The notes below the pieces were generated by a model. That model was not told the origin of the DNA. It saw nothing but the letters and a program-made list of their open reading frames with translations, and made no database searches. From assembly GCA_051872655.1 (NCBI GenBank), contig JBJEEB010000033.1:18177-82176 (forward strand): DNA of 64,000 nt, written 5' to 3'. Made by a program: the position numbers and the translations under genes. This document shows, in pieces, positions 1-64,000 of the stretch. How positions within the stretch are numbered: position 1 is the first letter of the stretch; every line of letters starts with the position of its first letter. This DNA comes from Bacilli bacterium (GTDB lineage Bacteria; Bacillota_I; Bacilli_A; RF39; UBA660).

Positions 1-234
1 TCCTTTAACTAATTTATCAGTAGTAATCTTTGTTTCTAAATCAAAGTGTACTTTTTGATTTAAAGCATGGACTCCTGCATCAGTTCTTCCTGATGCATGA
101 ACATCTACTTTTTTCCCTCCATTTATTTCTTTTAATGCTTTTTCTAATTCTAATTGTACTGTTCTTTCCTTAGGCTGTTTTTGATACCCAGAAAATAATG
201 TACCATCATAACTTATTGTAATTAAATACCTCAT
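1..234 (-). CDS. truA: tRNA pseudouridine synthase A, N-terminal part (rest lies left of window)
   Basis: Reverse-strand translation from ATG at 232-234: MRYLITISYDGTLFSGYQKQPKERTVQ...VDVHASGRTDAGVHALNQ. Carries the TruA catalytic-Asp motif GRTDAGVHA. ORF stays open to the window edge. Confidence 0.85.
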   Translation of the reverse strand, partial: MRYLITISYDGTLFSGYQKQPKERTVQLELEKALKEINGGKKVDVHASGRTDAGVHALNQKVHFDLETKITTDKLVKG

Positions 235-272
235 AATTTTTTCCTTTCCTTAATAACAAATTATTATACTTT

Positions 273-1007
273 TTATTTATTACTTATAAGTGTATTCTTA
301 TCTTCTTTTTCTAACTGTTTTAAACTTTTATCAGGAGTTGGCAAATTTTCAGGCATTGTTCCACCATTTTTTTCTATAACTTCTCTAATATTTTTTCCAA
401 TATTATAATGAGTTTTATTTGCTTCATCTTCTCCTTGTATATTATCTTTTTTTAATTTAGACTCTGTTTGAGTAATTCTGAATAAATTTGCTGCTAGCTC
501 TTCACTACCCATATTATCTAAAATATCTTCTCTATACCTTAAATTTTTTCTCTTAGCAATATCATTTGCAGTTTCGCCATTATAAAGTCCTTTATAACCT
601 GCATTATGAAATTTATCAAAGTTTTTAACACCAACCTTTTTAGCAATTTGGTTTAATGAATAATTACCTTTTTTTGTTAAATTTCTTTGGTAAAATCTTT
701 TTTCAACTTCTGTTAAACTAGAATATTCTTTCTCAGCAATTTCCATTTTTCTAGTTTGCACTGCGAAATATGTTTGTGCAAGAGCGATGGATTTTTTTCT
801 ACTATCTCCATTTTGTGCTATTAAGTAACAGGCATAACGAGATAGTTTATAGTCTAAAACTGGTTTAAATGTAGCACCAGCTTCTACGATTTTCCTGACT
901 TCAGGAAAATGGTCTGAAATACTATTATTACTACCTTTACAAGCAGTCATTCCCATCTTTATAACTTTATGAAAGTTTTCCCATTTACTATATTCAAGTA
1001 AAGGCAT
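273..1007 (-). CDS. dinD: DNA-damage-inducible protein D (DinD/BRO-N-like) family protein
   Basis: Track ORF. LSRYACYLIAQNGDSRKKSIALAQTYFAVQTRKMEI resembles E. coli DinD as I recall it. The in-frame upstream stretch ISYNIFEDIKHIDENGNEYWNAREL (to about 1103) also looks DinD-like, so the true start is probably upstream and non-ATG. Confidence 0.7.
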   Translation of the reverse strand: MPLLEYSKWENFHKVIKMGMTACKGSNNSISDHFPEVRKIVEAGATFKPVLDYKLSRYACYLIAQNGDSRKKSIALAQTYFAVQTRKMEIAEKEYSSLTEVEKRFYQRNLTKKGNYSLNQIAKKVGVKNFDKFHNAGYKGLYNGETANDIAKRKNLRYREDILDNMGSEELAANLFRITQTESKLKKDNIQGEDEANKTHYNIGKNIREVIEKNGGTMPENLPTPDKSLKQLEKEDKNTLISNK

Positions 1008-1128
1008 TAACTCTCTTGCATTCCAATATTCATTTCCATTTTCATCAATGTGTTTAATGTCTTCAAATATATTATAACTAATTTCTAACCTATTAATTTT
1101 AACTCATCCTCCAATCTCATTAAATAAT

Positions 1129-1869
1129 TTAATAACAAATTACTATTATTAATATTAATATATTTAAAACTAGTAATAAAGTATCTACTACATTCCATTT
1201 ATTAGTACGATAATTGGTTCTTGATTTTCCATAATTATATAGTCTTAGATCCATAATATCTGCGGATAATTCTGCTCTTTTTATTGATAGTGTAAACATT
1301 GGTATAAATATGCCGCTAATACTTAATATTCTTTCTTTTATATTTTTACTTTTAAAGTTTATTCCTCTTAACTTTTGAGCATTTATTATTCTTGATGCTT
1401 CGCTAGTTAATGTAGGAATATATCTTATTGATAAAGTTATAATCATAGCTATATCACTTACTGGTATTATTTTATTAAATGGTTTAAGTATTTTTTCTAT
1501 ACCATAGGTTAATTCTGTAATACATGTTGTATATGTAAGTACTGATGAATATAATACTATAAATATTAATTTAAATATATCAAATATTATTCTATTAATA
1601 TTGGTAAAGAATATTAAATCTATAATAAAAATAAATATTAAAAATATTTTTATACCATAAATATTTTTTAAATATATTTTTATATCTATATCACTATATA
1701 ATATTGTCAATAATAAGTACATACTTAACATTATTATGTCAATATAACTATCAATAAAGAAAATACTTATTACCATAATAATTAGTGATAATATTTTAAA
1801 TATTGGATTTAACTTATGAACTACTGATGATTTATTTATATATCTTCCTATACTAATATTATTTAACAT
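1129..1869 (-). CDS. ecfT: energy-coupling factor (ECF) transporter transmembrane T component
   Basis: Polytopic hydrophobic 246-aa ORF directly downstream of, and overlapping, two ECF-type ATPase genes. The ecfA1-ecfA2-ecfT-(truA) order is the canonical Bacillota arrangement. Confidence 0.8.
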   Translation of the reverse strand: MLNNISIGRYINKSSVVHKLNPIFKILSLIIMVISIFFIDSYIDIIMLSMYLLLTILYSDIDIKIYLKNIYGIKIFLIFIFIIDLIFFTNINRIIFDIFKLIFIVLYSSVLTYTTCITELTYGIEKILKPFNKIIPVSDIAMIITLSIRYIPTLTSEASRIINAQKLRGINFKSKNIKERILSISGIFIPMFTLSIKRAELSADIMDLRLYNYGKSRTNYRTNKWNVVDTLLLVLNILILIIVICY

Positions 1870-2635
1870 TACGATATATATCCTTCATTAATTCTTTTAT
1901 ATCAAAAGTTAGTTCTAAGTTAATATTTTTCTTTTTATTTACATTATTTATAAATTCTATTATTTTAGGTATTTCTATTTTGGCAGTCTTTATCTTATCT
2001 ATATTATTTAATAATTCTTTCTTAATACCTTTATTTACTATTTTACCATTTTTAAGTAGAATATAATTATCACTTACTTTTATAGCAAATTCAATATCAT
2101 CAGTTAATAGTATTATAGTTTTATTATATCTAATTTTAATTTTTTTTAATAACTTAATTAGATATTCTTTGTTTCTATTATCTAAATTACTAGTAGGATT
2201 ATCAATAATAATTAATTTTGGATTTAATGATAAAGTTATAGATAATGCTAAACTCTCTTTTTCACCACTAGAAAGTTCAAAAGGACTTTTATCTAGATAT
2301 TCAATTGGTAAATTTACCATTTTAAGAGAATCTTCAATTCTTTTATTTATAGTATTAACTTTATAGTTATATTTTTTTAATCCAAATTCTAGTTCTTCTC
2401 GTACAGTATTAAAGATAAAAGCTTCTTCTGGTTTATTAAATACTATTCCAATATTTCTTCCTTTATAGGTATTAGTTATTTTTCCTTCATAATTTTCTTC
2501 AAGTGAACTTATTAAATAAATAAAGTATGATAGACTATCTTCTGATAGTATAGTGGTTATTTTTCCTTCTTCAAAATCGTAATTAAACTTTTTTAAATTA
2601 CTTTTATATGTCACATTATTAAAACTTAATCCCAT
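1859..2635 (-). CDS. ecfA2: ECF transporter ATPase-like subunit EcfA2 with degenerate catalytic motifs
   Basis: ABC fold with signature-like LSSGEKESLAL. Walker A absent (EEGKITTILSEDSLSYF), Walker B is LIIIDNPT (Glu to Asn), H-loop is LLTDD (His to Asp). Overlaps ecfA1 stop and ecfT start. Confidence 0.75.
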   Translation of the reverse strand: MGLSFNNVTYKSNLKKFNYDFEEGKITTILSEDSLSYFIYLISSLEENYEGKITNTYKGRNIGIVFNKPEEAFIFNTVREELEFGLKKYNYKVNTINKRIEDSLKMVNLPIEYLDKSPFELSSGEKESLALSITLSLNPKLIIIDNPTSNLDNRNKEYLIKLLKKIKIRYNKTIILLTDDIEFAIKVSDNYILLKNGKIVNKGIKKELLNNIDKIKTAKIEIPKIIEFINNVNKKKNINLELTFDIKELMKDIYRNVK

Positions 2636-3435
2636 AATTTATTCATAACCTCAGTTTCTTTAAAATAAACTTTATCTAATAAATCATATAACATTAAGTT
2701 TTGAGATAATTTTACAATAAATGGTAGTTCAAATCCTTTTTTTTCTAAATAATCATCTTTATAGATTTCTTCTTTAGTTCCATCTTTAATTATCTTACCA
2801 TTATTTAAAACTACTATTCTATCACTAATTAAAGTATCCTCTAGGTTGTGAGTAATTAATATTATAGTTAATTTTTCTTCTTTTTGATATTCTTTAAGTA
2901 ATTTAAAAATTAGTTTTTTATCTGTACTACTTAATTTGTTTATTGTTTCATCAAGTAACAATATTTTAGGTTTATGTATTAAACTAGAAGCAATAGCTAC
3001 TTTTACTTTTTCACTCTCATTTAAAATACTTGGTTCTTTTTCAAGAATATTTTCTATTTTGAATTTTTTAGCTATATATGCTACCATGCTATTTATTTCT
3101 GAAACTGAATATTCTAAATTTTCTAATGAAAAAGCTAAATCATCCTTTACTGTTTCTCCTATAAAATGGGTATCACTATCATCAAAGCATACAGAAAATA
3201 CTCTTCTTATTTTTTTAATAAATTGTTCATTTAATAGATATCCATCAATAGTTATATATCCTTCTACTTTATGTAATCCTATTAATATTTTTGCTAAAGT
3301 ACTTTTACCAGAACCATTCATACCTATAATTGATACAAATGAGGATTCTTCTATTTCTAAATTAAAGTCTTTAAATAAATATTTGTCATTATATTTAAAA
3401 GACATATTATTTACTTTGATGATTTGTCTTTTCAT
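2626..3435 (-). CDS. ecfA1: ECF transporter ATPase subunit EcfA1
   Basis: Walker A GMNGSGKST, Walker B ILLLDET, H-loop LITHN. Signature degenerate (LNESEKVKVAI). Start set at the internal ATG (MKRQIIKV), preceded by GAGGGTG. Confidence 0.8.
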   Translation of the reverse strand: MKRQIIKVNNMSFKYNDKYLFKDFNLEIEESSFVSIIGMNGSGKSTLAKILIGLHKVEGYITIDGYLLNEQFIKKIRRVFSVCFDDSDTHFIGETVKDDLAFSLENLEYSVSEINSMVAYIAKKFKIENILEKEPSILNESEKVKVAIASSLIHKPKILLLDETINKLSSTDKKLIFKLLKEYQKEEKLTIILITHNLEDTLISDRIVVLNNGKIIKDGTKEEIYKDDYLEKKGFELPFIVKLSQNLMLYDLLDKVYFKETEVMNKLWD

Positions 3436-3729
3436 ACCTAACACCCTCGATATATATTATATATTAAATATACTTAAAAAACAAGGAAAAAGACATAACA
3501 TCAGAATAAAATCATAAATCAATAAATATCAAGATTGTATGAAAAAATACTATCTCTTTGGTATTATATAATAAGGTAACATTGAAACTTATAAAAATGA
3601 AGGAGTCTCTTTAACTTTGTAACTATATTTTTTATTTAATTCTAATAAACTATGTAAAATTAGTGACAATAATGGATATTATGTTTGTAAAAAATATGTA
3701 TTGTGATAAAATGTATTTAGAGGTGTGAC

Positions 3730-4674
3730 ATGAAAAACAAAACAATTACTAAAGTTATTCGTGTGGATAATGAAACTAAAAAATTAATGGATGATTTTTA
3801 CAAGGATATGAAAAGGGATAAGACTCCTCCATATGCAGTGTTTCAAGCTGATACTGGAGATACTATAGTTACTTTATATGAATCTGGTAAAGCTATGTTT
3901 CAAGGAGTATCTGCAGATATCGAGGCTAGTCTTTGGACTAATATTCAAAGTGATAAAGATAATATTGATTATTTTATAGATACTCCTAAAAAGGAAGAAA
4001 AGAAAGAAGAAATAGTTCTTCCTATAGATATATCTTCAGTAGGTTCTGATGAAGTTGGTACTGGAGACTACTATGGTCCTATTGTTGTTACTGCTTCTTA
4101 TGTAAATAAAGAGGATATTTCTTTTTTAACTGAACTTGGTGTTAAAGATTCTAAAAAATTATCTGATGAACAAATATTAAAAATAGTTCCTAAAATTATT
4201 AAAAAAATTAAATATAAAACTATTATGCTTTCTAATAAAGAATATAATGAAAAGTATGGTAAAGATATGAATATGAATAAGATTAAGGCTGTGCTTCATA
4301 ATAAGGTCTTAACAGAAATGGTTAAAGATAATGATTATGATTATATAGTGGTAGATCAGTTTGAACCAGAATCATCTTATTATAATCATTTATCTGAGGT
4401 ACCTAATCCTTTAAAAGGTATTACTTTTATTACTAAAGCTGAAGATAAATGTCTATCTGTTGCTTGTTCTTCTTTAATAAGTAGATATATTTTTATTAAA
4501 GAGATTGATAAACTTGGGGATAAATATGGTATATTCTTACCAAAAGGTGCTAACTATTATGTTGAGGATGTTGGTATTAAGTTAGTAGAAAAATATGGAT
4601 TGGATGTTTTAAAAGAAGTAGCTAAACTTAATTTTAGTAATACTGATAGAATATTAAAAGAAGTAAGAAAATAA
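3730..4674 (+). CDS. rnhC: ribonuclease HIII
   Basis: N-terminal RNase HIII-specific domain (PPYAVFQADTGDTIVTLYESGKAMFQG) followed by an RNase HII/HIII catalytic core (GSDEVGTGDYYGP). Confidence 0.85.
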   Translation: MKNKTITKVIRVDNETKKLMDDFYKDMKRDKTPPYAVFQADTGDTIVTLYESGKAMFQGVSADIEASLWTNIQSDKDNIDYFIDTPKKEEKKEEIVLPIDISSVGSDEVGTGDYYGPIVVTASYVNKEDISFLTELGVKDSKKLSDEQILKIVPKIIKKIKYKTIMLSNKEYNEKYGKDMNMNKIKAVLHNKVLTEMVKDNDYDYIVVDQFEPESSYYNHLSEVPNPLKGITFITKAEDKCLSVACSSLISRYIFIKEIDKLGDKYGIFLPKGANYYVEDVGIKLVEKYGLDVLKEVAKLNFSNTDRILKEVRK

Positions 4675-4730
4675 AACTTACTTTTTTTAATAGATTTAGG
4701 TATAATATCACTACCCGCAAATAATTTTTA

Positions 4731-4782
4731 ATCATAGAGACCTAGGCTCTATGATTCCTATGAAGACCTTAGGCTTCATAGG
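4731..4782. repeat. twin-hairpin intergenic module, copy A, between convergent genes
   Basis: ATCATAGAG-ACCTAGG-CTCTATGAT followed directly by CCTATGAAG-ACCTTAGG-CTTCATAGG. Locally GC-richer than surroundings. Related modules at 44173-44231 and 47729-47782. Confidence 0.7.
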
Positions 4783-5115
4783 TTATTCTTCTACAAACTT
4801 ACCTAATACTTTAAATATTTCTTCTATTCCTTTTTTTAATACTTTATTTATTTTAGTGGAAACTTTATTAGTACTACGAGTAAGTTTAGTAGTATAATCA
4901 GTAGATGTATTTACGATATAGTCTTCAATACTTACATCTTTACCTTCACTTACATCTTTTTCAAACTGCTGCATAGATTCTTTTGTTAGTACTGTTTTAT
5001 TACGAAGATTATACTCATAATAACCACTTTTTTCTATAACATAAGCTATAATAAAAGAAAGAAATAAACATATAAATATTAATTTTAATATCTTTTTTTT
5101 ATCCATTATTCTCAC
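4783..5115 (-). CDS. hypothetical small membrane-anchored protein
   Basis: Track ORF with an N-terminal TM helix (ILKLIFICLFLSFIIAYVI). Overlaps the spoIIP stop, suggesting co-translation. No recognisable family. Confidence 0.5.
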   Translation of the reverse strand: MRIMDKKKILKLIFICLFLSFIIAYVIEKSGYYEYNLRNKTVLTKESMQQFEKDVSEGKDVSIEDYIVNTSTDYTTKLTRSTNKVSTKINKVLKKGIEEIFKVLGKFVEE

Positions 5116-6103
5116 CCTTAATATAGTAATATAATATGTTAGATATTGCTTCAGTAGTATTTAAAACTTCATCTATATTATTATCTACTCCTCCTACTTC
5201 TATTAAAATACTATTGGGGCTAATATCTTGATTATATATTCCATCTACTCCAGGTCCTTCTTTTTTATATATTCCTCTAGATAATCCTTTATAATATTTA
5301 TTAAATAAGTTATTTAAATCTTCACTTATTTTAATATTATCTTTATAATTATCATGTTCTAATCCTACCACAAAGAGTATTCTAGCATAATCTTTACCAT
5401 TTATATTAATCGTTGTCATATTTTTACTTACAGAATCTCTATGTATATCTATAAAATATTTTAATGTACTATATTTATTTTTTTTATCTAATATGAATAT
5501 TCTTGATGCTTTATATGAACCAGAATGATCCCAATTATTTAAACTTAAGAATTCTGTTAAATTAGTATCTTCTACTATTGTAGAAATACCTTTACTATTT
5601 AATTTTTCTTTTAATAAGTATGAAGTCATTAAGACATTTGGAGTTATTCCATAAATATCAAGATTAGAACTATTATAATTTTCAAGTTGATGAGAATTAT
5701 AAATATATATTATAGGGTTATTTATGTCTACAGGATTTGGATCAGACATATATGAACTAACTTTTTTTAAATCTTCTAGATTGCTATAATCATCATTATG
5801 TTCATATTCTTTATTAGAAGATACTATACTGGTATCTAAAATAGATGTTGGACTTGTTAAATCTATATTGAAAAGAAATTTTGTACTTTTATTTACAATA
5901 TTTACTAATTTATAATCTCCTATTAAGTGGCTATTTCCTCCTTTAAGAAGAAAATTTATAAATTCTGTGTTATTTATTGCACTACTATTTTTTAGAGAAT
6001 AATAAAATGTTATAGAAAATATTAAATATATTATTACTATATAAATAAAAGTTTTTTTTATTCTTTTTTTTATAGGTTTTTTTAATTTCATTTTACCATG
6101 CAT
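5099..6103 (-). CDS. spoIIP: stage II sporulation protein P (SpoIIP) family
   Basis: N-terminal TM, then SpoIIP-type blocks IIYIYNSHQLENY, YFIDIHRDS and SILIEVGG. Confidence 0.8.
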   Translation of the reverse strand: MHGKMKLKKPIKKRIKKTFIYIVIIYLIFSITFYYSLKNSSAINNTEFINFLLKGGNSHLIGDYKLVNIVNKSTKFLFNIDLTSPTSILDTSIVSSNKEYEHNDDYSNLEDLKKVSSYMSDPNPVDINNPIIYIYNSHQLENYNSSNLDIYGITPNVLMTSYLLKEKLNSKGISTIVEDTNLTEFLSLNNWDHSGSYKASRIFILDKKNKYSTLKYFIDIHRDSVSKNMTTININGKDYARILFVVGLEHDNYKDNIKISEDLNNLFNKYYKGLSRGIYKKEGPGVDGIYNQDISPNSILIEVGGVDNNIDEVLNTTEAISNILYYYIKGENNG

Positions 6104-6175
6104 AGTTACTCACCTAGTAATAATATATAACTATTTATAGTGATTTTATGTCGAAAAAAAAGTAGGATATCCTAC

Positions 6176-6934
6176 TTATTGTAAATCTATTCTAAAACTT
6201 TTTAATTCATCAATGAATTCATCAGTTTCTTCATCATCTGTTATGTTATATATTTTATCTTTTACTTTTAATAATTCATCATAACTAATGATAGCTTCTT
6301 CTTCTTGCTTCTTTTCATAATCAGTAAGTTCGATATTAGATGGTTTTATTTCTTCTTGCATTCTTTCTACAATATCTGAAGCAAATTTCATATTATCGTT
6401 TACTTCATATGTATCTTCCATCATCTCAAGTGGTGATAAAGAGTCTTCTCCTAGATCAATACCAGTAGTATTTATATTATTTGCTAATTTGGTATAATCT
6501 TCTTTTTCTTTAGGTTCTTCTCTATCAATATGAATTGGTGAAGTTTGACTTCTGGCATTCATTTCTCTTAGAACATTTTTCTTATATAAACCATTATTAT
6601 TAGTGTTATTAGTATTATTTACTTCTTTTTTATCTTGATTTATTTCTATCTTTGGCTGTTCTTCTTTTACTTCTTCTTTTGGTAATTCTTCTTTTACTTT
6701 TGTTTCTACTTTATCTAAAACTATTTCTTCTTTTATGTTTGATACTAAAGGTGTTTCTTCAATACTATCTTCTACAACACTTTGTTCTTTTTTTAAATAT
6801 TTTGATAGTTTTCTATTTTTAACTATAAGGACTATTGAAAGGAAAATTAAAAATAGAAAAAGAAATACTACTATCCAAAAGAAAAATACTCCATTACTTG
6901 ATAAGTTATTATAAAAATCGTTAAATGAACTCAT
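6176..6934 (-). CDS. hypothetical membrane-anchored Glu/Lys-rich protein
   Basis: Single N-terminal TM (VFFFWIVVFLFLFLIFLSIVLIV), then a charged low-complexity region and an acidic C-terminus. No family recognised. Confidence 0.5.
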   Translation of the reverse strand: MSSFNDFYNNLSSNGVFFFWIVVFLFLFLIFLSIVLIVKNRKLSKYLKKEQSVVEDSIEETPLVSNIKEEIVLDKVETKVKEELPKEEVKEEQPKIEINQDKKEVNNTNNTNNNGLYKKNVLREMNARSQTSPIHIDREEPKEKEDYTKLANNINTTGIDLGEDSLSPLEMMEDTYEVNDNMKFASDIVERMQEEIKPSNIELTDYEKKQEEEAIISYDELLKVKDKIYNITDDEETDEFIDELKSFRIDLQ

Positions 6935-6938
6935 ATTT

Positions 6939-7655
6939 TCACCTCATACTGCTATAAAAATTAACTACTGCTCCAGCATATATGGCAGCAGTTTCTACTC
7001 TAAATATTAAATTTCCAAATGATACTGGATTATAATTATTGTTTAGTAAATAAGTTTCTTCTTTTGGACTTATTCCACCTTCAGGACCTATTACCATTAT
7101 AATTTTAGCACAATCTTTAATATTTTGTAAATAGTAATTTAGTAATTTATCTTTTTCTTTAGTAGAGGCTACTAATTTGACATCATAATCTAAATTTACT
7201 AAGTCTTTTATATTCATAATATTTGTAATTATAGGAATATCTGTTCTTTTTGATTGTTCACTTGCCTCTTTACAAATTGATTCCCATCTTACTTTTTTCT
7301 TTTTAAATCTATCTTCATCTAGTCTTACAATACTATGTTCCATATTTAAAGGTATTATTTTTGATACTCCTAGCTCAGTTAATTTTTGTAATATTAAATC
7401 TATTTTTTGTTCTTTTACTAGACCTATAGCAATTGTTAGTTCTATATTTAATTTATTTTCTTTATTACTTACTGAATCTATGGAAAGTTTTAATGGTTCT
7501 AAGTTATCTATATTACATATGTATAATTCTTTATTATATATAACTTCTATTTTATCACCAGGATTCATTCGCATTACATTCTTAATATGATGAATATCGG
7601 AATCTTCTAAAAATATAGTATTATTTTCTTTATTTTTGGCAAAATATCTTTGCAT
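6939..7655 (-). CDS. rsmE: 16S rRNA (uracil1498-N3)-methyltransferase RsmE
   Basis: MQRYFAKN...IHHIKNVMRMNPGD N-terminus and C-terminal IGPEGGISPKE...LGNLIFRVETAA are typical RsmE blocks. Start set at MQRYF. Confidence 0.85.
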   Translation of the reverse strand: MQRYFAKNKENNTIFLEDSDIHHIKNVMRMNPGDKIEVIYNKELYICNIDNLEPLKLSIDSVSNKENKLNIELTIAIGLVKEQKIDLILQKLTELGVSKIIPLNMEHSIVRLDEDRFKKKKVRWESICKEASEQSKRTDIPIITNIMNIKDLVNLDYDVKLVASTKEKDKLLNYYLQNIKDCAKIIMVIGPEGGISPKEETYLLNNNYNPVSFGNLIFRVETAAIYAGAVVNFYSSMR

Positions 7656-8283
7656 ATATACCACTCTCTTCTAAATTTATTTTTCTTTTTCTTAATATGT
7701 AATATATTGGAACTATAAGTAAGGCTCCTAGTACATCTACGACAACATGTTGTTTTATAAATACTGTTGATAATATTATTAGTAGTGAGCTAATTATTAT
7801 TAAAATTTTATATTCTTTTTTTACTTCTTTTACATCTAGAATTGATATTATAAATAATATTGAGAATGCACAGTGAGCTGATGGAAATAAATTACATACT
7901 GGAGTGTCTACTTTGTAGATAATGTCTACTATCCAGGTAGATATATCTGTTACTACTAGTGGCTGTCTATTCATTGTCGTAGGAAATAATATGAATATTA
8001 TTCCTTCAAGAATAGCATATACTATGGATACTACTATATATTTGTCAAATACTTTTTTGTTATATTTTAATATTAATAATGGAATTAATATTAAAAATAA
8101 ATACCACATAACATAGAAAATTACAAAAGAAGGAATAAATGGTATTCTATCATCAATTGCATTATTTAAATAAACTGGATTATTTTGAAACAATTTAGTT
8201 ATAAAATATATTAATGATTGAAAGATAAAAGCTCCAAATAATATAATTATTCTATTTTTATTTTCTTTTAAATAGTTTTTCAT
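7630..8283 (-). CDS. PAP2-superfamily-like integral membrane protein
   Basis: Six predicted TM segments. FPSAHCAFS motif resembles the PAP2_C / sphingomyelin-synthase-like histidine box. Start set at ATG preceded by AGGTGG. Confidence 0.45.
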   Translation of the reverse strand: MKNYLKENKNRIIILFGAFIFQSLIYFITKLFQNNPVYLNNAIDDRIPFIPSFVIFYVMWYLFLILIPLLILKYNKKVFDKYIVVSIVYAILEGIIFILFPTTMNRQPLVVTDISTWIVDIIYKVDTPVCNLFPSAHCAFSILFIISILDVKEVKKEYKILIIISSLLIILSTVFIKQHVVVDVLGALLIVPIYYILRKRKINLEESGIYAKIFCQK

Positions 8284-8332
8284 AAATACCACCTACTACA
8301 ATATATGTCTTTAACTAATTATATCATACAAA

Positions 8333-8359
8333 AGAAAAAAGAGATATAATTTATCTCTT
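8333..8359 (-). terminator. intrinsic terminator after the surface-protein gene
   Basis: Minus-strand AAGAGATA-AATTA-TATCTCTT followed by TTTTTC. Overlaps the stop codon at 8358. Confidence 0.6.
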
Positions 8360-10046
8360 AATTAGTTTTCTTTTTCTTTAAATATACTACTGCGCAAGTA
8401 ATTATTCCTAGTAATGCTACTCCTCCTAGTACAATATATACTAGAATATTATCACCAGTATTTGGATTTTTTTCTTCTGTAATAGTTTTTTCTGCTAATG
8501 TATAAATACTAAAGTGATTTGTATTAAAGATAGCATATTCATCTTCTATAGTTACAGGATACTCTGTTATCTTACCTTCATCATCAACATAGTAGACTAC
8601 TAGTTCTTTATCTTTAAATTTTTCGGTAATTGGAATTCTTACTTCAAATGAACCATCTTTTAGTTTAGTAATATAATCTTTTATTGAATTAGAAAATAAA
8701 CTAATATCAAACATTTCATTATTAGTTATATTTAATATTTTTAATATTTTATTATATTCTTCTCCACTAGTTAATTCTTTAATATTAATCATTGTATCTA
8801 GTGGTATTGTATTAGTTTTATCAGTAGATATTGTAATATTTGTTTTAAAGTCAGAAGTAATTAATTTTGGTGTATACATTTTTTCAGTATTTTTACCAAT
8901 AACAAATCCATACTCATTATTACCAATTTTTGCTACATAAATTTTTCCATCAGAAGATGTATTTTTTAGTTCATCAAGTTCTTTCATTTCTTCTTTATAA
9001 AATTCATTTTCAGGTTCATAATATTGATTTAACCCTGATTTCTTTTCATTATAATAAGTATCAACATCATAATCTGATACATATATGGTCATTTTACCTT
9101 TACCAATATAATTATCTATTCTATTTTGTATGGTTTCAAGTAATTTGTCATTTGATACATCAGAATCAACATATAAAATATTGTATCCTTTTGTTCCAAG
9201 TTCATTGATAGCTTTATATAATGTTCCATCATAAGTATAATAACCTATTCCAAAACTTTCAGTAGTAAGACTATCATCTGAACCAGCTCTTATATCTAGA
9301 TAAAAGTTTTTATAAGCTACTATTTTCTTATATTCATCTGAATAGTTGATTGAACTTCCTCCATTTAACCATAAGTTTATTAATTCAAAATCTTTTAATT
9401 TAAATATTGCTTTTGAACCTAATTCTTTAGTTAAATTATCTATTTCTTCTTCTATTTTTTCATCATAAACATATTTAATATCAACTGTTTTATATTCTTC
9501 TCCTGTTGCTGTAATTAATAATTTACATCTAGTATAATCTTCATTACAAGCATTTTCTCCATATGAAAAATCTAGAGAATAACCATAATATTGATATTTA
9601 AATACATATTCGAATATCGAAATAAATTCATAATATCTATCTTGTTTAGCTTTATCTAATTCCTCACCAGTCAGACTACTACTAATTTCTTTAGGATAAT
9701 ATGATTTTAATTCAATAGTATCATTAAGTTCTTTTCTTTCATATATTTTTATTGTGTCTGTGTTATTGATATTTAGAAGATATTCATACTCTCCATCATC
9801 AAATGGCATATCTTCTCTTATATAGTCCTCACCTATACTCCATACTTGGTATTCCTTCATAATACCGATAGTATTCTCTATTTCTTTTTTTAACTCTCCT
9901 ACTGTATTTTTATTACTTTCAATTTGCTTTTTGGTACCATCTTCTAATTCAAATTTAAAAGTTTCAGCCTTTACACTAGTTACTGAAAAAATAGTAAACA
10001 TAACTAATACAAATAGCGTTATTTTTATTGTTTTTTTCATTTTCAC
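8358..10046 (-). CDS. sortase-anchored cell-surface protein (NPNTG sorting signal)
   Basis: Signal peptide (MKMKKTIKITLFVLVMFTIFSVTSVKA). C-terminus has NPNTGD, a hydrophobic helix and a KKKKTN tail. GGAGG RBS upstream. Confidence 0.65.
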   Translation of the reverse strand: MKMKKTIKITLFVLVMFTIFSVTSVKAETFKFELEDGTKKQIESNKNTVGELKKEIENTIGIMKEYQVWSIGEDYIREDMPFDDGEYEYLLNINNTDTIKIYERKELNDTIELKSYYPKEISSSLTGEELDKAKQDRYYEFISIFEYVFKYQYYGYSLDFSYGENACNEDYTRCKLLITATGEEYKTVDIKYVYDEKIEEEIDNLTKELGSKAIFKLKDFELINLWLNGGSSINYSDEYKKIVAYKNFYLDIRAGSDDSLTTESFGIGYYTYDGTLYKAINELGTKGYNILYVDSDVSNDKLLETIQNRIDNYIGKGKMTIYVSDYDVDTYYNEKKSGLNQYYEPENEFYKEEMKELDELKNTSSDGKIYVAKIGNNEYGFVIGKNTEKMYTPKLITSDFKTNITISTDKTNTIPLDTMINIKELTSGEEYNKILKILNITNNEMFDISLFSNSIKDYITKLKDGSFEVRIPITEKFKDKELVVYYVDDEGKITEYPVTIEDEYAIFNTNHFSIYTLAEKTITEEKNPNTGDNILVYIVLGGVALLGIITCAVVYLKKKKTN

Positions 10047-10126
10047 TCCTCCTCTAATATAAGAATAACATATTTTTTTGTTTTTGCATAGTAATTTTAA
10101 TAAATTAAAAAGAAGTATTTCTACTC

Positions 10127-10339
10127 CTATCTTAATTTTGGTTGTGCATTAAGTTCTTCATTTCCAAATTCCATATTTAATTCAGTTTGTTCTTTATGAT
10201 CTATATAATTCAAAGCTTTTTTATAATTTGCCATTAAATTTTCATAAACTGCTTCTACATCTTGTCCTGTTGTTACTGCTATTTTAGCTGCTTCATAAGC
10301 AAATCCTTCTTTTACTTTTCTATCAATAATTATTGCCAT
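10127..10339 (-). CDS. hypothetical 70-aa protein
   Basis: ATG preceded by GAGGAGG at about 8 nt. No family recognised. Confidence 0.5.
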   Translation of the reverse strand: MAIIIDRKVKEGFAYEAAKIAVTTGQDVEAVYENLMANYKKALNYIDHKEQTELNMEFGNEELNAQPKLR

Positions 10340-10427
10340 TATATATCCTCCTCTTATAGTTTAATAATAGCATAATTTATTTGTAAAGTAAACTAATTTG
10401 TTTATTATATTAGAAAAAGAAGCATTT

Positions 10428-11540
10428 CTACTTCTTTAGCATCCTATTAAATTTAGTAAATTTGCTATCATCATCAAGTTCTGTTTCAGATAATTCTTTA
10501 AATAAGTCTTTTTGTTTTTTAGTTAACTTACTTGGTATAACAACATCTATTATTACATACATATCGCCTTTTTTATTATTAATATCACTATCTATTCCTT
10601 TTCCTTTAAGTCTTAACTTACTACCATTTTTAGTGCCATCTGGAATAGTTATTATAGCATTACCATATATTGTTGGTATTTCTTTTTTGCATCCTAGTAC
10701 TGCTTCAGTAATAGTTAGTGGTACAGTTATGTATATATCATTTTCATCTCTTTGATAGAAGTCATCTTCTTTAACACTAAATTCAATATATAAATCTCCT
10801 GGCTGTCCACCACCAGTTCCTGCCTCTCCTTTACCAGCAATTCTTATTCTATTTCCAGTATTTATTCCTTTAGGAATAGTAACTGTTAATGTTTTTACTT
10901 TTCTTTCTTTTCCTGTCCCATGACAATTAGTACATGTTCTATCAAAAGATGATCCTGTTCCATGGCATGTTGGACATGTGGTTTTTGTTAAGAAAGAACC
11001 AAATATTGTACTTTGCTGTCTTGTTACTGTGCCTGATCCTTTACAGTCTGGACAAGTATGCATACCAAAGCCACCTTGTCCATGACATTCGTCACATTCA
11101 TCTTCTGTATCTACTTTTATATCTCTTTTTGCTCCATGTACGGCTTCATCAAAAGTAATACTCATGCGATATAATAAATCGCTACCATCTTCCCCACGTG
11201 ATGTTCTACCCCTGGAAGAAGAAGTATTAAATCCAAAATTTTTAAATATATCTCCAAAAATATCATCCATACTTCCAAAGTCAAATCCATCAAATCCTGA
11301 GAATCCACCTTGGGCATTAGTGAATGCTGCATGACCATATTGATCATATTGTTTTCTCTTATTTTCATCAGATAATACAGCATATGCTTCTTGACATTCT
11401 TTAAATTTTTCAGCAGCATTTTCTTCTTTTGATACATCAGGATGGTATTTCTTTGCTAGTTTTCTAAAAGCAGACTTTATTTCATCTTGTGATGCTGTCT
11501 TTGGTACTCCTAGTACCTCATAATAATCTTTTTTATTCAT
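10428..11540 (-). CDS. dnaJ: molecular chaperone DnaJ
   Basis: J-domain (DYYEVLGV...KYHPD), G/F region and four CxxCxGxG zinc-finger repeats. Start at MNKKDYY, preceded by GGAGG. Confidence 0.95.
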
Positions 11541-11562
11541 AGTGTCCTCCAAACATAAGTAT

Positions 11563-11589
11563 AAAGTTCTAGAAAACTAGAACTTTTTT
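11563..11589 (-). other. dnaK-dnaJ intercistronic hairpin (possible attenuator or processing site)
   Basis: AAAGTTCTAG-AAAA-CTAGAACTTT inverted repeat. On the transcribed (minus) strand it lacks a good U-tract. Confidence 0.35.
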
Positions 11590-11595
11590 ACTTAA

Positions 11596-13756
<2,161 letters not shown>

Positions 13757-13758
13757 AA

Positions 13759-13992
13759 TTAATCCTCATCATCAAATTCATGAATAACTTTTATTTTTTT
13801 ATTTTTTTGTTTACTTTTTGTGTTATTTGCATTTCGAATAATTTTATTCATTTTAATACTCCTATAAATATAATATCCTATAATTAATAATATTAACACT
13901 GGAAATATCCAAATAATAAATCTTATTCCAAATACTAAAAGAACAGTTATTATAATAATATAAATTATATCTCTTATTGTACTTTTATTCAT
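13759..13992 (-). CDS. hypothetical 77-aa two-TM membrane protein embedded in the hsp70 operon
   Basis: Start overlaps the grpE stop (ATGAATAA). Two hydrophobic helices followed by a basic tail. Confidence 0.5.
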   Translation of the reverse strand: MNKSTIRDIIYIIIITVLLVFGIRFIIWIFPVLILLIIGYYIYRSIKMNKIIRNANNTKSKQKNKKIKVIHEFDDED

Positions 13993-14566
13993 TTACTTTT
14001 ACCATAGCGGTTCTAAGTACTCTATCTTTGTACATATAACCTTTTTGTAATACTTCAAGTATTACACCAGATTTTTTAGTTTCATCTTTACCAGTCACAA
14101 CTGCTTGATGATATGTTGGATCGAATTCCTTATCTAGACAATCTATTTCTTTTACTTCAAACTTATTTAATAGTTCTTTTATTTGCTTATACATAAGTTT
14201 GAAACCTTCAAGAAACTTAGATACTTCATCTTCTAGATTATCATTATCCATATTAATTGCCCTTTCAAAATTATCTAATATTGGCAAAAATCCTTTTAGT
14301 ATATCTTCTTCAGCATATTTAATTATTCTTGATGTTTCTTCATCTTTTCTTTTTTTATAATTAATTAATTCTGCTTGATTACGAAGAAGTGTTTCCTCTA
14401 GTTCTTTTATTCTTTTACTTAGAAGTTCTCTTTTATCATCGATATTTGTCTCTTCACTGCAATGACATTCTTCCCCACATTGACAATTATCTTCACATTG
14501 ACAATTATCTTCACAATGACATTCTTTATTTACATGTTCTTTCTTTTTTTTCTTTTTATTTTCCAT
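13985..14566 (-). CDS. grpE: nucleotide exchange factor GrpE with Cys/His-rich N-terminal extension
   Basis: GrpE core (ILKGFLPILDNFERA...VLQKGYMYKDRVLRTAMVKV). N-terminus is KECHCEDNCQCEDNCQCGEECHC. Confidence 0.9.
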   Translation of the reverse strand: MENKKKKKKEHVNKECHCEDNCQCEDNCQCGEECHCSEETNIDDKRELLSKRIKELEETLLRNQAELINYKKRKDEETSRIIKYAEEDILKGFLPILDNFERAINMDNDNLEDEVSKFLEGFKLMYKQIKELLNKFEVKEIDCLDKEFDPTYHQAVVTGKDETKKSGVILEVLQKGYMYKDRVLRTAMVKVNE

Positions 14567-15563
14567 AATCTCCTCCTAGGTTATTTTTTATATAATCAAG
14601 AAGAGTAACTACTCGATCATATTCCATTCTCTTAGGGCCAATTATTGCTATTGTACCCTCTTCACCATTAATATTATATTTTGTTTTTATTACTGAAACA
14701 TCATTAGTTAACTCTGTCTCACTACCAATATATATATTAATACCATTTTCTTCTTCTTTCATTTTTGAAATACTATCTATATCTTCAAATTTACTTAGTA
14801 TTTCTTTTACTTTATCTATGTTAGAAAACTCAGGCTGTTTTAACATATTTGTTTTTCCACCAAAATATGCTTCACTAGTCTTCTCTGTTGTAAATTCATG
14901 AAAGGCATCATAAAAGGTATTATATAATACTTCATATTGTTTAACATAATCGCTAATAATTGGTTTAACTTCATATTCTAGTTTTTCGCTTACTTCATTA
15001 ATTGGTGTTCCTGCAACTAATTTATTTATTAATTCTACTGTCTTTTTAACATCATTAGTAGATACATCTTTAGGTAAATAAAGTATTTTGTGTTGTACTA
15101 CTCCTTTATCAGTAATAACTATTGATAGTATTTTGTTTTCTTCAAGTGGTACTACTTCTACTTTCTTTAGTCTATTTTCTTTAGATGAATTACCAAGAAC
15201 TACTGCTGTATAATTAGTTATTTCACTAATTATTTCTATGCTTTTCTTAATAGTATCATTTAAATCTAACGAATGATTTCTAAATATTGTTTGAAGTTTA
15301 AGCATATCTTCACCAGTCATATTCTTTGGTTTCATTAAATTATCTACATAGTACTTATATCCTTCTTCACTAGGTATTCTACCTGACGCAAAATGATTTT
15401 TTTCTAGTAAATGTAATTCTTCAAGTTTAGCCATTTCATTTCTAATAGTAGCACTAGAACACTTTAATTTTTTACAAATATGATTTGAACTTACTGGTTT
15501 AGCAGTTTTTATATATTCTTCTGCTATTATCTTCAGTATTTCTTTTTGTCTATCGGTGATCAT
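14556..15563 (-). CDS. hrcA: heat-inducible transcription repressor HrcA
   Basis: N-terminal wHTH (MITDRQKEILKIIAEEYIKTAKPVSS). First gene of the hrcA-grpE-dnaK-dnaJ operon, with CIRCE elements upstream. Confidence 0.9.
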   Translation of the reverse strand: MITDRQKEILKIIAEEYIKTAKPVSSNHICKKLKCSSATIRNEMAKLEELHLLEKNHFASGRIPSEEGYKYYVDNLMKPKNMTGEDMLKLQTIFRNHSLDLNDTIKKSIEIISEITNYTAVVLGNSSKENRLKKVEVVPLEENKILSIVITDKGVVQHKILYLPKDVSTNDVKKTVELINKLVAGTPINEVSEKLEYEVKPIISDYVKQYEVLYNTFYDAFHEFTTEKTSEAYFGGKTNMLKQPEFSNIDKVKEILSKFEDIDSISKMKEEENGINIYIGSETELTNDVSVIKTKYNINGEEGTIAIIGPKRMEYDRVVTLLDYIKNNLGGDYGK

Positions 15564-15575
15564 TATATCACTCCT

Positions 15576-15602
15576 TTAGCAGTTCTTCTTTTCTACTGCT
15601 AA
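15576..15602 (-). promoter_or_regulatory. CIRCE-like HrcA operator 1
   Basis: TTAGCAGTT-N9-TACTGCTAA, 9-9-9 geometry like the CIRCE consensus TTAGCACTC-N9-GAGTGCTAA. Lies immediately upstream of the hrcA RBS. Confidence 0.7.
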
Positions 15603-15622
15603 TAACATTATATTACTAAAAA

Positions 15623-15649
15623 TTAGCAATGTCAACATAAAATTGCTAA
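15623..15649 (-). promoter_or_regulatory. CIRCE-like HrcA operator 2
   Basis: TTAGCAATG-N9-AATTGCTAA, same 27-nt geometry, 20 nt upstream of operator 1. Confidence 0.55.
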
Positions 15650-15739
15650 TTTTATATTTTTTTTTATTTTTTCATTATAGATGTAACTTTTAAGTAATAT
15701 ATTTTTTGATATTTATGTTATAGATACATATAATTTAAT

Positions 15740-15913
15740 ATGAAGAAAAATATTTTATTTTTTGTATTCTCGATTATTTTTATTATTTTAATTTTTATTT
15801 ATTTTACTATTAATACTACTAAAACTAAATATGTTAAGGAAAAGGATAATAGTTTAAATTTTAATATTAAATATCATTATTTTAAATATAAACAAGGTGA
15901 ATTTTATGATTAG
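15740..15913 (+). CDS. possible 57-aa membrane micro-ORF upstream of esterase 1
   Basis: My translation: MKKNILFFVFSIIFIILIFIYFTINTTKTKYVKEKDNSLNFNIKYHYFKYKQGEFYD. One TM helix. Stop overlaps the esterase ATG. No clear RBS. Confidence 0.25.
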   Translation: MKKNILFFVFSIIFIILIFIYFTINTTKTKYVKEKDNSLNFNIKYHYFKYKQGEFYD

Positions 15914-16631
15914 AAAAAAGGCTATATTATTTATTCATGGTTTCGCTGGTGGAATTTATGATTATGGATATCTTATTAATGATTTAGAATTAACTGGTGA
16001 GTTTGATGTTTTTAGTTATACTCTACCCAAACATAATGAACTAGTAATTAATAATGTTACTGATGAGGATTGGATAAGGGAATCAGAATATCAAATAGAA
16101 AAACTTATTAATAATAATTATAAAGAAATATTTGTTATTGGTCATAGTATGGGTGGTGTTATTGCTACTCATTTAGCTAGTAAATATAAAGAAATAAAGA
16201 AGTTGGTACTTGGAGCACCTGCTTTTAAATTCTTTAAGTTTAGAAATAATAAAATTAATTTTATAGATGGTATTAAGTTAATACCTAATGTTTTAAAAAA
16301 TTATACCATAAGAGAAATACTTGCTAAATATTTTAAAGTTCCTCTTCATACTGTCAGAGAATTTTCTTATTTGGTTAATGAGTATTATGATGAGGTTAAA
16401 AATGTATATTGCCCTACTTTAATACTGCATGGAAGTGATGATATTACTGTTCCTATTGAATCTATTAACTATGTTTATAATAATATTGGCTCTAACTCAA
16501 TAAAAATGGTTCAAGTAGAAAATGTTAATCATAGTATTTTTTGTAATGACAGATATGATGATATTAAATACATTATAATTGATTTTCTAAAAGAAAGAAA
16601 AAATGATATAAAAGAAAAATATTTTATTTAA
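15906..16631 (+). CDS. alpha/beta-hydrolase carboxylesterase/lipase family protein, paralogue 1
   Basis: HGFAGG oxyanion region and GHSMGG nucleophile elbow; HGSDD...H near the C-terminus. ATG preceded by AAGGTG. Confidence 0.75.
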   Translation: MIRKKAILFIHGFAGGIYDYGYLINDLELTGEFDVFSYTLPKHNELVINNVTDEDWIRESEYQIEKLINNNYKEIFVIGHSMGGVIATHLASKYKEIKKLVLGAPAFKFFKFRNNKINFIDGIKLIPNVLKNYTIREILAKYFKVPLHTVREFSYLVNEYYDEVKNVYCPTLILHGSDDITVPIESINYVYNNIGSNSIKMVQVENVNHSIFCNDRYDDIKYIIIDFLKERKNDIKEKYFI

Positions 16632-16677
16632 AATTGGTAAATATTATGATAATATATAGATAGAAGGTGGTATTGAA

Positions 16678-17403
16678 ATGTTAAAGAAAAAGGCTATACT
16701 TTTAATACATGGTTTTGCTGGTGGAGCTTATGATTATGGAGATTTACCTAATGATTTAGAACTTATTAATAATTATAAGGTTTTTACTTATACTCTTCCA
16801 GGGCATAATAAATCTATTATTAATAATGTTACTAAAGATGATTGGATTAAGAAATCTGAATATCAGATTGAAAAAATTATTAATCATGGTTATAAAGATA
16901 TATATGTTATTGGGCATAGTATGGGTGGTGTTATTGCTTCATACCTAGCTAGCAAATATAAAGAAGTTAAAAAATTAGTACTTGCTGCTCCTGCTTTTCA
17001 ATATTTTAAATTTGAAAATAATAAAATTAATATATTAGAAAGTATTAAAGTAGTACCAAATTTATTTAAGGATTATGATAAGTCAGAAGTTATATCGAGA
17101 ATATTTAAAGTACCTGTATCAACGATTAGAGAATTTACTTCTTTAGTTAAAGAACATCATGATGATATTAAAAATATAAAATGTCCTACTTTAATAATTC
17201 ATGGTACAAAAGATGAAATAGTACCTAATTCTTCTACTACATATGTGTATGATAATATAAAATCTAGTTCAGTTATGTTAGTTGAATTTGAAAATCTAAC
17301 CCATGATTTATTTATTAATGATAGATATGATGAGGTTAAGAATTTAATTATAAATTATTTTAAATCTAAACCAAAAAACATTAAAAATAAATATAAAATA
17401 TAG
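16678..17403 (+). CDS. alpha/beta-hydrolase carboxylesterase/lipase family protein, paralogue 2
   Basis: Collinear with paralogue 1 over its full length (LLIHGFAGGAYDYGDL..., GHSMGGVIASYLASKYKEVKKLVL). RBS GAAGGTGG. Confidence 0.75.
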   Translation: MLKKKAILLIHGFAGGAYDYGDLPNDLELINNYKVFTYTLPGHNKSIINNVTKDDWIKKSEYQIEKIINHGYKDIYVIGHSMGGVIASYLASKYKEVKKLVLAAPAFQYFKFENNKINILESIKVVPNLFKDYDKSEVISRIFKVPVSTIREFTSLVKEHHDDIKNIKCPTLIIHGTKDEIVPNSSTTYVYDNIKSSSVMLVEFENLTHDLFINDRYDEVKNLIINYFKSKPKNIKNKYKI

Positions 17404-17432
17404 AAAAAGACTTGAATTTTCAAGTCTTTTTT
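17404..17432. terminator. bidirectional intrinsic terminator between convergent genes
   Basis: AAAAAGACTTGA-ATTT-TCAAGTCTTTTTT, with A-run and T-run flanks. Sits between the stops at 17403 (+) and 17435 (-). Confidence 0.75.
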
Positions 17433-17434
17433 AA

Positions 17435-19816
17435 TTAATTATTTTTTATAGTTTTATATGTTTTAATAGCTACTGCTATACCAAGTAAAGCAAATATGTA
17501 ATTAATATACATAAACATATTAGTTTCTATACCTGTTTGTGGAGGTAAGATAGTTAAATCATATACATAAGTAACTTCTTTATCTTCTTTTGTAAATGAT
17601 CCTTCTACTTCTCCTATTACTTCAATAAAACTATATTTATCAAATTCTTTTTTAACTGTTTCATATGTAGTTCCTACAAGTCCTGTAAGTGTTATACTAT
17701 CAGTAAGTTTAGTTCCATCTTTTGTAACATAATTTACTATTACTTTAGATTCTTCTACTTCGGTAGTATATTCATCATCAGTTGTCTTAGTAGTTTCTCC
17801 ATAAGTTAATTCTGCTGTTACTTTGTTTGTTACTTCTTTATCTGTAATATTAATATAGTATAATTTGAAGTTTTCTTCAATATTGAATACAATATCTCTA
17901 CTTTCTTCTTCATCTAGAATAATACTTCTTACTGCAAATACTGAACTATTATCTTTAGTATAAGTACAAGTAATTACTCCATCTTCATATTTACAATTAT
18001 TACTAATTGTAGATTTTTCTTCATCTATTTCATATGGAAGAATATCAGTAATAACTAGAGTAGCTTTTCCTACATAATCCTTAATAGTAGTATTATAAGT
18101 AATTGTGTAGTCAAAGGCATCATTTATAGATCCTACTACTTCTAGTCCTTCTTTATCTAGTTCTTCTTCAGAAGTACCAATATTTTTGGTATAAATATAA
18201 GTAACAATTATATCTTCTTCAGTGTATTTACCAGTTTTATTTTCTGGTTCTTCTTTTAATGTATATCCAAATACTTCTTTAGCAGTAGTATTATAATTTT
18301 TTCCAACTACATCAGTAGTAATCTCGCTAGGAGCTATTTCTTTATTATTTTCGTCAACATATTTAGCAGTTACTTTACCATTAGAAACATAATAAATGTT
18401 AATAACATTACTTGATTCGTTAGTTCCAATAATTAATTCACTTGGGTTACTAGGATTCTCTGAATTTAAGAAATAACCTTTTTTATTATTATCTTCTAAT
18501 TGTTTTTCTGATAAATATTTACTACTTGCAGAAATCTTATCTCCATAATTAGCTGTTTTTTCTGTAGTAAATCCATATTGATCATTGAAGAAATAATTTA
18601 CTGAATATTTATATTCATTCTTTTCCCAATATACTTGAGGTTGTTCATTATTTTGTGAATAATTCAAACTATCATATTCATTTTGAGCATTTTTATAAGA
18701 AAGATTAAATCCTTCATTAACGTTAGCCCATCCATCAGCATTATCCCCATCTATTTGAACATAGAAAGATACTTCTGTACCACCTTCAGTAATATTTCCA
18801 ATTTCTGCACTAACATTTCCATCTTCATCAATAGTTATATTATCATTTGGTATAACAGTAAAGTCACTACCAATTTTGTCAGTTAATTTAGCTTCTGTTC
18901 CAGCAAATGTAGATGATGTAATATTACTTGTTATTTCAGAAAATTTTGCTGCTACTGTATCAGGATCTGCATTTACATAGTATCCTTCTCCTGATGAAAT
19001 GTTCTTCAAAACATTTGATGCTGCTCGATCTGTTTCATATCCAATAGAGAAAATTTCAATGTTTGAATTCTTTATTTCGCTTGCTGCTGCTATTGCCTGA
19101 TTTATTGCTTCTGTTGTAACATAACCATTAGCATTAGTAGGTTCGCCATCACTTATTACTACAACATATTTTGTGTAATCGCCTGTCTTGGCATCCAATA
19201 ATTCTTTTGCTTTATTTAAAGCGCCAGTCAAATTTGTAACTCCATCTGGATTACCAAAATTAATTGAATCAAAATTGCCATTTACAAATCCATCACCTTT
19301 TGGATTTGTTAAAACTTTAACGTCTGTACTAAATGCTACTAATGATAAATTAGCATTACTAAATTTATTTAATAATGTTTTAGCAAATGTTCTAGCGCCA
19401 TTTACTGCTGAAGAATATTTTACTTCTTTACATCTAAAGAATAGAAAATCACATTTTTCTTCATACATACTTCCTGACCTATCAAATACCACAACAGCAT
19501 AAATTGGTTTTGTAGAAGTAGTTGTTGTTGTAACATCCTTTCCTTCAATTTTAAATCTTACTTCATATTTACCTTCAGTATTAGTCTTACTAACTGTTTT
19601 AGTAACTAAAACATCGCCTTCGTCATCAAGACTTCCTGAAGATACAGTAATACTATTGCCATCATTTGTTACTTTATTATTAATACCAATATCACCTTTT
19701 ACTGGGTCTGTATCAGACATTTCATTTGCAAATACTTTGATTGGTGTCATCAAATCAGAAAATATCATTGCTATTAGTACTAATATTTTAGTAAACTTTT
19801 TTAAACTTTTTTTCAT
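17435..19816 (-). CDS. sortase-anchored vWA-domain / MucBP-repeat surface protein (PPQTG sorting signal)
   Basis: Signal peptide; vWA MIDAS (VVVFDRSGSM); two MucBP-like repeats (KVTAKYVDENNKEI..., KVIVNYVTKDGTKL...). C-terminus has LPPQTG, a hydrophobic helix and a basic tail. Confidence 0.75.
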   Translation of the reverse strand: MKKSLKKFTKILVLIAMIFSDLMTPIKVFANEMSDTDPVKGDIGINNKVTNDGNSITVSSGSLDDEGDVLVTKTVSKTNTEGKYEVRFKIEGKDVTTTTTSTKPIYAVVVFDRSGSMYEEKCDFLFFRCKEVKYSSAVNGARTFAKTLLNKFSNANLSLVAFSTDVKVLTNPKGDGFVNGNFDSINFGNPDGVTNLTGALNKAKELLDAKTGDYTKYVVVISDGEPTNANGYVTTEAINQAIAAASEIKNSNIEIFSIGYETDRAASNVLKNISSGEGYYVNADPDTVAAKFSEITSNITSSTFAGTEAKLTDKIGSDFTVIPNDNITIDEDGNVSAEIGNITEGGTEVSFYVQIDGDNADGWANVNEGFNLSYKNAQNEYDSLNYSQNNEQPQVYWEKNEYKYSVNYFFNDQYGFTTEKTANYGDKISASSKYLSEKQLEDNNKKGYFLNSENPSNPSELIIGTNESSNVINIYYVSNGKVTAKYVDENNKEIAPSEITTDVVGKNYNTTAKEVFGYTLKEEPENKTGKYTEEDIIVTYIYTKNIGTSEEELDKEGLEVVGSINDAFDYTITYNTTIKDYVGKATLVITDILPYEIDEEKSTISNNCKYEDGVITCTYTKDNSSVFAVRSIILDEEESRDIVFNIEENFKLYYINITDKEVTNKVTAELTYGETTKTTDDEYTTEVEESKVIVNYVTKDGTKLTDSITLTGLVGTTYETVKKEFDKYSFIEVIGEVEGSFTKEDKEVTYVYDLTILPPQTGIETNMFMYINYIFALLGIAVAIKTYKTIKNN

Positions 19817-20542
19817 TTAAACCCTCCTCAATATAATTAATAAATATTTTTTTTGATAATTATGATAATCTTTATGTGTACTACAAGTTTGAAGAATAAG
19901 TATTTCATCATTAGATGTTACTTCTACTCCAGTATCATACATTGATTTTTCTTTTAACTTTGTTAGATGATCAAGATAGTCTTTATCACTTACAAAATTA
20001 ACATCCATGTAAGAGAAATCACTTGTTTCTACATAGACAGAGAATATTTCATATCTCTTTTTAGTAGTACTTGTAGTTAGTAGTACATATTTGTGATTAT
20101 CATAATAATCTTTATCATAGAATTCTTCAAGTATTTTGAATGGCATATCTATATTTGAAGAATTATGACCATAAATTAATAATTTTTTACTGGTATCTAT
20201 ATCTACTCTATAATCTAGATATATAGAACCCATACCGCTTCTATTTCCATAGGCATCATGATTTAGATAATAATCATTATCACTCCCTTGTAGTACAGGG
20301 ACAATATAATCTGTATTATCTATTTCTAGAATACCTTTGATATCTTCATTATTATATTCTTTTCTTAAATTATTGATAACGTCTTCATAGTTAATAGGAT
20401 TATTAACATTATTATTTGGTTCAATATCAACATTTAAGTAATAATTTTTATTATTCTTTATTTTATATAAGTATAAACTTAATACTACTAATACTATTAA
20501 AATACATATTATTAGTAATATTATTTTTTTCTTTTTTGTCAT
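19817..20542 (-). CDS. srtB: class B sortase
   Basis: N-terminal TM, conserved His (LLIYGHN) and catalytic Cys (LILQTCS). Abuts the vWA substrate gene. Start at the ATG preceded by GGGGG. Confidence 0.75.
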   Translation of the reverse strand: MTKKKKIILLIICILIVLVVLSLYLYKIKNNKNYYLNVDIEPNNNVNNPINYEDVINNLRKEYNNEDIKGILEIDNTDYIVPVLQGSDNDYYLNHDAYGNRSGMGSIYLDYRVDIDTSKKLLIYGHNSSNIDMPFKILEEFYDKDYYDNHKYVLLTTSTTKKRYEIFSVYVETSDFSYMDVNFVSDKDYLDHLTKLKEKSMYDTGVEVTSNDEILILQTCSTHKDYHNYQKKYLLIILRRV

Positions 20543-20649
20543 AATAACCCCCAAAAATTTCTTTCAGATGGTTTACTATTATAGCAGATTTTTCTTTTTT
20601 GTCAATTATAAAACATTATTTATGCTAAATATGTAGAATTTTGTTAAAG

Positions 20650-20700
20650 AAAAAGAAGTTTTTATTATTAAGTACTTCTACCTAATTTTAAAACTTCTTT
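20650..20700 (-). terminator. probable terminator after the cysteine desulfurase gene
   Basis: Minus-strand AAAGAAGTTTT...AAAACTTCTTT long stem (or inner AGAAGT/ACTTCT) followed by a T-run. Confidence 0.4.
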
Positions 20701-20727
20701 AATCTATCTTTATTATGTATCATTTTT

Positions 20728-21852
20728 TTATTTTTTAAACATTAATTTATTATATATTTTATTAAATTTTTCTATAAATGTTTCTACTTCTTCTAGGGTA
20801 TTTTTATAACTTAGACTTATTCTTATACTACTTTTAGATATTTCTTTATTATGGTAGAGACTATTTACTGCTAGTGAAACATCACTAGTGGAACAAGCAT
20901 TTCTAGTGGATATATATATTTCTTCTTCTTCCATAGCGTGAATGAATGTTTCTGGTTTTATTCCAATTATACTAAAATTAATAATGTATGGAATACTATT
21001 TTCAGTACTATTTATATGTACTTTATCATATTTTTTTAAATTATCTTTAAGTTTATTACTTAAAGCTGTCACATATTTATAGTTATTATCAATGTTAGGA
21101 ATAATTAATTCTAAGGATTTCATAAGACTACATATTAATGGTAATGCTGGTGTTCCACTTCGATAAATAGTTGTACTTTTTCCTCCATGAATTAAATTAT
21201 CTATAGCAATATTTTCTTTTTTTACTAGTATTCCTATTCCTTTGATGCCAAATATTTTATGTGCAGACATACTAAGGAAATCTATATTAGTAAAATCTAC
21301 TTTTATTTTACCAATTGCTTGGGTAGCATCAACATGAAAATAACATTTAGGATATTTTTTTACTATTCTACTTATTGTATCAATATCTTGTTTGATACCT
21401 AATTCACTATCAACATAAGCTATCGATACTAGTATAGTATTATTTGATATTAATTTTTCTAAATCTTCAATATCTATTAAGCCATTTTCTTTTATTTTGA
21501 CATAATCAATGATAAAACCCTTACTTTCTAAATATTTACAAGTTTCTAGTACTGATGAATGTTCAAGTGGTGTTGTAATTATGTGATTACCACGATTTTT
21601 ATATTTTGATGCTACTCCTTTTAATACTGTATTATTTGATTCTGAAGCTCCTGAGGTATAAATTATTTCACCTCTCTTTACTTTTAATAAATTGCTAATT
21701 CTTTCTGTAGCATAATCTTCTAGATCTTTTGATTTAATTCCTAGACTATGTAATGAATTTGAATTTCCCGGATAATTTTTACATACTTTATTAAATGTTT
21801 CTAATACTCTATCATCTACCATAGTAGTAGCACTATTATCAAAATATATCAT
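20728..21852 (-). CDS. cysteine desulfurase (class V aminotransferase, NifS/IscS-like)
   Basis: MIYFDNSATT start, HVDATQAIGK block and PLP-lysine motif SAHKIFGIKGIG. Confidence 0.8.
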   Translation of the reverse strand: MIYFDNSATTMVDDRVLETFNKVCKNYPGNSNSLHSLGIKSKDLEDYATERISNLLKVKRGEIIYTSGASESNNTVLKGVASKYKNRGNHIITTPLEHSSVLETCKYLESKGFIIDYVKIKENGLIDIEDLEKLISNNTILVSIAYVDSELGIKQDIDTISRIVKKYPKCYFHVDATQAIGKIKVDFTNIDFLSMSAHKIFGIKGIGILVKKENIAIDNLIHGGKSTTIYRSGTPALPLICSLMKSLELIIPNIDNNYKYVTALSNKLKDNLKKYDKVHINSTENSIPYIINFSIIGIKPETFIHAMEEEEIYISTRNACSTSDVSLAVNSLYHNKEISKSSIRISLSYKNTLEEVETFIEKFNKIYNKLMFKK

Positions 21853-21859
21853 AATATTA

Positions 21860-21885
21860 TTCCTTCTTTCTCTAGTATTTTATCA
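21860..21885 (-). promoter_or_regulatory. 26-nt extended -10 / 5'UTR module, copy 1 (identical to 33671-33696)
   Basis: Minus-strand TGATAAAATACTAGAGAAAGAAGGAA ends 7 nt before the desulfurase ATG. Contains a TGnTAAAAT extended -10 and an AAGGAA RBS. Confidence 0.55.
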
Positions 21886-22115
21886 CAAATATTAAAATAA
21901 AACTAGAAGTTTTAAAATGTACCACCTTTAGAGTATAAATTTATAAAAAAACTTATGTTAGAATACATCTTCAAAAGAAGCTGTTTTTCTAAAATATAAT
22001 AATTTAAAAGTAATAATATATAAAATAATTGTCTAATATTTATTAAATCTATAATATTTTTTATAATTGTCATCAATACTATGATGATTAGTTAATATAA
22101 AAAGGCTTAAGCATA

Positions 22116-22793
22116 TTATGTCTTCGCTTTTTGCCTTTCTTTCTGTAAATCATATATTATATCAACATTATCTGCCACATTCTTTGAATGTGTAACTATA
22201 ATTATACATTTGTTTTCTTCTTTTGCAAGTTTCTTGAATATTTTTAGTATTTCATCTTCAGTGTCTTTATCTAAGTTACCTGTAGGCTCATCCGCTATTA
22301 TAATATTCGGATTATATGAGAGACTTCTTGCTATAGCAACTCGTTGTTGCTCACCTCCAGATAGTTTTAATACTCTACGACAAGCTAGTTCTTCTTTTAA
22401 ACCAACATTTGCCATAAGTTCTATTGCCTTTTTTTTCTTATCTTTTACTTTTATATTACTAATATCCATCGATAATATTATATTTTCCATTGCTGTCAAG
22501 TGTGGTAAAAGATTATAACTTTGAAAAACTATACCAATATTGGTGTTACGATACTTATCTAAGTCAATAGTTTTTAAGTCTTTATTATCATAAAGTATTT
22601 TACCTTCATATTTAGTTTCTAGTCCACTTATTAAAGATAGTAATGTCGTTTTACCACTTCCACTTTTCCCTCTAATTGCATAAGTTTTTCCAAGTTCAAA
22701 GTCAAAATTAATATTTTTTAATACATAGTTATTTTCCTCAGCATCACTATAACGATAGCTGATATTTTCTAAAATTAATATTTTCTTTTCCAT
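22116..22793 (-). CDS. ABC transporter ATP-binding protein (MacB/FtsE-like)
   Basis: Walker A GKSGSGKTT, signature LSGGEQQRVAIARS, Walker B IIIADEPT. Confidence 0.85.
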   Translation of the reverse strand: MEKKILILENISYRYSDAEENNYVLKNINFDFELGKTYAIRGKSGSGKTTLLSLISGLETKYEGKILYDNKDLKTIDLDKYRNTNIGIVFQSYNLLPHLTAMENIILSMDISNIKVKDKKKKAIELMANVGLKEELACRRVLKLSGGEQQRVAIARSLSYNPNIIIADEPTGNLDKDTEDEILKIFKKLAKEENKCIIIVTHSKNVADNVDIIYDLQKERQKAKT

Positions 22794-24253
22794 TAGCTTC
22801 TCTCCTTTAAAATTGTAAGTGGGGAAAATTTCTGAATGCTAATCATTGATGCTAAAGAACTTATTAATGTTAATAATATTCCTATTATAAATAATTGTCC
22901 TAATACTTTAATATCTACTGCAGCATCGATAGATTTTACTTCTTCTACTACTGCTACACCACTAATATTTTCAAATATTGGCTTTTCTCCTCTACCAAAA
23001 TTTTTATTTATATTATTAGTTTGCTCTTCGGCTTCAGCAATTTCATTTTTTAATAGACTATTAGATACAGGAACACTTATTAATGAACCAATACCTGCTC
23101 CTATAAATAATGCCACTATTGATACTATTAATAATTCAGTCATAAACTGAAGTGTCAAAAGACTTTTCTTCATACCGATTGTCCTTAGAACACCTATTTC
23201 ATATTTTCTTTCACGAATATTAATCATATTGATTACAAATAATACAATACCACCAATTAATAGTGTAATAATTAAAAATGTAGTTGCAAAATTTGATACA
23301 TTTGATATTGTCTTGGTAGATTCTTCTACTTGTTCTAAATTTGTAGAAACACTTAAGTACTCACTAAGTCCTTTCTCTGTTAATTCCTCTTCAAAATCTT
23401 CTATTACTTCTTTATCAGTTAAGATAAAAGTTGGATTGGTATTTACTTTTATACTTCCATTTCCATCAATTAATTTTTGAATTACTGATGTATTAGTAAT
23501 AATAGTATTGACTGAAGTGGTAAACATACCCATAGCATCTGCTGATGTGCTTGTCTCTTCAAATATACCCATAACTGTTAAACTTATAGTATTATTACTA
23601 TTATCAGGATCAACAAAGGTTATTTCACTACCAACTTCAATGTTGTTCAATACTGCAAGTTCACTATTAATAACACAACTATTAGAATCAAGATCGCTTG
23701 ATACTTCTCCTTCTGTTATTGAATACTTACCACTTATAAATTCTTCCATTCCTAAAGTATTGGAATATCCTATTAATGTAAAATCACTATTTGATATGTT
23801 TTGAAAATCTTGTTTACCACTAAAGCCATGATTTTGACTAATACTATCATCACTTCCACTAGCGGGTTCTAATACTAGTGAATTAACACCAACACTTTCT
23901 TGATAGTAATAATTTTTTACATATTCACTATCACCATAATTATCAATATCACTTATAGTAAGGTTACTGATTGAGGAAAATATATTATTCATGTTTTCCT
24001 TGCTTGCTTCTTTTTCTTCTTCAGTAGCATTCTTGTCCATTTTCATTTCACCACGCATTGATTCTCTGTTTATTCCTATTGTAGCAGTAATATCATATTG
24101 ATTCTGATATGACTCTATTAATGAACTGGCGGAATTTCTTATTGCTAATGTTACTGCAGTTGCACAGGATATTACAATAATAATAATTCCTATCAATAGG
24201 TTTCTTCCTTTACTTCTCGTAATTGAAATAATAGCATTTTTGATTATATACAT
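22793..24253 (-). CDS. ABC transporter permease, FtsX/MacB-type with large extracytoplasmic domain
   Basis: TM1, then roughly 300 aa of soluble loop, then three C-terminal TMs. Overlaps the ATPase gene start by 1 nt. Confidence 0.75.
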   Translation of the reverse strand: MYIIKNAIISITRSKGRNLLIGIIIIVISCATAVTLAIRNSASSLIESYQNQYDITATIGINRESMRGEMKMDKNATEEEKEASKENMNNIFSSISNLTISDIDNYGDSEYVKNYYYQESVGVNSLVLEPASGSDDSISQNHGFSGKQDFQNISNSDFTLIGYSNTLGMEEFISGKYSITEGEVSSDLDSNSCVINSELAVLNNIEVGSEITFVDPDNSNNTISLTVMGIFEETSTSADAMGMFTTSVNTIITNTSVIQKLIDGNGSIKVNTNPTFILTDKEVIEDFEEELTEKGLSEYLSVSTNLEQVEESTKTISNVSNFATTFLIITLLIGGIVLFVINMINIRERKYEIGVLRTIGMKKSLLTLQFMTELLIVSIVALFIGAGIGSLISVPVSNSLLKNEIAEAEEQTNNINKNFGRGEKPIFENISGVAVVEEVKSIDAAVDIKVLGQLFIIGILLTLISSLASMISIQKFSPLTILKERS

Positions 24254-24333
24254 ATAATCTCCTCCTTTTCTAGCTACAAGAACTATTTTAAAGATAAAAC
24301 ATTAAAATAATATTAAAAAAACAGATTATTTTT

Positions 24334-25584
24334 TTAAATCTGTTTAAATATTATTCTGAATGTTGTATATCCATCTTTAGATACTGCTGCAATTTTACCA
24401 TTATGATTTAGAACAATACTCTTAGCTATAGCCAATCCAAGACCATATCTATTTTCATTTCTATTTCTGGATTTATCAACACGATAAAATCTTTCAAATA
24501 TTTTTTCTTCTTCTCCTTTTGGTATAGGTTCTCCTTTATTTATAACTTCTAGAATAATTTCATTTTTATTTTTTCTTAAATTAATAGTAATTTCCCCATC
24601 TTGCTGACTATGTTTAATAGCATTATCTAAAAGTATAGACATTAATTCTTTTATTTTATTTTCGTCGCAGATCAAGCTTAAGTCTTTTGAAATATTATAA
24701 TATAGTGATATATTATTTTCATATACTAAACTTTCAAATGTTAAAACGGACATTTCTACTATTTTTGATAAGTTATTTAAAGAATGTTCTTCTTTTCTAG
24801 TACCATCTTCTAATTTAGCTAGATCAAGTAGTTCTGATATTAGTTTATTCATTCTTTCTGATTCTAATTTGATATTATTTAGCCATTTCTTTTGACTCAT
24901 ATCTTCCTCTAAAGCTTCTGCACTAGCTACTATCACTGATAATGGAGTTTTTAACTCATGAGAGGCATCTGCAATAAATTGTTTTTGCTTATTAAAGCTT
25001 TCATAAATAGGTTTTATCATCCAATTAGTAAGATTTCTAGCAATTAAAATAATAATCATTTCTAGTAACATGAAAATAATAAGTGAAGTTATAAGAGAGG
25101 TTAATAAGGTTTCTTTAACTATAGTATTATCTATAATGGTTAAATTATTTCCTTCTATATAAAAATAGGAATAGTTTTCAAAATATAAATTACCTATTTT
25201 TATATTTTCAATTTTTTTGCTATTTAATATATCTTGAGATACTTCTTTAATTTTTTCTTCATCAATTTCATTTTCATTATGACTAATTATATCTATTATA
25301 TTATCATCTTTATCTAACAATACTGTATAAACTGTTAAATCCATAAATATTCTATACTCAAGTTCTTCTTTTCTTTGACTAACATTAGCCAAGTTAGATT
25401 CTTCTAAAGTTCCCGGTTTTTTTCTATCTTTTTCAAAAACGGTATTTATTCTAGTTAGACTATTTTGAATATTATCTTTTTCTTTTTGATAATCCTGATA
25501 ATTAAATATAAATAATAGAATTATTAAAAATAAGGATAATATAGAAAATAAAGTCCAAAATATTTTTTTCTTTAGTTTTTTCAT
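24334..25584 (-). CDS. sensor histidine kinase
   Basis: Two TMs; H-box FIADASHELKTPLS; N-box LDNAIKHS; G-boxes NKGEPI and GLGLAIAK. Confidence 0.85.
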   Translation of the reverse strand: MKKLKKKIFWTLFSILSLFLIILLFIFNYQDYQKEKDNIQNSLTRINTVFEKDRKKPGTLEESNLANVSQRKEELEYRIFMDLTVYTVLLDKDDNIIDIISHNENEIDEEKIKEVSQDILNSKKIENIKIGNLYFENYSYFYIEGNNLTIIDNTIVKETLLTSLITSLIIFMLLEMIIILIARNLTNWMIKPIYESFNKQKQFIADASHELKTPLSVIVASAEALEEDMSQKKWLNNIKLESERMNKLISELLDLAKLEDGTRKEEHSLNNLSKIVEMSVLTFESLVYENNISLYYNISKDLSLICDENKIKELMSILLDNAIKHSQQDGEITINLRKNKNEIILEVINKGEPIPKGEEEKIFERFYRVDKSRNRNENRYGLGLAIAKSIVLNHNGKIAAVSKDGYTTFRIIFKQI

Positions 25585-26276
25585 TATTTTACCTCTAATT
25601 TATATCCCAAACCTCTAATAGCTTTAATATTTACTTCTGAACCTATAATTTTTATTTTTTTTCTAATAAAAGACAGATAAGCTTCTAAATTATTTGATTC
25701 TAATTCTTTGTCAATCCCCCAAATTTTATCATATATTTGTTCTTTAGAAATAATTTGACTTTTATTGAGCATCAAGTATTCTAATATTAGGTATTCTTTA
25801 TAACTTATGCAAATAGAATCTCCAGTTTTTGTACACTGCAAATTAAAATTTTTCATATTGAGTTTTAAATCTCCAAACTCAATGTAATCTTTATTTTCTT
25901 TTACATCTTTTTTTCTAAGCTGAACATTAATTCTAGCTACTAATTCTTCCAAATGAAAAGGTTTTGTTAAATAATCATCTGCTCCTATTTCAAAGCCATT
26001 TAATTTATCTTCTAATTGCGATTTGGCAGTTAGCATAATAACTTTTGTATCAATATTTTTATTTCTTATTTCTTTTAATATTTCAAAACCATTAAGTTTA
26101 GGAAGCATTATATCTAGAATAATAAGATTATAAATTCCTGTAAGAGCGTAATCTAATCCCTCTTCACCATTATTAGAAATATCTACACTATATCTTTCCT
26201 TTCTAAGTCTACTGGCAATAATATCTGCCAAACTATATTCGTCTTCAACTATTAATATTCTCAAATGTATCACCAA
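25584..26276 (-). CDS. OmpR-family response regulator
   Basis: REC domain (ILIVEDE...LDIMLP...LTAK) plus a winged-helix output (IRGLGYKL). The real start may be the TTG at 26267. Confidence 0.85.
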   Translation of the reverse strand: MVIHLRILIVEDEYSLADIIASRLRKERYSVDISNNGEEGLDYALTGIYNLIILDIMLPKLNGFEILKEIRNKNIDTKVIMLTAKSQLEDKLNGFEIGADDYLTKPFHLEELVARINVQLRKKDVKENKDYIEFGDLKLNMKNFNLQCTKTGDSICISYKEYLILEYLMLNKSQIISKEQIYDKIWGIDKELESNNLEAYLSFIRKKIKIIGSEVNIKAIRGLGYKLEVK

Positions 26277-26597
26277 CTAAATTATATTTTTATATTATTA
26301 AAATTAAATTAAAATTTTTCTAGTTTAAATATCAGAAAGTATTTTTTATCATTTTCCAATCTTTTTTAATCTAATTTTTGAAAATACTTACTTGTCTTTT
26401 CAATATAATAATATCATTTTTTTCAATTATTTTCTATAATTTTATTAATTTATTTTTAATAATATTTTTTTGAAATTTATAATATTACTTAATACATTTT
26501 GAGAATATTTATTATTAAAAATAGAAATAATATTATACTTAATTTTCATAATTCACTAATATATATTATATTAATTATTATTAAATTTAGGACTGAT

Positions 26598-26622
26598 AAA
26601 AAAGGATCGTTGATCCTTTTTT
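26598..26622. terminator. bidirectional intrinsic terminator
   Basis: AAAAAAGGATC-GTT-GATCCTTTTTT, about 140 nt downstream of the ABC exporter operon stop. Confidence 0.7.
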
Positions 26623-26760
26623 ATTGGTTGTATCTAAATCAATGTTGTCAATATATATTTTTTATGAATTCATCTACAATAATTTTATTAAGTTTTTTAA
26701 ATCGTTATTATATTGAGAAGAAAATAAATAAAATTGTTTATGGTTATAATAGAGTGAATA

Positions 26761-29121
26761 CTATTTTAAACTTTCAAATTGAGAATTATATAGACTAGCA
26801 TAGAAGCCATTTTCTTTCATAAGTTTATCATGATTACCTGTTTCAATAATATTACCATCTTTCATAACTAATATTAAATCAGCATTACGTATAGTAGATA
26901 ATCTGTGTGCTATTATAAATGAAGTTTTATTTTCCATTAATTTATCCATAGCTTTTTGTACTAATTCTTCTGTTCTAGTATCTACATTAGATGTAGCTTC
27001 ATCTAATATTAGGAATGGTGCATCATTAATCATGCCTCTGGCAATAGTAAGTAGTTGTCTTTGACCTGCTGATATAGAATCTGTATCTGTTATTAAACTA
27101 TCATATCCATTAGGTAATGTTTTAATAAAGTGATCTACTCCTACTACTTCACATACTTCTTTTACTTTTTTATCACTAATATTTTTTCTATTATAAACTA
27201 TATTTTCTTTTACTGTACCATTAAATAACCAAGTATCTTGAAGTACCATGGTAAATAAGTCATGAATGTTTTCTCTGGTTAAATCTTTTATGGATACTCC
27301 ATCTATTTTTATATCCCCAGAGTTTATTTCATAAAACTTCATAAGTAAATTTACCATTGTTGTCTTTCCTGCTCCAGTAGGACCTACAATAGCTATCTTT
27401 TGACCAGGCTTAGCAGTAGCAGTAAAATCTTTTATTATTATCTTATCTTCATCATAACCAAACTTAACATTTTTAAATTCAATCTTTCCTTTTACTTTAT
27501 CTTTATTTAACTTCTCAGTAAGATTATTTTCTTTAGTCATTTCTTTTTCTTCTAGGAAAGCAAATACTCTTTCAGATGCAGCTGCGGTAGTTTGTAGTGA
27601 TGTCATAGACTGAGCTATTTGTGATAATGGATTAGTAAATAATCTTACATACATAATAAAGGCTACTATTACACCAAATGATATAATATCATTTGATACT
27701 AGAAGTGTTCCTACTATACATACTGCAACATAACCAAAGTTACCAACAAAGCCCATTATTGGTTGCATTAATCCAGATAAGAATTGACTTTTTTTATTAC
27801 AATCATATAATTTCTTATTTAATTTATCAAATTCTTTGGTAGATTCGTCTTTACCATTACATGTTTTAACAACATTTAATCCAGAATATATTTCTTCAAT
27901 ATATCCATTTAAATTTCCTAGTTCTACTTGTCTCTTTGTAAAATATTTTTGTGATTTATTTAATATCATAAACATTAGAACAAATCCTATTAAACTAGCT
28001 ACAATTGCTGTAATAGCTAATATATAATTAGTTACAAACATCATAATAATTGAACCTATAAATAAGGTGATTGAAGCTACTAGTGTTGATAAACTTTGAT
28101 TTAGTGATTGGGCAATTGTATCAACATCATTTGTTACTCTAGATAAGATATCTCCTGATAAATTATGATCAAAAAATTTAAGTGGTAATTTATTTATTTT
28201 TAATGATATTTTATTTCTTAGTTTTCTAGCATAATTATTGGCTACTTTTACCATAAATAATCCTTCAAGATAATTAAATAATGCACTTATAATATAAATT
28301 GTAATTAGTATTATAGCCATCTTTGTAATTTTATTCATATTCATCTTTGGATTAATTAATTTTTGAATACTATCAGGAAGAGTTTCTACTACTTTGTATA
28401 TATCATTTGCTGAAGAATCTTCTTTTAAAGTAGACATTTTACTTATAAACTGTACTTTATCTTCAGTAGTTATATTTATATTATCGATTACCGAATCTGG
28501 AAATAATATAGTATTTATACTACTTGGAATATTATTTATAAATGAATAATCAGTACTTTCTTTATTATAACTAGATAAAGATTTTAGTAATGTTATTTTA
28601 TCTTCTTTAGTTATTAATATATTATTATAATTGGAGTCTTCAAGTAAGATATTTAATACTGATTCAGGTAAAATACTAATTGAATTAATTATATTATTTT
28701 TATCAATATTCTTTATTATATCATTAAATAGCATTTTATCTTCAGAAGATATGTTTGAAGTATTTACTTTATAGATAGTACTTTCATCAATATTTAAATT
28801 AAGCATATTTTTAGCAAGTTCAGGAAAAGTTTCTTCATTTAAATTAGTGGATAAATCATTTTTTAGCTTTTCCATATTTTCTGTATTAATAGTTAATCCA
28901 TTAGATATTTCATCTGTTAAATCAGATAATCTATTAGGAGAAACTAAAGATAGTATTGCAGATAAACCCGCTAGTAAGAGAGAGGTTATTATTAATACTT
29001 TGAAGCCATTTAAACTTTTGAATAATTTTGATAGTGCTTCTCCAAAATTTTTTGGTTTCTCTACAGATTTCATTGGTCCATGATTTCTTGGAGGATGATT
29101 TCTTTTTTCTTCGTTATGCAT
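26761..29121 (-). CDS. heterodimeric ABC exporter subunit (consensus NBD) with about 200-aa extracytoplasmic insert
   Basis: Walker A GPTGAGKTT, signature ISAGQRQ, Walker B FLILDEATS, H-loop IIAHRLS. Long Asn/Ser/Ile-rich loop between TM1 and TM2. Confidence 0.85.
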   Translation of the reverse strand: MHNEEKRNHPPRNHGPMKSVEKPKNFGEALSKLFKSLNGFKVLIITSLLLAGLSAILSLVSPNRLSDLTDEISNGLTINTENMEKLKNDLSTNLNEETFPELAKNMLNLNIDESTIYKVNTSNISSEDKMLFNDIIKNIDKNNIINSISILPESVLNILLEDSNYNNILITKEDKITLLKSLSSYNKESTDYSFINNIPSSINTILFPDSVIDNINITTEDKVQFISKMSTLKEDSSANDIYKVVETLPDSIQKLINPKMNMNKITKMAIILITIYIISALFNYLEGLFMVKVANNYARKLRNKISLKINKLPLKFFDHNLSGDILSRVTNDVDTIAQSLNQSLSTLVASITLFIGSIIMMFVTNYILAITAIVASLIGFVLMFMILNKSQKYFTKRQVELGNLNGYIEEIYSGLNVVKTCNGKDESTKEFDKLNKKLYDCNKKSQFLSGLMQPIMGFVGNFGYVAVCIVGTLLVSNDIISFGVIVAFIMYVRLFTNPLSQIAQSMTSLQTTAAASERVFAFLEEKEMTKENNLTEKLNKDKVKGKIEFKNVKFGYDEDKIIIKDFTATAKPGQKIAIVGPTGAGKTTMVNLLMKFYEINSGDIKIDGVSIKDLTRENIHDLFTMVLQDTWLFNGTVKENIVYNRKNISDKKVKEVCEVVGVDHFIKTLPNGYDSLITDTDSISAGQRQLLTIARGMINDAPFLILDEATSNVDTRTEELVQKAMDKLMENKTSFIIAHRLSTIRNADLILVMKDGNIIETGNHDKLMKENGFYASLYNSQFESLK

Positions 29122-30877
29122 TTTCTAATTCCTCCTTTGTTACCTGTGATAAAGCTATTTCTTTATATACTTTACAATTCTTCATAAGTTCACTATGAGT
29201 ACCTACGCCAACACATTTCCCTTTATCTAAGACTATTATTTTATCAGCATGCATAATAGTTCCTATTCTTTGAGCTACAATTAAACTAGTAGCATTTTTA
29301 GTGTATCTTTTTAATTCTTTTCTTAGTACTGAATCAGTCTTATAGTCTAAAGCACTAAATGAATCATCAAAAATATATATTTCAGGATTTCTAGCTATTG
29401 TTCTTGCAATAGATAGTCTTTGTTTTTGTCCTCCTGATACATTAGTACCCCCTTGAGCTATATGTGAGTTTTCTTTTTTATCTAATTTTGATACAAATTC
29501 ATATGCTTGAGATACTTTTAATGCATCGTCTATTTTTTTCTTATCTGGCTTACCTATAATACTCTTGCCATAGGTAATATTTGATTGTACTGTACCAGAA
29601 AACATAACTGCTTTTTGTGGCACATATCCTACAATATTATGTAAATATTCTTCTTCATAATCTTTAACATTAATACCATTTATTAGTATTTCTCCATCAG
29701 TAACATCATAAAATCTTGGTATTAAATTTATTAATGTTGATTTACCAGAGCCTGTTGATCCTATAAAGGCTACTGTTTCTCCTTCTTTAGCTGTAAATGA
29801 AATATCCTCTAGAATGTATTCATCAGCATCTGGATATTTAAATGATACATTTTTAAATTCTACTGTACCTTTTAATCCTGTTTTATTCTTAGCAATATTT
29901 CCTTCTTTAATTGTTGTATTGGTATCTAATACTTCATTTATTCTTTTTGCGGATACATTAGCACGGGGAACCATCATAAATATCATAGCAAGCATTAAGA
30001 AAGATATAATAACTTGCATAGCGTATGATGAAAAGACAATCATATCTCCAAATAAAACTATCTTTTCACTCATTAGAGCATTATTTATTAAAATTGCTCC
30101 TATAAAATAAATGGAAAGTGTTAGGGAGTGCATTACAATATTCATTATAGGACTTAATATATTAAAGGCCTTTTGATTAAATAATTGATTATTAGTTAGA
30201 TCATTGTTTACTTTATTAAATTTATCTTCCTGATATTTTTCAGCATTGAATGCTCTAACTACTCTAATACCAGTTATATTTTCTCTAGTTACTGAATTTA
30301 ACTTATCGATAAGTCCTTGAACTATTTTAAATCTAGGCATAACTATAATCATTAAAATTGTAATTGTTGTAATTAGGATTAATACCGCTACTGCTGTTGC
30401 CATACTCCATTCTAGGCTTTTTCCTAGTATTTTAGTAACAGCCCATACTGCAGTGATTGGTGCTTTTATCATTAGCTGAAGTCCCATAGCTATTAACATT
30501 TCTAACTGAGTTATATCATTAGTAGTTCTAGTTATTAGACTACTAGTAGAAAAATTCTTTATTTTACTTGTATCTAGATTAATTACTTTTTTAAAGATAC
30601 TTTCTCTTATATTGAATGAAAATGATGCTGCTATATTAGATATAAAATATCCTACTATCACGGCACTACATAAACTACCTAAAGCACATAAAAGCATATA
30701 AGATCCTTCACGTAAGATATCTTTTATATCTGCACCTTTAGTTTGAACTAACTGTGTAATGTTGGACATATAATCAGGCATTTTTAATTCTAACCATACT
30801 TGGAATACTATTAAAATTATACTTATAAATACAAATAGCCAATCTTTTTTAGTTAATTTTTTTAATAATTTAATCAT
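29114..30877 (-). CDS. heterodimeric ABC exporter subunit (degenerate NBD site)
   Basis: Walker A GSTGSGKST, signature VSGGQKQ. Walker B is IYIFDDSFS (Asp instead of the catalytic Glu) and the H-loop is IVAQRIG (Gln instead of His). Confidence 0.85.
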   Translation of the reverse strand: MIKLLKKLTKKDWLFVFISIILIVFQVWLELKMPDYMSNITQLVQTKGADIKDILREGSYMLLCALGSLCSAVIVGYFISNIAASFSFNIRESIFKKVINLDTSKIKNFSTSSLITRTTNDITQLEMLIAMGLQLMIKAPITAVWAVTKILGKSLEWSMATAVAVLILITTITILMIIVMPRFKIVQGLIDKLNSVTRENITGIRVVRAFNAEKYQEDKFNKVNNDLTNNQLFNQKAFNILSPIMNIVMHSLTLSIYFIGAILINNALMSEKIVLFGDMIVFSSYAMQVIISFLMLAMIFMMVPRANVSAKRINEVLDTNTTIKEGNIAKNKTGLKGTVEFKNVSFKYPDADEYILEDISFTAKEGETVAFIGSTGSGKSTLINLIPRFYDVTDGEILINGINVKDYEEEYLHNIVGYVPQKAVMFSGTVQSNITYGKSIIGKPDKKKIDDALKVSQAYEFVSKLDKKENSHIAQGGTNVSGGQKQRLSIARTIARNPEIYIFDDSFSALDYKTDSVLRKELKRYTKNATSLIVAQRIGTIMHADKIIVLDKGKCVGVGTHSELMKNCKVYKEIALSQVTKEELENA

Positions 30878-31108
30878 TTTTACCTCCGATTTTATAATAT
30901 GTATTTAAACATAAATCTTGACTATATGAATTATAGCATTAGACTTTTTCTATGTCAATTGATTTACACAATTTCCCATAAATAATATATATGATATTTT
31001 CTTATTAACTTAATGTTAATTTTCGACTTTTTTTTACATTTGTATTGTAATTTTCTTTATTTTATTTTATACTGGATATAGTTAAAGTAGAAGTGGAGTG
31101 ATAATTAT

Positions 31109-32362
31109 ATGAATTTTATTAAAAGTAAGGGTTCTATTATTTTATCATTAATTGCTGTTGGAGTTTCTATTTATGCTATAGTAGTTCCAAAAAAAGAAAC
31201 AATTATTCAAAAAGTAGATACGAATAATCAAAATAATCAAGTTCAATTAGTAGCAAGTGATGGTTATTTAAAATGGAAATTATCTACCTCAAGTGAGTGG
31301 ATTAATTTAATAAAATTAGATGACTTAAAAGGTAAGGATGGTACTAATGGCACCAATGGAATAAATGGCGTTGATGGTAAAGATGGTATTAATGGTACTG
31401 ATGGCAAAAATGGTATCGATGGTACTAATGGTACTGATGGAAAAGATGGTACTAATGGAACTAATGGAATAAATGGCGTTGATGGTAAAGATGGAAGAGA
31501 AGTTGAATTTAGAATAAATGATACTACTATCGAATGGAAATATACTGATGAAGAAAATTGGACAGCGTTAATTGATATTAACGAACTTATTAATAGTAAT
31601 AAGAGTAAAAAAAATCCTATTATATCTTCCTTAAATGGTAGCTCTACTGATTTTGGTTGTATAGATAATGAAACTACTTGTAGTGTTGGTTCAAATATTG
31701 AAGTTAGAGTAAATAATAATACCACATATAATTTTTATATATTAGATGATGATGGTACAAAGTTAACATTAATATTAGATAGAAATTTAGGTGAAACTAC
31801 CTCTTGGAATAATTATAATTCAGATGAAGAAACTATGGAACAAGCTTATACTAAAGGTCCTATTAATGCACTTACTGAATTAAATCTTAGAACTATTGGA
31901 TGGGATTTTATAACTCCTATTGAAAATTATAGTTATACTAATAGTGATAATGCTAAAAATTCTGGTACATATAAAGGAATCACTATTCAAAATGGTGTCA
32001 CTACAGTTACTGGAAGTGATGATACTAATAATATTATTAATGGAACTGCTAGAGCGAGAATGCTAACTTTAGAAGAAGCAAAAGCATATGGATGTAATAA
32101 ATCTACTAATTATAGTTGTTCTGGTGAAGATAATCAATATAGTTTTGTTTATGAGAATTTAAAAGCTGAGTATGGTTCTACTACTCCATATGGATATTGG
32201 TTATTAACTTCTAATTATACTAGTTCAAATCCTTATAATGTTTATGCTATGCATTATACAGGAAAATTAAATGCAGTTACTGCTTTTGATGTTAATACTA
32301 GTGGTAGAGGTGGACGTGGTGTTAGACCTGTAATTTTAATTGATAAATATAATGAAGAGTAA
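31109..32362 (+). CDS. membrane-anchored collagen-like (G-X-Y) repeat protein with globular C-terminal domain
   Basis: N-terminal TM; 19 uninterrupted GXY triplets (GKDGTNGTNGINGVDGKDG...). C-terminal domain ends GYWLLTS...GVRPVILI. Confidence 0.75.
   Translation: MNFIKSKGSIILSLIAVGVSIYAIVVPKKETIIQKVDTNNQNNQVQLVASDGYLKWKLSTSSEWINLIKLDDLKGKDGTNGTNGINGVDGKDGINGTDGKNGIDGTNGTDGKDGTNGTNGINGVDGKDGREVEFRINDTTIEWKYTDEENWTALIDINELINSNKSKKNPIISSLNGSSTDFGCIDNETTCSVGSNIEVRVNNNTTYNFYILDDDGTKLTLILDRNLGETTSWNNYNSDEETMEQAYTKGPINALTELNLRTIGWDFITPIENYSYTNSDNAKNSGTYKGITIQNGVTTVTGSDDTNNIINGTARARMLTLEEAKAYGCNKSTNYSCSGEDNQYSFVYENLKAEYGSTTPYGYWLLTSNYTSSNPYNVYAMHYTGKLNAVTAFDVNTSGRGGRGVRPVILIDKYNEE
31331..31501 (+). 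repeat. collagen-triplet coding repeat with internal near-identical ~47-bp direct repeats
   Basis: The ggtactaatgg(c/a)ac(c/t)aatggaataaatggcgttgatggtaaagatgg unit occurs twice, about 110 nt apart, inside 57 codons of GXY. Confidence 0.9.
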
Positions 32363-32382
32363 AAAAGATACTCTTCATTTTA
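32354..32382 (+). terminator. intrinsic terminator of the collagen-like gene
   Basis: GAAGAGT-AAAAAAGAT-ACTCTTC followed by ATTTTAT. Spans the stop codon. Confidence 0.55.
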
Positions 32383-32399
32383 TATTAAAAGGAAGAATT

Positions 32400-33665
32400 T
32401 TATACTATTCTTCCATATACTTTTAAGTTATCTACTTTTTCTATTTTAACATTTACAATACTACCTTCTTCTACTTTATCATTAATTATTACTGGTATAA
32501 AGTTAGATGTATGAACTAAAATAATACCATTTGAATGAACTTCTACTACTCCATCATATACTTTACCTATTTTACTTTCATAGTAATTATGTTCACTTTC
32601 ATTTGATAGTTTTAAGATAGTATGAACTCTATCTTTTTTTACTTCAGGAGATACTTGCCCTTCCATAGAGGCTGCTGGTGTTCCTTTTCTTTTAGAATAA
32701 GGAAATGTATGTATTTTAGTAAAACCTATTTTATTTAAGGTATCTATTGTTTCATTAAATTCTTCTTCTGTCTCTTTAGGGAAACCTACGATTAGGTCTG
32801 TGGTAAGAGATATATCTTCAATAGTTTTAAGATCCTCTACCATAGATAAAAATTCTTCTTTATTATATCTTCTATTCATAAGACGAAGTATTTTATTACT
32901 ACCTGACTGAAGTGGTATATGTAAATGTTTAGCCATTACTTTATTTTCTTTTAGTAATTTTTTTATACCAATAGTTATTTCATTTATTTCAATAGATGAT
33001 AATCTTATTCGATATATATTTGGTATTTTTACTAATTTATTTAATAATTCTTCAAGACTAGTATCTATATCTATTCCATATCTACCTGTATGAATACCTG
33101 TTAAAACTATTTCTTTATATCCTTTTTCTACTAATGTAGTTACTTCATTAATTACATCTTCAGGTGCTTTACTTCTTACTCTACCTCTTACATAAGGTAT
33201 TATACAATATGAACAAAAGGCATTACAACCATCCTGTATTTTTACAAAGGCTCTTGTATGGCTATCAAAATTATTTATCTCCATTTTTTCAAAGTCTACT
33301 TTTGTTAAATCGTAGATTATTTTTTTCTTTTCTTTAATCTTTTTATATTCTTCAATAATATCTACTATTTTTGATTTATCTTTGTTACCTAGAACTATAT
33401 CAGCATCAATATCTTCGGCATTAACTTGGCTATAACAGCCCATTACTATAATAATAGCATTAGGATTATTTTTCTTAGCCCTATTTATCATTTTTCTAGA
33501 TTTTTTATCACTCTCGTTAGTAACACTGCAAGTATTTATTATATATATATCAGCAATATCTTCAAAATCTACTATTTCATAATTATTATTTTTTAATATA
33601 TTTGTTACTAATTCACTCTCATATATATTAACTTTACATCCTAAAGAACATATTCCTACTTTCAT
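32400..33665 (-). CDS. mtaB: tRNA (t6A37) methylthiotransferase MtaB
   Basis: UPF0004 N-terminal domain (MKVGICSLGCKVNIYESE), radical SAM CNAFCSYC and a C-terminal TRAM-like region. Confidence 0.8.
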   Translation of the reverse strand: MKVGICSLGCKVNIYESELVTNILKNNNYEIVDFEDIADIYIINTCSVTNESDKKSRKMINRAKKNNPNAIIIVMGCYSQVNAEDIDADIVLGNKDKSKIVDIIEEYKKIKEKKKIIYDLTKVDFEKMEINNFDSHTRAFVKIQDGCNAFCSYCIIPYVRGRVRSKAPEDVINEVTTLVEKGYKEIVLTGIHTGRYGIDIDTSLEELLNKLVKIPNIYRIRLSSIEINEITIGIKKLLKENKVMAKHLHIPLQSGSNKILRLMNRRYNKEEFLSMVEDLKTIEDISLTTDLIVGFPKETEEEFNETIDTLNKIGFTKIHTFPYSKRKGTPAASMEGQVSPEVKKDRVHTILKLSNESEHNYYESKIGKVYDGVVEVHSNGIILVHTSNFIPVIINDKVEEGSIVNVKIEKVDNLKVYGRIV

Positions 33666-33670
33666 GTTTC

Positions 33671-33696
33671 TTCCTTCTTTCTCTAGTATTTTATCA
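33671..33696 (-). promoter_or_regulatory. 26-nt extended -10 / 5'UTR module, copy 2 (identical to 21860-21885)
   Basis: Minus-strand TGATAAAATACTAGAGAAAGAAGGAA ends 5 nt before the mtaB ATG. Confidence 0.55.
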
Positions 33697-33722
33697 TATT
33701 ATTAAAAGAAAAGAAAGAATAA

Positions 33723-35375
33723 TTAAAATATTCCTTCAATAACATTATCTATAATATCTATATTTTCACTATTAGGTACCTTAGGTAATCCTGGCATAGT
33801 CATTATATTTCCTGTTAAAACTACGATAAATTCTGCTCCTCCTTTTAGAATAACATTAGATACATGAATGCTATAATCATCTTTAGAATCTAAGTTTTTA
33901 GGATCATCTGATAGTGAATATTGTGTTTTAGCTATACATATTGGTATATTACTATGTTCTTTTTCAAGAAGATTTAATTCTTCTTCTGCTTCTATAGAAT
34001 ACTCTACATCTTTAGCTCCATATATTTTAGTAGCTACTTTATATATCTTATCTTTAATGCTATCATTTATATCATAAACATAATTGAAGTTATCTTTTTT
34101 ATCTAGATTATCTAAAACTTTTTTAGCTAAATTGATGCTACCATCACTACCTAGAGAATATCCATTAGTAGTAGCATAATCTATATTTATTTTATCTAGA
34201 GATTCTTCTAGAAAATTAATTTCTTTATCAGTATCAGTACTAAATCTATTTATGGCTACGACTATATTTAGTCCATAGATATTCTTTAAATTATTAATAT
34301 GTTTATATAAATTATTCATTCCTTTTTCTAGGTATTCTATGCTCTCTTTTGTTATTTCTTCTTTAGGCATACCTCCATGATATTTTAAAGATCTAACTGT
34401 GGCTACTAGTACTATGACGTTAGGATGAGTACTTATATTTCTACATTTTATATTTAAGAATTTTTCTGCCCCTAGATCTGCTCCAAAACCTGCTTCTGTT
34501 ACAGTGATATCTCCTAGTGACATAGCTATATTTGTTGCTATTATACTATTACATCCATGGGCAATATTAGCAAATGGTCCCCCATGAATTAAGGCAGGAT
34601 TCCCTTCAAGCGTCTGTACTAAATTTGGTTTTATAGCATCTTTTAATAAAACAGTCATTGCTCCTTCTACTTTTAAATCTTTTGCCTTTACTTCCTTACC
34701 ATCTTTATTATATCCAATAACTATATTTCCTAATCTTCTTTTTAAATCATCTAAATCTTTACTTAGACATAAAATAGCCATAATTTCACTAGCGGCAGTT
34801 ATGTCAAAACCATCTATTCTTTGTTTTATTTTAGATTCATTTGATAACCCTGTTTTTATAACTCTTAACTGCCTATCATTTAAATCTAAGCATCTTTTAA
34901 ATGTCACTCTATCAATATTTAAATTATTACCTTGATAAATATGATTATCTATTACTGAACATAGTAAGTTATTTGCAGTGGTTATGGCATGAAAATCTCC
35001 AGTGAAATGCAAATTTATATCTTCCATAGGAATAACTTGTGCGTATCCACCACCTGTTGCTCCTCCTTTAACACCAAATACTGGTCCTAATGATGGTTCT
35101 CTTAAGGCTAGTATACTTTTCTTACCTAACTTACATAAGGCATCAGATAATGATATAGATACTGTTGTTTTTCCTTCCCCCATTGGAGTGGGATTAATTG
35201 CTGTTACTAATATTAATTTACTTTTTTTATTATTATTTAGTAAGTCTAATGATACTTTGGCTTTATTCTTTCCATATAATTCTATTTTATCTTCTATTCC
35301 AAGTTCTTTGGCTACCTCAGTAATATCTTTTGGAATAATTCTTCTTGCTATTTCAATATCAGTCATATTGGTCAT
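33723..35375 (-). CDS. fhs: formate-tetrahydrofolate ligase
   Basis: PTPMGEGKTT P-loop and full-length FTHFS-type sequence. Start set at the ATG that overlaps the upstream stop (ATGA). Confidence 0.92.
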   Translation of the reverse strand: MTNMTDIEIARRIIPKDITEVAKELGIEDKIELYGKNKAKVSLDLLNNNKKSKLILVTAINPTPMGEGKTTVSISLSDALCKLGKKSILALREPSLGPVFGVKGGATGGGYAQVIPMEDINLHFTGDFHAITTANNLLCSVIDNHIYQGNNLNIDRVTFKRCLDLNDRQLRVIKTGLSNESKIKQRIDGFDITAASEIMAILCLSKDLDDLKRRLGNIVIGYNKDGKEVKAKDLKVEGAMTVLLKDAIKPNLVQTLEGNPALIHGGPFANIAHGCNSIIATNIAMSLGDITVTEAGFGADLGAEKFLNIKCRNISTHPNVIVLVATVRSLKYHGGMPKEEITKESIEYLEKGMNNLYKHINNLKNIYGLNIVVAINRFSTDTDKEINFLEESLDKINIDYATTNGYSLGSDGSINLAKKVLDNLDKKDNFNYVYDINDSIKDKIYKVATKIYGAKDVEYSIEAEEELNLLEKEHSNIPICIAKTQYSLSDDPKNLDSKDDYSIHVSNVILKGGAEFIVVLTGNIMTMPGLPKVPNSENIDIIDNVIEGIF

Positions 35376-35797
35376 CTCCTCATACAATATTCTTTTATTT
35401 TATTATCCTTTATATATGGCTCTATAATCAATTTAAAGTAGCTACTTACTACTCTATGATTACCATCATCAAATAATTGTAGATTTATTAATTCCTCTAA
35501 TTTATTATTTATTTCTAATTTGACTTCTTCATAATTAATATATTCTAATAAACTATAAATATCAAACATTATCTTCTCAGCTATTTTGATAACTTCTTCA
35601 TCTACTCTTTTAGAAAAAGTTCCTGCATTAAAATAGATATCTCCAAAAAGAAAGTTGTGTATTTTTCTTAAGTATTCTAATCCTATTACTTTTTCGTTAA
35701 AAGTAAATCTACTATCAAGAATACTCATTTTATATTCTACTATTTTTCTTTCTATGTTTTCAATATCAAATTCATTACTTATACCCAATTTATTCAT
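35372..35797 (-). CDS. small Fic/Fido-fold protein with degenerate active-site motif
   Basis: IHNFLFGDIYFNAGTFSKR matches the Fic core helix. The motif position reads QLFDDGNHRVVS instead of HPFx[DE]GNGRxxR. Start set at MNKLG with AGAGG upstream. Confidence 0.6.
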   Translation of the reverse strand: MNKLGISNEFDIENIERKIVEYKMSILDSRFTFNEKVIGLEYLRKIHNFLFGDIYFNAGTFSKRVDEEVIKIAEKIMFDIYSLLEYINYEEVKLEINNKLEELINLQLFDDGNHRVVSSYFKLIIEPYIKDNKIKEYCMRR

Positions 35798-35872
35798 ATT
35801 ATACTGCCTCTTTGATATTATAACATACATTAATTTAAAAAGATAGTAACTTTTTTGTCACTATCTATATAT

Positions 35873-37057
35873 TTATTTTAGCTTATTACCGCAAACGGTA
35901 CAAAAGTTACCACCACTAGTTGGAGTTCCACAGTTAGGACAGAACTTTGGTCCTTCTTTTATTTCTTCATTTGATACTATTTTTTCTTCAGTAGTTTCTT
36001 CTTTTACTTCTTCTTTTTTGAAAAGACTGCCTGGTTCTGGTACTTCTCTTTCTTCTTTAGGAAGTGTATCATTATTTTGTACTGCTCCCATCATTGTAGC
36101 ACCTGACTGCTGTGCCATATTCATTCCCATAAAGCCCATCATGGATCCACCGCTATTTGATGCTGCATTTTTCATAGCTTCCGCACTGGCATTTGCCATA
36201 AGTCCTGACTGAAGAGCACTATTTGAGAATATTGTAGCATCATCTATTTTTGATACTCTTTCCATTGACTTATCTGTTAAATTAATATCCGATATTGCAA
36301 CATCTGATATTTTAACACCGTATTTTTCTACTAGATCTTTTTCTAATAAATTATTCATTTCAGTGGCAATATCAGTGTTATACATCCCAATATCTCCAAA
36401 TGGTATTTTATGTTTTCTCATTACTACTGTTATAGCTTGAGTTAATTTTTCAACAAATTTACTCTTAAATTGATCTTCGAGAATATCACTATAGTAAATT
36501 GTATCTTTAGCATTTGAACCAATAACATTTTGAACAAGTACTGTTGGATTATCTATTTTTATAGCATATTCTCCAAAAAATGTTACTTCAAGCATTCCAT
36601 ATTTATCATCAGTTATTTTTCTTGGTTGTGGTGAACCAAACTTATTACCAGTAATAGCAAGTAAGTTTATATAGTAAACTCTTTGGTCATTGGCTGCTTC
36701 TCCACCAAAAGTTGTTCTCTTACCCATTTTCTTAATTGCATCTACTAATCCTTTTCCAAAACCGCCTTCAAAAACACTTGTTTCAGTTCCTTTATCGAAA
36801 GTGTATGTTCCTGCTTCTGCAGAAAATTCTAGTATTTTTCCATTTTCTATTACCATCATCGCAGTTCCTTCAGGTACAGCAATTGCACTTCCATTTGATA
36901 TTATATTTTCTGTAGGGTTTTTATTTCCATCTCCATGATGTACTAATCCTCTTTGTACTAATACACCACCATCCATAGTTGGACATGTTACATACTCCTT
37001 AAACTGATCTCCTAAAGTAGAAGATGCAGATGTAGTAAAAGCTTTTATTAATCCCAT
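35873..37057 (-). CDS. SPFH-domain / virion-core-like protein with C-terminal zinc ribbon (YdjI-like)
   Basis: MGLIKAF...GAIAVPEGTAMMVIENGKI N-terminal region typical of the YdjI/COG4260 family. C-terminal CPNCGTP...CTVCGNK. Confidence 0.7.
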   Translation of the reverse strand: MGLIKAFTTSASSTLGDQFKEYVTCPTMDGGVLVQRGLVHHGDGNKNPTENIISNGSAIAVPEGTAMMVIENGKILEFSAEAGTYTFDKGTETSVFEGGFGKGLVDAIKKMGKRTTFGGEAANDQRVYYINLLAITGNKFGSPQPRKITDDKYGMLEVTFFGEYAIKIDNPTVLVQNVIGSNAKDTIYYSDILEDQFKSKFVEKLTQAITVVMRKHKIPFGDIGMYNTDIATEMNNLLEKDLVEKYGVKISDVAISDINLTDKSMERVSKIDDATIFSNSALQSGLMANASAEAMKNAASNSGGSMMGFMGMNMAQQSGATMMGAVQNNDTLPKEEREVPEPGSLFKKEEVKEETTEEKIVSNEEIKEGPKFCPNCGTPTSGGNFCTVCGNKLK

Positions 37058-37115
37058 ATTATTTCCTCCTTATTTTTATTTATTATATCATATTTTTTAT
37101 TCATTATATCATTTT

Positions 37116-37637
37116 TTATTTATAGTTTACATTTATTGACACTAATATATAATCATAATCTTCTAGATTAAAGATAGTATCACAGTATTCACATTTTCCT
37201 GCACGATTAACATCTATACTAGCTCCACATCCTGGGCACTTACGTACAAGGCCTACTTCTTTAGTATTTAATTTTTTTTCAAATCTTAAGATATTATTTT
37301 TTTCTATTCTTCTAGTATCATCTCCTGATACAAGATTTCCAGTATCTAAATCTATTATATAATCCATGTATCTTGATACTATTAATACTTCAATAACTTC
37401 TTTATTGTCAATAATATTTCTACTTATTACAGAAGTATTTTTAACATTTATTTCATCATACATCTGCCTTTTATTTGAACTAGATAACTCATTTATCTTA
37501 GTCATAAACATATTATATAAATCTTCACTTATGAAGTGTTTAACATCAGTTAAATCACCTTTCATAATACAAGTATATAATTTTACAAAGATATTATCTA
37601 CTTTTGTTTTAAACATTGCTTCGTTAAAATCTTCCAT
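37116..37637 (-). CDS. Tim44-like domain protein with zinc ribbon
   Basis: Soluble 173-aa protein with CPGCGASIDVNRAGKCEYCDT. The fold call is by resemblance only. Confidence 0.5.
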   Translation of the reverse strand: MEDFNEAMFKTKVDNIFVKLYTCIMKGDLTDVKHFISEDLYNMFMTKINELSSSNKRQMYDEINVKNTSVISRNIIDNKEVIEVLIVSRYMDYIIDLDTGNLVSGDDTRRIEKNNILRFEKKLNTKEVGLVRKCPGCGASIDVNRAGKCEYCDTIFNLEDYDYILVSINVNYK

Positions 37638-37641
37638 ATTT

Positions 37642-38523
37642 TTACCTTTCTAGAGTCTGCCCTAAAGACACTTTTTTACTCATTACATAATCTCCAGCAT
37701 CTTTTACTAAAGTACTATCACAGTATGGACAAGTTGCAGAACTTACTATATCTACTGGTGCACCACAGTTAGGACATTTTTCTTCTTTCTTGTTATTAGA
37801 TGCTGACTTAACAAATGATAATTTATATTTGATATTTATTTTGGCGTTATCTTTACCACGAACTACTTCACCTGTTGTTTCCTTTATTACATAATCATAA
37901 CATCTTACATTTAAGTATGTATCAATGGTAATTACATCATTTTCTTTATAGATATCAATTATTTTAACATCAATAAGTTCAATATCCTTCATAATATTTT
38001 TTTGTTTTTTTAGTTTTAATGTTTCTAACTGACTACTATACATATTATATATTTCATCAGTTGTTAATTTTCTTATTGTTTCTGTATCAAAATTCATCCA
38101 TGCTGTTTGAAGTTCTTTATATGTTTTAAATACTTTTGTTTTAAATTCATTGATGTTTAAATCTTTATCAATACTATGAATCTTTTCAATATCTATATCT
38201 TTATAGTTACCTACACTATTAGTTATATTAGAACTTCCTCCATTACCACCATTTCTATTATTTTTTGACTTTATAATTACGATAACGATAATAATTATTA
38301 CTACTAAGGCGATAAATCCTCCCGATGTGCTACTGCCACTATAGGTTCCTGAAGAACTACTGGAAGATGACCAATCTGAATCACCCCAGTCACTTCCTGA
38401 ATCCCATCCAGAATCGTAGTCTGAATCCCATCCAGAATCTGCTTGTACAGGCTTATAAATAGTACCAAAACCCATTAACAATGTAGCTAAAATTAATAAT
38501 ATTTTCTTTTTGATAATAATCAC
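37642..38523 (-). CDS. membrane protein with Asp/Ser/Trp-rich ectodomain, Tim44-like domain and zinc ribbon
   Basis: Signal/TM; DSGWDSDYDSGWDSGSDWGDSDW low-complexity stretch; second TM; cytoplasmic domain ending CPNCGAP...CPYCDS. Confidence 0.55.
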   Translation of the reverse strand: MIIIKKKILLILATLLMGFGTIYKPVQADSGWDSDYDSGWDSGSDWGDSDWSSSSSSSGTYSGSSTSGGFIALVVIIIIVIVIIKSKNNRNGGNGGSSNITNSVGNYKDIDIEKIHSIDKDLNINEFKTKVFKTYKELQTAWMNFDTETIRKLTTDEIYNMYSSQLETLKLKKQKNIMKDIELIDVKIIDIYKENDVITIDTYLNVRCYDYVIKETTGEVVRGKDNAKINIKYKLSFVKSASNNKKEEKCPNCGAPVDIVSSATCPYCDSTLVKDAGDYVMSKKVSLGQTLER

Positions 38524-38596
38524 TACTCCTATCTAATTAAAGTATATCATTTATACTTTAAAATGTAAATTAATTAAATAATTTTTTCTATCAATT

Positions 38597-40405
38597 TTAT
38601 CTTACTATAAAGTATTCATTATACCATTTAAGGAAACTATATACTGCCCATATTCTACGATAATTATCTTTTACTCTATTTTTATGTTCATCTAATATTC
38701 TTATTAAATAATCATTATTAAATAATTCTTTAGCTATATCAGTATTAAAAGTATTTTTTATTTCATTGTAAAAGTCATCTTCTCTTATCCATTCTCTAAT
38801 TGGTACAGGAAATCCTAATTTCTTTTTCTTATAGGCATCATTTGGTATTACTTTCTTAGCAGCAGTTCTTAATGCTACTTTTGTAGTACCTTCTGATACT
38901 TTATATTTTTTTGGTAATATACTAGATATTTTAAATACATCTATATCAGTAAATGGTACTCTTGATTCTATAGAATGAGCCATAGTCATTTTATCTACAA
39001 TTGTAAGAATATTATTACTAAGCCAATATCTTATATCTATAGCAAGCATTTTATTTAATTTATTATATCCTTTATATTCATCATATACTTCTTTTACAAT
39101 ATCTTTATTTTTAATATAATTATTACTTCTAAGTACATCTTTTAATTCATCATCATAATAAGTTCTATTAATACTAACATATGATTCTTCAAGGGACATA
39201 CCTCTTCTTATGATATATCTGGTTATTTTATTTTTAGGAAGAATTTTACATATACTAGCAAGTGTTTTTCTTATAAATAAGGGAAGTTTAGTATAAATAT
39301 TATCATCATAACTATTATATCCTCCAAAAAATTCGTCTGCTCCTTCACCTGATAATACTACTTTTACATCTTTACTTGCAAGTCTTGATAGAAAGTAAAC
39401 TGCTATTGCACAACCATCTGCGGTTGGCTCATCCATGTGATAATAAACTTCAGGTATGGCTTTCATATATTCTTCTTTGGATATTTTTTCACTAATATTA
39501 TTTATATTTAATTTATCTGTTAAATCTTTGGCATAATCTATCTCACTATATTTAGCTAGATCAAAACCTATTGTATAAGTTTTATCTGGTTTAGCAAGAC
39601 TTACTAAATATGATGAATCTACTCCGCTAGAAAGAAATGAGCCTACTTCAACATCGCTTATTAGATGATGTTTTACTGAATCATCCATTACTTTGGATAT
39701 TTCTTCTACTACTTCTTCAAAACTTTCTTTGGTATTAGAGAACTCTACTTTAAAGTATCTTTCAATATTTATCTTCTTAGTATTAACATTAATAGTCATA
39801 GAGTGTCCTCCTGGAAGTCTATAGACATTTTTAAAGAAAGTCTCATCAGTTGGAGTAAAACTAAATGTTAAATAAGGTCCTAATAATTCTTTATTTAATT
39901 CTTTCTTAAATTTTGGATGAACTAGAAAACTTTTTATTTCAGAGCCAAATAATATAACTTCTTTATTTTTGTAATAATATAATGGTTTTATTCCAAAATG
40001 ATCTCTTGATATAAATATTTCATTCTTATTTTTATCATAAATTGCATAAGCAAACATACCTCTTAGTTTTTTAGGAAGTTCATGTCCCCATTTTTCATAT
40101 CCATGTAATATTACTTCGGTATCTGATTCAGTTTGAAATTCATATTCAGATAATTCTTCTTTTAATTCTTTATAATTATATACTTCTCCATTATATATTA
40201 TTAAGATACTCTTATCTTTATTATATATTGGCTGATTACCACCTTCAAGGTCTATTATGGATAATCTTCTTTGTCCTAAGGCAACATTATTATCAACATA
40301 TATTCCTTCAGCATCAGGTCCACGATGTATTATCTTATTATTCATTTCTTTTATTAATTTATCTTTATTTTTTTCTTTACTTACTATTCCATTTATTCCA
40401 CACAT
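38597..40405 (-). CDS. asnB: asparagine synthase (glutamine-hydrolysing)
   Basis: Ntn nucleophile MCGI at the chosen start. PP-loop LSSGVDSS. Confidence 0.9.
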   Translation of the reverse strand: MCGINGIVSKEKNKDKLIKEMNNKIIHRGPDAEGIYVDNNVALGQRRLSIIDLEGGNQPIYNKDKSILIIYNGEVYNYKELKEELSEYEFQTESDTEVILHGYEKWGHELPKKLRGMFAYAIYDKNKNEIFISRDHFGIKPLYYYKNKEVILFGSEIKSFLVHPKFKKELNKELLGPYLTFSFTPTDETFFKNVYRLPGGHSMTINVNTKKINIERYFKVEFSNTKESFEEVVEEISKVMDDSVKHHLISDVEVGSFLSSGVDSSYLVSLAKPDKTYTIGFDLAKYSEIDYAKDLTDKLNINNISEKISKEEYMKAIPEVYYHMDEPTADGCAIAVYFLSRLASKDVKVVLSGEGADEFFGGYNSYDDNIYTKLPLFIRKTLASICKILPKNKITRYIIRRGMSLEESYVSINRTYYDDELKDVLRSNNYIKNKDIVKEVYDEYKGYNKLNKMLAIDIRYWLSNNILTIVDKMTMAHSIESRVPFTDIDVFKISSILPKKYKVSEGTTKVALRTAAKKVIPNDAYKKKKLGFPVPIREWIREDDFYNEIKNTFNTDIAKELFNNDYLIRILDEHKNRVKDNYRRIWAVYSFLKWYNEYFIVR

Positions 40406-40440
40406 ATTATACCTCACTTATATTTAGTATAACACAAAAT

Positions 40441-40465
40441 AAAAGAAGTAAAAACTCTTTTACTT
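40441..40465 (-). terminator. intrinsic terminator after the radical SAM gene
   Basis: Minus-strand AAGTAAAA-GAGT-TTTTACTT followed by CTTTTATTTTG. Confidence 0.55.
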
Positions 40466-40503
40466 TCTCTTTACTTATTATTGACAATTATTATTTAATA
40501 TTT

Positions 40504-41319
40504 TTATTCTTTATTAAATCTTTCTTTATATGAACAATGCTTACATATATCTAAATAACATTTTCTATTATTAAAATTAGTTATCGTATTATTTAATTTA
40601 TTACTATTTAGAATATCTTCAAAAGTATCAGTATAAATATTACCTAAATTAGATATTCCTTCGCTATCTAAACAACAGATACTTACTGTACCATCAGAAA
40701 GTACTGCTAGCTGAGACTTACCTCCTAGACAATATCCTACTTCATTATAATAATTATTATTTAAACTAGGCCAAGTAAACTCATTATCTAAACTTAGATA
40801 TACTTTATCTTTTAGTTTTACTCCATCGTATACTTCATTAATATTATAAATTTTTTTTAATACTTCTATATATTCTTTTGTTTTATTACTCATTTTATTA
40901 TTATCTAAAGTCCAAAATCTATAACTGATGTATGAAGATAATTTATCAGCAGAATATATTATATCTTCAAGATAATTAGGTTTATTATTCTCGCTATGAA
41001 GTGATATATTTATTTGATAGATATTATCATATTTTTTTAATATATTTAATTTATCTTTTAAGAATACTCCATTTGTAGTTATACATACTTTTTTATTATA
41101 CTCCTTTGATATATTTAGTATTTCATCTAAATAATGATGAGTAAGTGGTTCTCCCTTTACATGGAGATAGATATAATCTGTATATTTATCTATTTTACTT
41201 AGTATTATTTTAAATTCTTCAGGAGTTATTTCTTTCTTCTTTTTATTTGAAGTACTACAGAAAGAGCAGTTTAAATTACAGATATTAGTTATTTCTATAT
41301 ATATTCTTTTAAATCTCAT
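40504..41319 (-). CDS. radical SAM / SPASM-like domain protein
   Basis: CNLNCSFC CX3CX2C motif near the N-terminus. C-terminal Cys cluster (SICCLDSEG...CKHCSYK). Confidence 0.7.
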   Translation of the reverse strand: MRFKRIYIEITNICNLNCSFCSTSNKKKKEITPEEFKIILSKIDKYTDYIYLHVKGEPLTHHYLDEILNISKEYNKKVCITTNGVFLKDKLNILKKYDNIYQINISLHSENNKPNYLEDIIYSADKLSSYISYRFWTLDNNKMSNKTKEYIEVLKKIYNINEVYDGVKLKDKVYLSLDNEFTWPSLNNNYYNEVGYCLGGKSQLAVLSDGTVSICCLDSEGISNLGNIYTDTFEDILNSNKLNNTITNFNNRKCYLDICKHCSYKERFNKE

Positions 41320-41954
41320 TATTGCTCCTTGGTATTTTTCTTATAGTACTTACATATATTTTTTAGCTTACATGTACTACATTCTGGCCCTCTACTTTTA
41401 CACTTATACCTACCAAAATGAACTAATTGATGATGAGTTTTACTCCATCTACTCTTTGGTATTTTCTTCATAAGTTTTTGTTCTACTTCGAGAACTGTAT
41501 CATTTTCCTTAGCTAGTCCAAGACGCTTACTTACTCTATTTACATGAGTATCTACGGCGATAGATGGTTCATTAAATATAACTGATAAGAAAACATTTAT
41601 AGTTTTTCTACCTACTCCTGGAAGGGTACTTAAATAATCTCTATCATTTGGTATTACTTTTATATTATCACTAATTAATTTAGTAGCTATTTCTTTAATA
41701 AAAATAGCTTTCTTTTTATATGTTCCTATTGGTTTAATAATTTTTTCAATATCATTAATGTTTGCTTTAGATAAATCTTCTATAGTAGGATATTCTTTAA
41801 ATAATATTTTATTTACAGAGTTTACTCTCTTATCAGTAGTTTGTGCACTCATTACAATAGCTATTAATAATTCATAATCTTTAGTGTACTCGAGTTCACA
41901 TTTGGGATTTGGATATAATTCATCTAAGTATTCTATAATAGTATTAATCATCAT
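41319..41954 (-). CDS. nth: endonuclease III
   Basis: HhH-GPD (LPGVGRKTINV...VDTHV) and a C-terminal 4Fe-4S cluster (CKSRGPECSTCKLKNIC). Confidence 0.9.
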   Translation of the reverse strand: MMINTIIEYLDELYPNPKCELEYTKDYELLIAIVMSAQTTDKRVNSVNKILFKEYPTIEDLSKANINDIEKIIKPIGTYKKKAIFIKEIATKLISDNIKVIPNDRDYLSTLPGVGRKTINVFLSVIFNEPSIAVDTHVNRVSKRLGLAKENDTVLEVEQKLMKKIPKSRWSKTHHQLVHFGRYKCKSRGPECSTCKLKNICKYYKKNTKEQ

Positions 41955-42588
41955 TTAACCAATCATAGTAAAAGACATCTTTTACTTCTTTCTTACTTTC
42001 TCTATATTTATTTTTTGCTTCTTGAATATCTTTTTTATTCTTATATCCTTTTTTTCTCCAGTCATATAGTATCTTTTCAATATACCTAAGACTTGTTACT
42101 CCATTATAGATAGCTTCTTTTAAACCTTCCATTATTAATTCGTGAGAAAAGCCATCATCTATCCATCCTTTTATTATTTGACATTCCATTGAAGATATTG
42201 GTCTACCAAATTCACTTTCAAAGATAGAAAAAATATCGCTATTGTCAAGTGTTTTTTCTTCTTTATTGTCTATTATTAAATTAATTATCTTCTTATATAA
42301 TAAATCTAATGATATATATTCTTCACTTTTATTTTTTTCTTTTTCAACGGTAATAGATATAATCTTTTTTTCATTTAGACTATTTAGTAATTCCATTACT
42401 TTGAACTTGTCCATACCTAATTCTTCACTTAGTTCTAGTGGATTATATATTACTTTATCACCTTTATCCATAACAAATATTAATATTATTAATTCTTCTG
42501 GTGTAATGCCTAATCTTAAATAGTAATTAAATAAATATCTAGGTAATACTATTGGCTTTTCTTTTAGTATTTTTTCTATTTCATTCAT
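41944..42588 (-). CDS. dnaD: DnaD-domain replication initiation / membrane attachment protein
   Basis: DnaD-type winged helix and C-terminal FESEFGRPISSMECQIIKGW...LRYIEKIL block. dnaD-nth adjacency as in Bacillus. Start at the ATG after GGAGG. Confidence 0.7.
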   Translation of the reverse strand: MNEIEKILKEKPIVLPRYLFNYYLRLGITPEELIILIFVMDKGDKVIYNPLELSEELGMDKFKVMELLNSLNEKKIISITVEKEKNKSEEYISLDLLYKKIINLIIDNKEEKTLDNSDIFSIFESEFGRPISSMECQIIKGWIDDGFSHELIMEGLKEAIYNGVTSLRYIEKILYDWRKKGYKNKKDIQEAKNKYRESKKEVKDVFYYDWLNDD

Positions 42589-42982
42589 TTGAACCTCCAA
42601 GAGTAGTAGTATATACTTCTTCATTTGTTTTTACATCAAAATATTTATATACTAATTTATTGTTTTCTTTTTTTCTTTCTTTATAATATAAATTATTTCT
42701 TATATATGTTAAATCTAAATTACTATCTATTAATTCGTTAGTATTAATACTATATATTTCTTCATAATTTAAATCTAACACTATCACTTTATCTTTATTT
42801 TTAATTATATAATAATTATTATCTTTATTTAGATATTCAATATTTTTAATACTTGTATTTTCATATATATTATCAAGTAATTTATTTTGATATTTATTAT
42901 TCTCTATTACAGGATATATGATTATTCCTATTGGAAGAATGATTATAATTATTAAAATTATTATTAATATTTTCTTATTCAT
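42581..42982 (-). CDS. hypothetical membrane-anchored protein
   Basis: N-terminal TM (ILIIILIIIIILPIGIIIYPVI). Stop overlaps the dnaD start region. Confidence 0.45.
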   Translation of the reverse strand: MNKKILIIILIIIIILPIGIIIYPVIENNKYQNKLLDNIYENTSIKNIEYLNKDNNYYIIKNKDKVIVLDLNYEEIYSINTNELIDSNLDLTYIRNNLYYKERKKENNKLVYKYFDVKTNEEVYTTTLGGSNE

Positions 42983-43017
42983 ATTATCCTTCCTCCATAT
43001 TGATTATACTATTTTTT

Positions 43018-43644
43018 TTATTCTTTGTGAATAGTTTTACTTCTTATTTTATATGAAGAAACATTAAAATTATCTTCATATAAAGTAAGTGTTGTATAAC
43101 TAGTACTATCTATGGTATAAGAATCTATCCATACTCTAGATAGTTCATACATAAACTTATAATTAAACTTAGTATAAGAGTCATAAAAGACTACTAGTAT
43201 ATTATTATTTAATGTTATATAAAAATCTTTATCAATATTATATAAGTATATAAAATCACAATCTATGAAATTATCTCTATTTAATTCTTTTAGATATATG
43301 CAAAATTTTTTATTATTTATTATTATTTCTATCTTATCATTTATTTTAAATTCTATATCTTGTAATACTATATCATTTTTTAAAATATATTCTTCTTTAT
43401 ATTTTATATTATATTTAGTATTATTTATCTTTATTAGGTAGTCTACATCTTCACTAAATGAACTATTAGATAGTGGTAATAAATAATATATATTATCTTT
43501 ATTTATAAAAAAAGTGGTACTATTATTTTCTTTTATAAATCTAATAGAATTGTCTTCAAGTATATTATAGTCTTCTTTATAGTCTTCTTTATAAGTACAA
43601 CCTGTAATTAAAAATAATGTTATTATTAAATATATATATTTCAT
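43018..43644 (-). CDS. hypothetical lipoprotein
   Basis: Lipobox LFLITGC at the N-terminus. No family recognised. Confidence 0.5.
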   Translation of the reverse strand: MKYIYLIITLFLITGCTYKEDYKEDYNILEDNSIRFIKENNSTTFFINKDNIYYLLPLSNSSFSEDVDYLIKINNTKYNIKYKEEYILKNDIVLQDIEFKINDKIEIIINNKKFCIYLKELNRDNFIDCDFIYLYNIDKDFYITLNNNILVVFYDSYTKFNYKFMYELSRVWIDSYTIDSTSYTTLTLYEDNFNVSSYKIRSKTIHKE

Positions 43645-43671
43645 AGTAATTAGTATGTATTATTTTTTTCT

Positions 43672-44097
43672 TTAGTACTTAGTTTTAAGTAAATATGTGT
43701 TATTTAAACTAATATTAATATATTTTCTCATAGCAATGAAAGTATCTACTATTCTAAGACTCATTTTAACTGCTAGCTCACTTTTCAATATACCAGCAAG
43801 CATTGTAATTCCTTGTTCAGTGAATACTCTAGGTTTATTATATTTACTTCCTCTTTTTTCAATATTTTGGTCAAAATTTTTGACCAAAAAAAATCTACTT
43901 TCTTCCTCTGTTAATTTCCATGAATATCTTTCGGGAAATTTTTCTATGTTGTTTTTTACTGCTTGATTGATTTCTTTTGTTCCATTTTTACAGTTATATA
44001 GTTTTGCTAAGTCAGAGTCTAACATTACCTGTTTACCATTTATTTCATATATCATATTCTCTATTTTAATATCATCTTTTGTAATTATTTCATTCAT
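43672..44097 (-). CDS. ORF6N (KilA-N-related) domain protein
   Basis: IYEINGKQVMLDSDLAKLYNCKNGTKEINQAVKNNIEKFPERYSWKLT is a typical ORF6N core. Start at the ATG after GGGAGG. Confidence 0.7.
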   Translation of the reverse strand: MNEIITKDDIKIENMIYEINGKQVMLDSDLAKLYNCKNGTKEINQAVKNNIEKFPERYSWKLTEEESRFFLVKNFDQNIEKRGSKYNKPRVFTEQGITMLAGILKSELAVKMSLRIVDTFIAMRKYINISLNNTYLLKTKY

Positions 44098-44172
44098 ACT
44101 AATTTGCCTCCCTTTTATCATGTTAATTTTTATATTATTATAAATATATGTTTATGTCAATACATAATTTTT

Positions 44173-44231
44173 AAAAGAGAGACTTACACTTAAGGCTCTC
44201 TTTTACTCCTTAAGACTAAAGTCTTAAGGAG
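44173..44231. repeat. twin-hairpin intergenic module, copy B
   Basis: AAAAGAGAG-ACTTACACTTAAGG-CTCTCTTTT followed by CTCCTTAAGAC-TAAA-GTCTTAAGGAG. Lies 20 nt downstream of the cca stop. Confidence 0.7.
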
Positions 44232-44250
44232 ATAAAAAATACCTATATTT

Positions 44251-45342
44251 CTATAAGTATTTATCTTTTATATATTTTGTTATTTCTTCTTTATCATTAT
44301 TAATATTATTATTTAAGATATTTAATTCTATATCATCAAGTATATCTTTAATATATTTACCAGGAGTTTTATTTAATATCATACTTATTTCTTCACCAGT
44401 TATATTTATATCTTTTCTTGTTAGTATTGGTAAATTAGAATACATAGTACTTAATTTCTTTCTAGATATTCCTTTTATCTCAGCATATACTGTACATAAA
44501 TATAAACCATATTTATATAATAAATAATTATCTATCTTATCATATTTTAATAGTTCTCTTAACTTAGTCATTTGTTCTTTCTCTACTTTAGTAAATGGAT
44601 ATATATTATCTACTTCTAGTTGACACCAAATACCTGTAAGATCAGTACACATAGTAATTGTAGCTAATTTATCTAAATCTAAAGCATTTGTAAGATTTAA
44701 TTCTAATAATAATTTTCTTCCTCTTTCTTTATTTTTAGATAAAAATATTTTATCTAATTCTTCTTTTTTTCTATTTATTGAAAGATTTTTTAATAGGTAA
44801 CTATACTTAGTTAAGAAATGTTTAGTTTTATTTTCTATATTGAAATCTAATATTGTAGCAAATCTAATACATCTAAGTATTCTAAGTGAATCTTCTTTTA
44901 TTCTGTATCTTGGATTACCTACTGTCTTAAGTAATTTGTTATCTATATCACTTCTTATATTTAATATATCTAAAATGTTACCATCTTTATCTATACATAA
45001 TGTATTTATGGTAAAATCTCTTCGTAATAAATCTTTTTTTATATCTTTAATATATTTTATTTTTACTGGTTTACGATTATCTTCGTACTTTATTTCTTTT
45101 CTAAATGTCGTAGTATCGAATTTATATCCTTTATAGGCTATTACTACTGAACCATATTGCATATCTGATACAATAACGTTATCAAATATTTCTAATATTT
45201 CTTTTGGAGTAGCACTGGTACATATATCAATATCGTTAGTTTTTCTTTTGAGGATAATATCTCTTACATATCCTCCAACTACATAGGATTCATAACCATG
45301 TTCATATAATATTTTTAATACTTCAAGTGCTTTTTCTTTCAT
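44251..45342 (-). CDS. cca: CCA tRNA nucleotidyltransferase
   Basis: Pol-beta NT motif VVGGYVRDIILKRKTNDIDICT and RRDFTINT. Confidence 0.85.
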   Translation of the reverse strand: MKEKALEVLKILYEHGYESYVVGGYVRDIILKRKTNDIDICTSATPKEILEIFDNVIVSDMQYGSVVIAYKGYKFDTTTFRKEIKYEDNRKPVKIKYIKDIKKDLLRRDFTINTLCIDKDGNILDILNIRSDIDNKLLKTVGNPRYRIKEDSLRILRCIRFATILDFNIENKTKHFLTKYSYLLKNLSINRKKEELDKIFLSKNKERGRKLLLELNLTNALDLDKLATITMCTDLTGIWCQLEVDNIYPFTKVEKEQMTKLRELLKYDKIDNYLLYKYGLYLCTVYAEIKGISRKKLSTMYSNLPILTRKDINITGEEISMILNKTPGKYIKDILDDIELNILNNNINNDKEEITKYIKDKYL

Positions 45343-45415
45343 AATACCTCCACTTATATTATATCAAATAGATAAGAAAAATGCAAAGTAACTATTATAC
45401 TTTACACTTTTTATA

Positions 45416-47170
45416 TTACTTATATTCTTTTATTTGCTTCTCTAACATACTTATAAAGTCATCAATACTTATGGTAGTAGTAGTTTCTTCTCCATATTTA
45501 CGATAAGTAACTGTATTATTATCTCTTTCGTTGTTACCTAATACCAAAGTATAAGGTATTTTTTTCATTTGTGATTCTCTTATCTTATAACCCATTTTCT
45601 CATCACGAGAATCTAATTCTACTCTTAGTTCTTTTTCCTTTAATTTATTTAGTAAGTTAGTAGCATATTCTAAATGATATTCATTATTAACTGGAATAAT
45701 ATTAATTTGTACTGGACTAAGCCATAAAGGTAATGCACCTTTTGTTTCTTCAAGATAGAAGGCAATAAATCTATCAATAGAACCAAATACTGCTCTATGA
45801 AGAACAACAGGAGTCTTCTTACTTCCATCTTTATCAATATATGATAAATTAAATTTCATAGGTAAGCAAAAATCTATTTGACAAGTAGATATTGTTATCT
45901 CTGGACCTACTGCTGGTTTTACTTGAACATCTAGTTTAGGTCCGTAGAAGGCAGCTTCTCCAATTTTTTCTACATAGGGTACACCAATATCATCCATAAC
46001 TTTTCTAAGTCTATCTTCAGCATTATTCCACATTTCATCATCTTGATGATATTTTACTTTATCTTCTGGATCACGAAGTGATAATTCAAATCTGTAATTT
46101 TTAATTCCTAATTCTTTATAACATTCTAGTATTAAATCTACTACTCCTTTAAATTCTTCTTCAATTTGATCTGGTGTACAGAAAATATGAGAATCATTTT
46201 GACAGAAAGATCGTAATCTTTCTATACCTTTTAAAGCTCCTGATGCTTCATATCTACAATCTCTTGCTATTTCTGCAATTCTTAAAGGTAAATCTTTATA
46301 TGAATGTAAATCATGATCAAAAATCATCATATGATGAGGACAATTCATTGGTCTTAAAACATATTCTTCATCTTCTACTTCCATTATAGGAAACATAGCA
46401 TCTTTATAATGTTCTAAATGACCACTAGTCTTATATAATTCTACATTTCCAAGAGGAGGTGTTAATACATGTTTATATCCTCTTTTAATTTCTTTATTTC
46501 TAATATAATTTTCTAGCCCATTCCATAATATAAAACCATTTGGTAAATACATTGGAAGTCCTTTACCAACTAAATCATCAATAAAATATATACCTAAATC
46601 TTTACCTATTTTTCTATGATCTCTATTCTTTCTTTCTTCTAATTCTTTCAAATAATTATTTAAATCTTCTTCATTTCTAAAACATACCCCATATATTCTC
46701 TGAAGCATTTTATTTTTAGCGTCACCTTTCCAATAAGCTCCTGAAAATTTAATTAATTTAAAATATTTTAATTCTTTTACTGTATCAACATGTGGTCCTC
46801 TACAAAGATCAGTAAAATCTCCTTGAGTATAGCAAGAAATGACTTGCTCATTTTCATCCATACGTGATATTAAATCAATCTTATATGGATCGTCTTTAAA
46901 CATTTCTAATGCTTCTTCCTTAGATAGTTCATGTCTTACTATTCTCTTACCATCTTTAGAAATTTTCTTCATTTCTTTTTCTATTTTAGGTAAGTCTTCT
47001 TCAGTTATGACATTATCACCTAAATCAATATCGTAATAAAATCCCTCTTCTATTACTGGTCCTACCCAAAACTTAGCATATGGATATAGGTGTTTTACTG
47101 CTTGAGCAAGTAAATGAGCACAAGAGTGATTTAATCTATTTAAATCTTCATTTTCTTTAATATTTATCAT
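45416..47170 (-). CDS. thrS: threonine-tRNA ligase (no N-terminal TGS domain)
   Basis: Begins at the editing/SAD region (HSCAHLLAQAVKHLYP). Class II core (RPMNCPHH, FCQNDSHIF) and an anticodon-binding domain follow. Confidence 0.92.
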   Translation of the reverse strand: MINIKENEDLNRLNHSCAHLLAQAVKHLYPYAKFWVGPVIEEGFYYDIDLGDNVITEEDLPKIEKEMKKISKDGKRIVRHELSKEEALEMFKDDPYKIDLISRMDENEQVISCYTQGDFTDLCRGPHVDTVKELKYFKLIKFSGAYWKGDAKNKMLQRIYGVCFRNEEDLNNYLKELEERKNRDHRKIGKDLGIYFIDDLVGKGLPMYLPNGFILWNGLENYIRNKEIKRGYKHVLTPPLGNVELYKTSGHLEHYKDAMFPIMEVEDEEYVLRPMNCPHHMMIFDHDLHSYKDLPLRIAEIARDCRYEASGALKGIERLRSFCQNDSHIFCTPDQIEEEFKGVVDLILECYKELGIKNYRFELSLRDPEDKVKYHQDDEMWNNAEDRLRKVMDDIGVPYVEKIGEAAFYGPKLDVQVKPAVGPEITISTCQIDFCLPMKFNLSYIDKDGSKKTPVVLHRAVFGSIDRFIAFYLEETKGALPLWLSPVQINIIPVNNEYHLEYATNLLNKLKEKELRVELDSRDEKMGYKIRESQMKKIPYTLVLGNNERDNNTVTYRKYGEETTTTISIDDFISMLEKQIKEYK

Positions 47171-47202
47171 ATTATCTATCTCCTTTTTTTATTTGATTTA
47201 TT

Positions 47203-47454
47203 TTAATTTCTTTTTCTCATTTTCTTTTTATAATTTCTCTTTCCAGTTTCTTTTCTTTCATTATTCATCTGATGCACAAATGTTGATGTACATGTTCTAT
47301 CATAAATAACTGCATCTAAACAGCTTACTGATGAACCTTCTAATTCTTTTCTTAATGTTATTAAATCTTCTAGTCCTAAGTTTGTTACATCTAAGTACCA
47401 TTTTTCTTTTATTCCTTCATTTCTTGCATCTACTGGAATATAATTATTTTTCAT
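47203..47454 (-). CDS. hypothetical 83-aa protein between the T-box terminator and thrS
   Basis: ATG at 47452-47454 is preceded by AAAGGAGG with an 8-nt spacer. Product: MKNNYIPVDARNEGIKEKWYLDVTNLGLEDLITLRKEL..., with a basic tail. Confidence 0.5.
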   Translation of the reverse strand: MKNNYIPVDARNEGIKEKWYLDVTNLGLEDLITLRKELEGSSVSCLDAVIYDRTCTSTFVHQMNNERKETGKRNYKKKMRKRN

Positions 47455-47469
47455 TTTTAAAACCTCCTT

Positions 47470-47672
47470 TAATAAAAAAAGACCTTTTGAAGGAGAGAAT
47501 ATATCTCGGTACCATCCTTCTTTGGTCTTAATTTTGATAACGGTATTAACCGGAAATGTTTGCATTTCACTCAAAGGTAGTAATTATATATTTTTATTAT
47601 TAGTTTACACCAAACACTAACTCTCTATAAATAAAATATATATAATCGTGTCCTTCTCTTTGCTTTCAAATA
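47470..47672 (-). promoter_or_regulatory. T-box riboswitch leader, threonine specifier (ACU)
   Basis: Stem I AGAGAG and GGUGUAA elements; AUUACUACC specifier region (ACU at 47579-47581). T-box core GGAUGGUACCGAG at 47505-47517; terminator at 47473-47529 ends in U7. Confidence 0.75.
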
Positions 47673-47679
47673 TGTATTA

Positions 47680-47708
47680 ATTATATGACTAAATATTTGT
47701 TTTGTCAA
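47680..47708 (-). promoter_or_regulatory. sigma-A type promoter of the T-box/thrS unit
   Basis: Minus-strand TTGACA-17 nt-TATAAT. Confidence 0.55.
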
Positions 47709-47728
47709 TTATTTTTGTTTATTTTATC

Positions 47729-47782
47729 CACTTAAGTCTAAGATCTTAAGTGATGTAAGGAAGCCCTATGGTCTTCCTTACA
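47729..47782. repeat. twin-hairpin intergenic module, copy C
   Basis: CACTTAAG-TCTAAGAT-CTTAAGTG followed by TGTAAGGAAG-CCCTATGGT-CTTCCTTACA. Lies about 40 nt downstream of the stop at 47821. Confidence 0.7.
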
Positions 47783-47820
47783 AATATTTTTTTAATGTGT
47801 ACGTCTTTAATTTTCTGGTA

Positions 47821-49134
47821 TTACTTACTGTTTAAGACAAATGCTAGTTCTAAAGCTAATAGCATAACTTCTTTCTTTTTATCAATTTTTGTTAATCCAT
47901 TTAAACTTCTTTCATCCCATTCAACACCATCTAAGTTATCACCAGCATAATAAAAAGTAAAATAGTCCATATTTAATCTTTGACAAACGGCCGCTATTGC
48001 AGTTCCTTCCATTTCTACACAAATAGCACCTCTTTGTTTAAAGTAGTCTATTTTTTTTGGAGTTTCTCTATAAAAAGCATCTGTAGTCCAGGTGTATCCT
48101 TTAGTATATGCAAAATTATATTTATTTAGTATCTTAATGAAATCATCTATATATTTAGGATTTATATCAACCATTTCACTAGAAGGAAGATAATGATAAC
48201 TAGTTCCTTCATCTCTGAATCCTCTAGTAGGAATAATAATACTACAATCATCTATTTTAGAATCAAGAACTCCGCAGTTACCTATTATAATAACTTTTTT
48301 AACACCCTGGGCATGTAACTCTTCAATATCTGCACTGATCCAAGGACCACTTATACCGGCCATAAAAAATGTTAATTCTATATTTTTATACTTCAATATA
48401 TAGATATTTCTTTCCATATTGGCACAAGAAATATAACCAACTTCTTTACAACTATACTTTTCTACAACATCAAAAAATGAATGTCTAGAGAATACTCCAA
48501 CAGCAACTTTTGGTAAAATAATGTTTTCATCTTGACCTTCTCTAAATTTTATACCTGTTGGTTTTATAAATCCCTCTTCATCATAATATTTAATCATATC
48601 AATCACATCCTTCAAAATATTAATCTTATCTATTACTTCATTCCATGAACCTACTCTATCAACAATATCAGCATATTTATTCTCATCATCAAATAGTATT
48701 ACTTTAATACAACTATTTTTTAATTTATTGTAATTATAGATACTATCGTCAATCATTATATCAATATTATGTTTCCTGCAATCACATACTTTATCTTTAC
48801 TATTAATAATTATTTTATCCACTTTAATATTATATTTATCTAAATAATCATAAATAGTTTTATAAATATCAGATAAATAATTTTCACTTCTAGCAGTAAT
48901 AATGTATATTTCGTGTTTCTCTTCTTTTAATTTATTAATTATTTCTTTAGCATTATCTTTAATTTTTGCATTGTTATATATTTTTTCTAAATTCTTTTCC
49001 AGAAATACGTCTTTATAATATTTCCATAATTCATCTTCATATATATTGTTCTCTAGTAAAAATTTATTTTGATACTTAATTAATTCTTCAGTAGTAGAAC
49101 ATATAGTATCATCCATATCAATACCTATTCTCAT
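47821..49134 (-). CDS. fusion protein: HAD-type 5'(3')-deoxyribonucleotidase-like domain + PNP/UDP-family nucleoside phosphorylase domain
   Basis: N-terminus MRIGIDMDDTICST...IYIITAR...MIDD. C-terminus GNCGVLD...RDEGTSYHY...CVEMEGTAIAAV. Start at the ATG after GGAGG. Confidence 0.7.
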   Translation of the reverse strand: MRIGIDMDDTICSTTEELIKYQNKFLLENNIYEDELWKYYKDVFLEKNLEKIYNNAKIKDNAKEIINKLKEEKHEIYIITARSENYLSDIYKTIYDYLDKYNIKVDKIIINSKDKVCDCRKHNIDIMIDDSIYNYNKLKNSCIKVILFDDENKYADIVDRVGSWNEVIDKINILKDVIDMIKYYDEEGFIKPTGIKFREGQDENIILPKVAVGVFSRHSFFDVVEKYSCKEVGYISCANMERNIYILKYKNIELTFFMAGISGPWISADIEELHAQGVKKVIIIGNCGVLDSKIDDCSIIIPTRGFRDEGTSYHYLPSSEMVDINPKYIDDFIKILNKYNFAYTKGYTWTTDAFYRETPKKIDYFKQRGAICVEMEGTAIAAVCQRLNMDYFTFYYAGDNLDGVEWDERSLNGLTKIDKKKEVMLLALELAFVLNSK

Positions 49135-49185
49135 TTTAGACCTCCACATAATATTTTAAATTATTTATTTTACACTTAATACAAT

Positions 49186-49235
49186 AAAAAGCACAAGAGA
49201 TAACTATTCCATAAATGAATAGTGACTCCGTGCTT
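49186..49235 (-). terminator. intrinsic terminator inside the leader of the nucleotidase-phosphorylase gene
   Basis: Minus-strand AAGCACGGAGUCACUAUUC-AUUUAUG-GAAUAGUUAUCUCUUGUGCUU followed by UUUAUU. Confidence 0.55.
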
Positions 49236-49295
49236 ATTACTATAAACTCGTGTAGGTAATTTCACCCGAGATAGCTTTATATATCTCCTCACTTG
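49236..49295 (-). promoter_or_regulatory. structured 5' leader segment (candidate attenuator or riboswitch aptamer, class unknown)
   Basis: GGAGAUA...UAUCUC, UAUAAA...UUUAUA and CUCG-GGUGAAAUUACC-...-CGAG pairings are mutually exclusive. GGAGAUA can also pair with the terminator 3' arm. Confidence 0.3.
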
Positions 49296-49300
49296 CCTTA

Positions 49301-49329
49301 ATTTTATAATTTATTTTATATTTTGTCAA
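49301..49329 (-). promoter_or_regulatory. sigma-A type promoter
   Basis: Minus-strand TTGACA-17 nt-TAAAAT. Confidence 0.5.
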
Positions 49330-49486
49330 CACATTTTTTTGATATTTTTCATCAATAATATTAAAGTATAAAAATAAGTATTCTATTTCAAATAATGGCT
49401 CTTTATCAAAGTTATTGTCTAACAACACTATTTGACAAAGAACCAAAATTATTTACATACTCTATGATATTTTAACATGTTTTTAA

Positions 49487-51670
49487 TTACTTTCTAACTA
49501 AAGTTTTTGGCTTACTAATAGATTTTTTATTTGAAAATACTGGACATAATACTTTGTCATATAAAACATCTAATTCGTGCAATGCTCTAGTTTCAGCAAC
49601 ATATAAAAGGTGCATATCATCCATATTATTTTCATCATACACATTGCTTGAAGCATCATTTATTAAAACTGCATCAAATTCTAAACCTTTGGACAATGCA
49701 CTTGTTAATACAAATACACCACCGTTATACTCTACATCACTGGATTTTATATTGGTAATATCAATTCCATATTTACTTAAAGAATTATAAGTTTTCTCTG
49801 CTTCTTTATCGGTTTTACAAATAACTGCTACCGTTTTGTATCCTTTATCTAACCATTCTTTTATTTTGCCAATTTTATAATCATCAATTTTAGCAAAATC
49901 TTCAAATGATATTTCACCACCATGTCTTATTACCGGTTCAGCCTCATTCAAATTCATTTGTCTTAAAATCTTATTTGCATTATTTGTAATTTCAATAGTT
50001 GTTCTATAACTTTTATTTAAATTTAAAATTGAACAGTCATCATTAAATATTTCTGATGCTACACTTTCCCAATCTTTTATACCCCTGTAAGAATATATGG
50101 ATTGTGCTAAATCACCATATATTGAAAACGTACTATTTGGAAAGGTTTCTTTAAGCACATCAAAATGAAACAAGCCATAATCTTGAGCTTCATCTATTAC
50201 TATATGATTATATTGTTGATTACATCCACAAAGTAGATTGTTTATATGTAATAATGATGGAAGATCTTCAAAAGTAACTTTTCCTCTCTTTAATGTTTGT
50301 AATGTACTTTTTTGAAGTTTTAAAAGTTCAATGTCACTTAATTCGTTCGTATATTGCCCTAAATTGGCCACAAATAATTTATAAATATTTAATGGCCCTA
50401 ATTGTAATTTTTTAAAATAATTTCTAAGTAATTTAACTCCATCTTTTTTTACTAAACTATCTAATGCTGTACTTTTTGAAACTGCTTCTTTTCTAATAGG
50501 ATCATCTTTTGACAAACCACTTGTATATATTTGCCTGTATTTTTGATTTAAATTGCTATATATTTCATCAATATTATTTTTAAATTTTTCGACAAAATAT
50601 CTACAAGCACTATCAAAATTTGGATAAGATTTGATACCTGAAAATAGTATTTTTTTTATTTCATCTGCACTATATATTTCTTCACCATCAATTTTAAATC
50701 CTTCTAATACAATACCATTTGATAAATAATCACTCATAAAGCAATCAATTATTTTTTTATAATCAAGCGAAGTTTTAAATGCTTGTATTTTTTTATACTC
50801 TTCTTGTTCCTTATTTTGATTAAATATTGTATTTTGAGTATCTAATGTTAATTTTTCATTTGTAAGACTATTTATTAAATCGATATAAGTTTGTTGCTCA
50901 ACTGGTTCAGTCTCCAATTCTGGTAAAATAGATGATATATAATTTAAGAAGTATCGATTTGGGCCTATTACTAAAAATTGACTTGAATTTATTTTCTTCT
51001 CTAAATTAAATACTAAATATGCAATTCTATGTAAAGCTACAGAAGTTTTTCCAGAACCAGCCACACCTTGTACTATAATATTTTCTGAAATAGGTCTTCT
51101 AATTATTTCATTTTGTTCTTTTTGTATTGATGCTATAATTGTTTTCATCTTATTATCCGCATTAACATTTAAATATGGTTGTAATAACTCATCATTGCTT
51201 ACTAAACTTGTATCTAATACATCTACTAGTCTACCATCTTCAATAATAATTTGGCGTTTTAGTTTTAAATCTCCATGTACTAATCCAGATGGTGCCTCAT
51301 AACTAACTCTACCTAAACCACTATCGTAATATAAACTACATATTGGAGTTCTCCAATCTGTTGTTACATTTTCATTATTCTTACCATGAATTGTTGTTTT
51401 TCCAATATATATTTTTGCTACATTATTACTACCATCAGAAAGAAAGTCAATTCTACCAAAATATGGTTTCTTTTCCGACAATTCTAACTTTCTAAGTTGA
51501 GTTGCTTGAGTTGACATTAAGCCTTCAACTAAGAAAGTATCTCCTTGCAATACATTAGTGTATCTTTTAGGAATCTCATGCATTTCTTTTTTGCAATATT
51601 CTTTTTCCTCTTCTAGACTTTCTTTTACATATTTTAAATATTCTTTTTCTTCATTAAAAATATTTCCCAT
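49487..51670 (-). CDS. helD: UvrD-like helicase, HelD (helicase IV / RNAP recycling) family
   Basis: N-terminal KKPYFGRIDF block, Walker A GVAGSGKTSVALHR and UvrD-type motifs (VIDEAQD, YRTT). Strong purine-rich RBS (AGGGGGAAAAG). Confidence 0.8.
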   Translation of the reverse strand: MGNIFNEEKEYLKYVKESLEEEKEYCKKEMHEIPKRYTNVLQGDTFLVEGLMSTQATQLRKLELSEKKPYFGRIDFLSDGSNNVAKIYIGKTTIHGKNNENVTTDWRTPICSLYYDSGLGRVSYEAPSGLVHGDLKLKRQIIIEDGRLVDVLDTSLVSNDELLQPYLNVNADNKMKTIIASIQKEQNEIIRRPISENIIVQGVAGSGKTSVALHRIAYLVFNLEKKINSSQFLVIGPNRYFLNYISSILPELETEPVEQQTYIDLINSLTNEKLTLDTQNTIFNQNKEQEEYKKIQAFKTSLDYKKIIDCFMSDYLSNGIVLEGFKIDGEEIYSADEIKKILFSGIKSYPNFDSACRYFVEKFKNNIDEIYSNLNQKYRQIYTSGLSKDDPIRKEAVSKSTALDSLVKKDGVKLLRNYFKKLQLGPLNIYKLFVANLGQYTNELSDIELLKLQKSTLQTLKRGKVTFEDLPSLLHINNLLCGCNQQYNHIVIDEAQDYGLFHFDVLKETFPNSTFSIYGDLAQSIYSYRGIKDWESVASEIFNDDCSILNLNKSYRTTIEITNNANKILRQMNLNEAEPVIRHGGEISFEDFAKIDDYKIGKIKEWLDKGYKTVAVICKTDKEAEKTYNSLSKYGIDITNIKSSDVEYNGGVFVLTSALSKGLEFDAVLINDASSNVYDENNMDDMHLLYVAETRALHELDVLYDKVLCPVFSNKKSISKPKTLVRK

Positions 51671-51695
51671 TTTTCTTTTCCCCCTAACCTAATAA

Positions 51696-52721
51696 CTAAT
51701 TGTTATTCAACAATTCTTCCATTAAAACATTAGTTATTTTTTCTGCATTTTCAAATAAATATTTACATAAACTTGTTCTGAAAAATGCAAAATCCAATAA
51801 GCTTGTTTTAGAATTATCAGCTATATATTGTTTATATCCAAATGTACTTCCAAGAAGTTGAACTAAATATAAATATGACATAAATTTGAAATCATACTTA
51901 TTTAACTCTATATAGTTAGTAAATCTTTTTACATATTGAACTAAATTATCAATATCAATTTTTCCTTTTTTTGCTTTTGGATCTATATAACTATAAGATC
52001 TTATTACTTCCCACACAATTGGCATTTTACATGCTGACACAAAATCAATTATTGCATTTATCTTGCCATCTTTATACATAAACTGTAACACACTATAATC
52101 ACCATGGGTATTCATAACAGTTAATTTATCCATATCTCTGAAATCTAAATTATCCCTTACATATTCTAACATAAAAATTTTATCCGTTAAATCTCTATAT
52201 ATCTGTGGATAAGTATCTGCAGATACTTTTTGTAATAATTTCTGTTGTTTTTCTATACTTTCATTAATTGTTTCTTTTGAATACCAACTTGATACATCAT
52301 TACTAGGTAATTCAATTTTTAATGTCTCAAGACTCTTAATAATCTTACCTAAATATTCAGCAGACTCTAAAATTTGATCATAATTACCAGTATTTGATTC
52401 CATTGTATAACCATCAATAAACTTTTGCATTATCACAATTCTATTTTCATATACAAAACTATATTCACCAGATATTGTTTTTACATACTCTGGGACTGGA
52501 ATATCATCTTCTTTTAAGTGATTGATTATAATTATTTCTTTATCAATCTCTTCCTTTGTATATTTTGTTTGAAATTCTTTAAATATATATTTATTTGCAT
52601 TCAAAGAATATAAATTGGCACTACCACGATTTAATTTTTCAACTTGATAAACATCAATGTTATAAATATTTTTTACTACCTCTATTATTTTTTCATTTGT
52701 AAAAACAGTTTCTTCAATCAC
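51696..52721 (-). CDS. APH / choline-kinase / CotS-like phosphotransferase family protein
   Basis: Protein-kinase-like fold markers HGDYSVLQFMY (catalytic loop) and AIIDFVS (DFG-like). 341 aa. Confidence 0.6.
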   Translation of the reverse strand: MIEETVFTNEKIIEVVKNIYNIDVYQVEKLNRGSANLYSLNANKYIFKEFQTKYTKEEIDKEIIIINHLKEDDIPVPEYVKTISGEYSFVYENRIVIMQKFIDGYTMESNTGNYDQILESAEYLGKIIKSLETLKIELPSNDVSSWYSKETINESIEKQQKLLQKVSADTYPQIYRDLTDKIFMLEYVRDNLDFRDMDKLTVMNTHGDYSVLQFMYKDGKINAIIDFVSACKMPIVWEVIRSYSYIDPKAKKGKIDIDNLVQYVKRFTNYIELNKYDFKFMSYLYLVQLLGSTFGYKQYIADNSKTSLLDFAFFRTSLCKYLFENAEKITNVLMEELLNNN

Positions 52722-53491
52722 TTCAATACCTCCTTTATCTTTCTTATGATATTTTCTGGATCTCCTCTAACATTATAAAATGGTATATTAACTTTTGATA
52801 ACCATTTATATACTTTTATTCTATCAATATTTAACATAATTGGTTTTGTAAACAATGGTATATCTGAATGCCATGTACAAAATTTAAACATTTTTTTAAT
52901 TATATGGTCTTTATTATTTACTAAATCAAAACTCAACTTCCCTTCATCACAAATCCCAACTATATTTATAATAAGCTTAATTTCTATTTCAGAATTGTTA
53001 CTTTTTAAAATTAGTTCATTATTTGTATCAATCTTCATATATTGTGAACCCCGTTTTAACATTATTTTATTTTTTATATAATACAAATGAGTTTGATCTG
53101 CCGACACTACCTCCATATTATTTTTTAATGCTTTTAGACATAAAGTTGTCTTACCAGAATTGAAATCTCCAACCACCAAAATACCTGTATTATTATACCA
53201 CAAAACTGCCGAATGTAAAAGTATATTGGACTCGTTTAATATTGTATTTGCAAGTGCATTATAAAATAAGGGATATAAATCCGTATGTTTTATCACTCCA
53301 TTAATACTTTTATCAACTCCATCTATATTCCATATTATTTTATTTTTATAAATTTTAATGTAAAAATCATATTTACTTGATAATATAACATTATAAACAC
53401 TCAACCATTTTTCTATTTGTTTACAATATCCTTCAACTTCACAATAAACATACAATTTCCTTTTGTTTATGACATAAGTACAATTTATCAT
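52718..53491 (-). CDS. HprK-C-terminal-like P-loop protein, paralogue 2
   Basis: LHSAVLWYNNTGILVVGDFNSGKTTLCLKALKNNMEVVSADQ. Start set at the ATG overlapping the upstream stop (ATGA). Confidence 0.5.
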   Translation of the reverse strand: MINCTYVINKRKLYVYCEVEGYCKQIEKWLSVYNVILSSKYDFYIKIYKNKIIWNIDGVDKSINGVIKHTDLYPLFYNALANTILNESNILLHSAVLWYNNTGILVVGDFNSGKTTLCLKALKNNMEVVSADQTHLYYIKNKIMLKRGSQYMKIDTNNELILKSNNSEIEIKLIINIVGICDEGKLSFDLVNNKDHIIKKMFKFCTWHSDIPLFTKPIMLNIDRIKVYKWLSKVNIPFYNVRGDPENIIRKIKEVLK

Positions 53492-54207
53492 CTTTTCATT
53501 CCTCTTTTCAAAGTGTGCTGTAAACATTCCGCACAAGAATAAAAAGTTTCAAATTTAGGAAGATAGTCCAAATCTTTATTGTTATCAAAGCAACTTCCAA
53601 CAATAAATCCATTGTATCTTTTTATCATATCCAAATCATTTGGACCATCACCTATAGTATATATTTCTTCATCTGATAAATTCAATTCATTTTTAACAAT
53701 TTCTATTGTTTTTATCTTATTTGATAATGTAAAAATATGAATAGCATATTTGTTATTACCTTCTGTACAATAATCAACATTTGGAGAGGACAAAAGCATA
53801 TTTACTACTTGTCGCCTGACTTTTTGTTCCTCAACTAAATGAATTAAATATTCAGTAGGATTATTGGGTGTTAAGATACCATATTCATCTAATGGATCTA
53901 TTCCAAGTATTTGATCATAAAATGGTTTTAAATCAATTATTATTTTTGAATCAATATTTGTTTTAAAAATAATTTTAAAATCTCCATCAAATAGAATATT
54001 ACCATTTGCGCATGACATATAATTGAACGGAACATCAAATTTATCAATTTCTTCTCTTATGGATTTATATAATCTTCCTGTAGAAATCATAATTTTAGTT
54101 TCATCATTAAGAAAGAATTTTAACATGTCTGTGTTCTTCTTCATATTTTCTATACTATCATCTTTTTTCAATGTTCCATCGTAATCAGAAACAATTAAGG
54201 CACTCAT
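53488..54207 (-). CDS. HAD-superfamily (Cof/IIB-like) phosphatase
   Basis: Motif I VSDYDGTL and motif IV GDGPNDLDM. Start at the ATG preceded by GAGGTG. Confidence 0.7.
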   Translation of the reverse strand: MSALIVSDYDGTLKKDDSIENMKKNTDMLKFFLNDETKIMISTGRLYKSIREEIDKFDVPFNYMSCANGNILFDGDFKIIFKTNIDSKIIIDLKPFYDQILGIDPLDEYGILTPNNPTEYLIHLVEEQKVRRQVVNMLLSSPNVDYCTEGNNKYAIHIFTLSNKIKTIEIVKNELNLSDEEIYTIGDGPNDLDMIKRYNGFIVGSCFDNNKDLDYLPKFETFYSCAECLQHTLKRGMKR

Positions 54208-54226
54208 AGATATCACCTCACTTACA

Positions 54227-55015
54227 TCAATATTTAAATATTTCAATAAAATTTGATTTTTGTTTTTTTATTTCATTTAACTTTTCTTCTGAAAAAGTAT
54301 ATTCATTTATAAAATCTTTTAAAAATTTTTTATTTTTATTAATTTTTAAAATTTTTTCAAACATATATTGTCTGTTTTTGCTATCTATTCCGTTTAACTC
54401 GTGTCCACCTACTACAACTAAATTTTTACGATTAATTGTTAATGGAGATATTAAGTATTTATCATCTCTAGCAGTGCTTAAAATAATAATCATACTATTG
54501 AAATTAGCATAGTCAAATATATTTTTTAAAACTGAGGAATCTCCTGTAGTATCAATATAAGTATTATATTGATAGCTATGATTTAATTCAGAAATTATAT
54601 TTATATCAACGTTATATTGTAACTTTATTAATTTTAATAAATTTAAAATTTTATCATTTTTACTTCTAACATAAATAGAAATATTTTTAAATTTATTATC
54701 CAATAAATACATTAAGCAACTTAATCCAATATTTCCTAATCCTAATATTAAAATATTATCATTAATCCTGTATTTGATTCTTTCAAAAGTTAAAGCTGTT
54801 ATTAATTGAAATCTAGAAAAAACAATATTCTCTATATCATAACAAGATTTAGCTGTTAAATAGCCCGTATTTAAAATTGCCTCTTTTACATTGTGATCAA
54901 CATTTAAAATATATCTATTTGAATCATATATTTTACTAATGGCCATATACCCACAATTATTATATTTTTCAGTACCGCGACTTACTATGCTATACTCTAT
55001 AGATACTTTTTGCAT
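54227..55015 (-). CDS. MDR-like NAD(P)-binding dehydrogenase (short N-terminal domain)
   Basis: Rossmann motif ILILGLGNIGLSC in a 262-aa protein. No zinc-ligand Cys/His pattern seen. Confidence 0.4.
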   Translation of the reverse strand: MQKVSIEYSIVSRGTEKYNNCGYMAISKIYDSNRYILNVDHNVKEAILNTGYLTAKSCYDIENIVFSRFQLITALTFERIKYRINDNILILGLGNIGLSCLMYLLDNKFKNISIYVRSKNDKILNLLKLIKLQYNVDINIISELNHSYQYNTYIDTTGDSSVLKNIFDYANFNSMIIILSTARDDKYLISPLTINRKNLVVVGGHELNGIDSKNRQYMFEKILKINKNKKFLKDFINEYTFSEEKLNEIKKQKSNFIEIFKY

Positions 55016-55017
55016 TT

Positions 55018-55989
55018 CTATTTCCTCCTCAAATAATATTTTAATATATTCCCCTCCAATTTATTAGCATTAACTTCTCTAGAAAATGTTTCATATTTGA
55101 ATAGTGGATATAAGTTATTAATTTTTAAATAATCTCCAAAAGAAAAATTTTTATCTTTTCCATACATATCTAATTTAAGCATAATATCTTTAAATGAAAT
55201 ATTTAAAGTTTCCAAAAAAATATTTTCTTTACTTAAATTAACAAAGTTAACAGTTGATATAGGAGCATGCCAAACCCATTCTGTTTCAAATAAATTAACA
55301 AATTCTGAAATATCAAATCTAATTTTATTGCTTTCATATTTTGATGTCTTGGTTGCAATCTCTAAATTTATTTTTTCACTTTTTAATTGATAGAACAAAT
55401 CTTTATCAAATGTGATATCATATGGCAATCCAAAAGCATACCATTTATCATTTTTTTTACCAACAAATGTTATATCGTTTGATATTGGATAAGCATTATC
55501 TAAGAGAACAGAAGTTAATAATGCTGTAGATTTTCCACTATTTTTTTTACCAAAAAATAGTATAGCTTCATCATTTTTCATTATACAGGAGGCATGAATA
55601 GGAAAGAATTTTTTCTCTAACAATTTTCTAATTAGCAATTCAGTTATTAGTCTAATCAGAATTTTACTATCATAATCATCTCGACAGAGTATATCTATTT
55701 TATTTTTTTCTCTTATTATTATGTTTTCACATGAATATTTTTGTCTAGGAGAATAAGAAATAATTTTTTCACCAACTTGATTAACAATATACATTGCATT
55801 CCGAAAAGGATAAACCTTTATTCCTTCACTCATTTCAGGAAAAGAAACAAAATTTTTATAATAAATTTCAAAATCATAATAACTGCTTTTCTTTGCATTA
55901 ACAAATCTTTTTGATATATCCATTAATGTCTCTTGCGGTGCATGAATTTTTAAATTTATTAAATCACCTATATTGATAACATTTGTCAT
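55018..55989 (-). CDS. HprK-C-terminal-like P-loop protein, paralogue 1
   Basis: IHASCIMKNDEAILFFGKKNSGKSTALLTSVLLDNAYPISNDITFV. Confidence 0.5.
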   Translation of the reverse strand: MTNVINIGDLINLKIHAPQETLMDISKRFVNAKKSSYYDFEIYYKNFVSFPEMSEGIKVYPFRNAMYIVNQVGEKIISYSPRQKYSCENIIIREKNKIDILCRDDYDSKILIRLITELLIRKLLEKKFFPIHASCIMKNDEAILFFGKKNSGKSTALLTSVLLDNAYPISNDITFVGKKNDKWYAFGLPYDITFDKDLFYQLKSEKINLEIATKTSKYESNKIRFDISEFVNLFETEWVWHAPISTVNFVNLSKENIFLETLNISFKDIMLKLDMYGKDKNFSFGDYLKINNLYPLFKYETFSREVNANKLEGNILKYYLRRK

Positions 55990-56000
55990 GGCTTAAACAC

Positions 56001-56993
56001 CTACCTATTCTTATTTTTTCTTTCTAATAAATTATTACAATATAAATTCATAACATTAGAAAATGAACTTATATTGATAATATTAGGATTTAATGTTCCT
56101 TTATTAAAGTATGAATAAGTAGCATCAATGAAATAAGTAAAATTATCATCTTCTTTTATAACTTCATTATATATAATTTTGCCATTATAATATACACTCA
56201 TATTCGCAGGTTTTATTAATTTTAATTCATTTGAGTATATTGCGTAGTTTCCTTCTATTGTATAACCGTCTTTCGTACAAATAATAATTCTTTTTTGTAC
56301 AATAATTGATGTCAGATTACTTTCATATATAATATTTATATCGTTGTACTTTGATATTATCAACCCATATCCATGATTTTCTAACGACACATTATCTATT
56401 TTTAAGTCTCGCGAGCAAGTAATATTGTTATAAATATTACTAGGATTATTTAAGAAATATTGTGTTAAATATATTTGATGTGGAATTTCAATTTCATAAT
56501 TTAATGTTACATCTTTACTATAGCCTCTACCAGCTAAACTTTCTGAAATCCTGTTTTTAGAAAAATTAGTATATATCAAATCTACTTCTTTATTATTTTC
56601 ATCTAAATATTTTTTTATAATTCGTGTGAGTTTGGAAAACAAATAGTTTTCAACCATTACTATATTCATATTATTTAATTCTGTTGCTTTTTGTTCATCT
56701 ATTACAAAAGGTTTTTCAACTAATATATCTTTTATTCCTAATTTTTTGCAATTCTTTATGATTGTCAAAAATTCACTTTTTGGTGTGCATATATCTACTA
56801 TAAAATTATTGATTTTTAAATCATTAGATTTTATACATTCTTGTATAGTAGAATATATCCTATTGTTTGAAATATAATTACTATGATTTTTTATATCTAC
56901 AAAAAATATTTTTCCTTTTTGCTTTAATTTATTATAAGAATTATAGTGAAGTAAAGCAGCTTTTCCAGTACCAACTATTATAATATCTTTCAT
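56001..56993 (-). CDS. Gfo/Idh/MocA-family oxidoreductase
   Basis: N-terminal Rossmann IIIVGTGKAALLHY and a conserved EKP motif (ILVEKPF). Confidence 0.65.
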   Translation of the reverse strand: MKDIIIVGTGKAALLHYNSYNKLKQKGKIFFVDIKNHSNYISNNRIYSTIQECIKSNDLKINNFIVDICTPKSEFLTIIKNCKKLGIKDILVEKPFVIDEQKATELNNMNIVMVENYLFSKLTRIIKKYLDENNKEVDLIYTNFSKNRISESLAGRGYSKDVTLNYEIEIPHQIYLTQYFLNNPSNIYNNITCSRDLKIDNVSLENHGYGLIISKYNDINIIYESNLTSIIVQKRIIICTKDGYTIEGNYAIYSNELKLIKPANMSVYYNGKIIYNEVIKEDDNFTYFIDATYSYFNKGTLNPNIINISSFSNVMNLYCNNLLERKNKNR

Positions 56994-57002
56994 TTTTTCC
57001 TC

Positions 57003-58016
57003 CTAAAAAGAAACTTTTTTAATATCTGAGACTTTTTCTTTAGTAATAAAATATTTTTCTCTAAATATTTTTTTATAAATTTTTATACCATTTTTAGGGC
57101 CCAAAATATTAATAGAATATTTTAATTTTTTATTATATTCTAAAATATTCTTTATCATGTTTCTATTTTTTTTATACCAATCAAGTATAAGTTTTTTTTC
57201 TTCTGGCAGTTCAAAATTGTTTAATTCCCCTAAAACATTTCTTATACAACGAGTTAAAGAAAAATATATATACTTTTTTTTATTAGTACAGTTTAAACTC
57301 CAGTTATAAGTTCTTTCAATAATTGATGTCAAATTCATTATATATGTGATATCCTTACTATCAGTAATTGAACCTTTTCTTTTTCTATAAACATATACAT
57401 ACTCATTTAGAAAGTTTAAACATTTAGAATAGTAGATAACTTTAGGAACCCATTCTTCATCCTCATATACCAAATTTTCTGGAAATATAATAGAATTATT
57501 TTTAAGCATATCTCTTTTATAAATAAATCTCCATGGCCTAGCACATATTTTATTATTAATTAAATCTTCCTCAGATAAATTTTGCCCATTTTGTAAAGAA
57601 AATTTTTCTATTTCAAAATAATTTTTATTATCAAAATATTTGATTGTGTTAAACAAAGTTAAATCATAATCATTTGCCCTCAAATAATTTATTATTTTAA
57701 TTATGGCATCTTCCATTATATAATCATCGCCATCTATAAACATAATATAGGTTCCTTTTGCTTTTTCCAATCCAAAATTTCTTGAATTTGATATACCAGA
57801 GTGATTAATAGCATAGTATGAGCAATTTGATAAATTGTGAATTTCCTTTTCAATTATTTCGAAAGTGTTATCAGTTGAATGGTCATCAACGACTATTAAT
57901 TCTGATTCCGGAGATAACTGATTTTTTATACTTTCTAAACATTGTTTCATATAATTTTCACAATTATATGTGTTAACAATAATACTTAATAATACATTTT
58001 TCATCTCTATCATCAT
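57003..58016 (-). CDS. family 2 glycosyltransferase
   Basis: LSIIVNTYNCENYMKQCLESI, VVDDHSTDNT and FIDGDD (DXD). The true start may be MKNVLLS at 58004. Confidence 0.8.
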   Translation of the reverse strand: MMIEMKNVLLSIIVNTYNCENYMKQCLESIKNQLSPESELIVVDDHSTDNTFEIIEKEIHNLSNCSYYAINHSGISNSRNFGLEKAKGTYIMFIDGDDYIMEDAIIKIINYLRANDYDLTLFNTIKYFDNKNYFEIEKFSLQNGQNLSEEDLINNKICARPWRFIYKRDMLKNNSIIFPENLVYEDEEWVPKVIYYSKCLNFLNEYVYVYRKRKGSITDSKDITYIMNLTSIIERTYNWSLNCTNKKKYIYFSLTRCIRNVLGELNNFELPEEKKLILDWYKKNRNMIKNILEYNKKLKYSINILGPKNGIKIYKKIFREKYFITKEKVSDIKKVSF

Positions 58017-58023
58017 CTAACAT

Positions 58024-59040
58024 TTAAAATAATTTATTACAACCATTTACAAATTTACTAACAGTTTCTTTCCAACTATAGTTATATTTCTGTTCAATAT
58101 AAACTTTGGTGTATACTAATGACTTTGCCTTTAACATAGCATTGTATAAACCATTTTCAGAATCAAAATTATATGTTATCAATTGCTCCTTACAAATTAA
58201 TTCTTCAATTATGTCACTTTTTGGTGAAATGCATTTGATTCCTGTTTTAGCAATATTTATATAGTTTGAAGGGAAAAAACCATATTTAAATGCTGGAAAC
58301 TTTAAATCATAAATACTTATAAAAACATCTGTAATCTTTGATAATTCTTTCCAATCATTTTTATCAATAAAACTATCTATGTGTATTATATTTTCTTTAT
58401 TACCTATTAAATGTTCAATATTTACATTGGCATTTTTGGGTTCTCTTCCAGCGATAATTAAACGACAATTATCCATTTTTTCAAACGATTCTATTACTTG
58501 ATCAATCATTTTATATTTATATATATTACCTATAAAGGTAAATGTAAAATTTTTACTTTTTTTAATTTCTTTCACTTTAGGATTTACATAATTATTATTT
58601 AATTTGTTTATTCCAATACCATGATTTATTGCATCAATACCAAAATATCTCTTTATGCTTTTTTTCATATATTCGGATACTGTAAATACTAAATCACACC
58701 TTTTTATGAATTCATTTGTTACACATTCATCTATATAACTTAATTCTCTATCTATTGGAAAAAAATTATGAAGCGTCCAAACTATTTTCCATCCTTTTTG
58801 TTTCAAACAATCAATATTGCTTAAAAATTTATTAGCAGTTTCAGCATTATTATAAAATCTTTTTAATCTATTAAAATAAATTATGCCTTTATTTACTTTT
58901 TCTTCTAAAGGTAATTCTGGATTTATAACATATTCATAATTTTCATAAGCATTTAACTCTGAGCAAAAATTATAAAAATATGGACTAGGGTGATCTATTC
59001 CAGCATGTAATATCCAAATCTTTATCTTGTCTTTTCCCAT
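58024..59040 (-). CDS. GT-B fold (GT1/GT4-like) glycosyltransferase
   Basis: Two-Rossmann layout with a C-terminal FTFIGNIYKYK...LIIAGR...SNYINIAKTGIKCISP region. No strict EX7E motif seen. Confidence 0.5.
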   Translation of the reverse strand: MGKDKIKIWILHAGIDHPSPYFYNFCSELNAYENYEYVINPELPLEEKVNKGIIYFNRLKRFYNNAETANKFLSNIDCLKQKGWKIVWTLHNFFPIDRELSYIDECVTNEFIKRCDLVFTVSEYMKKSIKRYFGIDAINHGIGINKLNNNYVNPKVKEIKKSKNFTFTFIGNIYKYKMIDQVIESFEKMDNCRLIIAGREPKNANVNIEHLIGNKENIIHIDSFIDKNDWKELSKITDVFISIYDLKFPAFKYGFFPSNYINIAKTGIKCISPKSDIIEELICKEQLITYNFDSENGLYNAMLKAKSLVYTKVYIEQKYNYSWKETVSKFVNGCNKLF

Positions 59041-59705
59041 TTTTCGACCTTTACCTTTACCTCTTCAATCATATATCCTATATCTTCAAATTTATGAGCA
59101 TCTGATGAATAAACATAGTTTACATTATTTTTTTTCATCATTTCCAACATATAATAAAGCTGTTTATCATCCCATCTTGACCTATCACTTGTATTTATTT
59201 CTATCAAAATTTTCTTTTTATTACATATAGTTAAAATTTTTTCAAATAAATTATCATACATATTGTATTGATCTGTTTTTTTTATGTGTGCTATTACATT
59301 TATCTCATAATTATTTATCATATCAATTATTGCTTCTAAATATTTTCCGTAATTATCAAATTTTATACTATGAATAGCCCCAACAATCCAATCAAATTTT
59401 CCATAATTTAAGATATCAAATGTTTCATTTCTGAATTCCAAATTATTTGAATAATCTATTTCAATACCTTTTAATATTTCTATCTTATTAGCCAAATTGC
59501 TTAATCTAAATTCAGAAATTTTTTTATCTAATTGGTTTATTGCATCTTTTGTAGAAAGAGCTGGTTTATGCTTAATAGAAATTCTATTACCATGGTCTAA
59601 GAAAACAGCCTTTTTTATACCGCAGTCAATACATTTTTTTACATACATATCAAATAATTTTTGATTGTATAGAGCTTCTTTTAAATGAATGTGCATATCT
59701 TCCAT
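59022..59705 (-). CDS. PHP-domain (histidinol-phosphatase-like) phosphoesterase
   Basis: MHIHLKE, FLDHG, AIHS, AHIK and SSDAH metal-ligand pattern. Confidence 0.65.
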   Translation of the reverse strand: MEDMHIHLKEALYNQKLFDMYVKKCIDCGIKKAVFLDHGNRISIKHKPALSTKDAINQLDKKISEFRLSNLANKIEILKGIEIDYSNNLEFRNETFDILNYGKFDWIVGAIHSIKFDNYGKYLEAIIDMINNYEINVIAHIKKTDQYNMYDNLFEKILTICNKKKILIEINTSDRSRWDDKQLYYMLEMMKKNNVNYVYSSDAHKFEDIGYMIEEVKVKVEKWEKTR

Positions 59706-59707
59706 AT

Positions 59708-60640
59708 TTAATATTTTCTCCTTTTTAGTTCTGCCTCAAAAGAACTTGGCCATAAACATCCTTTGCAATTTTCGACATCTTTTTCTCTTTCTAAATAAAA
59801 TTCATCTAATCTCTCTTTTAAGTTGAAAATTGTAAATTCTTTATTTACATTACCAATTTTATCGCAACAACATACAAGTTTTCCATCGGAATCAATCCTT
59901 AATTCTGATAAACCATTGCATTTCCAATCTAAATTTTTGATATGCTTTTTTGAATTTTCTAAAAATTCTATAGAATTTTTAATTTTAAAACCATAATTTT
60001 TCATATCTATAATTTTATCTATTGTATCTATATAATTTCTTATATCTTCATTTGTTATGAAAGCAAATTTTTCATTATTCTTTCTATGATCAAATGTTCC
60101 CTCATTTCCCCAGTGAAATGGTAAAATATAAGTGTTAACACCTTTTTCATTCATATGTTTTATTAAATCTATTACTGAATTTACATTTTTCTTATTTAAA
60201 ACAGTATAATTTGTTATGTTAGGATTATCATAATTGCAATTTAGATATTCAATTAAATTCAAACCATTCTTTGCCTTCAATGGACTAATAGAATTTTTAA
60301 GATCTAAATTATCAATACTGACTCCTAATGAACTTAATCCATTTTCAAATAATTGTCTTACCAAGTCAAAATTGCCAAAAGCATTAGTAGTTAAATTACA
60401 AGTTAGTTTTGCTTGTTTTGATATATACTCAACAAGTTCAATTATATTTGGATATAAAGTGGGTTCACCACCTAATATAACTATTTCTCTAGCCCCCAAA
60501 TCTTTAATAATATCTACTGCCTTTTTCCATTCGCTTAAAGTTAAATCCTTACGCACAGTATTTTGAATATTGCAATACATACATTTCATATTACATTGTC
60601 TTGTTAATCTAATTCCAGCATTCACTATTTTATTATCCAT
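59708..60640 (-). CDS. radical SAM protein with SPASM/twitch-like C-terminal Cys cluster
   Basis: CNMKCMYC CX3CX2C motif. C-terminal WKCNG...LVCCCDKIG...CKGCLWP. GGAGGA RBS. Confidence 0.75.
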   Translation of the reverse strand: MDNKIVNAGIRLTRQCNMKCMYCNIQNTVRKDLTLSEWKKAVDIIKDLGAREIVILGGEPTLYPNIIELVEYISKQAKLTCNLTTNAFGNFDLVRQLFENGLSSLGVSIDNLDLKNSISPLKAKNGLNLIEYLNCNYDNPNITNYTVLNKKNVNSVIDLIKHMNEKGVNTYILPFHWGNEGTFDHRKNNEKFAFITNEDIRNYIDTIDKIIDMKNYGFKIKNSIEFLENSKKHIKNLDWKCNGLSELRIDSDGKLVCCCDKIGNVNKEFTIFNLKERLDEFYLEREKDVENCKGCLWPSSFEAELKRRKY

Positions 60641-60659
60641 TATTATTTCCTCCTAATGA

Positions 60660-61715
60660 CTAATATTTAATATTTGAATTAAATTTATCAGTTGTATCAA
60701 TACAAGATTTAAAATCATAAATAGAAGTTTCTTTGTTTACATTAATATTATTAAAATTGTATTTTTTAATAATATCCCATTCAGTAGCAATTATAATGAT
60801 TTCACATCCAGATATACATTGACTTATATCATCATAGTATTTTACTTTATCACCATAAATTTTTTTATATGAATTAACTCCCTTTGGATCATATACATTA
60901 ATTTTAGCTTTATTTTTTAGTAATTTTTTTGTTAAATATATAGAACAAGAATTTCTAATATCACCAGTATTAGCTTTAAAAGTAACTCCTAAAATAGCAA
61001 CTTTTATATTTTTTAATTTTGAAAAATCATGTTTTATAACATTAAAACATTTTTTTAATTGTAAATTGTTTATTTCTATAGTTGATTTAACTAATTACAA
61101 TGTTGAATTTTTAGACTCTGAAAATTTTAATATTGCATTAGTATCCTTCGGTAAACAAGATCCTCCATAGCCAATGCCATATTTGAAATACTTTTCTCCA
61201 ATTCTTTCATCATATTTAACTCCATTAATTACATTTCCAATATTTACACCAATAGAATTACATAAATTGCTTATCTCATTAATAAATGATATTCTCATTG
61301 CTAAATATGAATTTGCGACAAATTTAACCATTTCGGCATCTTTTGTATTCATTGCTATTATAGGAATTTCTACATTATAATATTTTTCGAATCTTTTATA
61401 CAAACTTAGAATTCTTTTCATTGATTTTTCGTTATCTGATCCTATGACAATTCTTTTAGCCCCTATAAAATCATCTATAGCAGTTTCCTGTGATAGAAAT
61501 TCAGGATTATGAACTACAGAAAAGTTTGTTTTTTTACTAATAAAATCACAAGTCCCTGGTAGAACTGTAGAGCGAATGCATATAGTTGTTAATTTATCAT
61601 GTTTAACATACTTTTTTATAGTTTGTACAGAATTCATAATTTCTGAAACATCTAAATAGTTTTTAGAATTTAAAGGTGTTCCCACACATACAAAAAGGTG
61701 TTCCCACACATACAA
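60660..61715 (-). pseudogene. ugd: UDP-glucose/GDP-mannose 6-dehydrogenase relic, 5'-truncated with an in-frame TAA
   Basis: Starts inside the FVCVGTP block, so no N-terminal Rossmann domain. GGSCLPKDT present. TAA at 61095-61097, then in frame ...KVAILGVTFKANTGDIRNS... to TAG at 60660. Confidence 0.75.
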
Positions 61716-61718
61716 AAA
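61675..61718. repeat. perfect 22-bp tandem duplication at the 5' break of the ugd relic
   Basis: ggtgttcccacacatacaaaaa occurs twice back to back. It encodes the FVCVGTP block, and the upstream copy falls out of frame. Confidence 0.9.
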
Positions 61719-61758
61719 AGCGGAGTACGAAAAACAGATGTCTGCTCATTCGTCTCCC
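61714..61758 (-). terminator. intrinsic terminator in the leader of the tailoring operon
   Basis: Minus-strand GGGAGACGAAUGAGCAGA-CAUC-UGUUUUUCGUACUCCGC followed by UUUUUU. Confidence 0.55.
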
Positions 61759-61817
61759 ATAAAGATTTCAATAATATATAGCTTCGCTTCGAGCAAACAA
61801 CTCAAGACTTGTTTGAT

Positions 61818-61846
61818 ATTATATGATAATAATTTATAAAAGTCAA
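61818..61846 (-). promoter_or_regulatory. consensus sigma-A promoter
   Basis: Minus-strand TTGACT-17 nt-TATAAT. Confidence 0.6.
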
Positions 61847-61929
61847 TACTTCTAGTAGAATGATAGTATAAAAATGTACAGAAAAGAATTTTTCTCTTGA
61901 AATTCACACTTTTTTGATATTTTTTACCA

Positions 61930-61974
61930 AAATATTAAAATCGAAAATAAGTATTCTATTTCAAATACTTATTT
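61930..61974 (-). terminator. terminator of the hybrid kinase gene
   Basis: AAATAAGTATT-N8-AATACTTATTT hairpin spanning the stop codon, followed on the minus strand by UCGAUUUUAAUAUUUU. Confidence 0.5.
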
Positions 61975-63746
61975 ATCTTTTCTATTAAATCATCTTTATC
62001 TATTGGTTTTAGTATATAGTCAGTAAATCCACTCTCTTTATATTCTTCTGTATATGGTATACTTTTATTTTTAGTAAGTAATATAACTGGGGTACTAAAG
62101 TTCTTGATATTTTTTAATTTTTTCATTACTACTTCTCCACTTATGTATGGCATTTCTTCATCTAAGAGAATTAAATTATATTTAGATCCTTTTCTTATTT
62201 TATCTAATGCTATCTTACCAGTACTTTCAGTATCTATATTAATATTACATTTACTTAATATTTTAGTAATTATTTTTATACTAGAAGGATTATCATCTAC
62301 TATTAATATTTTTTTATCATCTAAATAATTATTATATTTATCTTCTTCTTTAGATGTATCTATTTTTTGATCTAATATTATGGTAACAATAGTACCTTTA
62401 TTATATTCACTACTTATAAGTAGATTACCTCCGAGTAAATTAATTATTTTTCTTGCTCCATATAAGCTATCTTCTTTATCAGGATGTTTATTAATACATT
62501 TATCTATGTCTTCAGCTTTTATTCCAATACCAGAGTCTTCTATTTTGATTATTAATCTTGCTATATCATGTTTGAATATAGTATTTACAGATAATTCTAC
62601 AAATCCTTTTTCTGTATATTTATATGAATTATCTAGTATAGTATTTAAAACATGTTTTAGATTTATATTATCTCCATATAAACTATCAGGAAGATTACTA
62701 TCTATATTGAATCTAAAACTTATATTTTTATCACTAAATTTAGTTTTATTTTTAGTTACTATCTCTTTTAGTAATAATTTAATGTTGTATTTAGTTTTTA
62801 CTGTCCTTATATTAATATTATCTAACATATCTATATTATATATATCATTAGCCATACTATATAACTTATTATTAGAAGATATTATTTCTCTAGCAAAGAA
62901 TCTATTTTCTTCAATGTTATTACTACTTAGTATTATCTCTGATGATTTATTTATATCACTAGCAATACTTTTTATATCACTCATCATATTATATATAAGC
63001 ATACTTTTTTCTTCATTAGCAGAGTCTGCTAATTTCTTAGAAGTATGTATTTCTTCGAGTAATTTTTTATCTGGGTTTTCTATGGTAAAATACATTATTA
63101 CAGTAATGAATGTTTCCATTGAAGTGGATAACAATAATTCTGGTATTGCTTTTTGAATAATCGTAATTAGTGTACCAGATAATAAATATATATAAATAGG
63201 AAGATATTTTTTACTTTTAATATTCCTAAAGTTTTTTATTAAACACATAGACATAAGAATTATTGATATGAAACTTGCTATGTAAACTATATTGGTGGCT
63301 TTTCCATAAGAGTAAATTACGTATCCATATTCATTATACTTAAACTCTACTGGTAAAACTATTATTAACAAAGCTATTATTATATCAAGTATTAAATACA
63401 TATTTATTATTTTTTTCATATATTTCTTTAAATTATTTTTTTCTTCATTTGAAGATATTAAAAATACATATATGCCAAATATTGAACACCATACTATTAA
63501 ATATATTAAATACAATTTATTTAATATCGTATAAAATTGTAAATGACTACTTGCATATCCCGCAAAAATGGTACAAAATATTTCAAGTGCTATTCCAATA
63601 AAATTAATTATTATTATTTTAGAATACACTCTATTTTCTGGTGTTTTTATCTTATCTTTAGAAAAATATGCTATCATTAAAAGAATACTATAAAATAAAC
63701 TGGCTAACGTAAAAAATATTGTACTATTGATTTTCACACTAAACAC
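61956..63746 (-). CDS. polytopic hybrid histidine-kinase-like protein with C-terminal receiver domain (H-box His replaced)
   Basis: About 7 TM segments; HATPase N-box ILDNSYKYT and G1 EDSGIGI. REC domain (ILIVDDN...LILLDEEMP...LLTKN...ILKP). H-box position reads NMMSDIKS. Confidence 0.7.
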   Translation of the reverse strand: MFSVKINSTIFFTLASLFYSILLMIAYFSKDKIKTPENRVYSKIIIINFIGIALEIFCTIFAGYASSHLQFYTILNKLYLIYLIVWCSIFGIYVFLISSNEEKNNLKKYMKKIINMYLILDIIIALLIIVLPVEFKYNEYGYVIYSYGKATNIVYIASFISIILMSMCLIKNFRNIKSKKYLPIYIYLLSGTLITIIQKAIPELLLSTSMETFITVIMYFTIENPDKKLLEEIHTSKKLADSANEEKSMLIYNMMSDIKSIASDINKSSEIILSSNNIEENRFFAREIISSNNKLYSMANDIYNIDMLDNINIRTVKTKYNIKLLLKEIVTKNKTKFSDKNISFRFNIDSNLPDSLYGDNINLKHVLNTILDNSYKYTEKGFVELSVNTIFKHDIARLIIKIEDSGIGIKAEDIDKCINKHPDKEDSLYGARKIINLLGGNLLISSEYNKGTIVTIILDQKIDTSKEEDKYNNYLDDKKILIVDDNPSSIKIITKILSKCNINIDTESTGKIALDKIRKGSKYNLILLDEEMPYISGEVVMKKLKNIKNFSTPVILLTKNKSIPYTEEYKESGFTDYILKPIDKDDLIEKINKYLK

Positions 63747-63794
63747 CTCTTTACTCTATAGAGATTATAACATAAATAAAAAAGAAAAGAAAGT

Positions 63795-64000
63795 TTATTT
63801 TTTGCTTTCTTCTAGTTTTTTTATTCTTATTTTTTCTACTTGTTTATAATCCACTTTTCCTACTGAAGTAAGAGGTAACTCTTCTTCAAAAATAAAATCT
63901 TCTGGTTGTGAATTTGATGGTAATTTATCTTTACATAATTCTATTAATTCTTCTTTTATTTTTTTTAGTTCTTCTACTTTATCTTTTCTTGCCACTATAT
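63795..64000 (-). CDS. AMP-dependent synthetase/ligase family protein, C-terminal fragment (rest lies right of window)
   Basis: C-terminal subdomain pattern ...CKDKLPSNSQPEDFIFEEELPLTSVGKVDYKQ. Frame stays open to the window edge. Confidence 0.55.
   Translation of the reverse strand, partial: IVARKDKVEELKKIKEELIELCKDKLPSNSQPEDFIFEEELPLTSVGKVDYKQVEKIRIKKLEESKK

Follow-up and report, generated by a model that had tools for sequence, protein, structure and literature searches.

The ten packed minus-strand genes at 51696-60640 of the window (the whole 64,000-nt stretch of DNA analyzed) have about an even chance of being a soluble small-molecule biosynthetic set of an uncultured low-GC Bacilli lineage found in gut-type metagenomes. 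The most likely product is a phosphorylated and glycosylated small molecule outside any described pathway, and on the best reading the substrate is a phosphorylated sugar or nucleoside, glycosylated afterwards in a cytoplasmic pathway. An earlier, sequence-only reading had suggested that a cytoplasmic substrate is tailored stepwise with phosphate and sugar groups, and this general idea fits. The data directly show the order of the genes, the families and folds of their proteins, their conservation, and which genes replace each other.

The ORF list returned the ten genes with exactly the coordinates given before, neighboring genes overlapping or lying at most 19 nt apart. From the radical SAM gene onward, the junctions are a 2-nt gap (radical SAM/PHP), a 19-nt overlap at 59022-59040 (PHP/GT4), gaps of 7 nt (GT4/GT2), 9 nt (GT2/Gfo), 11 nt (Gfo/P-loop A), 2 nt (P-loop A/MDR-like), and 19 nt (MDR-like/HAD), an ATGA overlap at 53488-53491 (HAD/P-loop B), and a GTGA overlap at 52718-52721 (P-loop B/APH). 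The 19-nt gap applies with the HAD start at ATG 54207, the start called earlier, which is favored both by homologues, whose alignments start at residues 14-17, and by the 239-aa Logan gene call. GGAGG-type ribosome-binding sites precede most starts. The gene families named in the sequence-only reading agreed with Pfam/NCBIfam matches, motifs, and AF2 models searched with Foldseek. Calls were graded firm for Radical_SAM, PHP, Glycos_transf_1/4, Glycos_transf_2, Hydrolase_3, and APH, and sequence-weak with backing from motifs or structure for the Gfo/Idh/MocA, MDR-like, and two HprK-like (P-loop) proteins. Its statement that none of the ten has a transmembrane segment also held, since the maximum mean over 19-residue Kyte-Doolittle windows was 1.8, in a Rossmann GxGxxG strand.

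Features of the operon and its flanks (positions in the window)
Feature	Position	Strand	Evidence
Sigma-A-type promoter of operon, TTGACT-17 nt-TATAAT	61818..61846	-	Near-consensus match
Conserved 5' leader, ~100 nt	61714..61806	-	Alignment of five sequences
UDP-glucose/GDP-mannose dehydrogenase (UGDH) pseudogene	60660..61715	-	tblastn
Radical SAM enzyme, 310 aa, MoaA/viperin-like core	59708..60640	-	Pfam Radical_SAM 1.8e-18
PHP-family phosphoesterase (HisJ-like), 227 aa	59022..59705	-	Pfam PHP 9e-10
GT-B glycosyltransferase (GT4/GT1 type), 338 aa	58024..59040	-	Pfam Glycos_transf_1 6e-8, Glyco_transf_4 1e-6
GT2 glycosyltransferase, 337 aa	57003..58016	-	Pfam Glycos_transf_2 1.5e-31
Gfo/Idh/MocA-type NAD(P) oxidoreductase, 330 aa	56001..56993	-	Pfam GFO_IDH_MocA E 6e-4
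PEPCK/HprK-fold P-loop protein A (Pfam ScmC-type), 323 aa, putative kinase	55018..55989	-	Motifs, AF2, Foldseek
Compact MDR-superfamily dehydrogenase/reductase, 262 aa	54227..55015	-	AF2 + Foldseek
HAD-IIB (Cof-type) phosphatase, 239 aa from ATG at 54207	53488..54207	-	Pfam Hydrolase_3 5.5e-19
PEPCK/HprK-fold P-loop protein B, 257 aa from ATG at 53491	52718..53491	-	Profile + motifs
APH-fold (aminoglycoside/homoserine-kinase-type) phosphotransferase, 341 aa	51696..52721	-	Pfam APH 1.6e-11
HelD, RNA-polymerase recycling helicase	49487..51670	-	NCBI name for exact protein; Pfam UvrD domains

Ten genes are intact, as previously read, but the flanking elements had been overlooked: the operon is one of eleven genes, the first of which (UGDH) is a pseudogene in the window. 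By tblastn, it aligns to residues 76-423 of the intact L005 UGDH with 84% identity. Its first ~75 codons are deleted, with a 20-nt direct duplication at the edge of the deletion, and TAA replaces a conserved Lys codon at 61095-61097 (STLKLVKS in relatives, STL*LVKS in the window). Intact UGDH genes (429-455 aa) overlap the radical SAM start in L002, L005, L006, and L009; intact copies also lie ahead of radical SAM in L013 and, overlapping it, in L017. Since UGDH is dead in the window, UDP-glucuronate must come from another source or be dispensable.

The promoter is among the three best sigma-A-type matches (11/12) in 49000-62100, and both hexamers and their position are kept in L005, L006, L046, and L002. 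The leader contains two hairpins, P1 at 61787-61806 and, at 61714-61758, a long terminator stem-loop accompanied by a T-run; RNAalifold on the five aligned sequences gave a consensus fold of 23 pairs, 3 with compensatory changes. It had no match in Rfam, and nhmmer matches lay only upstream of this operon. Judging from the sequence, the GCTC of P1's 3' arm could instead base-pair with GAGC of the terminator's 5' arm. The leader may be an attenuator or a riboswitch-like element. The gene for HelD, which is outside the pathway proper, starts 25 nt downstream of the operon with no terminator found in between, and is probably co-transcribed with it. HelD adjoins the operon in ten-gene-type loci and does not in GCA_016648615.1, L004, L012, L014, or L016.

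The gene set was found again in ~18 distinct loci from metagenomes or MAGs of low-GC Bacilli. Gene order is identical in at least eight independent loci (L002/L008, L005, L006, L007, L009, L013, L017/L018, and GCA_016648615.1) and is therefore not due to chance. In all related loci examined, the core has no flippase, polymerase, priming transferase, aminotransferase, or nucleotidyltransferase, and there is no conserved short ORF or precursor peptide, which extends what had been noted for the window. Six loci (L004, L010, L011, L012, L014, and L016) have no radical SAM gene, and all six carry instead an S-adenosylhomocysteine-hydrolase-like (SAHH-like) protein and an AP_endonuc_2 TIM barrel, fused into one protein in L016. 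All 49 PDB matches of the SAHH-like protein were adenosylhomocysteinases or S-inosyl-homocysteine hydrolase (best E 1e-12). The invariant core is thus APH, the MDR-like protein, at least one PEPCK/HprK-like protein, and either radical SAM or SAHH-like with TIM barrel, APH and the MDR-like protein being present in all related loci. GT4 occurs in all but L015. GT2 is an optional member, missing from L002, L009, L013, and L017 and located at the opposite cluster end in L004, L010-L012, L014, and L016. A second PHP protein takes the place of HAD-IIB in L012. Among the smaller loci, L015 encodes adenosine deaminase, NUDIX (overlapping the radical SAM gene), radical SAM, PEPCK-like, APH, and MDR-like proteins, and L139 encodes APH, GT4, MDR-like, P-loop B, and radical SAM proteins with NT5C adjoining.

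For the radical SAM enzyme, the top NCBIfam match was archaeal MoaA (1.2e-23; 83.5 bits versus a cut-off of 325) and the best PDB match of its family profile was also MoaA (3e-19); it matched PADLOC pVip at 8e-16 and viperins at about 1e-12. The family comprises ~90 clusters, none from a named species. The radical SAM part of the earlier call stood, but the SPASM-like cluster did not: Pfam SPASM gave no match, and the C-terminal cysteines (C241, C257-259, C292, and C295) are a partial, twitch-like set. The Gfo/Idh/MocA protein has GxGxxA Rossmann and EKP motifs invariant in nine orthologues and a best PDB profile match to the Gfo-family oxidoreductase 3hnp (E 0.002). The MDR-like protein (AF2 pLDDT 91; invariant GxGxxG and GGHE) fell in the MDR family by Foldseek (TMq 0.7-0.75), with AcuI/YhdH, glucose dehydrogenase, galactitol-1-P dehydrogenase, TarJ, and idonate dehydrogenase among its matches (TMq 0.66-0.75); some relatives bear an N-terminal PHP fragment. 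P-loop protein A, with only 43 clusters among 5.8 billion proteins, has invariant H132-A-S134 and G147xKxxGKS154 motifs. Its model (pLDDT 90) matched ATP-PEPCK first (E 6e-8, ~370 columns, TMq 0.43-0.48) and then the HprK/P C-domain (E 1.6e-5), and the L015 orthologue matches Pfam PEPCK_ATP (3.7e-6). Protein B (invariant HS and GxFxxGKT) matched NCBIfam HprK_rel_B (E 5e-4) and HPr(Ser) kinase 3tqf (E 8e-4, profile), and is a distant paralogue of A (hhalign probability 71%, E 4e-5). The PHP protein scored 6e-18 against NCBIfam hisJ_fam, under its cut-off, with histidinol phosphatase 4gc3 (E 0.006) as its sole PDB match.

In line with the earlier view that no named pathway is encoded, no operon protein reached a curated NCBIfam equivalog cut-off, the sole curated cut-off exceeded being that of the generic HAD-SF-IIB superfamily model (51 bits, cut-off 41.8). 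For this reason every pathway step is one that we infer, as are the step order, substrate, and product. Transcription would run from the sigma-A-type promoter through the leader with its terminator hairpin into the operon. The APH-fold and one or two PEPCK/HprK-fold kinases would phosphorylate a carbohydrate-type substrate with ATP, at best guess a ribose or hexuronate moiety within a nucleoside, nucleotide, or sugar phosphate. The radical SAM enzyme could then perform the committed step on the phosphorylated sugar, hydrogen abstraction with subsequent dehydration or rearrangement, a role that in variant loci would fall to the NAD-dependent SAHH-like enzyme, fused or paired with the TIM-barrel protein. 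The compact MDR and Gfo/Idh/MocA enzymes may reduce or oxidize the resulting keto or ene intermediate, and the PHP and HAD-IIB phosphatases (in minimal loci, possibly NUDIX or NT5C enzymes) may remove the activating phosphates. GT4, plus GT2 where present, would attach sugars, with operon-encoded UGDH providing UDP-glucuronate in relatives.

Three readings had been offered for the product, and a phosphorylated glycoside or cyclitol-type small molecule is the best supported. The model of protein A matches the small-molecule kinase ATP-PEPCK from end to end, structural neighbors of the MDR-like model include sugar and sugar-phosphate dehydrogenases, the proteins are soluble, and all loci lack flippase and priming transferase genes. 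Within that reading, the evidence points more to a nucleoside, sugar phosphate, or hexuronate than to a cyclitol, because UGDH and the radical SAM gene are coupled in relatives, the nearest relatives of the radical SAM enzyme are MoaA and viperin, an SAHH-like enzyme replaces it in variants, and NUDIX, NT5C, and adenosine deaminase genes recur near related loci. These last, and PNP, which is also found there, are however individually common and clearly in-operon in L015 only, and nucleotide kinases do not typically have an APH or PEPCK fold. Read by eye from the profile alignment, R17, K69, R71, and N124, which we take to be the GTP-contact residues of MoaA, are apparently not conserved in the radical SAM family, and the dead UGDH speaks against UDP-glucuronate supply by the operon itself. 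A secreted natural product would usually come with a linked exporter, and none is present here, which is as compatible with an intracellular metabolite as with a surface-glycan precursor.

Modification of a RiPP or protein finds little backing: an RRE is missing from the radical SAM enzyme, whose CxxxCxxC motif begins at residue 16, no PqqD gene or conserved precursor was found, and P-loop A, the better modeled of the two "HprK-like" proteins, is closer to PEPCK. Spore-surface glycan maturation has likewise little support. SpoIIP and a collagen-like gene do lie in the window, but the APH protein matched only homoserine kinase (top, 1e-10, far under cut-off), APH(3'), and PRK06148 models at NCBIfam E <= 0.01, with no CotS-type family, and the conserved promoter is of near-consensus sigma-A type.

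Compared with known systems, P-loop protein A appears from its model closer to PEP carboxykinase than to HprK, and the characterized enzymes nearest to the radical SAM protein, MoaA and viperins, act on nucleoside triphosphates. As a precedent, blasticidin S biosynthesis uses UDP-glucuronate and then a radical SAM enzyme on the glucuronide (PMC3715490), but the profile resemblance to BlsE is weak (E 6e-8) and covers the N-terminal 100 residues only. A second precedent is the herbicidin core, assembled by an SAHH-like enzyme, two oxidoreductases, and a radical SAM enzyme (PMC6794829).

Ten tightly packed ORFs had been read on the minus strand, and all ten are present in the ORF list in the order radical SAM (rSAM), PHP, GT4, GT2, Gfo, P-loop A, MDR-like, HAD, P-loop B, and APH, where P-loop A and B denote the two PEPCK/HprK-fold proteins. 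Every junction was re-read. Gaps of 2, 7, 9, 11, and 2 nt agree with the earlier statement that no spacer exceeds 11 nt, but one gap is 19 nt. The overlaps reported for this operon were seen again, namely 19 nt at PHP/GT4, ATGA at HAD/P-loop B, and GTGA at P-loop B/APH. Most of the starts are preceded by a Shine-Dalgarno sequence of the GGAGG type. For the HAD gene, the shorter version with its start at 54207 had been preferred over the longer ORF. We keep this choice because orthologs start to align at residues 14-17 of the longer version and because an independent gene call gives a protein of 239 aa. None of the operon proteins has a TM-like segment, as had been claimed. The G+C content of the window is ~24%.

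The first gene of the operon, which encodes a UDP-glucose dehydrogenase (UGDH), is a pseudogene in the window, and the other ten genes are intact. About 75 codons have been deleted from its 5' end, a 20-nt direct duplication lies at the edge of this deletion, and a conserved Lys codon has become TAA. Intact copies (429-455 aa) that overlap the rSAM start are found in L002, L005, L006, L009, and L017 (L-numbers designate related metagenome or MAG loci), and L013 likewise has an intact UGDH gene ahead of the rSAM gene. A promoter conserved in relatives precedes the pseudogene and is followed by a leader of ~100 nt, in which a small hairpin is succeeded by a long terminator hairpin and a T-run. 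Promoter and leader are common to L001, L002, L005, L006, and L046, and both hairpins are conserved with compensatory changes across five sequences. Rfam provided no family for the leader: a search of the whole window at gathering thresholds and one of the leader itself at permissive E-values produced no credible match. A metagenome scan with the leader pattern yielded ~120 loci, nearly all of them chance matches. Among these, nhmmer confirmed a single new leader, L046, which also lies ahead of the same operon, so the scan gives no clue to a regulon. This leader could act as an attenuator or riboswitch-like element of a new kind.

Downstream, no terminator was detected between the APH gene and HelD. 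This adjacency is kept in most close relatives, but we rejected HelD as a member of the system because it is missing from more distant loci. The ThrRS protein of the window is identical to MGM9876502.1. Just past HelD, two genes from the operon, lies a gene for a fusion protein with an unusual domain pairing, an NT5C-type 5'-nucleotidase joined to PNP_UDP_1. On the other side, directly upstream of the operon promoter, is a hybrid sensor kinase/response regulator whose N-terminus has multiple TM segments; Pfam matched HATPase_c and Response_reg in it but not HisKA. In L002, a related kinase is encoded ~4 kb ahead of the operon. An asnB-like gene and an rSAM/SPASM gene were considered as RiPP partners and rejected, as they lie 11 kb off in housekeeping surroundings and are not syntenic elsewhere. 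The asnB-like gene was also set aside as a lasso/RiPP partner on account of its glutamine-amidotransferase Met-Cys-Gly motif, four residues inside the listed ORF.

Positions of the operon, its control region, and other features of the window
Feature	Position	Strand	Remarks
SpoIIP	5099-6103	-	
ORF	8358-10046	-	562 aa, no Pfam match
VWA + MucBP protein	17435-19816	-	793 aa, likely surface adhesin, consistent with gut habitat
Collagen-triple-helix-repeat protein	31109-32362	+	strand opposite to most window genes
Asparagine synthetase (asnB-like)	38597-40417		
rSAM/SPASM protein	40504-41319	-	271 aa, between the asparagine synthetase gene and nth
nth	41319-41954		
NT5C/PNP_UDP_1 fusion	47821-49149	-	442 aa
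HelD	49487-51670	-	RNA-polymerase recycling helicase; starts 25 nt past the APH gene; exact match MGM9876505.1
Ten-gene operon	51696-60640	-	
P-loop B	52718-53491	-	
MDR-like	54227-55015	-	262 aa
P-loop A	55018-55989	-	323 aa
UGDH pseudogene	60660-61715	-	first operon gene
Lys codon to TAA in UGDH pseudogene	61095-61097	-	
20-nt direct duplication	61672-61691 / 61694-61713		
Leader	within 61714-61846	-	downstream of promoter
Terminator hairpin of leader	61714-61758	-	
Promoter TTGACT-17-TATAAT	61818-61846	-	near-consensus sigma-A type
Hybrid sensor kinase/response regulator	61956-63746	-	

Both Pfam and NCBIfam bear out the assignment of the first intact gene to the radical SAM family. The protein has ~310 aa, a CxxxCxYC motif at residues 16-23, and a GGEP motif. 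C16, C20, and C23 are invariant, as are C241, C258, C292, and C295 in the C-terminal part, and C257 and C259 are nearly so. The SPASM-like cysteine cluster of the sequence-only reading thus holds as a partial C-terminal set of cysteines and not as a domain match: Pfam SPASM was unmatched at E <= 0.01, and the same search gave SPASM an E-value of 5.5e-12 on the unrelated rSAM protein next to nth. Since the cysteine motif starts at residue 16, there is no room for an N-terminal RRE, and neither the rSAM nor the other operon genes matched PqqD. The closest characterized relatives by sequence are MoaA (profile E 3e-19) and then the viperins. Scores remained below the curated cut-offs for both the MoaA equivalogs (TIGR02668, 83.5 bits versus 325.25; TIGR02666, 74.4 versus 284) and viperin_w_prok (48.3 bits versus 180; E 7.6e-13). 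BlsE (PDB 7vob) was matched by the rSAM profile over ~100 residues at E 6e-8, more weakly than MoaA, SkfB, SuiB, and the viperins. The family comprises ~90 clusters separate from MoaA and viperin, and identity falls sharply outside it. Its most distant homolog (33% identity) lies in a different cluster, L140 1-20473, with four more radical SAM enzymes (two with B12 domains), an aminotransferase, AMP-binding enzymes, a Gfo-like protein, and ABC exporters.

P-loop A carries an invariant HAS...GxKxxGKS motif, and its fold was predicted with a pLDDT of 90. In Foldseek, the best structural matches of this model were ATP-dependent PEP carboxykinases (~370 columns, E 6e-8, TMq 0.43-0.48), followed by the C-terminal domain of HprK/P (E 1.6e-5). 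The target-normalized TM-score against PEPCK is just 0.29-0.33, with 323 aa compared to ~530 aa. At the Pfam PEPCK gathering score, P-loop A of the window had no match, and its L015 ortholog reached 26.4 bits against a cut-off of 26.5. P-loop B is a distant paralog of A (hhalign probability 71%, E 4e-5), and its profile matched HPr(Ser) kinase 3tqf at E 8e-4. As judged from the predicted model for A and from the profile for B, both contain a PEPCK/HprK-type P-loop kinase domain. Some P-loop orthologs have faint precomputed matches to Pfam ScmC (PF27840), and the curated cut-offs were not reached for HprK_rel_B (19.3 bits versus 200) or ScmC (17-19 versus 125). The P-loop A family forms 43 clusters among 5.8 billion proteins.

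The PHP, GT1/GT4, GT2, HAD-IIB, and APH assignments were all recovered with Pfam and NCBIfam. The PHP protein is HisJ-like, and its sole match among PDB sequences was histidinol phosphatase 4gc3 (E 0.006). The Gfo/Idh/MocA assignment is weak in Pfam, yet it is upheld by Rossmann and EKP motifs that are invariant in nine orthologs; the profile had one weak Gfo-family match in PDB. The MDR-like protein is predicted (AF2, pLDDT 91) as a compact MDR, in agreement with the earlier call. Its structural neighbors (TMq 0.66-0.75) include AcuI/YhdH, glucose dehydrogenase, galactitol-1-phosphate dehydrogenase, TarJ, and idonate dehydrogenase, and a profile search of PDB sequences gave noise only. This family numbers 113 clusters in the search of 5.8 billion proteins. 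Two of its members, P0125 and P0140, have an N-terminal PHP or PHP_C fragment, which may represent a true fusion or, on short contigs, a gene call that ran on. The APH and GT4 proteins had no matches among PDB sequences. At E <= 0.01, the NCBIfam models matching the APH protein were homoserine kinase, APH(3'), and PRK06148 alone. This speaks against the proposal that this kinase is CotS-like, as no CotS/YutH/YsxE-type model was matched at that threshold in a library assumed to hold the spore-coat kinase models. No operon protein passed a curated equivalog cut-off for a named pathway.

Relatives were compared gene by gene, and their loci fell into three groups. The first, of the window type, consists of L002/L008, L005, L006, L007, L009, L013, L017/L018, and GCA_016648615.1, with UGDH, rSAM, PHP, GT4, in some cases GT2, Gfo, P-loop A, MDR, HAD, P-loop B, and APH, usually with HelD following. 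The exceptions are L007, where UGDH follows HelD, and GCA_016648615.1, where it was not seen. The second group is compact: L015 has adenosine deaminase, NUDIX, rSAM, P-loop A, APH, and MDR, and L139 has APH, GT4, MDR, P-loop B, and rSAM. L015 is the smallest form of the system and has the clearest nucleoside flavor; in its 1-5025 (+) stretch, the adenosine deaminase gene is cut by the contig end and the NUDIX gene overlaps the rSAM gene. In the third group (L004, L010, L011, L012, L014, and L016), rSAM is missing, and an S-adenosylhomocysteine-hydrolase-like (SAHH-like) protein and an AP_endonuc_2-type TIM barrel are found instead. All 49 PDB matches of the SAHH-like protein were adenosylhomocysteinases or S-inosyl-homocysteine hydrolase. 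In L016 (7753-9993, +), a xylose-isomerase-like TIM barrel and the SAHH-like NAD domain are fused into a protein of 746 aa, which argues that the two act together in rSAM-less loci. A DUF1749 hydrolase stands beside the SAHH-like/TIM pair in L004, L012, and L014. L004 and L014 encode in addition a fatty acyl-AMP ligase, a hexapeptide acetyltransferase, and an extra GT2, and L010 and L011 probably have these same additions. The rSAM and the SAHH-like enzyme are alternatives, never occurring together in any locus. The invariant core that emerges from the comparison is APH, the MDR-like protein, at least one PEPCK/HprK-fold protein, and either rSAM or the SAHH-like/TIM pair.

Genes of nucleotide metabolism recur near the cluster, with NUDIX in L012, L013, L015, and L017 and NT5C in L139. 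Flippase, polymerase, and priming transferase genes are absent from the window operon, as had been noted, and equally from the related loci. An adjacent ABC exporter is likewise missing, in agreement with the earlier view that this does not look like a Wzx/Wzy, ABC-capsule, or teichoic locus. Two loci depart from this bare context: in GCA_016648615.1, genes for an ABC exporter and a GT2 precede a LysR gene, and in L012 the cluster follows PBP, MraY, and FtsW genes, the latter two belonging to the dcw cluster. Nor does it look like a 2-deoxystreptamine- or streptomycin-type cluster, as neither a DOIS/MIPS-type carbocycle synthase nor an aminotransferase was found in the ten-protein set or its variants. 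No conserved short ORF was found in or beside the operon at any locus. A scan of species-representative genomes detected seven loci, all in uncultured MAGs, and no named species appears among the P-loop A, MDR-like, and rSAM clusters. One operon ortholog is indexed in ~294 blocks of the collection searched.

Of the readings considered, we favor a small-molecule pathway acting on a carbohydrate-type substrate, as one of the original proposals had it, and rate it at about an even chance. It is based on the solubility of all operon enzymes, the coupling of a nucleotide-sugar dehydrogenase to the operon, the two Leloir-type glycosyltransferases, the either/or swap of two enzyme types for which activation of a ribose or hexose carbon is known in relatives, and the recurrence of nucleotide-metabolism genes nearby. 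The substrate would be phosphorylated first and then undergo a radical, or NAD-dependent, reaction; reduction or oxidation would follow, then dephosphorylation, and glycosylation would come last, the order of steps being our reconstruction. That the substrate is specifically a nucleoside or nucleotide is doubtful. Tentatively, the whole may constitute an undescribed route to a glucuronosylated, transiently phosphorylated, nucleoside- or sugar-derived metabolite widespread in uncultured gut Bacilli. This fuller reading, taken jointly, would include three further novelties: PEPCK/HprK-fold "ScmC-type" proteins would be small-molecule kinases, a new role for the family; the MoaA/viperin-like rSAM and the SAHH-like/TIM pair would be interchangeable solutions to one step; and the leader would be a new cis-regulatory RNA sensing the product or a precursor of the pathway.

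The operon might instead provide an activated sugar or soluble glycan precursor for a glycoconjugate of the wall or spore surface (crust or exosporium), with membrane steps and export encoded elsewhere. We consider this unlikely while giving it real weight. It broadens the spore-surface proposal of the sequence-only reading, from which the sporulation context survives: the SpoIIP and collagen-like genes are confirmed in the window, and the host therefore probably sporulates. In B. subtilis, the UGDH, GT4, GT2, and APH-fold enzyme classes cluster in the cotS/cotSA/ytcA-C and sps/cge spore-crust loci, and the same classes are found in this operon. In several related genomes, the operon is also conserved vertically with housekeeping genes for neighbors, a pattern more in keeping with a structural role than with a secondary metabolite that occurs sporadically. 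The absence of a linked exporter and the position of the L012 cluster downstream of cell wall genes would agree as well. Against it, the APH protein matches no CotS/YutH/YsxE-type family in NCBIfam at E <= 0.01, and the conserved, near-consensus promoter appears to be of sigma-A type and not obviously of a mother-cell type. Moreover, no flippase, polymerase, priming transferase, or LCP-type ligase adjoins any locus, the minimal loci L015 and L139 have at most one glycosyltransferase, and known crust and teichoic pathways have no radical SAM enzyme, three kinases, and two phosphatases. The remaining original proposal, modification of a peptide or protein, now seems improbable, as no precursor, RRE, protease, or cyclase is present. 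In such a RiPP-like system, the HprK-like kinases would phosphorylate Ser/Thr of a peptide or protein, the glycosyltransferases would glycosylate it, and the rSAM would introduce cross-links. HPr-kinase homologs do phosphorylate lasso-peptide precursors, and pseudomycoidin is phospho-glycosylated (PMC8498205, PMC6993621). The extra C-terminal cysteines of the rSAM point in the same direction, and both P-loop proteins weakly match HprK_rel_B and ScmC, families of peptide-maturation cassettes, but these scores amount to 17-19 bits against cut-offs of 125-200. Pfam SPASM is unmatched, and PEPCK is a closer fit than HprK to the model of protein A and covers a larger part of it. Internal gaps of no more than 19 nt and flanks that vary among loci contain no conserved short ORF, and an RRE/PqqD domain or gene, lasso cyclase, protease, peptidase, and exporter are all absent. 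The coupled UGDH and the SAHH-like replacement indicate sugar or nucleoside chemistry.

Sets of a kinase, a Gfo/Idh/MocA protein, a xylose-isomerase-like TIM barrel, and a phosphatase are typical of inositol and sugar-acid catabolism. The hosts come from gut-type habitats, and a candidate regulated leader precedes the genes. Catabolism or salvage of a host- or diet-derived glycoside, glucuronide, or nucleoside, with the kinases, dehydrogenases, TIM-barrel isomerase, and phosphatases processing the imported compound, is nevertheless hardly probable: two Leloir-type glycosyltransferases and UGDH are anabolic, the variant loci gain tailoring enzymes (fatty acyl-AMP ligase and acetyltransferase), and none of the loci has a linked transporter, glycoside hydrolase, or catabolic-type regulator. 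A viperin-like anti-phage system, in which the rSAM would make a chain-terminating nucleotide analog and the kinases would provide the triphosphate, is very improbable. The rSAM matched PADLOC pVip models at 8e-16 and 3e-12, one of them defined for kinase-associated viperins, and the NCBIfam prokaryotic viperin model at 7.6e-13. However, these matches are limited to the common rSAM core, the last stays at 48 bits versus a cut-off of 180, and MoaA outscores viperin. None of the nine other operon proteins matched PADLOC, the synteny is one of conserved housekeeping genes (HelD and tRNA synthetases) and not of a defense island, and known viperin systems make no use of glycosyltransferases, UGDH, or two such oxidoreductases.

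All of the enzyme superfamilies have been described before, and so has the tailoring operon as a general kind. For the combination, the four-enzyme core, the either/or replacement, and the leader, we found no description in the literature. Literature searches on ScmC, HprK-related, and PEPCK-like proteins returned only unrelated uses of "SCMC", and those by enzyme class returned papers on aminoglycosides and RiPPs with no matching cluster. Should the operon make a new metabolite derived from a nucleoside or hexuronate in common uncultured gut Bacilli, it would add a class of microbiome small molecule and give a first function to two families known almost entirely from metagenomes, the ScmC/PEPCK-like P-loop proteins and the compact MDR. 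The alternation of rSAM and the SAHH-like/TIM pair is a testable case of non-orthologous replacement, and it narrows the chemistry to what both enzyme types can manage, activation beside a sugar hydroxyl. The minimal loci of four to five genes offer a tractable entry for biochemistry, and a new regulatory RNA may be present in the conserved leader.

Among known systems, MoaA is similar to the rSAM in size, and the C-terminal cysteine hairpin CxxLSELRIDSDGKLVCCC resembles the MoaA/twitch motif. The spacing of the C-terminal cysteines is unlike that of MoaA, and the profile alignment ends at about residue 190. In this alignment, read by eye, the GTP-contact residues of MoaA, which we take to include R17, R71, and N124, face G, V, and G and are apparently not conserved. 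No moaC, moaB, moaE, or other Moco gene occurs in the window operon or the related loci examined. Viperins are often paired with kinases, and here, too, kinase-type genes stand beside the rSAM. The P-loop proteins have the Walker-A motif, the upstream H-x-S, and the fold of the nucleotide-binding domain in common with HprK/P, the HprK-related kinases of lasso clusters, and ScmC (PF27840, TIGR04249). They differ from these kinases in that the predicted full-length model of protein A fits ATP-dependent PEPCK better and in that peptide-maturation partners are lacking; no lasso or SCM cassette genes occur in the window operon or related loci. The B. subtilis crust loci (cotS-cotSA, ytcA-C, sps, and cge) share the four enzyme classes and a host with sporulation genes, but have no counterpart to rSAM, PHP, HAD, the two PEPCK/HprK-like proteins, MDR, or Gfo.

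Early steps of blasticidin S, mildiomycin, and arginomycin biosynthesis employ a UDP-glucuronate-using transferase and then the radical SAM enzyme BlsE/MilG (PMC3715490). The operon differs in that no CMP hydrolase, aminotransferase, aminomutase, or ATP-grasp ligase was recognized, in having three kinases and two phosphatases without counterpart, and in its host, a low-GC gut Bacilli member and not Streptomyces. It is similar in that UGDH of the relatives is translationally coupled to rSAM, with a glycosyltransferase in the same operon, and in the rSAM itself, with CxxxCxYC, GGEP, and ~310 aa. The herbicidin/aureonuclemycin pathway also uses a UDP-glucuronate-derived sugar and is similar by enzyme class, through the SAHH-like protein of the variant loci, two NAD(P) oxidoreductases, and rSAM. 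The herbicidin core involves an SAHH-like enzyme, two oxidoreductases, and a radical SAM enzyme (PMC6794829), whereas rSAM and the SAHH-like enzyme are mutually exclusive in this operon family. The rSAM has 310 aa compared to 435 aa for HcdE (PMC6794829) and no B12-binding domain in Pfam. On this comparison, the blasticidin and herbicidin precedents are best taken as likenesses of logic and not of homology.
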